A stretch of 63,868 nt of DNA, counting the filler, from Craspedostauros australis (taxonomy: Eukaryota): assembly GCA_030167865.1 (NCBI GenBank). It is 21 parts of 21 records of this genome, joined end to end, with 100 filler letters (N's around TTAATTAATTAA, not from the genome) between each part and the next. Parts side by side here need not be neighbours in the genome. Positions count along the whole stretch, not along the records: positions 54,214 to 59,910 come from JALAGF010002023.1; positions 60,011 to 62,525 come from JALAGF010002024.1; 19 more parts are not named here. One strand, given 5' to 3'. Below are positions 1-63,868 of this stretch, in pieces. The position numbers and the translations under genes were made by a program. The notes beneath the pieces were generated by a model. The model ran no database searches, had not been told where the DNA came from, and worked only from the letters and a program-made list of their open reading frames with translations. Within the stretch, counting starts at the first letter, position 1; each line of letters starts with the position of its first letter.

Positions 1-1402
1 GCCACAAGTGCACCTCCCTCGCCCACAAGGGTGACAACCTCGACCGCTACCTCATGGGCGTCAGTTCATGGTCCTCCTCATGGTGTTCACCATCAACCAG
101 TGCGGTGCCCCGCTCGCCGATGCCGAGGTCTTCGGACTCCCAGACATCATCATCCAGATCTTCCTCGGATCCGGAGCCGCCATGATCCTCATGACCGCNN
201 NNNNNNNNNNNNNNNNNNNNNNNNNNNNNNNNNNNNNNNNNNNNNNNNACTACATCAACAACTTCTTCGCCGTCTTCACCCTCTACGTCGCCCTCGCCAT
301 CGAGTTCTCCGGACTTCTGCATTCGTGCTACCTCGTCCATATGTTCTTCGTGTGGGCCTCCGGCAAGGAAATCGAGTCGAAGGAACCACCACGCGACTGT
401 GCCCAGAACCTCTTCGACTGGGGCCACATCCTCATCTCCCTCGCCATCCTGTGCTACGCCATGGCCGTCACCCTGGTCGCCCTCTTCGATGGAAAGACCA
501 CCATGTGGGCCGGAGTGCCAAACGGAGTCACTTCCATCCTCTTCTTCCTCTTCATGCCCATCGTCGGTATGCTCGAGGGTATGCAGATCGCCTTCTTCGC
601 CGTCGCCAAGCTTCCAAAGGAGGATCGTGGAGACCACCCAATGGCCCGCAAGACCTGCGAGCTCCTCTTCCGCGGTGACGGACGCAACCTTCCAGGATTC
701 ATGATCGGACGGCAGATCTGCGTGACCATGTGCTTCTTCATCATCGCTCATGTCACCACTCTCGATGTCGAGGTCGGAACTGGCGAGAACATCTTCGGAG
801 TCTCCGACAGCACCCAGGAATTCTTCAACACCGGACTTCTCGGAGCCCTGATCACCACCATCATCGCCTCCATCACATGGCAGCTGGTCGCATCCGTCTT
901 CCCCATCGCCTTCCTTTCCAACCCCATCATCTACATCTTCCTTCAGTTCTGTCTGTTGTTGGAAGCCACCGGTATCTGCTCAGGAGCCTGGGTCCTTGCC
1001 TCCGTCCACAAGGCCGTCTCTGGCATCCAGCTCGACGAGGTGTACATCGGTACCCCAGAGGAGCGCGCCGCCGGCATGAAGCCAGACCACAAGAGCAACC
1101 GCAACCTGCACTTCGGAACCAACGTGCTTGTCAACGAGGCCGGTTCTACCGCCGTTCCAAAGGAATACCTCGAGCTCCAGAAGGCTTTGGCCGCACAGAA
1201 TGAGTCGTACTCCGTCCGCCGCGAGCCTATCCTGTCGAACATCAAGAGTCTGCGTGAAGAGATCAACTCATGTAGCAACGACAACGACGCCGCCGTCTTC
1301 GAGTCTGCCCTTCGCATGGAGACTGCCTCCATGAACAAGCTGCATCAGGAGGAGAACGACAGTGTCGCCGAGAGTGACGAGGAGATGGGTGTGCAGAAGT
1401 AA
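1..1402 (+). CDS. SIT: Silicon transporter (SIT), 5'-truncated, 1-nt frameshift near position 58
   Basis: Frame 3 gives HKCTSLAHKGDNLDRYLMG and frame 2 continues RQFMVLLMVF. Second-half motifs GMLEGMQIAFFAV and MIGRQICV, multiple TM helices and a C-terminal coiled-coil-like tail. The N-gap at 199-248 covers the expected CMLD region. Stop TAA at 1400-1402. Confidence 0.95.
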
Positions 1403-1829
1403 GCACGTTGACACTTGGTGCATCGAGGCGCAACCACAGCGCGACGTACCAATACATCAACACACCCACACATGCATCACGCCGCCGATGGTATCTTTGA
1501 GATGCATCGTGAATCGCAGACCATGGCGCCGCTTTCCTCCAACAGACGCAAAGCGCAATCGCATGCCATACACGGAATCCCCCACAACACATCGCAACAT
1601 ATTACAACGCATGGGCTGGACAGAGGTACCATGACCTTGCAACACGAAGCGACGTTGAGCACACAAAAGCATACCATCTTCTCATAGTGCAAAAAGTGTA
1701 GTCCGCTGAACATTAATAGTGACGACTGATTTACATCAGCGATGGATGTGAAGCACTTGACAGCTGCGAAGCGAGATTCCATTGACGGGAGGGTGGTTGG
1801 TTCTTGTCCAATTTACAGCTATGCTCTCA

Positions 1830-4010
1830 TCAAGCAAGAGTGGTCAAGTAGTCGACAACGTCATGGTGGCGCCTTTCTCTCGCAATGTCCAGCGCAGTCA
1901 CGCCATCGTTATCTTTGATGCTGATGTCTGCGTTGCACGATTCCACCAAGTACTTCACGACCTTCAATTCACCATGCCAACTTGCCCGCCAAAGTGGAGT
2001 TCTGCCATACTTGTGTTGAATGTTGATTTCTGCGTTGCAGACTTCCACCAAATACTTCACGACCTCCAATCTGCCATGAATGCTCGCAAGGTGCAGTGCA
2101 GTGCTGCCATAATTGCCGGTTTTGATGTTGATATCGACCTTGTCTTGTTCAACCAACGACTTCACAACGTCGAGATGACCATCGCCACTTGCGCGATGGA
2201 GGATGGTTTCGCCAATCCCGTCTTTCACGTTCAAATCAACATTGGGTGCGGCAACCAGATACTTGACAGTATCGAAGTAATTGTTGTGATATGCCTTGAG
2301 GATTGGAGTCTTACGGTTGTCGTTCTCGGTGTTGATATTGGCCTTGCCGGATTCAACCAGCCACTTCACAACATCGAGATGGCCATTGCCACTTGCGAGA
2401 TGGAGCACGGTGTTGCCATCCTCGTGTCGGGAGTTAGGATCTATGCTTGGTGTTCCGATGAGATACTTGACAGTATCGAAATGATTGTTGTGATATGCCT
2501 TGAAGATTGGAGTCTCGCGGTTGTCGTTCTCAGCGTTGATGTTGGTCTTGCCGGATTCAACCAGTCGCTTCACAACATCGAGATGGCCATTCTGACTTGC
2601 GAGATGGAGGACAGTTTCGCCAATCCTGTCTTTTACGTTCAAATCGACATTTGGTGCTGCGACCAGATACTCGACAACATCGAAGCGGCTGTGGCAGTAT
2701 GCCTTGTAGAGTGGAGTCTCGCACTTACGATTCTCAGCGTTGATGTTGGCTTCGCCTTGTTCAACCAGCCACTTCACAACATCCAGATGTCCATGCGCGC
2801 TTGTAAGATGGAGTGCAGTGTTGCCACCCCTGTTCTCGGCGCTGGCGTCGATGATCACTTTGCCTGAATCCACCAAAGGCTTCACCACATCCAGATGACC
2901 TCCAGCACTTGCGCAGTGAAGGGCAGTGTTGCCCTCGTTGTTCTTGGCGTTGATATCCACCTTCAGGTCGTCTGAGTTCAACAGGTACTCCATCATACCC
3001 AGATGGCCCCCAACACTTGCGCCGTGAAGGGAAGTGTTGCCATTCTCGTCTTTGGCATTGATGTCCCCCTGGCCTGACTCCACCAACCATCTCACAACAT
3101 TCGGATGGCCTTTGGAATATGCAGACTGAAGAGCCGTGCCGCCAGCATCATTCTCAGCATGAACATCTGCCTTGCACGACTTCACCAGGTACTCTGCAAC
3201 ATCCAAATGGCCATTTCTGTAAGCAAAATGAAGTGCAGTATCGCCGTCATTGTTCTGGACGTCGATGGCCACAGTACGAGCCTCCATCACATACTTCAAG
3301 ATATCAAGATGACCCTTCAGACACGCATTGTGGATCGCAGTGTTGCCGAAATCATCTTGAACATTGATGTCCACTCCATGTGATCCAACGAGGTACTCCA
3401 CAACATCCAAGTGTCCATGAAGACACGCGGCATGGAGGGTATTCTCACCCTTCTCATCTTGCACGAGAGCGCTTGCAGAATATGACTCGATCAGAGTCTT
3501 CACGATGGCCACATGCCCCTCGGTGCACGCGTCGTGGAGTGCCACCTTGCCGGAGTTATCCTGGAGGTTGGCATCTGCAGTATGCGACCCGGCCAGGTAT
3601 TCCACGACATCAAGGTTGCCCTGTGCGCATGCATAGTGTAGCGCAGTCTCTCCATCCATGGATGGGGCATTGATGTCCGCTCCGCATGACTCCACCAACT
3701 GTTGGATCGTTGCAAGCTGGCCGTTGGAGCATGCGAGGTGGAGTGAAGTCTTGTCGCGGTCATCCTTGATCGTGTCGATGGAGGTTTGTGGAAATGCCGC
3801 CTTCCACGCGGTGAGGGTGTCCACATCTCCTCGTTCTGCGGCGCACAGGAGATCCTGGTCGGTGATGGTCGGGCTGGATGCATCATCAGGGGTCGACTTG
3901 GGCGAAAGGAGAGATGAACATGTTGCGGTTTGTGTTGACGAAGACTGGAGGTTGCGGATGCGTGTTGCAGAAGTAAGCTTGACCAAAAGTCGTGGAAGGA
4001 TGACGGCCAT
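1830..4010 (-). CDS. Ankyrin-repeat protein (~19 repeats)
   Basis: Repeated G.T(A/P)LH.A...GHLDVV.YLVE...DIN units. ORF is open to 4214; ATG at 4010 is the likely start. Confidence 0.92.
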   Translation of the reverse strand: MAVILPRLLVKLTSATRIRNLQSSSTQTATCSSLLSPKSTPDDASSPTITDQDLLCAAERGDVDTLTAWKAAFPQTSIDTIKDDRDKTSLHLACSNGQLATIQQLVESCGADINAPSMDGETALHYACAQGNLDVVEYLAGSHTADANLQDNSGKVALHDACTEGHVAIVKTLIESYSASALVQDEKGENTLHAACLHGHLDVVEYLVGSHGVDINVQDDFGNTAIHNACLKGHLDILKYVMEARTVAIDVQNNDGDTALHFAYRNGHLDVAEYLVKSCKADVHAENDAGGTALQSAYSKGHPNVVRWLVESGQGDINAKDENGNTSLHGASVGGHLGMMEYLLNSDDLKVDINAKNNEGNTALHCASAGGHLDVVKPLVDSGKVIIDASAENRGGNTALHLTSAHGHLDVVKWLVEQGEANINAENRKCETPLYKAYCHSRFDVVEYLVAAPNVDLNVKDRIGETVLHLASQNGHLDVVKRLVESGKTNINAENDNRETPIFKAYHNNHFDTVKYLIGTPSIDPNSRHEDGNTVLHLASGNGHLDVVKWLVESGKANINTENDNRKTPILKAYHNNYFDTVKYLVAAPNVDLNVKDGIGETILHRASGDGHLDVVKSLVEQDKVDINIKTGNYGSTALHLASIHGRLEVVKYLVEVCNAEINIQHKYGRTPLWRASWHGELKVVKYLVESCNADISIKDNDGVTALDIARERRHHDVVDYLTTLA

Positions 4011-5303
4011 GATGGAGCTGTGTTTCGAGATGGGATGGCTCGTTGCTCGGATCAGCTCAATGCGATTGTTTTTCTCGATGTGATTTGGATGCTTGCTTGG
4101 GTGATCGTAGTCCCTTGATCTCGTCTCTATCTGCTTTTTTATGAGGCTGGTGGTCTGTTTCATGATCGTTGGTGGTGGTGTCCCTTGTTCTGTTTCACGC
4201 GGCGTGCATGGCATTGCGTTGCTTGCTGTTTCACGATGATTGTCATTTCACATTGTTGCCGTGATACCACTCTGTGATTGTCCCATCAACTTTGGCATCA
4301 ACGTGAACATCAGCTTGGACATAGTCCTGAACGTGAACGTGATATTGGCCGTGATCGTGAGCGTGAACTTGAACATACTCTTGAACGTGATCGTGGCCAG
4401 CCACAGAAGGAGAAAGTTGATCGTGGGCGAAGGTGTCGGAAATCATCATTGTCCCAACATCCTTGGAACGTGGAGACGATCGAGGATCCTGCGAGCGTGG
4501 TATGACTATGTTGCAAAGAATGGGAGTCAACACGAGCGGGGAGAAACCGCTGGTGTTCCGTGTTGGAACGTGCCCGCCCTGTGGCGCCGAAATTGGCCAC
4601 GGCCATCTTCGCCACTGCTGCTGTTGTTGTTGTTGTTCTCATCTGTTTTCCAGAAACGAACGATGGATCGGTTGCGTCCTCATAATAGTGCCATGGCGAC
4701 TGATGTCCCTCCTGAATGTAATTCTCTGCGTTTACCTGGACGAGAGGAAGAACACGGCGGAACTGCTCGTGCCGTGGGATCTCCGGGTGCTGATGCTAAT
4801 ACTTCGAATCTCTCTACTCGGAGGTCGATACTTCTGCTGGTAACACTTCTGTTGGTAACACTTCTACTCGTATGCACATCATCATCATTGTGTTTGTTGC
4901 AGCGTCGTCAGTTCCGTGGCTGGTGGTGCAATGGGGCATCCATGATCGTCATACGACTACGAGTGCTCATCTCACATCACGCTTTTCCTCACTCTCCGTG
5001 TCATTCTTGTTCTCGGAATGAAGTTGTGGGTGGACGTTCATTCACGAATCCATTGCTTTCTTCGACGTTGAGTCACGCGATGCACTCAATCAACGTCCAC
5101 CCAACGGTCGCTGCGAATCTCGTTGCCACCACCATTGCCACCATTGCCATCACTGCAGTCATAGCACAATACCAGTCAGTGCCGAGGCTGGTGCCAATCA
5201 AAGGCACTCGCAAGAGGAAGCGGTATCGCACCATACCATACCACACCATACGTACTTCATCTTGATCGCAGCGGTGTGCGCACTGCATTGGCTCAACAAC
5301 ACA

Positions 5304-6142
5304 ATGGCAGATGGCAGCCCACTGCACAAACACGATGGATCGTTCGCGCGAAAGATGATGGCCGGCATTTTGGTGTGCTTCATACTTCTGCAAGCCAAGG
5401 GTCTGTACGATGTATCGAATCATCCCTGGTTTCTGGACTCTTCAATTCCACTGGACGGTGCCGACTATGCCACTCCCATCGATCTGGTTCCTCCTCGTCG
5501 GGATGCACACACGGATGGTTGGAACGACATGGCGACCACCGCATCCACTGAGTCATTGGTGCAGTCATTGACTCAGGTGCCAACGGCAACACCAGCGAAT
5601 ACCAGACTACGAGTGGATGGTACACTGCAATCCCCTCATGCTCATCGCATTCAACAGAAGATGCCGCAACTCGTCCTCCACGTTGGACCGTCGAAGACAG
5701 CGACATCCACCATGCAAGCCAACATGCAAGAGCTCAAGCAGAAAGGGGTTTTCGAGCAGGACAACTACGTCTACTGGGGGCGGGAATCTTTTGATGGAAG
5801 ATATGGGGGGATCGAACTCAACTCCATTGGTGAGTTATGGAACGTCACCTGCATGCACAAGGAGTACGCAGACTATCTCCAACGGAAACGGCATTCTGCC
5901 GAAGCCAGGAACGCCAACAATTTGACGATTTCGTCCACTGAATTCGATTCAGCGGCGTCTTTGCCCACGCATGCTGTTCCGGCTTGCATACGGAACGTCA
6001 AGAACCTTCTGGATTCATTGAGGCAGGATGGTATGTCCTTGATTGTGAGCGATGAATTGTATTCCTGGAGAACACGATTTCGAAACAGGGGGATCTATCA
6101 CAAGCCCATGTTCTTTGATCACCTCCAGGACTTGCTACAGGG
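5304..6142 (+). CDS. Type II membrane protein with a sulfotransferase-like P-loop motif, 3'-truncated
   Basis: N-terminal hydrophobic anchor MMAGILVCFILL, motif LVLHVGPSKTATSTMQ and LIVSDE; runs into the linker. Confidence 0.6.
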
Positions 6143-6242
6143 NNNNNNNNNNNNNNNNNNNNNNNNNNNNNNNNNNNNNNNNNNNNTTAATTAATTAANN
6201 NNNNNNNNNNNNNNNNNNNNNNNNNNNNNNNNNNNNNNNNNN
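6143..6242. other. Artificial scaffold linker (first of 20)
   Basis: 44 N + TTAATTAATTAA + 44 N. The others start at 9872, 11236, 15224, 16495, 26610, 28101, 30818, 33469, 34811, 36253, 40045, 42116, 44013, 45818, 47096, 48374, 54114, 59911 and 62526. Confidence 0.98.
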
Positions 6243-6418
6243 CTTACTCGCACGGATGATGTGCTTGCTATTCTCCGCTGGTCGAATGTAAATAGAGCGA
6301 TAGCACTGGTATTCAAGCACATGGTGTTTCAGCTGTCGACAGGTGGTGTGGAGATGTTGGTGCACCGGTTCTCTATGAAAGTGTCAACACAGCTGAGTTT
6401 CCTCGAACGATGTGGCGT

Positions 6419-7951
6419 TTACTCCGAAGGACTCTGCGCCGTGCTCGATGATGTCTTGTTCAACCTATGCCCGTTTGGTGTGAAACACTCATAATCTTTA
6501 GAGAAGGATCCGTTTGACGTTCCGTATTGCCCTGTGCCAACCACGGAGAACATGACTTTAATCCTTCGATATGTCTTGCAATCCCCTCCCAGCTTGCCAT
6601 CGCATCCGCTCCTGATGTACCTTCCCAAAGCTTCTCCCATGTCTTCTTTTCTGTCTATGATTTCCTGTATCAGATTTGGGCAATCGCGCGCGTCATCGAT
6701 ACAGAACACAATTCGAACAGGGTCAGGTTTTGCTCGAGATCCATCACTTGCTCTGGGCTCCATCCAGTCATTCATCGCTTTCATGATGACACGGAGGGCC
6801 ATCGGATTTTCTTCGATGGCTTTATCCAAAAGAGCCTTGAGCTTTTCTTCACATTCTTCTGATTGTTGCCGTGAGTTAACATCCGAAGATATGTCCTTGT
6901 CTGCCGTAGTGACGATGCTGATGACGCACCATCGCAAAAATGCATTCGCAGCAAGTTCAGTTGTCCTACCGCTCCCGCTTCCACTTGTGTAGACGAAGAC
7001 TTGGTTGTCGATGTACTCCAAACTCTGTCTGTGGAGGACGACTTCGTGCGACTGCCAACCATCACTTCCATCGTGATGAAACTTCGGATTGCCCATGAAG
7101 AATGACGGACAGCGATAGTCGCGGTCATGCGCGACCGTGTCGACATGTGAAATCTGAAAGGCACTGAGTTCATTCAGGATGAACTTACGGAGCGTCTGTT
7201 CGTCATGCCATGCCATGCGCAGCTCCTTGATATGCCGCCAGACATAGTCCGCGTTGATGTACCATGAGTCGATACATGGCCGTTGGAAGAGTGTCTTGTC
7301 GGCGAGCCATCGTCCGAGTGGATTTGTCTCATCGGAAAGCCATGTACGTGCGAAACTCTGCAATTCGGAGGGTGTGGACAAATCATCCTTTACGAGTTTG
7401 ATGATGTTCTTCCTGGTCGCGATCAGCGGGTCCCAAAGTGCGCCCGTGGGCTCTCCCGACTTCAGCACACTCCGATTGAGCATGTCCTTGACATCTTCAT
7501 TGCTGGTATTGCGTTTCCAGAATTTGTATGCTCTGAAGGTGCTCTCATACTCGCTGATATCCGTTGGAATTGTGGGTGCGGCTTGCGCCTCATCTGTTTC
7601 GTCGTTGGTGTCACGAATCTCCGCATCGTTGTCGGGGTTGCCTTTGGTTCCGTCTCCAGTGGCCAGCAACAGGCAAAAGCCGGAACCATGGAACGTTCGG
7701 CGTTGATGCTGTTGCTGTTGCAGTTGTACTTGGTGTTGATTGAGGAGAATGTGATGGTTCGTTGGCGTTGGTGGTGACAAGGGAGATGGTGCGGAAGACA
7801 TCGGAGCGATGGAGCGGGAGGCGAAGGACGGTAACAGCCACGGGTGTGGGGCAATGAATGCCATCACGGGGCTCATCCTGGTCATCGTTCTCGCACGCAT
7901 CGCCATCGCCATTCCCTTTGCTTTCGGGATGAGAGAAGCGAGATGGCTCAT
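6419..7951 (-). CDS. Hypothetical protein with degenerate P-loop NTPase motifs and a presequence-like N-terminus
   Basis: ~510-aa ORF. VYTSGSGSGRTTEL is Walker A-like, RIVFCIDDA is Walker B-like, and the N-terminus is Arg/Ser-rich and acid-free (QRRTFHGS). Confidence 0.6.
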   Translation of the reverse strand: MSHLASLIPKAKGMAMAMRARTMTRMSPVMAFIAPHPWLLPSFASRSIAPMSSAPSPLSPPTPTNHHILLNQHQVQLQQQQHQRRTFHGSGFCLLLATGDGTKGNPDNDAEIRDTNDETDEAQAAPTIPTDISEYESTFRAYKFWKRNTSNEDVKDMLNRSVLKSGEPTGALWDPLIATRKNIIKLVKDDLSTPSELQSFARTWLSDETNPLGRWLADKTLFQRPCIDSWYINADYVWRHIKELRMAWHDEQTLRKFILNELSAFQISHVDTVAHDRDYRCPSFFMGNPKFHHDGSDGWQSHEVVLHRQSLEYIDNQVFVYTSGSGSGRTTELAANAFLRWCVISIVTTADKDISSDVNSRQQSEECEEKLKALLDKAIEENPMALRVIMKAMNDWMEPRASDGSRAKPDPVRIVFCIDDARDCPNLIQEIIDRKEDMGEALGRYIRSGCDGKLGGDCKTYRRIKVMFSVVGTGQYGTSNGSFSKDYECFTPNGHRLNKTSSSTAQSPSE

Positions 7952-8637
7952 GGTGGTGGATCCTTTGCGATCGTGTTCGTATTCGCAATTCTGGGTTGAT
8001 TGGTTGGTTCGTTGGTTGGACACAGGATTATGACAGGATCAATGGCTGAGCCCATTGTTGCTGAATCGGTGGACACAGATGTTCATGATCATACTCGTAC
8101 ATTCTGGTGGCTGCACTCGTGTGTTGTTGACACGATGGAAATAGAGTAACACTCGGGAGATGAAACGATGGTCATCAACCATTCTCAGGTTTTGCTTTGC
8201 CCTCTCTTCGATGTTGGTGCAGTTTCCGGTTTTGTTGGGCATTCGTTTGTGTGCGTTTGTGTTTCGGCGCGTGTGTCAGAAGAATGAGAATCCGTGTCCG
8301 AGTTTTGATGTGTTTGGGACAGAACAACAACACAATTCCATCTTATTGTTTCTGCTCGAAATAAAATACGCAGGAAGGACCCAACACTTGCGTTGAGGAC
8401 ACGCTCAAATCTTCACAAAACAACACGCCAACACCCACAACGTGACAAAATGACACCAACCACACCCAACCACGCTCCCACAATCAACACAAAAACAAGA
8501 ACGTAGGACTACCGACGCCCACCAAACCAAGCTTCCTTGGACGGTGTAAGAGTACCCTCCACGTACGAGCCACTCTCGAAGTAGTCACCCTCATCACCCA
8601 CTGAAGCGACGCACAAGCGGTGGTCTCAGAAGCAATC

Positions 8638-9871
8638 ATGTCCACCCAATCGCAGAAGAAAGGAGGCTTGAAGCCATCATCGCACACGCCATGGATCGAG
8701 AAGTACAGACCGCAGAAGCTAAAGGGAATCGTCGGCAATGAGGAGACCCTGGTGCGGTTGCAGGCGATCGCGGATGACGGGAACGTGCCGAACCTCATTC
8801 TGTCTGGTCCGCCCGGAACTGGAAAGACGACGAGCGTGCATGCATTGGCGCGTGAGCTGCTGGGTGACAGCTACAAGACTGCGGTGCTGGAGCTGAACGC
8901 CTCCGATTCGAGAGGCATTGATGTGGTGCGCAACAACATCAAGTCGTTCGCCATGAACAAGGTCACGTTGCCACCAAGGAGGCACAAGATCGTGATCCTG
9001 GATGAGGCGGACAGCATGACAACTGCAGCGCAGCAGGCGTTGCGACGCACGATGGAGATCTACTCGAATTCGACGCGGTTCTGCTTGGCGTGCAATGTGA
9101 GCACGAAGATCATCGAGGCCATCCAGTCCAGAGCTGCGATTCTGCGGTACTCTCGGCTGGGCCAGGATCAGATCAAGGCCAATCTTCTGCGGGTATGCAA
9201 GGTGGAAGATATCAATTACACTGACGATGGTGAGTAGTTGTCTACTTGTGTGGCATTGTGCATTTTGTGAAGTGGTTTGGTTGAGACTGATGGTGTGTTT
9301 GGGTGTTTCACTTAGCATTGCGTTTGATTGCACTGAGAGCAGCGTTGACTTCATCATCCACGGATTCTCACTCCTCTCTATCGGATGCTTTCCTTCGATG
9401 GCCTTGGATGGGTGGATACCGGAATACATACTCCACAGGACTCGATGCCATCCTCTTCACTGCCGAAGGTGACATGCGGCACGCGCTGAACAACCTGCAG
9501 GCCTCGCATTCGCTGGCGAAGTTCACGAAGGATGGATCAGGGGTTGTGGATCAGAAGACGGTATTCCAGGTCTGCGATCAGCCGCATCCCAACATCGTGC
9601 GCAGCGTGATCGATTTCGCCCACAAAAACGACATAGACAATGCAATTGAGAATCTCCGGATGCTTTACGATCAGGGATATTCATCATCCGATTTGATCGG
9701 GACGTTGTTCAAGGTGACGAAGGCCCACGCGACGATGCCAGAGGGTACCAAGTTGGAGTTCCTGCGCGAGATAGGGTTCACGCACATGCGCATTTCCAAC
9801 GGTGTGGACAGTCTGCTACAGTTGCTGGGGTTGGTGTCGCGGCTGTGTCAGGTGATGGAGAAGGAGCAGAA
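8638..9871 (+). CDS. RFC2: Replication factor C small subunit (human RFC2/yeast Rfc4 type); intron 9230-9438; 3' end cut by linker
   Basis: [42 protein letters not shown]. Splicing GTGAGT...CCACAG restores [18 protein letters not shown]. Confidence 0.95.
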
Positions 9872-10076
9872 NNNNNNNNNNNNNNNNNNNNNNNNNNNNN
9901 NNNNNNNNNNNNNNNTTAATTAATTAANNNNNNNNNNNNNNNNNNNNNNNNNNNNNNNNNNNNNNNNNNNNCATAACACTCTTGGATTGCTCGTTTCAAT
10001 CCATCTATTTTCCTCCCAACTCATGCTGTTGTTGTAGAATCGATGCGGATCGTCATGTGTGCACAAATCATGCACG

Positions 10077-11235
10077 ATGCCACAAAATCGAAATGACGAT
10101 GGCTGCTGGTCAGCAACAGGCAACCACGCAACGTACACAATCAAAGGCTTCAGCGAAACACCTCCACACTTCCATCCCTCCATCGAAGGACTCAACCATT
10201 TCTGGGAAATGCACACCGATTGGCAAGCAAAGTACATGAAGCAGAACCTCCAACGCAACTCCAGAAGCTGTCACAAGCCTTGCAGAAGTTCCTGCAAACT
10301 GGCAAAGGTATGCATTGACTGAGAGCATCTGATGGTGGTTTGATGTTGGCTTTGTGTTGCTCACCACANCCACTCATATCCTCTTTGTGCTTTCAGGGTT
10401 TGGACTCAAGTTTCGTGCCAAGTGTGGCTGAGCATGCCTGAAAATTACAGCGATTTGCCAAAAGAACGTCAAGACACTCTCTGGTACCACCCATCAGGCC
10501 ACAACAACAGCGATGACACGAATGACAAGGATGTTGAACCCAACAACAAAGATGAGGACAATGCCAGCTGTGACAATGAGGAGAAGCTTTCTAATTCACC
10601 AACAGTTGTAAGTGCACCACACTCCAACAGAGCCAGCGGTACGAACGACATCAACAACAGCACTGGCAATAGCTTCTCATTTGCTGGCTCCAAATCGGAC
10701 AGAGCTTCCATGGATCAACTGTCACCCAACTTCATTGACGACAATCTCAGCCTTGCCACTTCACCATTCATCATGCCTCATTGTACCACAGTGCCCAAAA
10801 CCACGAAGTTCACACCAAACACCACACCAAAGAGCACAACGCCTATCTGCAACAACAACAACAACATTAAAGAAGCAATGCGCAGCCTCAACATCAACCA
10901 TGTGAAAGGAAACGAGGAAATCGTGACAACTTCGAGCGCCAACATGGTCAAGCAAGGATCGTTTCAAGAGAATGCGCTGGATCCAGTGTTGGGAGGCATT
11001 CTGATCTGCAACCATCATGGAGTCCACATCTTCTTTGTGCTCGAGCCTCCTGTCAACCCAGAATCTATTTGCTCCTCCAGCAAGGATGACAGGTGGAGCA
11101 TTAAACTGGCATACAAGCTGCCAGTGATTTATTGCTCTGCAAGCAGCATTTATGGGCCATTCACGGATTGTCCTCAATTTCCGTTGGCCTTTGTCAGGGA
11201 CAAGAAGCACTTTGCTCAATAGCACAGTTGCAAGC
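10077..11235 (+). pseudogene. Decayed orphan gene, probably TE-associated, with candidate intron ~10308-10396
   Basis: Two ORF pieces separated by GTATGC...TTTCAG, frames not cleanly restored, strongly CpG-poor. Confidence 0.35.
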
Positions 11236-11335
11236 NNNNNNNNNNNNNNNNNNNNNNNNNNNNNNNNNNNNNNNNNNNNTTAATTAATTAANNNNNNNNN
11301 NNNNNNNNNNNNNNNNNNNNNNNNNNNNNNNNNNN

Positions 11336-11748
11336 ACGTGTCACCCACGGACTAGAACAACTCAGAAAGGGCATCAAACATGACATCAATCATGACACCA
11401 ATCGTAAAGTTTGGTGTCAAGAGATCAAGAGCGAAACGCAAGACTGTGGAATCGTACCGGAGGGAATGTAGAATAAGGATATGCACGACGAGGTGCATGG
11501 CAAGAATGCCTTCGGATATGCATGACGATATGCATGACAAGGATGCCTGCGGACGAGATCTCATGCATGCAAGCGATGATCCATGATGATGATGAGCATG
11601 AATGCAACAGTATAACACGGTGCTGCTGCAAGGGATGCTACATGTGAAACGAAAGGCAAAGGAGCTGGAGAGAATGAGCTCACAGTTCTGAATAGTACGA
11701 TCTAACAACGAATTAGTTCTTACTAACACTAACCCCGGATTTCCAACA
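11336..11748 (+). mobile_element. LTR fragment, family B (3' end)
   Basis: Ends AACCCCGGATTTCCAACA; the same terminus and preceding sequence occur at ~35000-35109. Confidence 0.6.
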
Positions 11749-12554
11749 TATGGAAATGGGGATCATCCCATCCCTCCATCATCAGGAGCGCCGATGACTC
11801 GCTGGTCAAACCTGTTGGGAACACGCTCGTTCAATCCACTGCCTTTATGCTTCCTCGTAGTAGTACAACACATATTCCAGGTGCGGTTCTCAGGCAACCA
11901 TGTTGCCGATTGAACTCCTTGGGGGATATGCGTACATCGTGACGTGCGATGGTTGCAATTGAGATTGTGATCATCTTGGTGCTCCCTCCATCGCATCATC
12001 GCTGTTGGCGTCATCATCACTTTCGTGGTTGTTTCGAGTTGACGATCAGAGATCTCATTTGAACGCCTTTCTGACGTGTCCTTTTCATGAAAGAAGCTAA
12101 TAAAGCACTTCATTGACACGCAGAATTCGTGGAATTGGGAACATCTCTGCACGCGCAAAAGTGGTGAAGCGAGAATCGACGATTCCCATTTGTGGTGTTC
12201 TCATGTTCGCAACAGCGATCTTGTGGGGTGTGTCATGTTCTGTTCCTTCTTCTCGTTGTTGTGTGCGCCAGTTCGTAGTCAGCAAAAGGAAGGATCCGCG
12301 CTCTCCGGACAGCGCTGGTGCCCTCTCCCAAACCAGGGTGCGATCAAGAAGTGGGCAAACAGAGAAACGAGGAGAGAAACGGGAGAACATTGAAACGAGG
12401 CAACCGCACACACCGCTCAACCCCATACTCCAACACATCAACAACAGACATGTCATGGGTAGCTCGAACAGAACACTTCCTCGACAGTCAATCCAACGCC
12501 AATCGTTCAACGTCCAACGTCAATCGTCCAGCAACCATCGACCATCCTCTCAAA

Positions 12555-13535
12555 ATGCAGAATGTTACGAACAAACAACTCCTTGATGCTGCCGAGGCAG
12601 GTGACTTGTCAGTGTTGAAGGAGTGGAAGAAGCAGAACAAGACGAAGAATGAAGGAGATGATGTCAACAAGGTTACAGACAGAATTGGTTCCACTCCCCT
12701 TCATTACGCATGCTCCAACGGCCAGCTGGAGTGTGTGAAGTATCTCATCGAATCATGTGAGGCGGACATCAACTGCGAAGACAACGATGGTGACACTCCC
12801 CTTCATGTGGCATGCATTTATGACCACCTGGAGTGTGTGGAGTACCTCATCGAATCATGTGAGGCAGACATCAACTGCAAAAACAACAATGGTTCCACTC
12901 CCCTTCATTGGGCATGCTCCAAAGGCCACCTGGAGTGTGCCAAGTACCTCATCGAATCATGCAAGGCCAACATCAACTGCAAAACCAGGTATGGTTCCAC
13001 TCCCCTTCATTACGCATGCTCCAACGGCCAGCTGGAGTGTGTGAAGTATCTCATCGAATCATGTGAGGCGGACATCAACTGCGAAGACAACGATGGTGAC
13101 ACTCCCCTTCATGTGGCATGCATTTATGACCACCTGGAGTGTGTAGAGTACCTCATCGAATCATGTGGGGCGAACATCATCTGCCAAAACAACAATGGTT
13201 GGACTCCCCTTCATTGGGCATGCTCCAAAGGCCACCTGGAGTGTGTCAAGTACCTCATCGAATCATGTGAGGCGAACATCAACTGCCAAAACAACCGAGG
13301 TGAAACTCCCCTTCGTTGGGCATGCTACAACGGCAAGCTGGAGTGTATGGAGTCCCTCATTAGAGGACTTTCGCCTTCAGCTCACCCACAACTGCAACAA
13401 CTGCAGCAACGCTTACAACAAAACGAACAAGCAAATGAACAACCACAAGAACAGTTGGGACAGCAGTTGAAGCGGAAGAGGCAAGAGAATGAACACAAAC
13501 ACTGCAGCAACAAGAGGACCAACATCAACATTTGA
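12555..13535 (+). CDS. Ankyrin-repeat protein with Gln-rich tail
   Basis: Seven 34-aa G.TPLH.AC..G.LECVKYLIESC units, including a near-exact 306-bp internal duplication. Confidence 0.9.
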   Translation: MQNVTNKQLLDAAEAGDLSVLKEWKKQNKTKNEGDDVNKVTDRIGSTPLHYACSNGQLECVKYLIESCEADINCEDNDGDTPLHVACIYDHLECVEYLIESCEADINCKNNNGSTPLHWACSKGHLECAKYLIESCKANINCKTRYGSTPLHYACSNGQLECVKYLIESCEADINCEDNDGDTPLHVACIYDHLECVEYLIESCGANIICQNNNGWTPLHWACSKGHLECVKYLIESCEANINCQNNRGETPLRWACYNGKLECMESLIRGLSPSAHPQLQQLQQRLQQNEQANEQPQEQLGQQLKRKRQENEHKHCSNKRTNINI

Positions 13536-13585
13536 GAAGATCGGCCATATCCTTCTAAACCGAGGACAGGACAGACACCATCTTC

Positions 13586-14383
13586 TTGTGTGGACAAGGC
13601 CACGACCAGCAACTAACCAAGGCAAGCTCTGAAGCCCCCATCATCACACTCCCACCCATTGAGACACTGATCGACAAAGGAACCCAACTTCACCGCGCGA
13701 ATGATGACACTCACGATGGAACTGAACCCATGCAAGCAACCATCCCTCTTCCCAACCTTCAACCAAAACACATCCGATACGTCCTCCAATGCATCTCCAC
13801 AGGAAAGATATCCTTTGATGACAGAGTTCGTGACAACGCTGCTGCTCACACCGGCGCTCACCATGATGTAGATGCCTCTCACCAGCCAACTCCCACTCTC
13901 ACTGGACAGGACGATCGGCAACAGCTGACCCTTGTGGCCAACGAATTCGGCTTCTGGCAACTCAAGCTTGTTCTTGAAGCAGAGTTGGTCCGTAAGCATA
14001 TCACAAGGGATAACATCATAGATGTGTTGATATTCGCTGATCAACACAACTGCGTGGTGTTGAAGGATGCAGCAATGAGGATGGCAGCTGAAAGTGAGAA
14101 AGATATGTTCACTCATCTAGATTTAAGCAAACTGATTCTACAACCCCAACTGATGAGAGGTATTCATATCCTCCGCAGTGGGGGAGCGGAGACTGATGGC
14201 ATTGACGATGAGTACAGCCACATGTCCATGATGGAGCTGTACAAGGTCATAAATGAGGATGAGGGTACAACACAAGTGGATTCATACATGGATCGGGTGA
14301 CATTGGTGGACTTCGTCCGCTCTGTGAAAGCCAAATCATCCAAAGGGATTGAGACGGACGGCACTGCCGAAGAAGAGGAGTGA
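13586..14383 (+). CDS. BTB/POZ-BACK-like (SPOP-type) protein fragment, start uncertain
   Basis: LTLVANEFGFWQLKLVLEAEL...NIIDVLIFADQHNCVVLKDAAM resembles the BTB C-terminal/BACK helices. Confidence 0.6.
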   Translation: MCGQGHDQQLTKASSEAPIITLPPIETLIDKGTQLHRANDDTHDGTEPMQATIPLPNLQPKHIRYVLQCISTGKISFDDRVRDNAAAHTGAHHDVDASHQPTPTLTGQDDRQQLTLVANEFGFWQLKLVLEAELVRKHITRDNIIDVLIFADQHNCVVLKDAAMRMAAESEKDMFTHLDLSKLILQPQLMRGIHILRSGGAETDGIDDEYSHMSMMELYKVINEDEGTTQVDSYMDRVTLVDFVRSVKAKSSKGIETDGTAEEEE

Positions 14384-14917
14384 AGTGCCAGACCTTTCCA
14401 TATCATGCCATAGCAGAAGTCTTCGAGAAGTGAACGCATGACGGAGTTTAGTTGATGGATAAATATAGTCGTCAGAATATTCATTAGGATAGTAACCACG
14501 TGAAAGGAGCTGGAGCAATCAGTGATTCATTCATTCAATGGTGCGTCCGGCATGCCTTGACCGTCGCCTTTGGTGATGCGCACAGCATGCTGCTCCATGC
14601 ACTACCGTGTCGTTCGCAGCACAGTCTGGCTGGGCCGCAAGACACGCATGATCTTCTGTGCATGAATTGCAGATGATCCCGGTTGGCGCACGGCACGTTG
14701 GTGTGCAGCATCATTGGCCAATGCGACAGGAAGAAGATGGTTCAGCCACCACTGTCATCGCCGTGGTTGTCATGCCAATCATATGATTTCCGCGTTCGTT
14801 GGTGTCAATGATGTGGAAGGAGCTGCGTGGGAAACGATGGCGGACCCCGCGGGCATCATACATGGCTTGTAGGAATCGAGTCCAACTTGATGAAGTGGAG
14901 CCTATTGCGACTGTCAG

Positions 14918-14921
14918 CTTG

Positions 14922-14953
<32 letters not shown>

Positions 14954-14962
14954 GGTGGTGGT
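14918..14962 (+). repeat. Compound (TTG)n(GTG)n microsatellite
   Basis: Directly visible trinucleotide runs. Confidence 0.9.
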
Positions 14963-15323
14963 GCAGTTCGTGCATGATGTCGTGCAAGGCACACGCGTAT
15001 GCCAGCAGCTGCATGGTTTCGTTGTGGTCGACAAAGATAACGAGCAATGGGAGAAGTCGCCGACATCATTACACACAATTTCTTTCATCTGTGGATGGGA
15101 CGAGACAGTGCCTCTGTCTCATCGTTTGGGGTTTGTGGCAGCGACGCGTCGCTTTGAGCATCGGTATGAACAAGCGTGGCTAGTTGTGGTGCGTGCTGTG
15201 GAAACTGAGGAACATCTCCGAACNNNNNNNNNNNNNNNNNNNNNNNNNNNNNNNNNNNNNNNNNNNNTTAATTAATTAANNNNNNNNNNNNNNNNNNNNN
15301 NNNNNNNNNNNNNNNNNNNNNNN

Positions 15324-16494
15324 ACCTCTTTGACCCCCTTGTGGAGCTTCGGAAGCACGGTAGAATGTAGAATCTTGATGGCGCCAGCAACTTGGACGTG
15401 ATCCTGCTTGTTCCGCCCCTTCATCACCATGTCAATGAATCGNNNNNNNNNNNNNNNNNNNNNNNNNNNNNNNNNNNNNNNNNNNNNNNNNNNNNNNNNN
15501 NNNNNNNNNNNNNNNNNNNNNNNNNNNNNNNNNNNNNNNNNNNNNNNNNNNNNNNNNNNNNNNNNNNNNNNNNNNNNNNNNNNNNNNNNNTGGTCCTTGA
15601 GGCGCTCCTTTTCCTCCTTGATCTTCTGCGCTTGTACCTTTCGTCTCACTTGGTGGGCCATGTACTGGCGCAGCGCGTCATCGCACAGGTTAATTGCTGC
15701 AGCCATGCGATCCAATTCGAACGTGTTGCCAGTGATGTTGCTGGTGGTAGTTCGCATGAAGTCGCGAACGCGAATCGGGAAGAATGTCATGACATCTGCA
15801 CATTGCTTGCATGCTTGGTTCACAAACGGGAGGGAGCCATTTGTCAGAGCGAACTCTGCGGAATGTAGATTATCCATGGTTGACTTCACCTGGATGTGTT
15901 TGTTTGCATATTCCCATTTCGCAAATGAAAGAACAGAATTGCTGTCCGTGATGATGGCCTGTGCCTCATTGAGAAGTTCAGACACGAGCTCTTTGTCTTG
16001 ATGTTCCTTGTTCTGAGTCCAAAGCAGTTCCATGACTCTCCTGATCATGTTTTGGAAGTGCATGAATACAGTCAGAGTATCTGTGTAGAAGGAGGACAGG
16101 CCAGTTTGACACTTGCCACGTCGTGTGAGCAATGTCAGGATACTCATGAAGGCAGGCCTGCCGACAGGGTCATCTGTTGTGTTCTTGTACTTCACAAAGA
16201 GTTCTGCATCAGGTGTTGATCCGCGAATGAAGATAGGCAGGTCTGGGAACAGAACACCAGCCAACTTCACGCTCCTTGTGATGCCTGGCCGGTACTGGGA
16301 CATGGAGGTGAGAAACGAGATCACGCCCTGGAGACTAGATTCCTTGACACGGTACTTGTAGTCTGCGTGTGGGAACTGGCCTCCGGCAAGGATCGCACCA
16401 CCAGCGTGCGACAGTCTCCTGTGTGCTGCACGAGACATGGTTCGGCGTCCCAGTGCGACCTTCGCCTTGTCTCCTTTCGACAAGCTACCGTAGT
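15324..16494 (-). mobile_element. DNA transposase fragment, Sola3-like (central region)
   Basis: Frame is open across the scaffold. YMAHQVRRKVQ and NKQDHVQVAGAI resemble segments preceding the catalytic Asp residues of this family as I recall it; the key residues fall in the N-gap. Confidence 0.5.
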
Positions 16495-17237
16495 NNNNNN
16501 NNNNNNNNNNNNNNNNNNNNNNNNNNNNNNNNNNNNNNTTAATTAATTAANNNNNNNNNNNNNNNNNNNNNNNNNNNNNNNNNNNNNNNNNNNNCAGTCA
16601 CAACGGCGGTCATTGGACACTAATAGACGATCTCGTTAAATATGATACTTAACGACACGACATGTACTGGTCATTTTCTGCAAATGCAACGACACAGATT
16701 GTGGAGGTAAGACTAATTGGATTAAACAGCCTCGATTCATCTCTCTGGTCAAATGAGTCAAAAAACGCACGTTTCAATGGACTTGCCGGGTGTCCCTGCG
16801 ATCCGAAAATGGAGAAGCTGCACGTCATCACGTTCTCCGAATCTTTCTGCTCTTTCTTCGTCTCTCCTTTGTCACGAACACGGACTGAAAAGGTCATCAC
16901 AAAGTCTCTCTCTAGACTGACGCTACGTAGATTGTGTCCGACATCACCGGGTTGTGTTGTGTTGGGGAGGAACAAAACGCCCGCGTTCCACCATCGCACA
17001 CAAGCACACAAAGTGAACCTCCGTGCACGATTCTTACGTGATGTGTTCCAGCAGAGGAGAGAGTTCCATTGACATCAAAATCGCACGATCACGGAGACGG
17101 TGACACCTTGAGGGGCACCAACCGCAACACCCACTCCTGTGACAACACCAGAGGGCATTGGCAAGAAAGAAGCAGGACTTGGAGCAGCCATTCAAACAAC
17201 GATCCGACAATCTGCGGGCAGAGACAGACAGACAGCC

Positions 17238-18950
17238 ATGGGGAAGGTGCCGAAGAAGAAGAGGAAGCTCATCCCTTGCATGGCCGGATACCTCCTCCTC
17301 ATTGCCTGCATCGGTCTCACGTTCCAGTTGCATGACACATCTCGCGTGCTGCAGAGCTCCGCTGTCATCGACGAGTTCTCGCTGCTGCATCTCAAACAGG
17401 CATCACATGGCGGAGCCAACGCGCCTGCGAAGCATGGGAGCGCGAAACCAGTTGGGTCAGCGCCATCGGCACCATCGGCGACAGCTCGAAATGACGGTGC
17501 CGTGGACGCGCTTTCGCCTGGCAAGGTTGACGACCAACCTCCGAGGCGCTGGGCCTACGCGTTCCTCCTCAGCGGCATCGATCCTGCCAAGCTGCACGAG
17601 TTCCAAGGATTCCTTGCCAACATCGTCATTGCAGCTCACATCCTGCGCACATCGGGCAGCGTCGCCGACATCATCCTCATGGTCCAGCTCTCCAAGTTCA
17701 CCAATGCGACACGGTTGGAACCGGAACAGGAACGCGTGCTCGCCACATCAGGCGTCAACATTCATTACCTGCCTCCACCCATACGGCAGAGCTTCTACGC
17801 GGCGCAGATGGAGAAGTTCCGAATCCTTCAGTTCACCAACTACACCAGAATGTGAGTCCGCGTTGTGCCTGTGCGTCGATAATACCCCGTGTGGATGCAA
17901 TGTTATCTCGTGCCATCTCATCTCATCACATGCCATCACATCAAATTGCGACTCTTGCTTCTTTGCTTGTTGTACTGTGCGACTATGACGTGCTGTTTCA
18001 CATCACGCCGACAACCATCGCCACGATTCAGACTGTACATGGACAGCGATGTTCTGCCATTTTGCAATCTGGACTACATCTTCCAACTCTCCGATCCCGA
18101 GGACCCATCGTCATCAAAGGCACCATTGTTGAAGGAAAACATGGTGCTCACAACGGACACGGAGCCATCGAACGGTGGCTTCTTCCTGCTGACTCCGCGG
18201 CCCGGGGACTTCGAGGACCTGCAGCAGATCATCGCGCGGCGCGAAGCTGAGGCGCTGTCGTTGCCGCATCCCTACTTTGATGAAACCATCGGATTTGGGC
18301 ACAAGATCGAGCGGCCAGACTACGTCCGGAATCTTCACGGTCCCGAGTACCACACATGGAAGTGGCATGGCGCGTTTGCGGATCAGGGGTTGCTGTATTA
18401 TTGGACGAAATATTGGAAGCAAGACGTGTCGATTGTGAACGGGGGCAAGGTGGAACATTGGGGAAAGGCCGCGGCGCCAGCATCGTCGACGGATCGGCGT
18501 TCACCGCGATTGGAGAGTACAGATTCTGGCCATGAGCTGCTGCGTGGGCGTTCGTGTCTGCCGGAGGGGGCGGACGGACAGTATCGATGGGGGAATAACA
18601 AGAAGCAGTTCCACGATCTGGCGCCGTACCGAGACTTTCGACACTTCACGGGCAAAACGAAGCCCTTCGAATGGAAGTCACCCACAAAGGATGGTGGTCG
18701 GATGTACTGCAGCACGCGAGACTCTTGCGATTCGGCAGGTGCGTTCTGGTGGATGATGCTGCGGAGGCTGGTGGAGGAGGACGGCCTTCACAGCGTGTTC
18801 GACTTGTCCAACTGGAGCCTCTCAGGACGGGCACCGCTGGGCGGGCATCCCACGTACCGATCCTTGGAAAAGATGGCCAAAGCCAGGCAACGCCTTGCGA
18901 CGAAGGCGATGGCTCAAGCGAACTCCAAAGACCGACTCTCGATGAACTGA
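17238..18950 (+). CDS. GT8/glycogenin-like glycosyltransferase, type II membrane; intron 17852-18031
   Basis: TM anchor near the N-terminus. Spliced EKFRILQFTNYTRILYMDSDVLP (DxD), plus NGGFFLL, ADQGLLYYW and HFTG.TKP. Confidence 0.85.
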
Positions 18951-19263
18951 TGAAAAGCACGACGGAACTCGAGTTCGATGCCGTTGTTGCTCTTCGTCTG
19001 TTGTGGGCCTCCTTCTATCAGCGCAAAACGGTCATGTACTAATAGTGCAGATTATTTCATGCATTAATTCTACTTGTTGTACTCATAGAAGGGGAGGCAG
19101 ACGACGAATCGTCGTTAAGGAGGAGGCGGCAGCAGTATTTGCAGCGCCCACGATGCGCGACAAGCTATGAATTGCCATCCGTTGTTGTGCATATCTCATA
19201 CATACCTGCCTACGATCTGGAGAGTGCGTTGAGATCATCCAATATGCATCTGGTGCTTGCTGC

Positions 19264-20403
19264 TCAATTTTCACGCGCAAACCGACCCTCCAACCATGCG
19301 GCCAACTGCGAAATCCCTTCCTCCATCGGCTTCCCCTTCACCAACAAGTAATGATCGCCTTTCTTGATCGTGCACAGAATCTTGCGATCCTGCGGCAAGT
19401 CAATCTTCTGGATCACGTCCTCAATAGATGTCATCGGAACCACATGGTCCTTCTCGCCAGCAAGAACCAACATCGATGGTATCATCGCCATTCCATCCAG
19501 CGGAGTCGATCTGTGCTGGCTGCCATCGGTGGCCTTGGCCTTGGCCTGCTCATACGCCGCGAGATCCTGTTGCACAGTTTTGGATGTGACATCCAGCAAC
19601 ATCTTGGACGTCGCAAGAGGCCATTGGCCGACAAAGTTGCGCGTGGACGTGTGCGGGCATGCGTAGATGGACGGATCTTCCACAGGCGTCATCAATCCGA
19701 CGGACGGTGCGACCCAGGCCAATGCCGACAAGGCCATCACGATGGGAGGCGGCGGCACAACCTCCGGTGCCACCCCGACTGCCGGACAGATCAACGCGCA
19801 TCCTGCGAATCCAGCCAACGCCGCATCGGACCCGTTATCGTTGATCGACAGGGACTTGGCCATTGCGGCTGCGGCGTAGAGAGCTGCCACGCCTCCCATG
19901 GAAGATCCCGCGAGAACGAGCGGAATGGGACCATCATCCTTTGGCTTTGGCGCCAATGTGGCAACGTGATGGCAAAATAGGCCAACGTGGCTCACGACGC
20001 GTGGGAAGCTGCTGCACAAAGATCGCGTTCCAGAAGACAACCCGTGGCCTTCCAGCTCCAAGACGGCCAGGCGCCATTGGTTCTTGCGGCACATTCGGGC
20101 CAAGTTTTGCACCGTCCACGTTTCCGCCGACTCGCACACCCCGTGACAGTAAGCCAGAAGGGGCCACGCTGCTTCCTCCTTTGAGAACCACTCCACGTTG
20201 AGCGTCGCAGATGAGTCTTGACATTCGACCTTTGATCTTGCGCAGGATGTTACCAAAGATTCGCCTTCCGATGTCGGCGATTGCCCTGGCAGGCTGTCGC
20301 TGCCACTGCTACTGCCACTGAATGCGAGGTTGCTGTACAGAAATTGCGGTGCGCTTGATGCTGCTGCAGCTGCTGCTGCGGGAATTGGTGGCGATGATGG
20401 CAT
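19264..20403 (-). CDS. Alpha/beta hydrolase (monoglyceride lipase/Hydrolase_4-like)
   Basis: YCHGVCES, LEGHGLSSG, GSSMGG nucleophile elbow, GEKDHVV (Asp) and KGDHY (His). Confidence 0.88.
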   Translation of the reverse strand: MPSSPPIPAAAAAAASSAPQFLYSNLAFSGSSSGSDSLPGQSPTSEGESLVTSCARSKVECQDSSATLNVEWFSKEEAAWPLLAYCHGVCESAETWTVQNLARMCRKNQWRLAVLELEGHGLSSGTRSLCSSFPRVVSHVGLFCHHVATLAPKPKDDGPIPLVLAGSSMGGVAALYAAAAMAKSLSINDNGSDAALAGFAGCALICPAVGVAPEVVPPPPIVMALSALAWVAPSVGLMTPVEDPSIYACPHTSTRNFVGQWPLATSKMLLDVTSKTVQQDLAAYEQAKAKATDGSQHRSTPLDGMAMIPSMLVLAGEKDHVVPMTSIEDVIQKIDLPQDRKILCTIKKGDHYLLVKGKPMEEGISQLAAWLEGRFAREN

Positions 20404-20941
20404 GGCTGTGAAAGATTGCTCTGGTCTATTGCACACAAACAATATTATACAATATAATAGAATACTTGCTTTATGTTCTATCAGCATAGTATTCGTACGT
20501 ATGATGGCTCCATGTGATGCGCGTGTTTGCTCTTTCTTGGTTGTTGATTGTTGAGTGTTGAATTCGTGATGTGGTGTGCATTCGACACAACTGCGCACGA
20601 CTCCGGTTCGCATCACGTCTTATCGCATTGTATTGTGGTTTGGCGTGTGTCGTTTCCTCCTTTTTGCGAGATAGGAACGAGCATAGAGAGTGAGAGAGAG
20701 CAGAGGATTGCACTTTGCAACACTTGCCCACTGGTACTGTGCGATGGACGGCCAACTGGGTGGCACTACCTCGGTGTGGTATTACTACTATTATTATTAC
20801 GTAATAGATCGTACAAGTACGTAGTACACGGATGATTAAGTGTTGATTTATTATTTGTTGTTATTCTCCTGCAGCGTATCAGTCGGGGGCATCGGTGTTG
20901 GCAGCCGTACGTATTTGCAGCTCGTAGAGAGCCGGCAGCGA

Positions 20942-22527
20942 TCAACCATCAAAACAGCCTGGCGGGGTTGGGCAGATGGCCGGATCGGCAGCCAAGATCT
21001 TGAGGTAGTTGGCACTGGCGTATTCGAAAGCCTTCGTTGCGTCGACGTTGTCGCCGTCGATTGCAGCCAACCTGGCCCCCACAATTAGTGCACAGACGTC
21101 GTCGGCCGACTCGAAACTGAGTGTGTTCTCCAACAACTCACAGAAGCTGTTGGAATTCATGTCGCCCATAGTGTGAGCATAGAAATACCCTGTCAACGCA
21201 TCAATGATGTTGCTAGCTCTCTTTCGAATGAGGTCCAGTGTGATTGCAGATACTCCGGTGAGCTCGGGAACGGTTGCAACATCGACGGGCTCAACCAATG
21301 AGATCAGATACTGACTGAGGCGGGATACAATCTCCTTTTCGATGCGAATCTTGGCTACCTCGGGATATCTCTCCAAGAGGTCGAGGATCCCTTCTCCAAG
21401 TAGGATGAAAGGAACAGGAAGAAGCTGGAAAAAGCGGGCCCCATCGAAGGATTGGTACGGGAAGCCGACGGTTCCTGTTGTTGTCAGTTCTCCGTATTGC
21501 GAAGTGGACATCGACAGCAGAGGGTTGGAGAAGTTGCCTGGAAGAAAGGTTCTGACAGCATTTTGGAGCCCAGTGATGACTTCTGGGGAAATGGAAGGCG
21601 AAACACCAAACACCTGATTCAGCAGTGGTGTGTTCTCGTAGATTTGTCCCGACACTCCTCTGATTTCGATCTTCCTCAACTGAGCCTCATCGATAGCAGG
21701 ATCCAACGACCAGAATGCCAGAACCTTCTCAAGCCTGTCGCACACCGCCTCGGTGAACTGTCCGTCGCTCCCAACGCCCGGATTACCTGGGATGCAAGCA
21801 TTTGATCCACCGAGGGCTGTGAGCACAAACGCTGCCCCATCACCGGCGCCACCAACCGGGATGACATTGAATTGAGCGAGCTGCTGCTTGACTTGATCGT
21901 TTGGAATTTGAGCGAGTTGCTCGTAATAGGATGCGGTGGAGCTGACCCTCCAGAATTCAGTGTCGATCTCTATCTCGCCTGCCTTGGAGCTCTTGGATGT
22001 AGGTCCAGCGCCGGATCCCTTGAGACGACGAGTCTTTCCCAGCGCGACTTCCGTATCTGATATGGTTCGTGCGTGGAGATAGAATGATTGAATGGCAAAT
22101 GGAAGTAGAAGCGTCCGTGTCGGCGAACGCGCACGTATATGCGAAAGTGACAGGGTTGGTGCATCGTAGCAGCAGAGCCGGTTGCCAGGAGTGAGTGTCA
22201 CCATCGTTAGAGGGCGCGGTGTGGAATGCAGACAAGGAATGTTCGCCTCATCGAATTTCAAGCGACGCAGTAGATGTTCATAGAGTACAGGATTCACGAG
22301 ACCGAGAGGTGTGTGGCCAGAGAGAATAGCGAGAAGGACAGTGGCATACTCCTCTCTCTCTCTCTCTCTCTCCAGATTGGCAGATGCTCCCAATAGTGTG
22401 CTCGTGCTCCTTCCGCCAAGCATCGAACAGGACATCCTGAAGCGCTGTGCGTACCTTCGCCCAAAGTGAAGCCCATGAATGCGCTCATGAAGGACAACGC
22501 AAGCGCTGCTTTTCCAAATGAAACCAT
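20942..22527 (-). CDS. Secreted protein; exon 1 22527-22455, intron 22454-22057, exon 2 22056-20942
   Basis: Signal peptide MVSFGKAALALSFMSAFMGFTLG. GAAG|GTACGC...ATATCAG|AT joins in frame to DTEVALGKTRRLKG. Confidence 0.7.
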
Positions 22528-23087
22528 GATGATGATGAAGATGATGATGATGATGATCCAATTGTATGTTCTCTGGTGGAGTCTTGTGGATTTGTCTCCG
22601 TCCCTGTTGTTGTTTTGAGTGTTGCTGTTTTGAGTGTTGCTGCCGAATCCGTTTTATGAGACCAGATCGTGCACCACTTTCCTCGCGAGTATTTTGCTCA
22701 ACGAGAAAGACCTTGCGTTTCCAGATCAGCTGCTTTGGCAACAGCGACACAAGAGAGTCAGCTTCAAGAGTCACTTTGGTTGGTGCACCCCATGGTGGTC
22801 AATACAATGCATGCCCATACAGGATTGGTGACATGAGTTCACTTCAAAGCCTTTCATCATGCAGAGTGCACATAGCATACTGCAGTGCCCAACTTCACGC
22901 AGATGTTCATGTGGAGTCATGGAGTATTCGTCCACACACCCGGGTCGCTACCATGAGGATTGATAGTGAAGGAAGCGTCTCCGATCACTCTCGGCTGAGT
23001 GTCGTGCGCGAGCGTGATCGCTCCACTCTTTCCGCATCGACACCGGATCCAACAGCGCAACTTCATTGGCCACTAACCATGGATTAT

Positions 23088-23354
23088 TGTCAAGGTGAAT
23101 GTGACCCTACGTAATTGCTACGGGCAAGTGTGTGAGTGCGTGTGTGTGTGCTAAAGTTGAGTTGTGCCCATTGAGAGGGCCCATGGAAGGTCCCATGGGA
23201 TTGTGAGCTTATTCTACTGTGGTCTTGACTTTGCGTCAAGTTCGCTAAATGTTGCGTGCGTCGCGGGCGCTCCTAATCGTGGCGTTGCTGACGCAGCGGC
23301 ATGCTGGTTCGGGTTTGGTGTCGTATCGATCAGCTGGACTAATTCATGATAACA
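23088..23354 (-). mobile_element. 3' LTR of a copia element
   Basis: On the minus strand, PPT-like TGAGGGCGAG precedes TGTTATC right after the pol stop; candidate end ...CCTTGACA at 23088. Confidence 0.65.
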
Positions 23355-23377
23355 CTCGCCCTCAGGTGTTGCATGCG

Positions 23378-26300
23378 TTACCAACCCATGATCAGCTTTC
23401 GGGCTGCCACGAATTTGGCTCGCGCCAATGGCTTTGTCATGATGTCGGCTTTCTGAAGAGTTGAATCGATGTACTTGATTTCGAAGGATCCTTTCTTGAG
23501 GTGAGATCGAAACCAATGGTATTTGATGGCGATGTGTTTTGATCTTGGTGTCATCCGCGGCGGCTTCGTTGTTGCTAAGGTGATGGCAGCTTGGTTATCC
23601 TCGAAGATGGTGGTCAGTTCTGATTCTGCCGTTGATTTGATGTGGAAGGCGTGCATGAGTTGTTTGAGAGCGTTCTTGAGAGGTATGACTGATCTCATTG
23701 CGGTTGAGAGTGCAATGTACTCTGCTTCTTGTGTTGACATGGCGATTTTGGACTGAATCTTCGATTTCCAAATGATGGGCATGTTACCAAGGGTGATGAT
23801 GAATCCAGTGCGGGATCGGACGGAGTTGGGATCTTGAGGATCTTCCTTTCCCCAAACTCCGGCAAAGTCGGCGTCGACATAGCAGTCCATGGAGCCGATT
23901 GCTGATCGCTTGACTTGGATGCCTTGGTCTTTCGTTCCAAGGAGGTAGCGTCCAATGCGTTTGAGTGCGAGTTCATGAGGATGTTTCGGATCATGGCTGA
24001 ATCGAGCGCACTGATTGATGGCAAATGCGCAGTCTGGTCTTGTGTTCGTGCCAAGATACATCATCATTCCCAATACGGATCTGTAGTTGAATTGATTGGA
24101 AATGGGATCGGCGTCTGGATTCTTACCAAGAGTGGCGTCTGCTGGAATTACGCGGGAGGATTCTTGTTGCAGTCCGAGGGATTCAATGACTTTGGCTGTG
24201 AGGCCAGGCTGAGAAAGTTTGATTTGGTCATCGTTGGATTTCTCAATCTTTATACCGAGGTATGCAGAGAGATCTCCTTTGCATGTGAGGTCAAAACCTT
24301 CTTGATGTAGCTGTTGGATAGTCGATTGAACGATTTCCATCGTTGTGCCACAGAGGATTGCATCATCCACGTAGACGCAAATGATGATGTTGCTCTTGAG
24401 GAACAGACAGGGATCTTGCTCGGCCATTCTGAATCCGAATTTGTCGCTGATGAGGGCGTCGCGAAGATGTTCGTACCACAGGCGTGGTGCTCTTCGGTCG
24501 CCGTAAAGACTCTTGTTGACTTGTAGAATAGGGCGGTCCTTCTCTGGAATGTTTGGGTTGTTGATAGGAATTGGTCCAGGAGGAGGAAGCATGTAGATTG
24601 GAGCAGGCAGATGAGATTGAACAAATGCATTTTTGAAGTCAATTGATTGAGTGTGCAGTCCATGTTCGATCATCAGTGCGAATATCAGACGGATGGAGCT
24701 CCATTCAACAACGGGAGCTAACGTTTCATTTCTGTCTCGCCCTGTTCGTTGCTGTTGGTCTCCTCGTACGCAGAGACGAGCTTTGAGCTTCATAATGGAT
24801 CCATCNNNNNNNNNNNNNNNNNNNNNNNNNNNNGTTGAAGGGATGATTTCGTGGTTGATTGCCATTGACCGAGGAACCACGCGGAATGTCTTCTTGTCGA
24901 GAAGCTGTTCGATTTCAGTGTTCATTGCTTTTCGCCATGTGGCTCGTTCGTTTAGGTCAGGGCAGTTCAGAACGTCGGCAAGAGATGGATGATCGTCATC
25001 ATGCGCTTTGGCTTGGAGGATGAGAGGGTCCATATCGTAGATTTCGTTGAGAGCTGGACTGGTAGATGCTTCCAGTAGGATCTGGTAGCGGCTTGGGATG
25101 TCGAAGTTGTCGTTGATGTCCCAATTGAGGTTTTGGAAGAAGAGTGGTGATGTCTGTGGTCGAGGTCCGCGCCCGCGGCAGAGAGCATGAATGCTATGAA
25201 AGACGGTGTTGCGAGAGGTTGCTTCGTTCTGACGGTAGCGAGCGGGTCTGCGAATGCGTCGTCCGGATCGAGATCGTCTGACTGGAGAGTTGTCTTCGGC
25301 CGTTGGTGGCTCTGGCTGTGGCATGCCAGTGTTGTTTTCATTGTCAAGGGAAGGATCTGGTAGCGGTATGCCGGCGTTGTTGTCCTCGTCGCCGCTGTCC
25401 ACTTCGGTGCCAGGCGGCAGATCATGGATGCTTGTATCGGGTGATGTGCGAGGGACGAATCCGTCGTCGTCGTCGTTTCTGATGATTGTTACCGGCGGAT
25501 GAATGAGCGGAGGCATGCGTGGTTCGGGGCGATGCTGGCGATTCCATTCTTCTCTTTCTTCGTCGGTCATGAATTCGGGATCTGCGTCAGGCAGAGGTCC
25601 GTCGATGTCTTCATCGTGGTCTTCGGCGTAGTTATCGCTTTCGAAACGGATGATGTCATGCCAGTTGGGGTCGATGTCGTCTTTTCCGTCGTCGGTTGTT
25701 GCGATGGTAGAAAAGCGTTCGTCGAAGGCGCAGTGATATTGACTGCTGATGTGGCCGGTACGAGGATTGAGGATGGATGCGACGGTTGAGGAGAACTCGC
25801 GGTTGAAGCCAAGGAATTGGCCCATACGAGCTCTTGCTTCCCATTTTGGAATCTTGTTCTTGTCTTGGAGATTCTTATGCAGGACGTATGCTGGGCAACC
25901 CCATACGCGCGATCGCTGGAGCATCACACAGCTGTCATCAGATCCCGTGAACTTTGCCATGGGAGAGCTGTTAGAGTTTCGCTGCGGAATGTGGTTGTAT
26001 GTCCAGGTGGCGTAGGTGACTGCGAGCGGCCAAAGTTCGACATCGAATTGATCGGGCCAGTGGAGGCTGACGTGAATGAGCATTGCTCTTGCCCTGTTCA
26101 TGATGACTCGGATAGCGACCTCTGCAGCTCCATTTTGATGGTGCGCTCCTTGTGACGCAAACCGGATGCTCTGATTGGCAGTCAACGATTCGCGGAAGGC
26201 GCGAGAGGAGAGAGAGCCTTGGTCCGTATGGTACATCTTGATGGACACGTTGCTCTGGCTGGCAATGTACTCGAAGTCGTTCTTGGCTTGGATGGTGTCG

Positions 26301-26609
26301 TGTGCGCCGAGAGATACCTGATGGAAGGTATGGATGAACCCGCTGTAGCTGTCGTAGAAGATGGTTCCGCCAACATATTTGCTGGATACGGGTTCACGCC
26401 CTTTGGTGTGTTCGAGGCGTCCTTTCACTGCAACGTGGTAGTGATCCACAGAGACGAGGTGACCTGGTTTGGTTGCGTTTGGAGCAATTGGGCGTTGGTC
26501 TTCGGATGGATGTGAGGTTCTCGTGGGTATTGGTCGACGCTTGGCCGTTGCGATGGCGCAGGCTTGGCAGAGTGGGTTGATGCAGTTGGCAGGTCCCTTT
26601 CCTCGCCCT
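23378..26609 (-). mobile_element. Ty1/copia (CoDi-like) pol: integrase, RT, RNase H; apparently intact, 5'-truncated
   Basis: YHTDQG, HHQNGAAE, KARLCVRGDQQ, YVDD, YVDADFAG, EAEYIALS, EDNQAA and KADIMTK in IN-RT-RH order. Confidence 0.97.
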
Positions 26610-27867
26610 NNNNNNNNNNNNNNNNNNNNNNNNNNNNNNNNNNNNNNNNNNNNTTAATTAATTAANNNNNNNNNNNNNNNNNNNNNNNNNNNNNNNNNNN
26701 NNNNNNNNNTCTCATGACACCATCGTCTCACGATTGGTGTCATCCTTGGTGATGTTCCAAACCTTCGGATGTTCTTGTCCGCAGGAGGGGCGCATGCTGT
26801 CCTCTGAAGGGGGTGCGTCACTTGCCCATCCGCCTGCTGTTCTGATCGACGTCGTTGTCTGCATGGTTGCCTTGGTTGGTTTGGTATTGGGACCTCCTGA
26901 CCCGCCGTAGGTGTCATCTTTACGTTACCAGAGGACAGACTACCCTCCTCGCGGTAGCACAGGTATCAATCACGTCCGTGTCCTTAGTCATAGTCACAAT
27001 GACATGGTATTCAAAGGTGTGATGAATAGTCTCCGAATATGTGACGAATAATATTCAATGTTGTGACAAATAATGTTGGAAGGTGCGGCAATCATGGGTA
27101 TTACGACAAAGTCTTACCCTCGATTCCCAACAGAGGCTTTCAACAACAATCGTACCAGCGCATGGCATCAAGTCATTACATGCATGAAACCCAAAATGAG
27201 TTGTAAAAGTGTAAGAACGCAGATTATGAGTCTTACTGAGTGCAACATGTACGCTCAATTACGCTACTGCTACTTCCTGATTGGTTGACACCTGTGTTCA
27301 CACCGCAACGCCAATTCAACGGTTTCACATGTATCTCTGTTTGGCATATCAGCATCATGCGTATGGTGCAACGATCGTGCTCGCGGCGAAAATCGCACCT
27401 CATCGCAGAGGCGGAGGAGGAGGTGGACCCGATACGGCACACAAATAAGCAAACATCAGAATGCCGTTTTCGTGTGTATGGTAATTTGATGTTCCTACTC
27501 AGACATGTATGATTATATTTTGGTACTGTGGACGCCGCCTGTTGGGGGCTGTGAGAAGTTGGTCAAAATGTGGGAGTGCATCGATTTCTCGTCCTGGGAA
27601 TGTGATTGCCGACGTCCTTTGGGTTGGCACGTTCACTACTTTTGCAGATGCTTGCTGTGCTTTCTCATCATCTGCCTTTGGTGCTGCTTTGCAGGTAATT
27701 GTGCTTTGCATATTTCAGTTGGGCGGAAGGCACCATTTGGAGACGATGATGAGATCATCATCCGTCGTTGGCTCAAGCCCTTCAAGACTTGGGTTTGGCG
27801 TGGAGCTGATCCGGTCAGAGAAGTGGGTCGTTCCCTTGGTGCCGCTGCCGCTGAGCAGACAAGCCGC

Positions 27868-28100
27868 TTAAGATGTGCAGGCTGGGCAGGAGCTGCCGGA
27901 CGCGACGGTAAAAACGGCAGTGAGAGGCGTGCAGGCGTTGGGGGCCTCAAAATTGTAGTAGCAGTAGCTGCATCCGGAGTATTTGGCAACAGGCGTGTCG
28001 TTGCACACGCCATCGGAGAGGTTGATGTCGGCACTCCAGTAGAACTGGTATCCCAAGTATCGGCAAGAGTAGGCTGGAACGCAGGTGCCATCGCCAATCA
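27868..28100 (-). CDS. C-terminal fragment of a Cys-rich, probably extracellular protein
   Basis: IGDGTCVPAYSCRYLGY...DGVCND...GCSYC...NAC...SCPACTS*; open to the scaffold edge. Confidence 0.4.
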
Positions 28101-28200
28101 NNNNNNNNNNNNNNNNNNNNNNNNNNNNNNNNNNNNNNNNNNNNTTAATTAATTAANNNNNNNNNNNNNNNNNNNNNNNNNNNNNNNNNNNNNNNNNNNN

Positions 28201-28990
28201 TGACAACAGCCAAGAGATCCTCCCTGCTTCAACACACGCAGGGAATCTTACATCAATTCCTGCGGCCTGACAACCTGTGTTCTCAATCCCAAACCTCAAT
28301 CAAGTTGTCAAGGCTTAGTACTCGAACGTAGAACGACTACGATGAGATACTGGAGAAAGAGAGAAAGAGAGGACCCGTCCGCCCTCAGCACTGAACCTCT
28401 GAAGGTCAGTGCAGAGCCGCACCATTCAGACCGACTATCGTTTCTTCATCCTACATCTCAAACTGATCAACTCACAATGCAGACTATTCAAATAACCAAT
28501 AGCACAACTTAAGATCAGCACTACAGCACTAATCTACTTCATTGTCACTAACTACTAATCCCCAGACGGTCGCCCCACGTTGACTTCACCATCAGATTCC
28601 CAGAATCTGGCAGTCAACTAGGCCATCCCTTCCGGATCGTGTCACAACAGCACACGAAAATCCAACTCCTGCATTTACCTTTTTGGCGCGAGACTCTTCG
28701 ACTTCGTCGAACGCAACAGCCTCCTTTCTTTTTTCCTCCTCTTTCATTCACGAACCATCACTGACTCAATGTCGAGATCAATCCGAGCCCAGTCATTCTT
28801 GGAACTATGCTCTCCAGATCCAACTAACTGCAACTCGTCTCGATTTCCTCTTTGTCTATGACAACCACATTGTTGTCACGGTCACAGCATGGATATCCAA
28901 CTTACTTCAACTCAAGTAAGGGAATCCAAAGGTGAATTCCAACCACAGCCACTGTTGCATTCTCAGCTCTAATGAAGTGCTGAGCTGTTA
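28201..28990 (+). mobile_element. Two adjacent fragments of LTR-like family C
   Basis: 28201-28648 ends CACAACA and shares CCCTCA..CTGAACC..TCAGTGCAG..ATCGTTTCTTCA with the minus-strand copy at 37490-38130. 28660-28990 matches the 5' part of that same copy. Confidence 0.55.
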
Positions 28991-29003
28991 TCCTCTATGC
29001 TAC

Positions 29004-29806
29004 TGTCGAGATGTGCATATGTGTATGTGCATTGCTCACCCATTGTTCTCTTATACTCCATGCACAGAAGGTACAACTACATTCGTGTCAATAGTGAACT
29101 GTGATTTGTCAAAATCACATCACGAAATTGAATACAGAAAAATAGGGAGAATTTCTGAAGGAAATTTGTAAATAATGATTTCTGAGAGCATTAGGAATCC
29201 TGTCTGTCCATCAACCAACTGAAACGTATGGCATCGAGCAAGGCTCGATGCACTTCCCAACTACACCTCAAATGATGATACTCTTGCCAGACCATCGCAT
29301 CATCAGTGGAATATGAAATCTGAAGGACCATGGAAGGCAGCAGCTGACGTCAACAGGATGCCATCGTGTCACCATGTTGACATCTGTCTCCACATCAGAT
29401 CAAGAAGGCAAAGATTCGATGACCGAGAGACATCAAGATGGTGGATATACAAGGAGTTGAGACAAGATGCTGGCAATTACTTTGCGGAGTAGTGGGCCAG
29501 TAGAGAACAAACTGACAGAGTATGTATCGAATATGGAGTACATATCAAGCACAGAATATCATGTGGTATGAACAGGCAATATTGAGAGAGAGAGAGAGAG
29601 AGAGAGAATACGATTCTGAGCAAGAGAGCATCTTGCATGCCGACTCGTAGTCAGGCTGACCAACAGAAGACACCAAGAGTATCGGACCAATAGCAGAGAC
29701 TCCGAGAGCATCGGAATGCCAACGCAATGAAATAGCAAACAGAATTGTAACAACCATCACCTTCTTCAGCAATTGCAAGAGAATCTGTGAGCAGAACTTG
29801 CCAACA
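29004..29806 (+). mobile_element. Solo LTR, family A
   Basis: TGTCGAGAT...GAACTTGCCAACA, colinear with 56491-57273, internal (GA)n tract. Confidence 0.75.
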
Positions 29807-31898
29807 CTGAAGCAGCATGAAGCAACGAAATCAGCCATGCCATTCACTTGAGCAACAGACAAAACGGAATTGGATGCGGGCCTTTGGAAGACTGCCAGCC
29901 GAGATTGGACGAAGAAGCAACAAATTTGTGTCCCAGAATGCCATGGACTCTACGCAGTTACAAATGGTCACCAACGAAAAAATTCCGAAATCACGCCCGT
30001 ACGTCGTCCGTATGAAAAGGTCGATAAAGGGTCAAAAGAGGCATCGAGATGAACAGGGAAGCGGAGACCGTTTGCTGACAATGCACACATCAACAGAGAG
30101 CTCTCACTCTCCTCTTTCCAATGATGTGAAGATGTCGGGCAACGGCCGTCAACTCATCGGATGGTTGCTTGTGCCGTCGGCGATACGCCAATGGTTTCCA
30201 AAAAGTGCAAACAAAAAACGGAAGTTAGCCGATGGCCGCCAGAGTGCCGTACTATGGGCTGATGGCAGCGATGCAGATCGGCCACGATCGAGAATGACAA
30301 TAACCATCGCTCCAAAATGTAGCCAGCAGGATGGATTCTACGACCTACTATAATTTAATACCTGGAACACCCAACATTTTGTCCGATTTTCACTTTTCTA
30401 GCTCGTGACTTACCTTAACGGGACTTAATACACGGCGTTGAGACAGAAAAGTGAATAGAGGCCTATCGCATTTCACATTCACACCCCTGTGTTCATGTCA
30501 CATGTGGCACTCACGTTCGGATTTCACATTGGTACTCGTGACTAGTTCGTGACCTACTCACAGAGACGACCAACATGACTGAATCGGCTTCTCTTCTGTA
30601 GAATAGAGCTCTAGTTTAGACTGTTCTGATATGATTGCTCCTTGCATGTTATCGCATCACTTGTTGATACCAAAGGTTGATAGGATCATTAATGGGTGTG
30701 CTCTGAGTTGCACACAACGCACATCCCTCTTTTTTCTCTTATGAGCTTCGTGTTCTGAGAGTTTCGCTGCCATCTCTTCTGTCTCAACTTTGCTACTAAC
30801 AGAGGTCCGGTAACATANNNNNNNNNNNNNNNNNNNNNNNNNNNNNNNNNNNNNNNNNNNNTTAATTAATTAANNNNNNNNNNNNNNNNNNNNNNNNNNN
30901 NNNNNNNNNNNNNNNNNACAAAACACGTGTGGTGTAGAGCTCTACTCTGCCCATTTAGTTTTCAACGCATGCTGTTTGCCTGGCCAATCCCACGTTCAGT
31001 ACGGCTTGCTTTAGCTGTAATTAGAATAAATGTATACATCTACTATATATATGTTAGTATTAGCATCTTATACTATATCCCTAGGCATATAAGTGTATAC
31101 CTACCGTTAGTCTAGACTCAATGCTCAACGTACGAAAAAGGACGGCTCCGGTGAGTCGACGATTGTGGAGGCACATGGTTCTTCTGTCGTGTGCGACACT
31201 CGCCCGGCGTATTCGCCGGCCACTTGTCTTCGTCGTTGACCTTTCACCATGTGCTTCATGGCGCACGACGTGGGGAGCTGGTATCTGCGGAGCCGTTGGA
31301 GCACCGATGTTTGACTCGCGTGCGCTGCACCATGTGCCTCTAAACGTCAAGCATCGGAATAGACACCGACACGACATGGAATAACCGCAGACACGAACCA
31401 GGATCTTCGTGGATGCAACATGGAATCGTGTTAGAAACGAGCCAGGATGGGTGGAGACATGGCACAGAATCGCACCAGACACGAACCAGGACGTCCGGAG
31501 ACACGGCACAGGACAGTCACAGAGAACACATCGACACGAAATGAGCACCAAATGAGCATCCAATTACCGCAGATTTGTCGCTGTGACAAGCGCTCAATCT
31601 GTACCATGCTACGTTATCGAGTCAAGTTGTGTTGTAAACAGCGAAATAGTGCATAAACTACAATAAGCTTCGATGGATAATAGCATACCATCGATACCAT
31701 TCAGACTATTTGAATGATATTGATTGGTTACAGCATTTACAATCACAATTAGCATGAGAGTTGTACTCCGCAGGATTTGAATACTAGGAACGTATGGCAT
31801 TGTGACAAATTCCTATAAGTTATAGTGTCGTATGTGACATGTTGATCTCGCAGAGATGGACACCAAAAGGGAATGCAAACGACGTGCAATCGACATCA

Positions 31899-32207
31899 TG
31901 CGAGCGCGACGTGAACATGGCGCGAGCGCAACGTAAACATGGCGTGAACATGGCGCGAACGCGGCGTGAACGCGGCGTGAGCGCAACACGAAAGCAACGT
32001 GAGCGCGGCATGCACGCGTTGTCAACGCGACATGGACGCATCGTGAACGCAACATGGCACGCAACGTCAACTTGACATGCACGCGACATGCACCCAACGT
32101 AAACGTGACATGAACACGACGAGAGCACGACGCGAACTCCACCACGGATGCATGTGGACGCAACGTATTCGCGACATGAGTGCGACTTGCACACGACCTA
32201 GTCACGA
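31899..32207. repeat. Degenerate 11-bp tandem array (~27 units, consensus CRYGAACGCRR)
   Basis: cgtgaacatgg/cgcgagcgcaa/cgcgaacgcgg/cgtgaacgcgg/catgcacgcga and similar units in register. Confidence 0.8.
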
Positions 32208-32870
32208 CATCGGGCACGATTTCAAATGCGTTGCGAGGATCGGTTTAGCGTAATCATGACTGGTGATCAATTATCTTCTGACTGTGTGGAAGTCCACTCG
32301 GGAATGGAGTAGTAGTAGAATACAGTACAATGTTGGCAAGGGATGAGACATCACAAAGGATGACTCCAGCCTCGAAACATCGTTTCTCCGCCCTCCGCAG
32401 TGTGCCTTGCTTGCAAACGCGTACAAAGGGCACAGCGCACTCGTTCGTCCATGAGAGCCACCACGAAGTCATGAAGATGCTGGGATAATAACAATATACA
32501 GCGACGAAGAATATAATCTGACGTTTTGTTCCGTTGAATTCTGTCTTTGCCGGCATCTTGGACACGACGAAGCACACTTGACAGCGGCGTCGTGGGAGAA
32601 TAGTACGCGTTTGTTGCGTTCTCTGCTGTCTTGCGCCCCTGGGTAGCGCATCATGAGAGCAGCTCCCCAACGGCAAAAGGAGACAACAACTGGTCTACCA
32701 GGAGTCACGCAGAGTTCGCGGAGAAATGCCGATTCCACCTTACCAAGTTGCAGTTTGCTTACACACTATTTCTACTGTTGCAACGGTTACTTTTTGACAT
32801 TGTTGGTTTTCGCCTCATTTTGATATTTGAAGAGGAACAAAGAGCTCACAAATTCGCAAGAAGTCAAATC

Positions 32871-33468
32871 ATGTTACTCCCACGCGGAACTTTCGCTGTT
32901 TTGGGGTTCGGACTGATTGGGTCTCGCCCAAGGGGCATGCTTGCGAACGATCTTTCCGTGGAATCGTTGCGACAGTTCGCGTCTGTGTTCGGAACGCATC
33001 CTGACATCGTGCACATCTTGTGGAACGAGCTCGTAGGCGCTCGAGCTCTCCCGCGCGGGGCCAAACCCAAACATCTCCTTTGGACGTGCGCGTTTCTTCG
33101 TCTGTACGTGTCTGAGACTGCGCTCGCTGCAGTGTGCAAGTGTTCCGCGAAGACACTTCGCAAGTGGATGTGGCTGATGATGGCAGCCGTTGAAACCGTT
33201 AAGGACCGCATTGTAAGTACTAATAAATTCGCACACCCGAACTACGACACTAAATTATTTTCACTCCATTCACTCACACATGTTCTTTTTCCTGGTACCG
33301 CTCCAATTGACAGATCGTCTGGAACCGTCGTTTCGTTGGCGCAAGTCACAACGCAAAAGCTCTTGTCACTGTTGACGGGACCGACATGCGAATCACCGAA
33401 CCGAAACCGTTTGACAAGAAGTGGTACTCGTTCAAATTTCGCGCTGCCGGTTTGCGTTACGAGTTGGC
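32871..33468 (+). mobile_element. PIF/Harbinger transposase, N-terminal part; intron 33213-33313
   Basis: PKHLLWTCAFLRLY...KTLRKW HTH region; the spliced exon gives VTVDGTDMRITEP...KWYSFKF...GLRYE. Confidence 0.88.
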
Positions 33469-33568
33469 NNNNNNNNNNNNNNNNNNNNNNNNNNNNNNNN
33501 NNNNNNNNNNNNTTAATTAATTAANNNNNNNNNNNNNNNNNNNNNNNNNNNNNNNNNNNNNNNNNNNN

Positions 33569-34810
33569 GTGTTGGCACCAGACTGGGTGAGCTGCAAGTG
33601 AACGTAGTCAATACCAAGGTACTGATCAACAAACACTGTCACGCATGTGTATTGCGACCAGGTGTGCATGCCGTTTTGCTGCGGAAGTACCCCAGGCTGG
33701 CAGGAGAAAATCTGGTCGACTGACACTATATGCCCTGGGAATCGCGCTCGTTTGACAACGTGCATGATATGGTTTGGCTTGCACCGACAGACAGCTTTGC
33801 CATAGATGCACCCAGAGCAGAGAGGGAACTTGGCCTTGGCCAAGTGTCGTGGTATGATGCTGTGTGACGCCATGTTGTGCAAGACACGGAAGGGTAGGTG
33901 TCCCAAGTGATGATGCCACCGGAGTAGCTGTCCTTGTGCGTCAGACGCACCAACAGGTTGTGTTGCCAACTGATCACGGACCAGTGTGTTGTTGTCTTGG
34001 AGAGGATCGGGCCTCAGCTTGGCAAGCTTGGGATCTTCGTGAACCTACATCAAGTCATCGGGGACATTGTTGATGTTGAGAAGTTCTGAGTTGCTTGGAG
34101 GACTGGAAGTAGCAAGGAATGCTGGTGCATGTCACTTGGTGTTGGTGACAGACATCAAAGGCAGGTTGGTGCCTAGATGATGATACACTGTGACCTTGCA
34201 ACGTGAAGAGCGCAGGACAGTGTAGTTGCTGTATGTCATGCAGGTACGCAGGTGCCTGTCATGGTGATCGTGGGGACCTTGGTCAGACCATTGCTGCGGA
34301 CAGAACAGATGGATGCGAAGCCATGGCGCATAGTATGCATTGGATATCTTAATCCGCAGTGGCCTGCCATTGTTGTCAAGTATTGTCCATGACAGTGTGC
34401 CCTTGGATTGGATGGGGATGGACTCTCCAACTCCTTCTATGGTCATACCATGGATAGGTTGAAGATCGTTGTTGAAGTTGCCGCATTGTCCAGAGACTGT
34501 GGCAAACATGCAAGTGTTGATTCCGATTGGCACATCACCCATCCAATGCAATGCCATCTGCATTGCAGAGGTGCCTTGCAGGTCTGTGACTGATAAGGTT
34601 GACTGGATGGGCGTGCTGACATGTCAGTTCTCGCTGATGTTTCCATTGCTGGGAGCGGAATGCTGACTACTGTTGAAGTTTCCATTGCCGTTGTCGAAGT
34701 GGATGTGAGGAGCTGACTTGGTGTGCACCTTGGCGGATTTGGATGAGGACGATTTCTTGTCATACAAGCGCTTCTTCCCAGAGGAGTCAGCATGCTTGCC
34801 AGATCGGGCA
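33569..34810 (-). mobile_element. Decayed copia fragment (protease to GAG-pre-integrase to integrase start)
   Basis: LLRWHHHLGHLPF...CSGCIYGK, VSVDQ, TVFVD, and upstream GTLSWTILDNNG..AYYAP; contains stops and CpG decay. Confidence 0.85.
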
Positions 34811-34910
34811 NNNNNNNNNNNNNNNNNNNNNNNNNNNNNNNNNNNNNNNNNNNNTTAATTAATTAANNNNNNNNNNNNNNNNNNNNNNNNNNNNNNNNNN
34901 NNNNNNNNNN

Positions 34911-35625
34911 CAAGTGCGTATGAGAGAATAGTGGGTGAACGATGCACATATACACGTACATCTTGACATATACTCACATGTACATCTCGACAGATCATGC
35001 TTGTTGTGAAATTGGAATCGAAAGGAGACGAGCATGTTGTGCTCACAGTTCTAAAACGGTACAGACTGATAACAGATTAGTCTACTACTATAACCCCGGA
35101 TTTCCAACACCTACTCACGTCGACAGGATGTCAACATGTCACCACGTCGACAGCTGTCTCCAAGTCAGAGCAGGAGGCGAAGATCAGATGACCCATGAAG
35201 ATCATGGATACTGAAGGTGAACTTCAAATGGTAAGTACTCATGGAGTAGGAACCAGAAAAGAACAAACGGAGTGTCGAATGCAGAGTATGCATCAAACAC
35301 GGAGTGTCATGTAGCATGAGCACACGATATTGTAAGAGAGAGAGAATACGAAGAGCAGCGAGAGAGCATCTTGCACACCGACTCATAGTCGGAGACCCAA
35401 TCTACAAAACAGATAAACGTGCCGAGAGCATCAGGAAAGAGAACGGACACCGAGAGGATCGGAGTGCTCAACGTAATGAAATAGCAAACGAACGACTATC
35501 AACCAACACCGTCTTCCACGATCGTAGGCTTCCAATCACGGAACTTGCCAACATGACCAAAGTGTTGGATGGACCAACAGCCACAGCATACAAGGAGATG
35601 CTGAGAGTCATGAAGTTAGCTGAAG
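34911..35625. mobile_element. Nested stack: family A LTR 5' end (minus, to 34992), family B LTR 3' end (to 35109), family A LTR 3' half (35110-35553), copia RT remnant (35554-35625)
   Basis: Direct similarity to 56491-57273 and to 11336-11748. TKVLDGPTATAYKEMLRVMK matches TKVLDGPTKAATKEMRRIIK at ~62250-62295. Confidence 0.8.
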
Positions 35626-35831
35626 TTCATCTAAAGAACGGACTACTTTCCACTTAGTGTGTTCCCTGTCGCACCATGAAATTGTTTTTGGCACGTCAAT
35701 TTTGGCGCGAAACCCTCTGCTTGCGAATATGGAAAATCACTCGTTTCCCTCCTTCTCCCACTCTCATTCATGAATTGTTGTGGACTTGAATCCCACTTGA
35801 TTCACTGAATTCAATGTACTCCGGGAACTAT

Positions 35832-36252
35832 CCCTTTACGACCGGAGCTTAACGCCCATATTATGGGCGATATAATGACACTAGTTGTTTTTTGAACGAA
35901 TTTTCCCTACCAGGGCCTACGTGAAAACTAAGTCTGTAGCCCTCACAACTAGTGTTATCGTGAGAAACTACTGATTTTTTGTTTGTGTCTGTTTCACTTC
36001 TTTCCATGGTATATACCCCAATGATCCCTACAGANATAGACTNGGCAGAAGCTACACATCCTGGTAACCCGTTTAGGTTTGGTTCCCTCCTTGCCAGAAA
36101 GTCTTGCATTTGCAGCCAGAAATGCACAGTATCTGCACGTTTTTGCCCAATCTCCTTTCACAATAACATGCTCGTGTTCTCTGTCTTCTCCCATCAATCT
36201 TGCTTCTGGGAGGGTGGGGGTGTTTGTGCTCATTCTGTGCCTTGTCACTATG
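35832..36252 (-). mobile_element. piggyBac-like element 3' end with transposase Cys-rich C-terminus (35994-36252)
   Basis: CRYC...TRMCSFCxVYxCRDHWGIYH* resembles the piggyBac C-terminal zinc domain; terminus reads CCCTTT at 35832. Confidence 0.65.
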
Positions 36253-36352
36253 NNNNNNNNNNNNNNNNNNNNNNNNNNNNNNNNNNNNNNNNNNNNTTAA
36301 TTAATTAANNNNNNNNNNNNNNNNNNNNNNNNNNNNNNNNNNNNNNNNNNNN

Positions 36353-36917
36353 CAGAGGCAAATACTGGGTGCACCAAGTGCTCCTGCTCGAAGCAGAAGA
36401 GCTCGCGATCACCCTCAAGAACAAGCAGAGCCCCAGGATCCAGCATGCCTACAACCTTGCGATCATCGCAGCAACGAAGGCTGGTTGCATTCACGACGTT
36501 GCCCTCGCCAACGAGCTGGCTGGAGAACACTTCGTCGAGCACGGCTCCAAGGAGATGGTTGGTGACTACTTCGTTCACGCCGTGGACTACTACAAGGCGT
36601 GGGGCGGCAAGAGCAAGGTCAACGACATCAAGAAGCGGCGCAAGCAGTACTTGAAGACCCTCAACGATCCCGATCGCCAGCGTCCGGAGGGCCTCACTGA
36701 CGACGGCAACGGCAACTTCCTCTTCGGAATCACCCGGGATTCTTTCACTGGGGCGATCACTTCAAGATGCGCAGAGCTTGACGCATTCGCCGACCGTGGC
36801 AAGGGCGGTGATGGCCCTGGCAGTGCACTCGTGTTCGGGTCGGAGCTCGGAGATGGTATGGATGGTTCCGTGGGCCTCGATGAGGATGATCTGTCTGTGT
36901 TGACTGACATCGATTAA
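36353..36917 (+). CDS. C-terminal TPR-like part of a STAND/AAA (AAA_16-type) protein
   Basis: IHDVALANELAGEHF...AVDYYKAWGGKSKV is typical of the end of the helical domain in multi-sensor AAA/kinase proteins. Confidence 0.75.
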
Positions 36918-37206
36918 GCATGAGGAGCCTAGACCGTTACTCCATGGAGCACATAATCGTAGTATCGAACATGGACTAGAATAGTATATATCACGCTGCT
37001 GACTTCGTCTCTCCTTCGCTCATAGAAAGCGACTTTATGTGGAGTACCAAATGCGAGTTGTGGTGGTGATATGCAACGAGTAAACCCAAACCATTCGATC
37101 CCCACATCCCCTCGCAAAAGGAATGGATCCGATCAGGCTGCCGCAAACGAATCGAGTTGTTGGCATGCGGCACCGCGATATGCCGCGTTGAAATTACAAC
37201 CCCTCT

Positions 37207-37395
37207 TCAGTGTTGTCTTGGTCGGATCGTGAGGCCTACATCATCCGACGGGTCCAGTATCCCGAACTCGTCAAGGGTCATGTCGAACTCTGTTGTCCCC
37301 TCCACCTCGACATCAAATTGGTGGATCAAGCTAGCCACGAAGTTCTTGGCGGCGGCTGTCACGAACTTGCGAGCTGGGCAGTTGCGGAACCCCCA
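37207..37395 (-). pseudogene. Cytochrome P450 C-terminal remnant
   Basis: GFRNCPARKF resembles the heme-Cys motif, followed by KNFVASLIHQFDVE...GILDPSDDVGLTIRPR*; no upstream body. Confidence 0.5.
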
Positions 37396-37489
37396 ACAAT
37401 TTGTCGACATTTCTGATCAAAATACAACAATAAAATTGCGGGACACGAACAATCACAAAACATGAGCTTCACTCCAATTCGTCGAATTT

Positions 37490-38130
37490 TGTTGGAAGAG
37501 TTAGGAATCGGGCGTAGACGGCGCGAATCGGTGGAGGATACCTCGTGAATCTGCTGGCTTCGGGATAGCCGTGTGATGCAGTTCAAGAGAAGTGTACTGA
37601 TTGAAGAGTTGTTACTGTAACGATGAGTAGAAGAGTGCTTTGTAGCTAATCCTTGTCTGTTTATTATGAGTTAGCTTGTAGTGTTAGTAGGGTGAAGAAA
37701 CGATGCCACACAACTTGGCGAGACCCTGCACTGATGTACTTGGTTCAGCGCTTGAGGGTAGATGATCATAACAGTGCCTTGCTCTCCATACATGTAGATA
37801 CACTGCAGTGTAGATCATGACGCATGTTAGTGATGGTCATGAAGCAGTGGCTGTGGCTGGAGCTGACCCTCGGATTCCATTGCTTGAGTTGAAGCAAGTT
37901 GGATACACACGTCAGGGCCACGGCGGTAGTGTAGTGGTTATCAGCATGGAGGGAATCGAGGTATGTTGTAGTAAGAGGATCTGAGGAGCATATAGTTCCC
38001 AAGGTGGGGTGTGAGTCAGGTCGGTCATGCTTGAGTCATGATGGATTCGTGAATGGAGGAGAGAAAGGAGGAGAAAAGATTTGGTGGTCAATCAAGTCGG
38101 AGGATTTCGCGCCAAAACAAGAATTTCTCC
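37490..38130 (-). mobile_element. LTR-like family C copy
   Basis: Ends ...CTTCCAACA on the minus strand; homologous to 28201-28990 and 35690-35831. 5' boundary approximate. Confidence 0.55.
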
Positions 38131-39367
38131 AATTGGGTTGATACCGTGTTCGGTAATAGTCTGTCCCTCATTGAATCTCAACTCCACCTTTATTTTGAGT
38201 TTCATGCGTGTAATGACTAGGCAAGAATGGATTTCTTGTAATTACGCAATTCACCGTAGATCCGTTGGAACAAGAATTGGAGAAGCACAATTATCTTTGA
38301 TCGTTCCCTCTGTCATGAATGATATAATTCCAGTCATACATGGTCATCGGCTTGTCAGCCCAAGAGGTTCCAATTGTACGTGGCAACCACAAATGGGACT
38401 GGTTCTCGCGCCAACAGAAACGAACGTTTGTTTCTCCAACACGTCCAATTCATCCACAGATATTCGCGCTGCAAGAAAGCTCGCCTCAGTTGGTTATCTT
38501 TCCGTCGTCGCCGGGGTCAATCTGGCCCATCACGAGGGGGCCATTCAGTCGTAATGGATTCAAGTAGGAAACGGTCGCACAATCAATACATCAAGTTTCG
38601 CCTGAAGACACAAATTTGTCGCTCGTCTGGTCTTGATACTGTTGTCGCTCGCCTGCGGTTTCATTCGCGTTCATGAAAGCACATGACAAAGAAGGAAGTG
38701 GCTCGTCACTTGTTCGCCGACGATGCGCCTTGGGCCTCTTGGTGCGATCGTCGCCTCTTTCCGCTGAAACTCAGGAAGTGTTCTTCGAGGAACGAATCAG
38801 CAACGCGACTATCGTCCACCGTTGTGAACACACAACAACACAAGATCGGCGACCACACCACGAATCACGCTTTCTCTTGGTGCAACAGTCCTGCGTCGGT
38901 TCCCTACCCAGCTACGAGCGCAAGTGTGGAACCAGGGCTGGTGCTATGTAACGTCAATGTTGTTGGTTCGATCATTAGGGATATTGTTGATTTATGAGTC
39001 TGTTTTGTTGTTTTGCGCTGTTGCTTTGCGCCTGTGCTATTTGCATGTGTGTGGCTGTTTTCATCTTCGTTGCGTTTCTTCGCCTTGGTGCGGTCATGTG
39101 GACCCTTGTGAGCATGCTGTGTTCCTGCAGTGGCGAAGGCCACCCGTGTACCAACACTTTCCCTTGTGTTTGTGTTAGAATCGCTCGTTGGGATCCCGCA
39201 ACAGAAAACGAGGAAGACGACCCCTCCTGCGCGCGCGTGTAGACTGTCTCAGCATCTCAAAAAGCTGTCAACCACAAGGTCATCATAAAATTGACATGCT
39301 GCAGAAGTCGATCAGCTCTGCATCTCTTTGCGCGCACAAGTTGCTCTAATCCCATCCACACCGCGCC

Positions 39368-40044
39368 ATGCAAGTCGAACAGTACCATCTCCGCGCGAGC
39401 AAGGTGTCTATTGTTGGAGATTTTCAAGAAGATGAGTATTCTCCCTTCGAGGAAGAACATCACTCCAATACCAAAACCAACCCCGGTACCGAAACCACTC
39501 CTAATGCTATCGGAACCTCCAACGCACCTGATGCCGCTGGCCCCTCAAGCGGCGTCGCTCCATGGAAGGACACATCGCAATTCCTCGGTAGAGAGGCAGA
39601 GCTCGAACAGCTCAAAGCTCTGAAGGACAAGATCATCGGGGAGCACCAGAGCAATGCCACTCCCCCTGCACCGGAATCATCTGCTGATGAGGACAAGGAC
39701 AAGACCAAGGACAAGACCAAGGACAAGACCAAGGACAAGACCAAGGCAACAACGCCAGCACCCAAACCAAAGCCAAGCAAGAGACTCGATGTGCATCCAG
39801 CCGTTCTGGTCTGGGGTGTCAGCGGTACAGGAAAGTCTGCTCTCGTCGATCACTTCCTCGACACGTGCTGTATCTGCAACACTGGCGTCGACCAGAAGCA
39901 AACGAAGACCGAACAAGCGGATGCAGGCGATGCAGCACCATCTTGCTCCTGCTGCTACGTTCTTCGTGGAAAGTATGACGAGTACACGGGTCAGAGTGAC
40001 CCGTTCTCGGCCATCGTCCAAGCCCTCCAAGACTTCACGACCCA
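39368..40044 (+). CDS. N-terminal part of a STAND/AAA_16 ATPase, 3'-truncated
   Basis: FLGREAELEQL, VLVWGVSGTGKSALV (Walker A), RGKYDE...PFSAIVQAL; (DKTK)4 repeat at ~39698-39745. Confidence 0.8.
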
Positions 40045-40144
40045 NNNNNNNNNNNNNNNNNNNNNNNNNNNNNNNNNNNNNNNNNNNNTTAATTAATTAA
40101 NNNNNNNNNNNNNNNNNNNNNNNNNNNNNNNNNNNNNNNNNNNN

Positions 40145-42115
40145 GCGCTTGTCGCCCACCTTTGTTGCCTTGATGTAGCGACCGCTGCCGATCTTGATGG
40201 AGTGGTCGGCTACGCGCACGTTGGTCATTCCCTCGTCGTTGTTGGTTAGGTGGCACGAGGCACCTGAGTCGCCCAACCAAGTGTTTGCCTCATGGCGGTC
40301 TGGGGCGAGCGTGATGCGGNNNNNNNNNNNNNNNNNNNNNNNNNNNNNNNNNNNNNNNNNNNNNNNNNNNNNNNNNNNNNNNNNNNNNNNNNNNNNNNNN
40401 NNNNNNNNNNNNNNNNNNNNNNNNNNNNNNNNNNNNNNNNNNNNNNNNNNNNNNNNNNNNNNNNNNNNNNNNNNNNNNNNNNNNNNNNNNNNNNNNNNNN
40501 NNNNNNNNNNNAACTGCTCCTTCTCCAGCCTTTCGTTGATAAACGGCATGTTCTTCATGACGTTGAACGGAGTCATCATCCCGATTTCGCGTAGGAGGAA
40601 GTAGAGGGTGCGGGCGTCCGCGCAGTTGCGTCTGTCTCTCGAGTTGTACTCCTCCACTGTGTCGAAGCACAGCAAGGCAAGCTCGGAGCGCACACTGTCA
40701 GCCGGCATGGCGTTGCTCAATGAGTATCGCACTGCGAGTGCGAGGGACTCCTCCTTTGCGAGCATNNNNNNNNNNNNNNNNNNNNNNNNNNNNNNNNNNN
40801 NNNNNNNNNNNNNNNNNNNNNNNNNNNNNNNNNNNNNNNNNNNNNNNNNNNNNNNNNNNNNNNNNNNNNNNNNNNNNNNNNNNNNNNNNNNNNNNNNNNN
40901 NNNNNATGCCCATCCTTGGTACATTGCGCGCCCTGCTGCTTCGATCGTCTTCTCGATGGGAGACTTGTTGGTGGAGAGCGAGAAGACAGGCTCTCTGCAG
41001 ATGTCTTCTGCTCCGATCACCATCGCCACTTCGTTGGTAGATTCTTCTTCGGTGCTGACGAGGTCTTCATCGTAGATGACCTCGTCAAAGAACTCGTCGT
41101 CTTCGGTGGACTCGTCGTCGGACGGGAAGAGTTCGCGGTTGATGCGCTCGGCGGCGACCGCTGGTGGTCCGTAGTGACCATACACCCCTGGGTGGTGGGC
41201 CGCCCGCTCTTCCGCTGTCCACTCGGAGCCTTGGTTTGGCTCTTCGTTGCCTTGATCGGCCATCTCTTCGTCGGTGGACGCGAGGGCGAGGTCTTCGGTG
41301 GTCTCCTCTTCGGGAGGCATCATGGCGAGGTCGTTGCTCATGTTTTTCTTGATGTTCGCAATTTCTTGGGTTGTTACGAGTCTTGGGTTGGTCACATTTT
41401 TGACCTCTGTCGAATCAAGTTCGAACTCGTTGGTGAGGAAGCACATCATGTCCGTGCTGTCCATGGACTGGTCGTCCTCGGGCAACCAGGAGGGCTCCTC
41501 GATCATGGCTAGAGCAACGTCGTCGGCCTTCTCGTCGGAAGGTAACCACATCTCTTCGTCAACTTCAACGAAGGAGTCGTACCCAGCCACATCGTCTTCG
41601 GTAGTCCGCCACATGTGTTCTTCGACCATCACGAGGGCGACGTCTATCTCTTCCTCCATGCCGTCGGTCGCCACGTTTGCGGCCTCGGCTTCTCGCATCG
41701 CTGCTTTCAACTTGAAGCAGTCGAGGATCTTGTGCCCCTTCTTACCGCAGTACTTGCAGTTTCCGTTGAACTTGTTCTTGGCGGGGGTGTCACCTCTCTT
41801 GTTGTTCTTCTTCAAGGTCTTGTTGTTTTTGTTCCTTGGGGGAGAGCGGCAGTCCGCCTTCTTGTGCCCGTAGGCACCGCAGTTGCGGCAGTACCCTTTG
41901 AAGCCGCCCGTGGCAGCGAGAGCCATTTCCTCTTTGGTGTCGCTCTCACGGCGGTTGCTTCCTTGCTTGATGTGACGTGCGTCGTAGGTGGCACTCACTG
42001 CTTCACGGATGTCCTCGATTGACATCGTGCTTTCAATGCTGGTGAACTTGAGCTCGATGAGCTTCACATCCATCTCGTAGTCCCTTGCGAGGGCGTTGAG
42101 CACGAGCATGTGGTA
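40145..42115 (-). mobile_element. Copia gag-protease fragment
   Basis: Two CCHC knuckles (CRNCGAYGHKKADC, CKYCGKKGHKILDC) and protease motif WLGDSGASCHLT. Confidence 0.88.
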
Positions 42116-42355
42116 NNNNNNNNNNNNNNNNNNNNNNNNNNNNNNNNNNNNNNNNNNNNTTAATTAATTAANNNNNNNNNNNNNNNNNNNNNNNNNNNNN
42201 NNNNNNNNNNNNNNNGGTGCGATTATAATATGAATATGATACGAGAAGGGAGCGACTACGATGCGAGTAGAGCACACCACCAGAGTATATCGGGAGTACA
42301 TTTAGAAGCAGAATGCGATAGTCGAATGGTACATTCCTTGTTTCTGGACATTATT

Positions 42356-43690
42356 CTATTCTGTGGAGGACTCGGCGTTCTTCTCGCCACTTCTCAGAAA
42401 CGATTTGAAGAAGGAGGCTTGGATNGACACNCTCTGCTCCCAATCATANTTCATCACCCTTTCCATCAACCATTCATACAAAGCATACGAGGTGATCCTG
42501 TCAGTTCTGTCTTTGCTTTCTTCGATTGCCTCGCACGCAGCTTTTCGGACCTTTTCAGATAGCTGTGGCGTCTTCTTCTTCTTCTTCGTGGGTGACATCA
42601 TCCTGATTTTTTGTTCGGATGCCCACAATGGTTTGGATTCCGAAGAGGATGACACATTGGGGTGCATCACGGTTGATTTGGCAGGTGGCTTCGATGGCGA
42701 TTTCACAGTTGGCGATGCTGATACAGATGATGCCGCCGATGATGCTGCTGATGATGACGATGAATTTGCAGTTGATTTCGTGGCTGCTGTCTTCGTGGTC
42801 GCTTTCGTACTCGCCTTTTTGGTATACGTGATTGCCCAACCCGATTCGACAAAGTCAGGAGCCTCGACCTTCTGCTCAACTGTGACAGTGTTGGCTTCGT
42901 CGCCAGGGCGTGGCTGTGAGATGAAATCGAAGACCCAATTTGTGACGAGATTGCGAAGAACAGCACTTTTTGGAGTATCAGGCTTGCCGCGAGCGCGTGA
43001 CGTGCGTGTTGTGTATTTTGGCGGAGACTTGGTTTCGCCTGGCGTCTTCACGAAGGCAGGTTCGATCTCTTTGATTTCCTCGCTTTCAAAGTGTATTTGC
43101 AGATCTTGGATGTCGTAGCTGTCAAGCTTTTCTTGATGGATGATTTCTGGCTTGGTGACACCAGAGGATGCTGTAAGTGCAGCACTGTCATCGCGAAAGT
43201 CCACCTGATGCACGCCTCGGCAGGGAATCTCTTCTGTTCGAAATGGCTTGTTTTCGAGTCCATCGGATTGCATGACGGTGGTGCCCTTCAACTTGCCAGC
43301 ATGCGCAAGCACAATGATTGTCCCCTTGATCTTGTGCTTGATGAGGTTGGTGTAGATACCTTTCTCTGTCAACCCCTTTGCGCCCTTTGTGCGGTTGATG
43401 GCTCGTCTTAGAACGTTGCCCACGATACCAAAGTGGCCATCCACTGGACTCTTGCCGGTCTGGGCTTCTGTGAACAGCCACTGCGTGATTTTGGGTAAAT
43501 TTGATGGTGGCGTTGACTCGTGATTCTTGGTGGCTTGTTCCTCACTTTTTCGCTTCGCGAACAAAAACGCGTTAGATTTGATGCGTTTGTGTTCTTCCCT
43601 CTGCGCTATTCTCTTTGCTCGCGCTTTCTGTTCCGGAGTTTTCGCGACAGACTTCCTTCCCACAGGGGCTTCCGGTAAACTGCCGGACAT
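42356..43690 (-). mobile_element. Sola3-like transposase-derived ORF (C-terminal catalytic segment)
   Basis: WLFTEAQTGKSPVDGHFG resembles the E.Q.GK..xD motif of Sola-type DDD transposases as I recall it; basic N-terminus. Confidence 0.5.
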
Positions 43691-43815
43691 GGTGGTTCGG
43701 GTGCATTTTAACGGACTTACGAACACTGTTAGTCGTGAATGAGATTTTATTAGTCTTGATTGCCATGTCCTTCAGACATTGTCGTCGCCACTCGCGACTC
43801 GTATCTGTGCGATGT

Positions 43816-43969
43816 CAAAAGATGCCCTAAAATAGGGCACCTTTTCAAAACGTGCCTTAAATTAGGGCATCTTTTCAAAACGTGCCTTATATAGGGCACC
43901 TTTTCAAAACGTGCCCTGAATAGGGCATCTTTTCAAAACGTGCCCTAAATAGGGCACCTTTTCTCCCTC
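43816..43969. repeat. Five ~29-30-bp tandem units, each a GTGCCCTA..TAGGGCAC hairpin plus TTTTCAAAA
   Basis: Directly visible; ends in CTCCCTC (GAGGGAG on the minus strand), a candidate element terminus. Confidence 0.9.
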
Positions 43970-44112
43970 ACCCACATGTCGCTGTTCGCAGCCGATTGGA
44001 CGACAGAAAGAGNNNNNNNNNNNNNNNNNNNNNNNNNNNNNNNNNNNNNNNNNNNNTTAATTAATTAANNNNNNNNNNNNNNNNNNNNNNNNNNNNNNNN
44101 NNNNNNNNNNNN

Positions 44113-47100
44113 ATTCGAACTGACAGCTGGTTCGGAATCAGAACAGAAGGTAGGAATCTTATGATTGAAGTATCATGGCGATTGTCAAAGGTGCAAGGTG
44201 CAGAGAATGCATGGCACTGACTACTACATGCAAAGTAGTGGACTAGTAGAAGGAGGAAGATCGAGATTATGTCGAATACACGCTATCATGCGTGGTATTA
44301 GCACACAATATCAGCATAGAGAGAGAATATGACTAGCAGCAAGAGAGCATCTCATGTGCCAACTCATAGTCAGACGGACGAACCACTGAGAGCATCAGGT
44401 AGACAAGAGATTTCAAGAGCATCGAAGAGACACTAAGAGTATTGGAGTAGCAACGTAATGAACTAACAAGAGTATTGTAACAACCAACACCATCATCAAC
44501 AATGCCAAGGCCATTCGTGTGCGGAACTTGCCAACATCCCTTCCAGGCGAATCAAGGACTTCAAACTCCATGGTCGTACTCTTTAGAGTGTGATTGGAGT
44601 GGTGCCGTTGGTCAGATCTCACAAAATGGCCTGAGGAATGCGTAGACATGCAGAAGATTGTGCAGCATCAAGCGTAGCGCTGAGTATGACGAGGTTCATA
44701 GATTTGGATATCAGCATCTCTTCCAGATGGATAAATACACTTGCTAGCTGGCAGCATACCCATTGGAATGCTTGGGATGCNNNNNNNNNNNNNNNNNNNN
44801 NNNNNNNNNNNNNNNNNNNNNNNNNNNNNNNNNNNNNNNNNNNNNNNNNNNNNNNNNNNNNNNNNNNAGATGGATGATGCACATATCTACAACTGAAGTA
44901 GGCATTTATCCCTTCATTAGATAATGTGTGTTGATAGGAACTTATTAATGTCACAATGCTACAAGTATGATAAACATGTATGATGTGGCTTGTACTTTTC
45001 CTGTGTGATACAGGTGGTCTATATTTATACACTAGCCTTGGAGGTCGATGCGAAATCTGCGTGTCCATGGAATGTCGCGTGGACATTTCGACGTTTTGAG
45101 TCGCGATGGAGCACAAAATAAACTGGTTGGTGGAAATTGGGTGGTTCGTGAATTTCCGCGTTGGTCGACGGTCTGATGACGGACGGAGCGGCGGCAAATT
45201 CTCCTACCCGCTGCGTCTGCTGAGACAGTCAGAGTGCACACACAACGCACACCCGTCGCGTCTGCCGATCGTCACACGTTCACCATTATCCCACGCCGCA
45301 GGCTACGCTCTTTCCAGCTGCACTGCAATTCTGTCTGGAACACTCCAAATTCTCTGCTGCCTTTGCTTCCTCTTTTTGGTGAATGTTGGTGTGCCAATTG
45401 GTTGGCTGATTGCTGAGTTCTTCCTCTGTAATGCGGAGTGACACAGATTGGCACGGGGTTTCGGGCTCTTGTTTTTGTCATTGGGTCTTGTTGCAACAGA
45501 ATGGCTGTTNGGACACGAGTTGGTTTCTTGAACCGTTGTGGCGCNNGTTGCAGAATGTCCGCTTTCATCGGACTCGCCGGACCTTTGTCGGACTATTGGT
45601 ACTTTCATCGAACTGGTCTTAGTTTCATCGAACTGGTGGTACTTTCATCGAACTGGTGGTACTTTCATCGAAGTGATGGTACTTTCATCGAACTGGTGGT
45701 ACTTTCATCGAACTTGTGTTCGTTGGAAGGTGTTCGGTATTCAAACCAAAAGACGTTAAATGCGTTAAACTACAAATTCAATGGTGGTCCATTGAGTCCA
45801 CCCAGATTTCGTTTGGGNNNNNNNNNNNNNNNNNNNNNNNNNNNNNNNNNNNNNNNNNNNNTTAATTAATTAANNNNNNNNNNNNNNNNNNNNNNNNNNN
45901 NNNNNNNNNNNNNNNNNATTCGAACTGACAGCTGGTTCGGAATCAGAACAGAAGGTAGGAATCTTATGATTGAAGTATCATGGCGATTGTCAAAGGTGCA
46001 AGGTGCAGAGAATGCATGGCACTGACTACTACATGCAAAGTAGTGGACTAGTAGAAGGAGGAAGATCGAGATTATGTCGAATACACGCTATCATGCGTGG
46101 TATTAGCACACAATATCAGCATAGAGAGAGAATATGACTAGCAGCAAGAGAGCATCTCATGTGCCAACTCATAGTCAGACGGACGAACCACTGAGAGCAT
46201 CAGGTAGACAAGAGATTTCAAGAGCATCGAAGAGACACTAAGAGTATTGGAGTAGCAACGTAATGAACTAACAAGAGTATTGTAACAACCAACACCATCA
46301 TCAACAATGCCAAGGCCATTCGTGTGCGGAACTTGCCAACATCCCTTCCAGGCGAATCAAGGACTTCAAACTCCATGGTCGTACTCTTTAGAGTGTGATT
46401 GGAGTGGTGCCGTTGGTCAGATCTCACAAAATGGCCTGAGGAATGCGTAGACATGCAGAAGATTGTGCAGCATCAAGCGTAGCGCTGAGTATGACGAGGT
46501 TCATAGATTTGGATATCAGCATCTCTTCCAGATGGATAAATACACTTGCTAGCTGGCAGCATACCCATTGGAATGCTTGGGATGCGCTATTCTTGTTAAA
46601 GTGTATTATTTTATCCGTTCCTATGAAGCTTTGGTCAGAATACGATCGACAACGCACAGAATTGGAGCAAAGAGATGGATGATGCACATATCTACAACTG
46701 AAGTAGGCATTTATCCCTTCATTAGATAATGTGTGTTGATAGGAACTTATTAATGTCACAATGCTANNNNNNNNNNNNNNNNNNNNNNNNNNNNNNNNNN
46801 NNNNNNNNNNNNNNNNNNNNNNNNNNNNNNNNNNNNNNNNNNNNNNNNNNNNNNNNNNNNNNNNNNNNNNNNNNNNNNNNNNNNNNNNNNNNNNNNNNNN
46901 NNNNNNNNNNNNNGAGCACAAAATAAACTGGTTGGTGGAAATTGGGTGGTTCGTGAATTTCCGCGTTGGTCGACGGTCTGATGACGGACGGAGCGGCGGC
47001 AAATTCTCCTACCCGCTGCGTCTGCTGAGACAGTCAGAGTGCACACACAACGCACACCCGTCGCGTCTGCCGATCGTCACACGTTCACCATTATCNNNNN

Positions 47101-48373
47101 NNNNNNNNNNNNNNNNNNNNNNNNNNNNNNNNNNNNNNNTTAATTAATTAANNNNNNNNNNNNNNNNNNNNNNNNNNNNNNNNNNNNNNNNNNNNATTCG
47201 AACTGACAGCTGGTTCGGAATCAGAACAGAAGGTAGGAATCTTATGATTGAAGTATCATGGCGATTGTCAAAGGTGCAAGGTGCAGAGAATGCATGGCAC
47301 TGACTACTACATGCAAAGTAGTGGACTAGTAGAAGGAGGAAGATCGAGATTATGTCGAATACACGCTATCATGCGTGGTATTAGCACACAATATCAGCAT
47401 AGAGAGAGAATATGACTAGCAGCAAGAGAGCATCTCATGTGCCAACTCATAGTCAGACGGACGAACCACTGAGAGCATCAGGTAGACAAGAGATTTCAAG
47501 AGCATCGAAGAGACACTAAGAGTATTGGAGTAGCAACGTAATGAACTAACAAGAGTATTGTAACAACCAACACCATCATCAACAATGCCAAGGCCATTCG
47601 TGTGCGGAACTTGCCAACATCCCTTCCAGGCGAATCAAGGACTTCAAACTCCATGGTCGTACTCTTTAGAGTGTGATTGGAGTGGTGCCGTTGGTCAGAT
47701 CTCACAAAATGGCCTGAGGAATGCGTAGACATGCAGAAGATTGTGCAGCATCAAGCGTAGCGCTGAGTATGACGAGGTTCATAGATTTGGATATCAGCAT
47801 CTCTTCCAGATGGATAAATACACTTGCTAGCTGGCAGCATACCCATTGGAATGCTTGGGATGCACTATTCTTGTTAAAGTGTAATATTTTATCCTTTCCT
47901 ATGAAGGTTTAGTCAGCATACGATCCACGATGTACATAATTGGAGCAAACAGATGGATGATGCACATATCTACAGCTGAAGTAGGCATTTATCCCTTCAT
48001 TAGACAATGTGCGTTGATAGGAACTTATTAATGTCACAATGCTAAAAGTATGATAAACATGTATGATGTGGCTTGTACTTTTCCTGTGTGATACAGGTGG
48101 CCTACATGTATACACTAGCCTTGGATGCCAATGCGAAATCTCCGTGTCCATGGAATGTCGCGTGGACATTTCGACGTTTTGAGTCGCGACAGAGCACAAA
48201 ATAAACTGGTTGGTGGAAATTGGGTGGTTCGTGAATTTCCGCGTTGGTCGACGGTCTGATGACGGACGGAGCGGCGGCAAATTCTCCTACCCGCTGCGTC
48301 TGCTGAGACAGTCAGAGTGCACACACAACGCACACCCGTCGCGTCTGCCGATCGTCACACGTTCACCATTATC
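44113..48373 (+). repeat. Three redundant scaffolds of one locus (44113-45817, 45918-47095, 47196-48373), each starting with a family A-related LTR 3' part (ends 44536, 46341, 47619)
   Basis: Identical start base, copies 2 and 3 share the end base, SNPs are confined to the central region; GCGGAACTTGCCAACA terminus. Confidence 0.9.
45598..45714. repeat. Six 20-bp tandem units GGTACTTTCATCGAACTGGT
   Basis: Directly visible; two degenerate units precede it. Confidence 0.9.
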
Positions 48374-48698
48374 NNNNNNNNNNNNNNNNNNNNNNNNNNN
48401 NNNNNNNNNNNNNNNNNTTAATTAATTAANNNNNNNNNNNNNNNNNNNNNNNNNNNNNNNNNNNNNNNNNNNNAGGCGCACGGAAAGGAACCCCTGAGAC
48501 ATGACCAATGACGCCGTGCTGCATCGCGAGGTTTTTTTTTTTGAAATCGCCAAATAAGTGAGTTACTCGAAGGAGTCAGAAAAAAACAACCCACTTTCGG
48601 GTTTCGGACCGAAATCGGGTTTTTTTTTCTGCAACACGGGACATCGTGGAGGAACATGGGACTTAAGTAGTACAAGTGGTATTTTCGGCGAGCTTGCA

Positions 48699-48800
48699 TT
48701 TGCGTCCCCACGCAAATTGGCCCAATTTGCGTCCGGACGCAAACTGAGCGTTCAATTTGCGTCCGGACGCAAGCTACGTAGAGAATGCGTCCGGACGCAA
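48699..48800. repeat. Four spaced palindromes TTTGCGTCCGGACGCAAA
   Basis: Perfect 18-bp palindrome at 48726-48743; copies at 48699 (imperfect), 48756 and 48786. Confidence 0.9.
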
Positions 48801-49957
48801 GAAAAACGTCATTATGGATATGGATACGCCACTACCGATGGAAAGTTGCGGGTCATTGTGGATCATGAAGCAGCAAGAATACGAGTAAGATTATTGCGAC
48901 CATCGTATAATAGCAGTTGCGCCAGGGCGCCGGTTCTGCGCTCTCCTTTGTCTTTGGAATCCACGCAGGCGAGACCCGGTGCAATGAATGGACTAACTTG
49001 TTTATTTGTGATGTGAGATTGCCACCAACACAAGAGGTATGCGAGTAAAACCGTCCGACTAACAGAAATGATGGTCCACAGAACGGATGATCTCGATTTG
49101 CCGTGGCTTCACTCCGGTGCCGACTCGTCCAAACGAAGCAAAAAGCAAGATCAAGGAGGGCAAACAATCCAAGTTCGGGTATAGATAGAATCGAATAGGG
49201 GAACGATGTGGTGGTTGCCGCGGATAGTTTTCATTGTCCACCTCAGCACAGCAGATACGTGTCCTCTCTGCATTGTCATCTTCTCCTCGTGAAAGCTACT
49301 GGAGAGAGTATTGGTGTGATGGCACGAACTGATCAAACCAGGATCCTGCACAGACACATTATACACAGATGCACCATACCATACATTCTGCACACGTATT
49401 ATACGAGCTAAAGACACAAGCCACCGGGTGTATGCCTTGGTCGTGATTTGTTCATACATCTTTGTCCATTCTGCTGCAAACGTGCATTGTGCCATCAATC
49501 ATCTTGGTCGTAACATCAGTATTTATGCACATCACAGTCTTCATTTGTTCGCTACATCTTTCAGTTTTGGTAGCAAAGGTGACGAAGGCAAGAGCAGAGC
49601 AAAGCAACCAGGTTGGTCTTCGAGTAGTGATCCTGCCCTTCGGCCACGCACACGGACGCGTTGAGCTGGTCACAACTCGCGTTCTCAGAACCCCAACAAT
49701 GATGTCGCCCACGAACAACGATGACCACCATCATGGAGAAACCGCACCAATCGCGAAAGCCACCCACGCGGAGCTCGATGCTGGGTCATCTCCTCACAAT
49801 TTCAAAAGACACCAACGAAGCAACGCAAACGCAAACGCAACTTCGCAGAAACCGTGCAGAACTTCACAGAAACCGTGCAGAAACTCCCAAGAAACCAAGA
49901 CACTCAAAGCCCATCATCGATAATCGCAAGCACCTCAGCAACATCACCACTACCAAC

Positions 49958-50617
49958 ATGTCCACTTCTACCAACGCTCGTCCCACCGCTTGCGGAAGCT
50001 CCCAGGCACAACCACCGGCCGACCTCATCTGCCCTTTGACAGGTCAACTCATGACACATCCAGTTGTCACTCGACATGGTATTCATTTCGAGAGAATTGC
50101 GATTCTCTCGTGGTTGGGTGCCGGGCATGTTCATCGCCCAATAACGCTCAGATCCCTTCGTTCCTGCGATCTCACATTCGACGAGGAACATCAAGCCAGG
50201 GTCCAAGCATGGATGTCCTCGCACGGACATCAACTCGCAGCAGCAGCAGAAGAGGACACCCAGACACGGACGCCCGAATGCTCCAACAGAATTCTCCCAG
50301 GGCACCACAGTGCAGAACAACATCAGCAACAAGAACAACGAGGACAGCCAGATGGAATGATGGTTTTCGATCCAACTCCTGCGGACGCTTCTGCGCCAAC
50401 CCACAAGCACGTCGCCATCGATCGATCATCGTCATGGACGACACCGGCAGCACCCAGCGTGCTGAATTCGTCCCAACTTGAATTCCGGTGCAGCCCATCC
50501 AGCGTTGCCTCGCGGTTTGTGTGGCAAGACCGTCCACTTGCATTTGATGGTCCCAAAATGACGGCGGGCGATCTGCTGGATGTCTTGGATGACGTCGATG
50601 ACATCCTCAACATGTGA
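49958..50617 (+). CDS. U-box domain protein
   Basis: PPADLICPLTGQLMTHPVVTRHGIHFERIAILSWL...PIT...L; ORF is open from 49721. Confidence 0.8.
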   Translation: MSTSTNARPTACGSSQAQPPADLICPLTGQLMTHPVVTRHGIHFERIAILSWLGAGHVHRPITLRSLRSCDLTFDEEHQARVQAWMSSHGHQLAAAAEEDTQTRTPECSNRILPGHHSAEQHQQQEQRGQPDGMMVFDPTPADASAPTHKHVAIDRSSSWTTPAAPSVLNSSQLEFRCSPSSVASRFVWQDRPLAFDGPKMTAGDLLDVLDDVDDILNM

Positions 50618-51057
50618 TGGGCCATCATCAAGACGGTAAAGTATGGCATGGTACTCGTCGGTGCCACCTCGACGCCAGCACACATACGTGTCCATACGAT
50701 CGGCTCAAAAACAAAGGAGGTCCGCGATTTTGGCGCTCTCTGCAGCTTTCGACGTGGGGATTTTGATACAGCGACATCATTACAATAGACAACATTTTTA
50801 CTCTACTAGTGCTCCCTCGTGCAACGGTTCTCCACAACCTGCGATGGCCTCAATGCTTTGGCAGACGGGCGCTAATTGAGTGGAGACCCAAAGGACAGAG
50901 TATGAGTAACCGTAGATCGATGTATTGTGCGGTATTGGAATCGTATTATGTGTAATATTATCTATTGCTGAATCACATTACAAGTACGTTGACTGTGCGC
51001 TGTATCATGTTCTATCTGTGGGTATTTGCAGTGGATTGGGACCAGCGAGGATGCCGC

Positions 51058-52059
51058 TCAGACGGATTGTTCTTGGCTGTTTGTCTGGGCTTCGATCTCG
51101 ACTCCAGCTTCAGCGTCCTCCTCCTGGCCTTCCTGCTCAGCAACGACCTTGTTGAGCTCCGCCTTTGCGTAGTAGGATGTCAAAGCGATGGCGCCGATGC
51201 CGAAGATGACACCCACGATCACCACGATGATTGTCACCGTGGAATCACCTCCGCTGCCGGCAGAATCGGCCAACGATCCAGCAGAAGCGCCGAGGAAGAC
51301 GTAGAGGATGGTGCCCGGAAGGATGGCGAACATGGCCCAGACGTACGACCAGAATCCGATGGCCGTGACGCCCGCGATGTAGTTGATGGCATTGAATGGG
51401 ATGATGGGTGACAGTCGCAGCAACGCCATGATGCGGAATCCCTTCTCCTCGAGCGCTGCATCCAGGGCCTTGAAGAGCGTGTACTTGCTCGTCAGGGTGT
51501 TGCTGACCCAGTCGCGCAGCAGGAAACGGCCCAGCAGGAACGATGCGATGGCTCCCACGCTTGCTCCGATGAAGACCGCGAGGCTGCCGACGAGAACACC
51601 CACTCCCAATCCAAAGGCGTTGGCAAAGACGAATCCTGCCCCGAGTGTGAGGATGGATCCTGGGACGAAGAAGATGGTCGCGAATGTGTACACCAACATG
51701 AAGGCGAAGAATCCTCCCGTCGGATTGTCCTCGATCCATTCCAGGAACGATTCCAAGCCATCGCGGATGTAGCTGGTGGTCAGCGAATCCGCGATGACGA
51801 ATACGACGAATCCGATCAAGAACAAGGCGATGATGACCTTCTTTGCGAAGTCGCCCTTGCTTGCGCTTTCCTCATCCGATGATGCCGACGACGAATCCGC
51901 GTCGGTATTGCTGTCGTTGTCGTTGTCGCTGCTGTTGCCGTTGTCATTGGCGTTGTTGGAGGCAGCGGGCTTTTCCGAATCCATGTGTCCGGATGCCATC
52001 TCAAGATCCTCTTGGTGCATGTTGGATGATGGTTGCTGCATTTGTTCCTGGTCTGTCAT
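51058..52059 (-). CDS. TVP38/TMEM64 family (SNARE-associated/VTT domain) membrane protein
   Basis: FFVPGSILTLGAGFVF, GAIASFLLGRFLLRDWV, LLRLSPIIPFNAINY, LPGTILYVFLG. Confidence 0.92.
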   Translation of the reverse strand: MTDQEQMQQPSSNMHQEDLEMASGHMDSEKPAASNNANDNGNSSDNDNDSNTDADSSSASSDEESASKGDFAKKVIIALFLIGFVVFVIADSLTTSYIRDGLESFLEWIEDNPTGGFFAFMLVYTFATIFFVPGSILTLGAGFVFANAFGLGVGVLVGSLAVFIGASVGAIASFLLGRFLLRDWVSNTLTSKYTLFKALDAALEEKGFRIMALLRLSPIIPFNAINYIAGVTAIGFWSYVWAMFAILPGTILYVFLGASAGSLADSAGSGGDSTVTIIVVIVGVIFGIGAIALTSYYAKAELNKVVAEQEGQEEDAEAGVEIEAQTNSQEQSV

Positions 52060-53684
52060 GTTGGTGTTGGTGTGAGTGTTAATGTTAATGTTGGATGTTG
52101 ATGATGTGAATTAGTGTGTTGTGGAGTTGCTTGGGTGCTGCAGTGTTGTGGTGTGATGATGTGATGGTGATGCGATTGCGATTGCAGTTGTTCTTTGATG
52201 TGGATTTGTTTTTATGAGATTGATCAGGCATGTTCCACCCTTGGACATGAGATCCAAAGTACAATAGGAGACACTCTCTCGCAAACCACAACGACCGATG
52301 GACACGGTATATCCGCACCATACCACACTCTTGTGGATCTGCAACGCCGATGGCACAACCCTGATGCTGCAATACAGCGCACGCGCGATCCACATCACAG
52401 GATGTTCTTGTCTGTGAGAGCGAAGATGCCCGAGACGTGAGGGAAACCTCACCGACGGCGATCTTTTTGTGGTTGGATGGTGCGCAGGCAGGAAGTTTGT
52501 TGTGTTCCTTGCGTTTTTGTGGGAACAGAAACCGCGCAAGCAACAAACAAGGAAGAAGAGAAAGACAATGAAACACGATCGATTCCCGCTTGTGATCATC
52601 GACGATGCGTCCAAGTCACGGGTACGACTCGAGGACAACTTCGATCAAATGGAGGTAAGCATGACTGAAATGGATTTGAACATGTTTCTGCCAGCGAAAA
52701 AGTGGCGGCCGAAATCAATCGATACAACTCGAGCGCACCCGTTGATGCAGCTGATCGTGAGGAGCTTTGGTACAGATGGGATGGGATGGCAAGAAATGGC
52801 GCGGACATCACATGTGGACACCTGCGAGCAAAAGTGGGGTATCATCGCCACGCTCTCTCCAGAGTAGCGAAGCTGTGATCTCCCAGCGATGATCATCGTT
52901 GCGACGGTGATCTACCACACAAGTACGCTGAACCAGCAGTAGTGGTTGGATGCTGTCCACATCAATCATCGTCGGGAACGCTTCAGCGGAACAAGAGGAG
53001 CTACTGCACGAGAGACGATGACACCTTGGGTGAGGGGACAGCAGTGTATCTATGTTGACCGCAGCGTGCGACTGTGCCGATGTGATTGGCGGTAGTCTTC
53101 CCGCGCAACATGAACACCGCCCAACACTCAAGCTGGTCGCGAATTCGTCAGTGAGTTGGCACATGCGTTCCCTCTGCGGTGATGCGTCCCCCAAACATTC
53201 CCGCAAGAAGCTGCTCGGCCAGCCCCATTGAACTCGAATATTCACCGCAGTACGCTCTTCAGTCTCGAATTGGTGTTCAGCTTTGCGGTATCAGTGGAAG
53301 AGATACCGCGTGCGCAAGTTTCATGAATGACGTCCGCATTGCATGGACGGAGGAACATGATACCCCCTGGAAGAGAATGAGACGCAGTCAGTTGATGCGG
53401 ATGTAGTCGAGCGCTCTGGAGGGCCGTGGAATGATTGGGAAGCCCGTCGCTTCCTGGGAAGACACTGCGCGGTTGGAATCGCATCATCCGGAACATGCCG
53501 ATGGTCAAATCTCCAATGGATCATTGCGCGTATTTTCCAGCAGTGTCCGTCCCCATACATTCATGTCTACCAATGCATTCATGTGTGATGGCAAATTCAT
53601 TTGTGCAAATTGACAGCGCAGATGCAAAACGTTGATGTGCTTATCAGAGCCTCGCTTCTTGTCTTTACGAAAGAACCATCGTAA

Positions 53685-54113
53685 TCACTCTTTGATTGCA
53701 TACGCGGTCGGCAGCCACACCTTGGCCGAACCTCGCACCAAGATATCGTCTTGCAATTTTGTCGGAGCGCCGACATCAGCTCTATCCTCCTGTTCTGCCA
53801 ACCCTCCGCGATCATCTGGGCTCAATACAGCCTCTACACCATCCCCGTTCTCATGCTGATCGTTTCCAGCCTCGATGATGTGAGATGTTTCACAACCCGT
53901 ATCGCCGTCTTCATCATCCGGCAGCACCCTACCATCCTCCAACCTCCGAACGGTAGTGGTACATTGGACCAGCAACCCACCACCAGGTGCACTCCGAAAC
54001 CGTTCGATATCGACGCGTCCGACCACGATATCACCAACATACGCTGGCTTGACAAAATCAAGAGATTGCTTCAAGTACACGGCGCCAGGCGCAAGATTCG
54101 CGAATATGCTGGA
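53685..54113 (-). CDS. MaoC-like hot-dog fold dehydratase, C-terminal part
   Basis: SSIFANLAPGAVYLKQSLDFVKPAYVGDIVVGRV...VRGSAKVWLP. Confidence 0.75.
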   Translation of the reverse strand, partial: SSIFANLAPGAVYLKQSLDFVKPAYVGDIVVGRVDIERFRSAPGGGLLVQCTTTVRRLEDGRVLPDDEDGDTGCETSHIIEAGNDQHENGDGVEAVLSPDDRGGLAEQEDRADVGAPTKLQDDILVRGSAKVWLPTAYAIKE

Positions 54114-54748
54114 NNNNNNNNNNNNNNNNNNNNNNNNNNNNNNNNNNNNNNNNNNNNTTAATTAATTAANNNNNNNNNNNNNNNNNNNNNNNNNNNNNNN
54201 NNNNNNNNNNNNNCATGATGGTGGCAGCCAAATTCCCAAGCAACATCAGCATGAAGAGCAACCGCAAGAAGGGTACCACCGCAAGTATCCGTAGTACTCG
54301 CAGCAACCACACTGGTAGTACCCGCCGCAGCAACCGCAGCAAGAGCAGTCACAGCGCCAACAGCAGCCGCAACAGGAAGAGCAACATGGCATACTACCAC
54401 GATGATGGTACCGATAGTGACAGCAGCATTTTGTCCGAGGTGAGCACCATCGCAGATGTCAATGAGCCAACAACCCCCAGCAATGACACCTTCTTCTCCT
54501 CCAATGAAGACTGATGAGCTCGAATGNCACAACACAGTAGCGAGCGCAGAATCTACAAATTAAGCCTGCGCTCATGACCCGAACGGCTGTCCACCACGAA
54601 ACAACCGTAACAATAATTAGCAGTAACAAATCACACACATTCCACAATCGTCTTGCCTGTGCGCCATTTTTCCGTATGCCCCTGTGACATGAAAAGTGAA
54701 CAACAACCAATTGATTGCATAGTGATGACACAATCCAAAGCAGACAGG

Positions 54749-55143
54749 ATGGTAAAGAAAGGTGCAGAGATCAAATTTGTGAGGGGATCTTACAAGGGGA
54801 AGCAGGGATGGGTTGATGACGAAAAAGCTGAAACAGGCCAAATGGTGTATGTGGTTGTGGACAATGGCGATGCCCCACCCACCAAGACCAGAGTGAAGAA
54901 GAACAGCATTGTAGAGAAGAAGATGGAGATTGCTCCAACCTCATATGCAGATGCAATGCTTCAGCAACATCCAGATATTGATGAACAGATGGACAAGATG
55001 TGTGAGATGTTTGCTCAGTGTGAGGGTTTGATCGCTGTGGTGATGAGGTCCTCAAGATCATCATCGACAAGGTCAAGAAAGCTGATGATACAAAGAAGAC
55101 AGCAGCGCACAAGGCAAGATTCCGCAAGGCCAACTTCAGTTGA
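54749..55143 (+). pseudogene. Small orphan gene with KOW-like N-terminus, frameshift ~55026
   Basis: KGAEIKFVRGSYKGKQGWV...LQQHPDIDEQM; the shifted frame continues DEVLKIIIDKV...KARFRKANFS*. Confidence 0.55.
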
Positions 55144-55263
55144 GACAGCAGGTCTGATTCTAGTGCACAACATTCATACAAAGAAAGAGAATAGCACACG
55201 GTCCGCCCCCTGTGTGGTTCAAGAATGAAGAACGCAGATAAATACCATATCCAAATAGCACGA

Positions 55264-56364
55264 TTACTTGAAAATCGAAGATGTAGCTGCCTTCTTCCTT
55301 CCTGCTTTGATCTTCCTGGTACCATGCTTCTCTGCTATCTTCCAGTACACAATGGTTGCTGTGAGTGGCTGTGATGTTTCATTCTCAGTTGGCTTGTACT
55401 GCATTGGTGCAAGGTGCACCTCCACTTCACTCGAGTCATCAGACAATACCGAATTGTCCAACACAACACCATCAGGGAAGATCAGCAGGTAGTAGTTCCA
55501 GGCGTTTGATTCATCTGCTTCAAGCTCAATATCAGTTGCTGTCATTGTGTTTGCAGTTGCGTTGCAAGATTCACTGGCCAAGAACTTGGCAGTGTCACAC
55601 ATGAAGAAGCTGCGTCTAGGCCCCTTGATCATCACACATCGATCGAGAAACTCTTCTTGATTGTCAGGAATGGATGCTGTCCATTCCTGCCAGTCTGGTG
55701 CCGCCACCTCTTTTCGGATGAGGAAGAGGTTTCGCTGGTGATCTTTGTGGGTTGCACCCTTGACATTGCTTATTTCGAAAGGAATGTTGAACGTGGGACG
55801 AGATGTGTTCACATTGACACGGAATGGGCGCCCCTTGGTCCCAAGTTCTGATGATTCCGTTGGTGCCTCATGTGTCCATTGTGGTGCATATGATGCAACT
55901 GATGGATCTGGTGAGAGGAATGAGTGAGTTGCAATGGTTGCTGATGGGAGAGATCATTGAGGGGTTGCAGGTGGGAGAGAGCGTTGAGGGGTAGCTGGCT
56001 CCTGTTGGTGCGGTCCTTTGGTTGGTGGTGGAGGACCGTCACTGTGGTTGCCTCTCACTTGCATGAAAGCAAACTTGGTGGTGATCTCTGTGCCCAACAT
56101 TGCTTGATCTGCTTCTTGTCTTGTTCTGTTGCCTGGTTGCACTACGAACCCAGCAAGAAGATTGAGGTAGCTCTTTGCAGGTCGGTCGAGGATATGGTTG
56201 AGCTTTCGTTGAAATGCTCTTCGCTGTACAGATCCACTAACTCCAAAGATGCTTGGTTCCCGATCGCATATGGATAAGAAGTTGACCTTCTTGCGGTTGA
56301 GCTCGGTTGCCTCCAGTGCTTGGAGTGGTTGTTTCACTTTGTAGGATCGAAGGGCTGTTGTCAT
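55264..56364 (-). pseudogene. Orphan family gene, paralog 1, single in-frame TGA at 55954-55956
   Basis: The two listed ORFs are in the same frame and align end to end with 57303-58550. Confidence 0.75.
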
Positions 56365-56490
56365 TGTGAGATTGTGACACAAGATGGAGGGAAACCACAC
56401 AACACCAACAGACTTGCAACGCCATTGATGTCCACGATGATCATGGGCAGTCATGTCAAGCAGAGGGATGTTCTCGCTGTGCCAAATGCA

Positions 56491-57273
56491 TGTCGAGATG
56501 TACATGTGAGTATATGTCGAGATGTACATGTATATGTGCATCGTTCACCCGCTATGCTCTCATATGCACTTGAATGGTACAACTGCATTCGTGTCGATAG
56601 TATACTGTAATTCATCAGAATTCCAGCGGAAATGGAATACACGAAAATGAGCAAGATTTCTGGAGGAAATTTGCAATCGACGATTTCTGAGAGAATTAGA
56701 AACATCGTCCGTCCATCCATCCATCAATGGAGACGTATGGTACCAAGCGAATCTCAAGGTACCTCCCAACTAAACCTGAGATGACGATATCATCTGACAG
56801 ACTGCTGCATCACCAATGGAACATGACATCTGGAGAGCAGAAGGACGCCTACTGACGTCGACATCTGTCTCCAGGTCAGAGCAGGAGGCGAAGATCCGAT
56901 GATCGAAGGACATCAAGATCATGGATACGAGAGGTGAAGTTCAAATAGTAAGTACTCATGGAGGAGGAGCCAGTAGTGAACAAACAGAGTATCGAATGCG
57001 GAGTACGCATCGAACGCAAAGTATCGTGTAGCACGAGTACACGATATTGAGAGAAAGAGAGAGAATACGAGTAGCAGCGAGAGAGCATCTCGCATTCCGA
57101 CTCCTAGTTGGAGACTGAATCTACGAGACAAGTCAAACGTGCCGAGAGCATCGGGCAAGAGAGAGGACACCAAGAGGATTGGAGTCTAAACGAAATGAAA
57201 TAGCAAACGAACGACTACCAACCAACACCATCTTCCACGATCGTAGGCATCCGAGATCCGGAACTTGCCAACA
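56491..57273 (+). mobile_element. Solo LTR, family A
   Basis: TGTCGAGATG...GGAACTTGCCAACA; homologous to 29004-29806 and 35110-35553. Confidence 0.78.
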
Positions 57274-57302
57274 TGTGGCCACTCCTTCCTTGTCATGAGT
57301 TC

Positions 57303-58550
57303 CTATGAGCTACCTCCTGCCAAACGGTTCATGTAGAAGCCAGCATTCTTCTTTTCCGCTTGCTTGGTGACACGACCGCCCTTATGCACCAACTTCCAGT
57401 AGATGGCACCACCATGGATTTTAAAATCGTTTGCGCCATCGCTCACGACCGCCTGCTGAACAGTGCAGAGAGTCTCAACTTCGTTGGAACCAGGAGCTGC
57501 AGTGAGAGCAAGATCAAAGGTAACATGAGGAGGGAAGATCACCAACCAGAAGGAGAACTTGCGATCTGGGGAGGACTTCACCTTGGCGATGGTTGAAGAG
57601 AGTGCAGTTGAAGCGGTTCCAGACATCGCATCATGCTCGTAGAAACCCTTGTCCTCGCACAGCCATGCGTTCACGCTGGGACCGCGAATCATCAATGCTC
57701 GATGACCAATACCTGGGATGTGCGTGGGGATTTCGGCGCTCCATGCTTCGATGTCCTGAACAGCAGTGGGGATGCGAACATGGAATCCGGCAAAGTTTCC
57801 GTTCGGGGTTCCCATGTCGTTGACAAAATCAACGAGAAATTCCCGATTGCGTTCTGGCAGGTCTGGGTCCACCGCGACGGTGTACGGATTGGTTGTGGTA
57901 CCGTCCTCCTTGTTCGCGAACACCACCGCGAATTTGTCTTTCTTCTCGTTGGTGGCGAATTCGTCAGAGACGGGCGAATCAGTTGACTCATTGGAGGTGG
58001 TTGCTGTTCGCTCTGGGAGCTCGATCTCCACTTGCGGCTTGGTTGGCGGAGGAGTGCCGAACACACGAAGCGGGCTTTTGAGGCCGTCACCAACTGTGAC
58101 TTTCATGGCGTTTGTTGGTGGTGGTGGTGGTAGTGTTGCTTGCTGTTGGCAGTGGGGAGTGGCATCAAGTTCGTGGAACGGCAAAGAATGTAGTGAGAGG
58201 TCATTGACATGATCGCAGAGGCTTGCAACAGAGGGATTGGCGTTGCGATGATTTATCGCTTCGCCAAGAGTACCTGACCCTGGCTGGATACTGTTTGAAT
58301 GCAAGAATGCCATGTAGCTGGGAATGCTCCTCCTCTTCAGATTCCCAAACGCCCAGCGGCTCTTGTTACGGAGGTCGTCACCAGGGGAGCCAAACACAGA
58401 AGGGTTCTTGTTGCAGACATCATCTGCAAACACGATGTCACTGCGCGCTTTGCCTGTTTGTTCGATGATGGATGCGATCTGTTGTCGCAGGAACTTACAT
58501 TGTTGTCTCTCGTTGAGATGCTGTGGCATGGTGATTCCAGATTGTGACAT
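57303..58550 (-). CDS. Orphan family gene, paralog 2 (intact ORF)
   Basis: Shares C...PS.FG..G...R, SY...L....QPG..T, W.A.IP, MI.GP, IFP and YWK with paralog 1. Confidence 0.75.
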   Translation of the reverse strand: MSQSGITMPQHLNERQQCKFLRQQIASIIEQTGKARSDIVFADDVCNKNPSVFGSPGDDLRNKSRWAFGNLKRRSIPSYMAFLHSNSIQPGSGTLGEAINHRNANPSVASLCDHVNDLSLHSLPFHELDATPHCQQQATLPPPPPTNAMKVTVGDGLKSPLRVFGTPPPTKPQVEIELPERTATTSNESTDSPVSDEFATNEKKDKFAVVFANKEDGTTTNPYTVAVDPDLPERNREFLVDFVNDMGTPNGNFAGFHVRIPTAVQDIEAWSAEIPTHIPGIGHRALMIRGPSVNAWLCEDKGFYEHDAMSGTASTALSSTIAKVKSSPDRKFSFWLVIFPPHVTFDLALTAAPGSNEVETLCTVQQAVVSDGANDFKIHGGAIYWKLVHKGGRVTKQAEKKNAGFYMNRLAGGSS

Positions 58551-59222
58551 GATGGTGCTCGGACTACAATTCTGAACCGAGGGATCACATTGCTGTACTA
58601 CATGCGCACTGATCGCTGTGTACCCCTGTGTCGGTGCCATGACAACACCATACACAACACCATGAACATCACATCCTCCTCGTCTTTCATGAGGAAAATC
58701 GATCTGTTTCTCTTTCGCAGGCTGCATCGAATTCAAACGACCAATGCTGTCATACGAAAGGATGCGCGCCTAGGTTGAAACATGGGTGTCAACAGAACGG
58801 TCCTGTATTGTTTTAAACTATGTAGATAGCAATGGCGGCACAATCAACTATGCGCGGGTCGACAGCTCTAGCTTCCTTTCATATGAAATGGCCGTTATTT
58901 CCCGTTGTTGGCAATAGCGCCAGTCGTGGATGCACCATCTAGACGAGCCGTAATTATCGTAGCGTAGGCTACGAAAAACTCAAACACGACTGAATTACAA
59001 CGGCGCCATCCAGCCACTGTATTGGCTTCTGTAGCTCTGCTCATGTATTGAGCACAAGGCACACCACCCCACCCGCCTAACAGGCGTTTTAAATGACAGT
59101 GCTTATGCAGCTTTTTGTGTGTATTTTACATGCGATGTTGGTTGTCATTGTAGAGTACTGTCTCTCTCGAGGAGGGTTGTCATTGTCATCATAACCCACA
59201 GAACATGCCCACAATTTGAGCT

Positions 59223-59750
59223 ATGGCAGGCAATCCGCCAAATTTCACGTGGCGCAACAGCGCTGCAAGCGCGATGATGAAAAACGATTTCGCCATCGGA
59301 GGGGTTTTCCACGACAACGACGTGTCACCTGGTGAGGCGTGGGCGTATTTCAGCATGTTGGAGCAGTTCAAAGTGTGTGGAATGACGCAGGCCGTCTTCC
59401 AGAAGTACTTCAAGACATTCCGCGCAAGAATCGAGAAACAATGAGAACGCTCGGCACGCGAAGAACGCGCCTTGGACAATGATCGCTCTCTTCATCCCGA
59501 ACAGCGACGCAACATTCAAGGCAGACCAGTGATGCACTTGTCTCCCGCCAAAAGGTTGCTCTCCCATGACATCAAAATGAAGAAGAACCTTCACATGACA
59601 CCATCTGAATTGCAGGCAAGTTGACCAGAGTATGTCTCTTTCGGTGCAACACAGTTCAAGCAGCACGTCTATCAGGAAGAGAAGCTGCAGAAGTTCAAAA
59701 ATCATCTCTCAATGCAGCGAAATAAGGCAGAGCACGTGACCAAAAAGTAA
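59223..59750 (+). pseudogene. Orphan gene with an internally duplicated ~60-aa domain and two in-frame TGA codons (59442, 59622)
   Basis: One frame from ATG to TAA; WRNSAASAMMKNDF... versus MHLSPAKRLLSHDI...S*PEY...FKQHVYQE. Confidence 0.6.
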
Positions 59751-60189
59751 GAAGCATCGAGTAGTAGATACTAGTAGTTGCATATTTGTTAGACTTGGTC
59801 TAGTGTAATTTTAGACGAACATGTCGCACGATTTGCCCACGAATGGAAATTGTGCTGTGTTTATGGAGTCGGGACTGTGTTGCTGCTGTTGGTTGTTGTT
59901 GTGCGTTTGGNNNNNNNNNNNNNNNNNNNNNNNNNNNNNNNNNNNNNNNNNNNNTTAATTAATTAANNNNNNNNNNNNNNNNNNNNNNNNNNNNNNNNNN
60001 NNNNNNNNNNCAAACCGAATCATCTTGAGATACGATCGACCAAGAGGTGCAGACAGCAGAAGAGAGAGAGATAGCTCAAGTAATCATAATTTTTTTTTGG
60101 AATTACATCATCAACAACAACCTCAATCGTATCAAGTACAAAATCAATCGTAGAAAAAAATACAACTTCAATCGTACGCCGGCATAAGG

Positions 60190-61099
60190 CACTCTGAATC
60201 CATTTCGGTGTTCTTCGATTGGGTGGTGGTATGCTTCGTTGAATGTGTTCGGTTCGGTGTATTCTGTTGGATGGTCTTCACTTGTCATACCGAATTCCGC
60301 GGTAGAGTCGTTTGTGTAGACTGCGTTGTTGCCGTATAGCGCGTCGATGATTGAGCTGCCTGAGTCTAGTTGTTCCGGTGGTTCGTCTTCGGTGGTAGTT
60401 TCGTCGTTCTTGGCCTCGTCTCCCTCAGTTTTGCTCTTGTCATCATCCTCCCTTCCTGCTTCGTTGTCTTCATCATCTGAGTTTGATGTTTCAGATCTTG
60501 CATGGTCGCTGTTGAACACAGAAAGGTCGCTCGAGAATTTCTTGCCTGGAATGTTGTGGTTGGCGAGTTTCTTGAGCGCGTTCCGAGTTTTCACATTCAT
60601 TGCTTCTGGTGTCTTCTTCACTGGACGGGGTCCCTTCCTGCTGCGTGCTTAGTGGCGTCGCATCCGTTCAGTTCTCTCGATGTCCTGCTTCCTTGGTCTT
60701 GGCGGAGCTGTGATCGTTGGCGAGGTGTTTGCTGGTTCCTCGGCATCGTCAACTCTCGGTTGCTTTCTCGACGCAGTTGGTGTGCGGAGAATACTTGGTG
60801 GAGCTTTGGTGCTGACATTCTCTTCATCATCTGCGGGTGGTTCGTCAGGATCATCTGGTGCGAGTACATCGCTCTCTTTGTCTTCGATGGGATCGTTGAA
60901 TTCTTTATCATCGTCATCGTCGGACAGCACTTGGTAGCTGTTCTGGTCTGCGAATGAGACACGCTTCTCCTTCCGGTTCGCCTTGGCGATTCTTCTTGGG
61001 ACGGTTCTCTCCCTTCCAATCCTGATGAATCCGTCATCGCTGACTTTGGTTGATTGGTCACCATTGGTCATTGCAATCTGGTTGTCGCTCGGCGGGGTT
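60190..61099 (-). mobile_element. Decayed copia integrase-RT linker region, interrupted by an LTR
   Basis: Acidic linker ending TEPNTFNEAYHHP, typical of the region just before copia RT; frameshifted. Confidence 0.6.
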
Positions 61100-61666
61100 T
61101 GTTGGAAGGCTCCGCGCATGGAGAATCGGTAGTAGTCAACACTCTTTCTCAAAGTGTTTCTGTTACTGTTACTGATGTTGCTATTGATTGTTGATGAGCG
61201 AGCGTGGGGAATGAGATGATCAAGATGCTCTCTTGATCCATCTCTTCCTTGCTCTCATTGCTTGGTGCAATCCTCTTGCACCTCCATGCACATTGCTCTC
61301 ATGTTGCTCGTTGATGTTGACTTGATTGTCAATGTTGTCATTTCTCTCTCGTTGTCTTGTCGTTGTTCCGTTCTCGGGTTTTGTTGAATCTGATGATTGA
61401 TCGAATCTGATGGAAATATTTAAAACATATTTCATTCCTGTAGACCTGGTAGGTAAGGCCTTGAGGTGACGTCACGTGTGGTGGATACTGTGGTATCCGC
61501 TGGTATCGCGGTATCCTGTCATCGTAGTATCGCAGTATCCTTGTGGTATCGAGGTGGCATCGCTGTGACGTCATAGTTTTGGGTCGTGATTCCGCCACCA
61601 AATATTCTGGATGATGGCGCGCAAGTGTGACTGATGCATACACATCCGAGTACACACATTCCGACA
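61100..61666 (-). mobile_element. 3' LTR of a copia element
   Basis: Minus strand PPT ACAGGAAGGG|TGTCGGAA...TTCCAACA, with terminal inverted repeats matching 7/8. Confidence 0.8.
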
Positions 61667-61685
61667 CCCTTCCTGTAGGCGTCAG

Positions 61686-62525
61686 TCACTCGCTGCTGTT
61701 GCCAGTGTGTAGGTAGGTCTTCTCGTGCTCGCGCTGTAGCTCTGACTTGATGTTCTTCGTGAAGCCGTCGCTTCGATTGTTCTCTGACTTGACGAAGATG
61801 ATTTCGATGAGCTTGTCATTCACCATGTTGCGGACGTAATGATGGCGTACGCCGATATGGCGGGAGTGTTGCAATGTTGAGGGATTCTTCGCGATGAAGA
61901 TCGCTCCAACATTGTCGACTCTCACAGTGATTGGAGTCTTCACTGGCACTCCCACACTCTCCAAGAGTTGCATCACAAAGAAGATCTCCTTCGCCGCTTC
62001 GGATAGCGCGATGTACTCTGCCTCTGATGAACTGAGGGTCACTGCCTTCTGTGCCTTGGATCGCCAGAGGATAGGGACTTGACAGAGGTAGAGAATGAAT
62101 TCGCCGACACTGATGTGAGTGTCTTTGTCTCCGGCGTATTCGCTGTCGCAGAACATCTCCATGTTCCATGTGCTGCTGTCTGTCATGACGGGATGGATCC
62201 TCAGACCGTAGTGCTTCGTGTCGATGACGTATTTGATGATACGCCGCATCTCCTTGGTTGCAGCCTTGGTCGGTCCATCCAGTACCTTCGTCAGCTCTCT
62301 GACAGGGTTGGCGATGTCAGGACGCGAATGCTTGATCAGGAATAGAAGCATTCCCACTCCCTTGCGATAGTCAGCATGCTCTGCTGCATCCACCTTCTGC
62401 AATCCGTTCTCTTCGGATGGGCGAACGATGCTCTGGCTTGACGTCCCTGGCGTCGCGTAGCGCTGCATCTTCTCCACCTCTGCACCAAACTCGGTGATCA
62501 GGTTTCGGATCAGATGTGGCTGGCG
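61686..62525 (-). mobile_element. Copia RT C-terminus and RNase H
   Basis: SRPDIANPVREL, FCDSEYAGD, LSSSEAEYIALSE, VDNVGAI, SDGFTKN. Confidence 0.95.
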
Positions 62526-63436
62526 NNNNNNNNNNNNNNNNNNNNNNNNNNNNNNNNNNNNNNNNNNNNTTAATTAATTAANNNNNNNNNNNNNNNNNNN
62601 NNNNNNNNNNNNNNNNNNNNNNNNNGAGGTGCAAAAGTCAATGAACAAAACACCGCGATAGCCCGTGTTGTAAATTACGTCTTCTCACGATGTTGCTAGT
62701 AGTACGATCGCACGATTGATCGTATTCACTTGAGAAGGTCAGGGCAAGATTCGCACGTGTCACACCCAAGATCCAAGTCTGTCCTGATTGGGCAGATTGG
62801 CTCATCTTGGCAAGAAATCNNNNNNNNNNNNNNNNNNNNNNNNNNNNNNNNNNNNNNNNNNNNNNNNNNNNNNNNNNNNNNNNNNNNNNNNNNNNNNNNN
62901 NNNNNNNNNNNNNNNNNNNNNTTCGGAACGGAAAAGGTAAGAAAAGTGGAGATTTCTGATTGGTCGACGGGTGTCGCTATTGTTAGAGATTTAGCGTGCG
63001 CTAATAATTGGGATTGACGATGCCCAATGCACCATCGGGAACTTTGGAGCCTGTTGCTAGGAAGCAGCCAGCAGCATTCAAGAATGCAGCAATCAAGCCT
63101 GTGGCTGTTGCTTGTGGCGCCCCTCCGGATTCGAACCGCAGAGCAGATACAATCATGGGCGACCCAGGGCAGCATCTCAAGCGTTCTCCTCCCATGACGG
63201 GTGCCCATAATAGTCCAAAGAAGATGAAGTCTCAAGAGATTGTCGAGGACGGCAAGCCTGCAGCAATCGACTTCGCAGTCAACACGACTCTTCCCAGCAG
63301 TGACGGCAACAGTGACAGTGAGACTGAGGATTTTGATGATGAACTCGCAGACTTCTTTTCTCATGCCTAAACAACCAATTAGTAACATGAAGTATTTGGA
63401 ACAGTTATCAACTACAGTTCTCTACCTGCATTACCA

Positions 63437-63868
63437 TTAGATATCGAATATCGGGTGCCCATTGTCGAGCTCATACTGAATCAGAACACAGCATGTCTCA
63501 AATAAGCACTGATGCTTGTGCAGTTGGTTCCGGTAGCCGCCCGCGAGTGCCCTGAAATTCTTTATCCTCCCGTTGAAGCTCTCATGCCGTGCTCTTGCTC
63601 TGTTCTTGAACTTCCTCACAGCAGCAGAATCGCACGGATTTGGGGCACTGATTGTGGGCTCGTTGTTGTACCCCCCATCTGCAATCACCAGGGCATTTGG
63701 TGGGATCTTGGATTTGAGACCGCCTGGCTTGCGATACATCACAAGATCTGAAGTTGAAGCCGGAAATGGACCATTGATCCACACCAGCTTGCTCTCTGTG
63801 AGTGATATCCCAAGCTCATATGTCAGTCCGGCCGAGTGCGACTTGTGGGAGTACCACTTTGCTCCTGG
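63437..63868 (-). mobile_element. PIF/Harbinger transposase, C-terminal part
   Basis: KWYSHK...GLTYELG...WINGPFPA...IADGGY...RARARHESFNGRIKNF (DDE_Tnp_4-type D and E). Confidence 0.92.

What the first reader, a model, noticed from the sequence alone, without database searches (positions are those of the whole stretch)
54214..59910. Compact, decaying cluster of orphan genes: candidate accessory module of a multi-gene DNA transposon
Seen: one scaffold holds five tightly packed genes with no housekeeping motifs, namely an S/R-rich C-terminus, a KOW-like gene, two paralogs and a duplicated-domain gene. Three are broken by TGA codons or a frameshift, much of the region is CpG-poor, and a solo LTR has inserted, so it is decaying like TE DNA. 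Inference: I recall such families as multicopy diatom hypotheticals near PIF/Harbinger transposases. Canonical Harbingers have only a transposase plus a Myb/SANT ORF, so a 3-5-gene cargo would be an unusual element type. No transposase is on this scaffold.
Basis: partly seen in the sequence, partly recalled or inferred. Interest (0 to 1): 0.72.

Follow-up and report, generated by a model that had tools for sequence, protein, structure and literature searches.

The report
Multi-gene diatom transposon with crystallin-fold protein
These orphan genes are the interior of a diatom cut-and-paste transposon family that, unlike its usual two-gene relatives, keeps three or four extra genes, one of them predicted to fold like a small heat-shock protein, which hints at a way for transposons to organise or protect their own DNA.

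Summary
The genes are real, and the transposon idea holds. In this diatom genome the genes recur in a fixed order beside a DDE_Tnp_4 transposase (T): TIR, T(-), B(+), D(-), E(+), F(-), TIR. The ends read GGACACCCGGCAAA (108 hits against 1 control). The target duplication is CWG, not TWA, shown by an empty site. B, D, E and F show dN/dS of about 0.1-0.35 between lineages. E lies next to D and/or T in 19 of 30 metagenome loci. D (717 clusters, no Pfam) models as a helical domain, a disordered linker and an HSP20/alpha-crystallin-like sandwich (best Z 7.7, moderate). E models as two three-helix bundles, probably standing in for the Myb partner. Verdict: a new variant of the PHIS superfamily, with a NuwaI-type target but four to five genes and a diatom host. 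Functions of the extra genes are inferred. Repbase was not searchable.

The parts
54214..54681 (+). Right end of a separate young element X (end of gene A plus terminus); X has its own transposase start of the same clade on contig C5043
   Evidence: 98-100% matches on six other contigs with a sharp end and different flanks; transposase start matches the T profile at E 4.5e-5
54215..54514 (+). Gene A, S/R-rich C-terminus of X's accessory protein; not homologous to D or E
54682..54684 (+). CTG target triplet at X's insertion site, about 40 bp upstream of B, on the side where relatives carry the transposase
54725..55143 (+). Gene B: KOW/SH3-like N-terminus plus helical part; frameshift near 55025; CpG-depleted; closest to the C733 lineage (59%)
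55264..56364 (-). Gene C: D-family gene of a second lineage (closest to C5596, 48% in the N-domain); internal TGA at 55954-55956; CpG-depleted
56491..57273 (.). LTR-like repeat (TG...CA, 783 bp, multicopy) without target duplication; junction between the two lineages
57303..58529 (-). Gene D, intact: helical N-domain (residues 7-97), disordered linker, HSP20/alpha-crystallin-like beta-sandwich (about residues 205-395)
59223..59750 (+). Gene E: two three-helix bundles (homeodomain/Myb/FF-like architecture); internal TGAs at 59442 and 59622
59861..59910 (-). 3' end of gene F (hydrophobic C-terminal half); the rest of F and the right TIR lie on overlapping contig C4329, TIR 2,256 bp beyond the contig end

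Best explanation
The stretch is the interior of a family of cut-and-paste DNA transposons of the PHIS superfamily (PIF/Harbinger-ISL2EU-Spy) in a diatom. Shown: the family plan TIR-T(-)-B(+)-D(-)-E(+)-F(-)-TIR, about 7 kb; a DDE transposase T; TIRs beginning GGACACCCGGCAAA; duplication of a CWG target; selection on the extra genes; a conserved core of T, D and E with variable further cargo. Inferred: T cuts at the TIRs and pastes at CWG. E, with two three-helix bundles, is the DNA-binding partner in place of the Myb/SANT protein and binds the subterminal repeats (about 0.65). D binds DNA by its helical domain and multimerises by its crystallin-like domain, so gathering protein on the element's own DNA (fold about 0.75; this role about 0.45), either to build the transpososome or to counter host silencing. 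B and F are lineage-restricted helpers. This contig is a dead composite: B and C come from one lineage, D, E and F from another, meeting at the LTR-like repeat (about 0.7), and a younger element X sits where T would be.
For: Order T-B-D-E on 5 of 40 contigs mapped, three lineages; T beside B on 9 of 12 B contigs against 100 DDE_Tnp_4 matches in 65.9 Mb. TIR pattern 108 hits vs 1 control. 58 of 58 distinct ends preceded by CNG, 50 by CWG. Empty site in gene E with CTG on both sides of the insertion. dN/dS 0.07-0.35 in 17 of 20 pairs, 2 saturated at synonymous sites. E beside T in 13 and beside D in 9 of 30 metagenome loci; one complete 7.05-kb element with perfect 30-bp inverted repeats (L207). 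DDE residues align. D C-domain: 717 clusters; model mostly above pLDDT 90 in both domains; the first 36 rows are all HSP20-like folds (small heat-shock, CS and related domains). Composite: different nearest lineages and CpG content on the two sides of the repeat.
Against: No fully intact autonomous copy with both TIRs and all five genes lies on one contig; the plan is pieced from overlapping contigs of a fragmented assembly. Target triplets match as direct repeats in only 5 of 7 two-ended elements (chance about 0.08), and L207 has CAG/CTG. One pair of near-identical E copies gave dN/dS 0.86. D's best Z is 7.7, under the tool's level of 8, with no Foldseek hit at E<=0.001 and no Pfam HSP20 hit. 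E's fold matches are weak (Z up to 5.6) and FF domains score as well as DNA-binding folds. Only 3 of 12 copies of the LTR-like repeat have a target duplication, so its absence here is weak evidence for recombination. No function was measured.
Confidence: 0.85

Rival explanations
1. The extra genes are passively captured host fragments (Pack-type cargo) with no role in the element's life.
For: Cargo beyond T, D and E varies between elements: other ORFs in L200, L207, C863 and an OTU-like protease ORF in L211. Many copies are broken.
Against: Order and orientation are kept between lineages whose D proteins are only 25-67% identical; purifying selection on B, D, E, F; the D-E-T link recurs in metagenome contigs.
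Confidence: 0.07
2. D's sandwich works as a CS-type or chaperone module that folds or stabilises the transposase (for example by recruiting Hsp90), with no role in chromatin or silencing.
For: CS domains (Sgt1, p23, NudC, Shq1) score Z 5.3-6.9 with lower rmsd (2.2-4.1 A) than the small heat-shock hits.
Against: The top two rows are small heat-shock proteins with longer alignments (116 residues); D is joined to a helical domain whose rows include winged-helix DNA-binding proteins (Z 4.5-4.9), which points to DNA.
Confidence: 0.3
3. The contig is one element with a genuine tandem duplication of D (C plus D) and a simple solo-LTR insertion.
For: C and D are homologous and co-oriented on one contig; most copies of the repeat lack a target duplication anyway.
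Against: None of the other 39 contigs mapped shows two different D-family genes (the repeated pieces in C5161 lie at scaffold gaps). B and C are nearest to the C733/C5596 lineage, D and E to the C5646/C2315 lineage; CpG content changes at the repeat.
Confidence: 0.15
4. The junction at the repeat is an assembly misjoin and not a real recombination.
For: Fragmented assembly (6,734 contigs); the repeat is 783 bp and very abundant.
Against: The best full-length other copy found is only 87% identical, so a collapse needs an unseen near-identical pair.
Confidence: 0.2

Closest known systems
NuwaI group of PHIS (Han et al. 2015, PMC4482050; parts 1-3 of 4 of the text read, supplements searched)
   Same: CWG target duplication, G-rich TIR start, DDE transposase plus accessory protein.
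   Different: NuwaI has two ORFs (DDE and Myb/SANT), averages 4.5 kb and was found only in animals. Here four to five ORFs, about 7 kb, no Pfam Myb/SANT, diatom host. Both Thalassiosira genomes and Phaeodactylum occur in that paper's supplement only in the list of screened genomes.
Canonical PIF/Harbinger
   Same: DDE_Tnp_4 transposase, TIRs, 3-bp duplication, non-autonomous short derivatives.
   Different: TWA target and two ORFs. In this genome a HARBI1-like transposase clade is separate from the T clade (SH-aLRT 100).
HarbingerS (SET domain, Phytophthora) and PHISTA (TET/JBP plus third protein, rust fungi) (Kojima 2025, PMC12730594; passages and one supplement part read)
   Same: PHIS elements carrying a third gene thought to act on epigenetic marks.
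   Different: No SET or TET domain here; PHISTA duplicates TA; cargo here is a crystallin-fold protein, a double three-helix protein, a KOW-like protein and a hydrophobic protein.
Arabidopsis HDP1/HDP2-IDM2/IDM3-MBD7 complex (PMC5339849, passages read) and ACD15/ACD21-MBD5/6 (PMC10651127, abstract read)
   Same: Harbinger-derived transposase and DNA-binding protein work with alpha-crystallin-domain proteins against silencing; ACD proteins drive multimerisation on methylated chromatin.
   Different: There the ACD proteins are host genes and the Harbinger parts are domesticated. Here the crystallin-fold domain is on the mobile element and fused to a helical domain. This is an analogy: no sequence homology was shown.

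Membership tests
PHIS superfamily | DDE_Tnp_4-type DDE transposase | tested here: met
   PF13359 E 2.8e-12 and 2.6e-12 in linked copies; D, D, E align. Absent from this contig itself.
PHIS superfamily | Terminal inverted repeats | tested here: met
   108 vs 1 control; both ends on C1754 and seven other contigs
PIF/Harbinger (strict) | TWA target duplication | tested here: not met
   0 of 58 ends; all CNG; empty site CTG
PIF/Harbinger (strict) | Second ORF with Myb/SANT domain | tested here: inconclusive
   No Pfam Myb hit; E models as three-helix bundles with weak Myb/homeodomain/FF matches
NuwaI | CWG target duplication | tested here: met
   50 of 58 ends CWG; 5 of 7 two-ended elements match; one empty site
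NuwaI | Two ORFs: DDE plus Myb/SANT | tested here: not met
   Four to five conserved ORFs
NuwaI | TIR usually starts GGG | tested here: inconclusive
   GGA after the CWG triplet; element X has GGG
NuwaI | Transposase falls in the Nuwa clade | not testable with these tools
   No Nuwa reference proteins were available to the tree tools
HarbingerS / PHISTA | SET or TET/JBP cargo gene | tested here: not met
   No such Pfam hit in B, D, E, F or other cargo ORFs scanned
Small heat-shock / alpha-crystallin-domain proteins | HSP20-like beta-sandwich fold | tested here: met
   Predicted model: first 36 rows HSP20-like, best Z 7.7 (rmsd 9.2, 116 aligned), Z 6.9 (rmsd 2.4, 80 aligned); moderate strength
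Small heat-shock / alpha-crystallin-domain proteins | HSP20 sequence signature | tested here: not met
   No Pfam or PDB sequence match
Small heat-shock / alpha-crystallin-domain proteins | Oligomer formation and chaperone activity | not testable with these tools
   Needs purified protein

The most novel reading that the evidence does not exclude
A large, undescribed PHIS lineage of diatoms encodes its own DNA-targeted alpha-crystallin-fold protein (D) that multimerises on the element to resist CpG-methylation silencing: a mobile, self-contained counterpart of the plant Harbinger-derived HDP1/HDP2-IDM2/3 anti-silencing complex, and a new class of transposon anti-silencing factor.
Probability: 0.25. 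Interest if true: 0.85.

Novelty: new variant of a known kind. Interest (0 to 1): 0.63.

Why it matters
It assigns several large families of diatom hypothetical proteins (717 clusters for D alone) to one transposon lineage, which improves annotation. It extends CWG-targeting PHIS elements beyond animals. It also offers a testable lead on why Harbinger-type proteins and alpha-crystallin domains meet on chromatin in plants: here a crystallin-fold protein is carried by the transposon itself and kept under selection. Near-identical copies at different sites (99.9% over 3,920 bp) and short derivatives suggest recent activity, so a native diatom transposition tool is possible.

Tried and rejected
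Word-index homolog searches found nothing for D and E and one protein for B; the full profile search showed this was a sensitivity limit. ESM Atlas gave only leads under 0.9. PDB sequence searches for E and D gave nothing useful; Foldseek gave no match at E<=0.001 for E or D in PDB or for D in viral models. No E relative was confirmed in viral contigs and no close D relative in prokaryote genomes (single-protein query, low reach). Complex prediction for two copies of D's C-domain gave no verdict and did not use the alignment. No sequencing run was listed, so expression and the junction were not tested. Rejected: A as a D or E homolog; X as a hAT element (its ends fit CWG plus GGG and a T-clade transposase start lies upstream); the transposase fragment at 63437-63868 as this element's own (other scaffold, other subclade). 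The first tree held three out-of-frame rows and was redone. In one search I dropped five spurious B hits on X-end contigs and one spurious D hit on C5882, caused by non-coding ends of the queries. Five look-ups of earlier findings returned nothing. Literature searches listed no description of this lineage or of a transposon-borne crystallin domain, judged from titles and abstract starts; Repbase and subscription journals were not searched, and the PHIS tree file in the Kojima supplement was cut in view.
Full report
Setting. The window is a string of short scaffolds joined by N spacers. The finding is exactly contig C2023 of the own genome. A silicon transporter at the start of the window (PF03842, E 9e-157) fits a diatom host; that silicon transporters mark diatoms is recalled knowledge.

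Observation. The five coding pieces, three broken genes and the repeat are present as described, with no Pfam hit. E's two internal stops sit where homologs have CGA or CGG, as expected from decay of methylated CpG. CpG depletion is confined to B (0.28) and C (0.46); D, E and the repeat are at host-gene level.

Copies and gene order. E matched 25 contigs (30 matches), D's C-domain 13 contigs (16 matches) and B 12 contigs (13 matches). On 40 contigs mapped, five carry T(-), B(+), D(-), E(+) in that order: C2533, C3738, C4759 (one lineage, nearly identical), C6074 and C5161. Partial arrays agree. T lies beside B on 9 of the 12 B contigs; two others end shortly upstream of B and the third is ours. 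Two more T-B contigs appeared. The genome has 100 DDE_Tnp_4 matches in 65.9 Mb, so this linkage is far above chance. A further gene F lies between E and the right end on 8 contigs. More distant elements (C863, C6630, C3155) keep E, D and T but not B or F.

Ends and target. Copies end in a shared terminus. The pattern GGACACYCRGCAAA occurs 108 times against 1 control. All 58 distinct ends in the loci I held are preceded by CNG: CAG 30, CTG 20, CGG 5, CCG 3; the pattern did not include these bases. Of seven two-ended elements with both flanks, five have the same triplet on both sides and two do not; alone that is weak (p about 0.08). The direct test is an empty site: an intact E gene on C6074, and the two junctions of an insertion at the same place on C6001 and C264, each carrying CTG; that these two junctions belong to one insertion is inferred from the shared site. 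A 1-bp duplication inside C|W|G with one more G in the TIR describes the same sequences. Contig C4329 overlaps ours by 421 identical bases and reaches the TIR 2,256 bp further on; contiguity is likely, not proven.

Selection and spread. Of 20 gene pairs, 17 gave dN/dS 0.07-0.35, two were saturated at synonymous sites and one near-identical pair gave 0.86. T is on 13 of them, D on 9, either on 19, though most are under 3 kb. L207 is a whole 7.05-kb element with 30-bp perfect inverted repeats holding E, a D-like gene, a 648-aa ORF and T; its terminal triplets are CAG and CTG, so no direct duplication is seen there, and its D-like gene matches only weakly. D's C-domain profile hits 717 clusters at 50% identity; those looked up are unnamed or hypothetical.

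Proteins. T has aligned D, D and E residues and forms a clade apart from the HARBI1-like transposases of the same genome. E models at pLDDT 82 as two three-helix bundles joined by a long helix; matches are weak and include FF domains, homeodomains and Myb domains (Z up to 5.6). D models with two confident domains and a disordered linker. The first 36 rows of the wide search are all HSP20-like folds (small heat-shock proteins, CS domains and relatives), led by Hsp16.0 (Z 7.7, rmsd 9.2, 116 aligned) and entry 1gme, a eukaryotic small heat-shock protein (Z 7.4); unrelated folds start at Z 5.0. This is consistent but moderate: under Z 8, no Foldseek or Pfam support. The N-domain drew a few winged-helix rows at Z 4.5-4.9 and was barely tested. 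B has a weak KOW signal. F has a hydrophobic C-terminal half.

This contig. Bases 54214-54681 are the end of another element, X: six other contigs match at 98-100%, five of them stop at the same place with different flanks, and X has its own transposase start. It occupies the position of T. B is nearest to C733 (59%) and C to C5596 (48%); these two belong together through C6181. D and E are nearest to the C5646/C2315/C6218 lineage (55-71%). With the CpG step at the repeat, the simplest reading is two related elements joined at the repeat, by recombination or misassembly. The missing target duplication adds little, since only 3 of 12 copies have one.

Mechanism. Shown: structure, ends, target, selection. 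Inferred: cut-and-paste by T; E as the DNA-binding partner of subterminal repeats (40-bp repeats seen); D as a DNA-anchored multimerising protein, by analogy to plant ACD proteins that act with Harbinger-derived HDP1/HDP2 against silencing (PMC5339849, passages) or drive multimerisation on methylated DNA (PMC10651127, abstract). A chaperone role for D is the main rival.

Comparison. It works like a PHIS element with a NuwaI-type CWG target, but fails NuwaI's two-ORF definition and animal range (PMC4482050) and fails the TWA test of strict PIF/Harbinger. Three-gene PHIS elements are known (HarbingerS, PHISTA; PMC12730594), so extra cargo is not new in kind; this cargo set and host appear undescribed in the papers I could search. 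Repbase could hold diatom members and was not available. Verdict: new variant of a known kind, interest 0.63.

Noticed in passing
window 63437-63868 (-), also 32604-33460 (+): Fragments of transposases of the same T clade on other scaffolds; the first is 85% identical to C601.
   Followed up: partly
window 16783-16796 (-): Another TIR of the same family (CAG followed by the GGACAC end).
   Followed up: no
L211:3162-4094 (-); L203:5132-5656 (+): OTU-like protease ORF between E and T in a metagenome element (PF02338, E 5e-5); a similar-looking ORF in L203 was not scanned. Possible deubiquitinase cargo.
   Followed up: partly
window 56491-57273 and copies L006, L007, L110: The LTR-like repeat shows 6-bp target duplications where it has any (3 of 12 copies), and some copies lie in tandem.
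   Followed up: partly
L160 (G000:C5047) 3652-6456 (-); window 42356-43771 (-) and 15272-16546 (-): A 934-aa ORF without Pfam match, with conserved acidic motifs suggestive of a transposase, inside a 7.5-kb stretch bounded by this family's TIRs; similar-looking ORFs occur twice in the window.
   Followed up: partly
L116 (C863), L117 (C6630): Distant E-D-T elements with very long, imperfect terminal inverted repeats (about 900 bp) starting with tandem G-rich units.
   Followed up: partly
L105 (C6368) 1305-2843 (+): Full-length gene A of element X: short helical N-terminus, long linker and beta-rich C-domain with no database match; may be an analogue of D.
   Followed up: partly
window 35-1402 (+): Silicon transporter gene (PF03842).
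   Followed up: yes
window 23378-26653 (-), 40097-42163 (-), 61686-62526 (-): Copia-type retrotransposon coding fragments, judged by eye from motifs.
   Followed up: no
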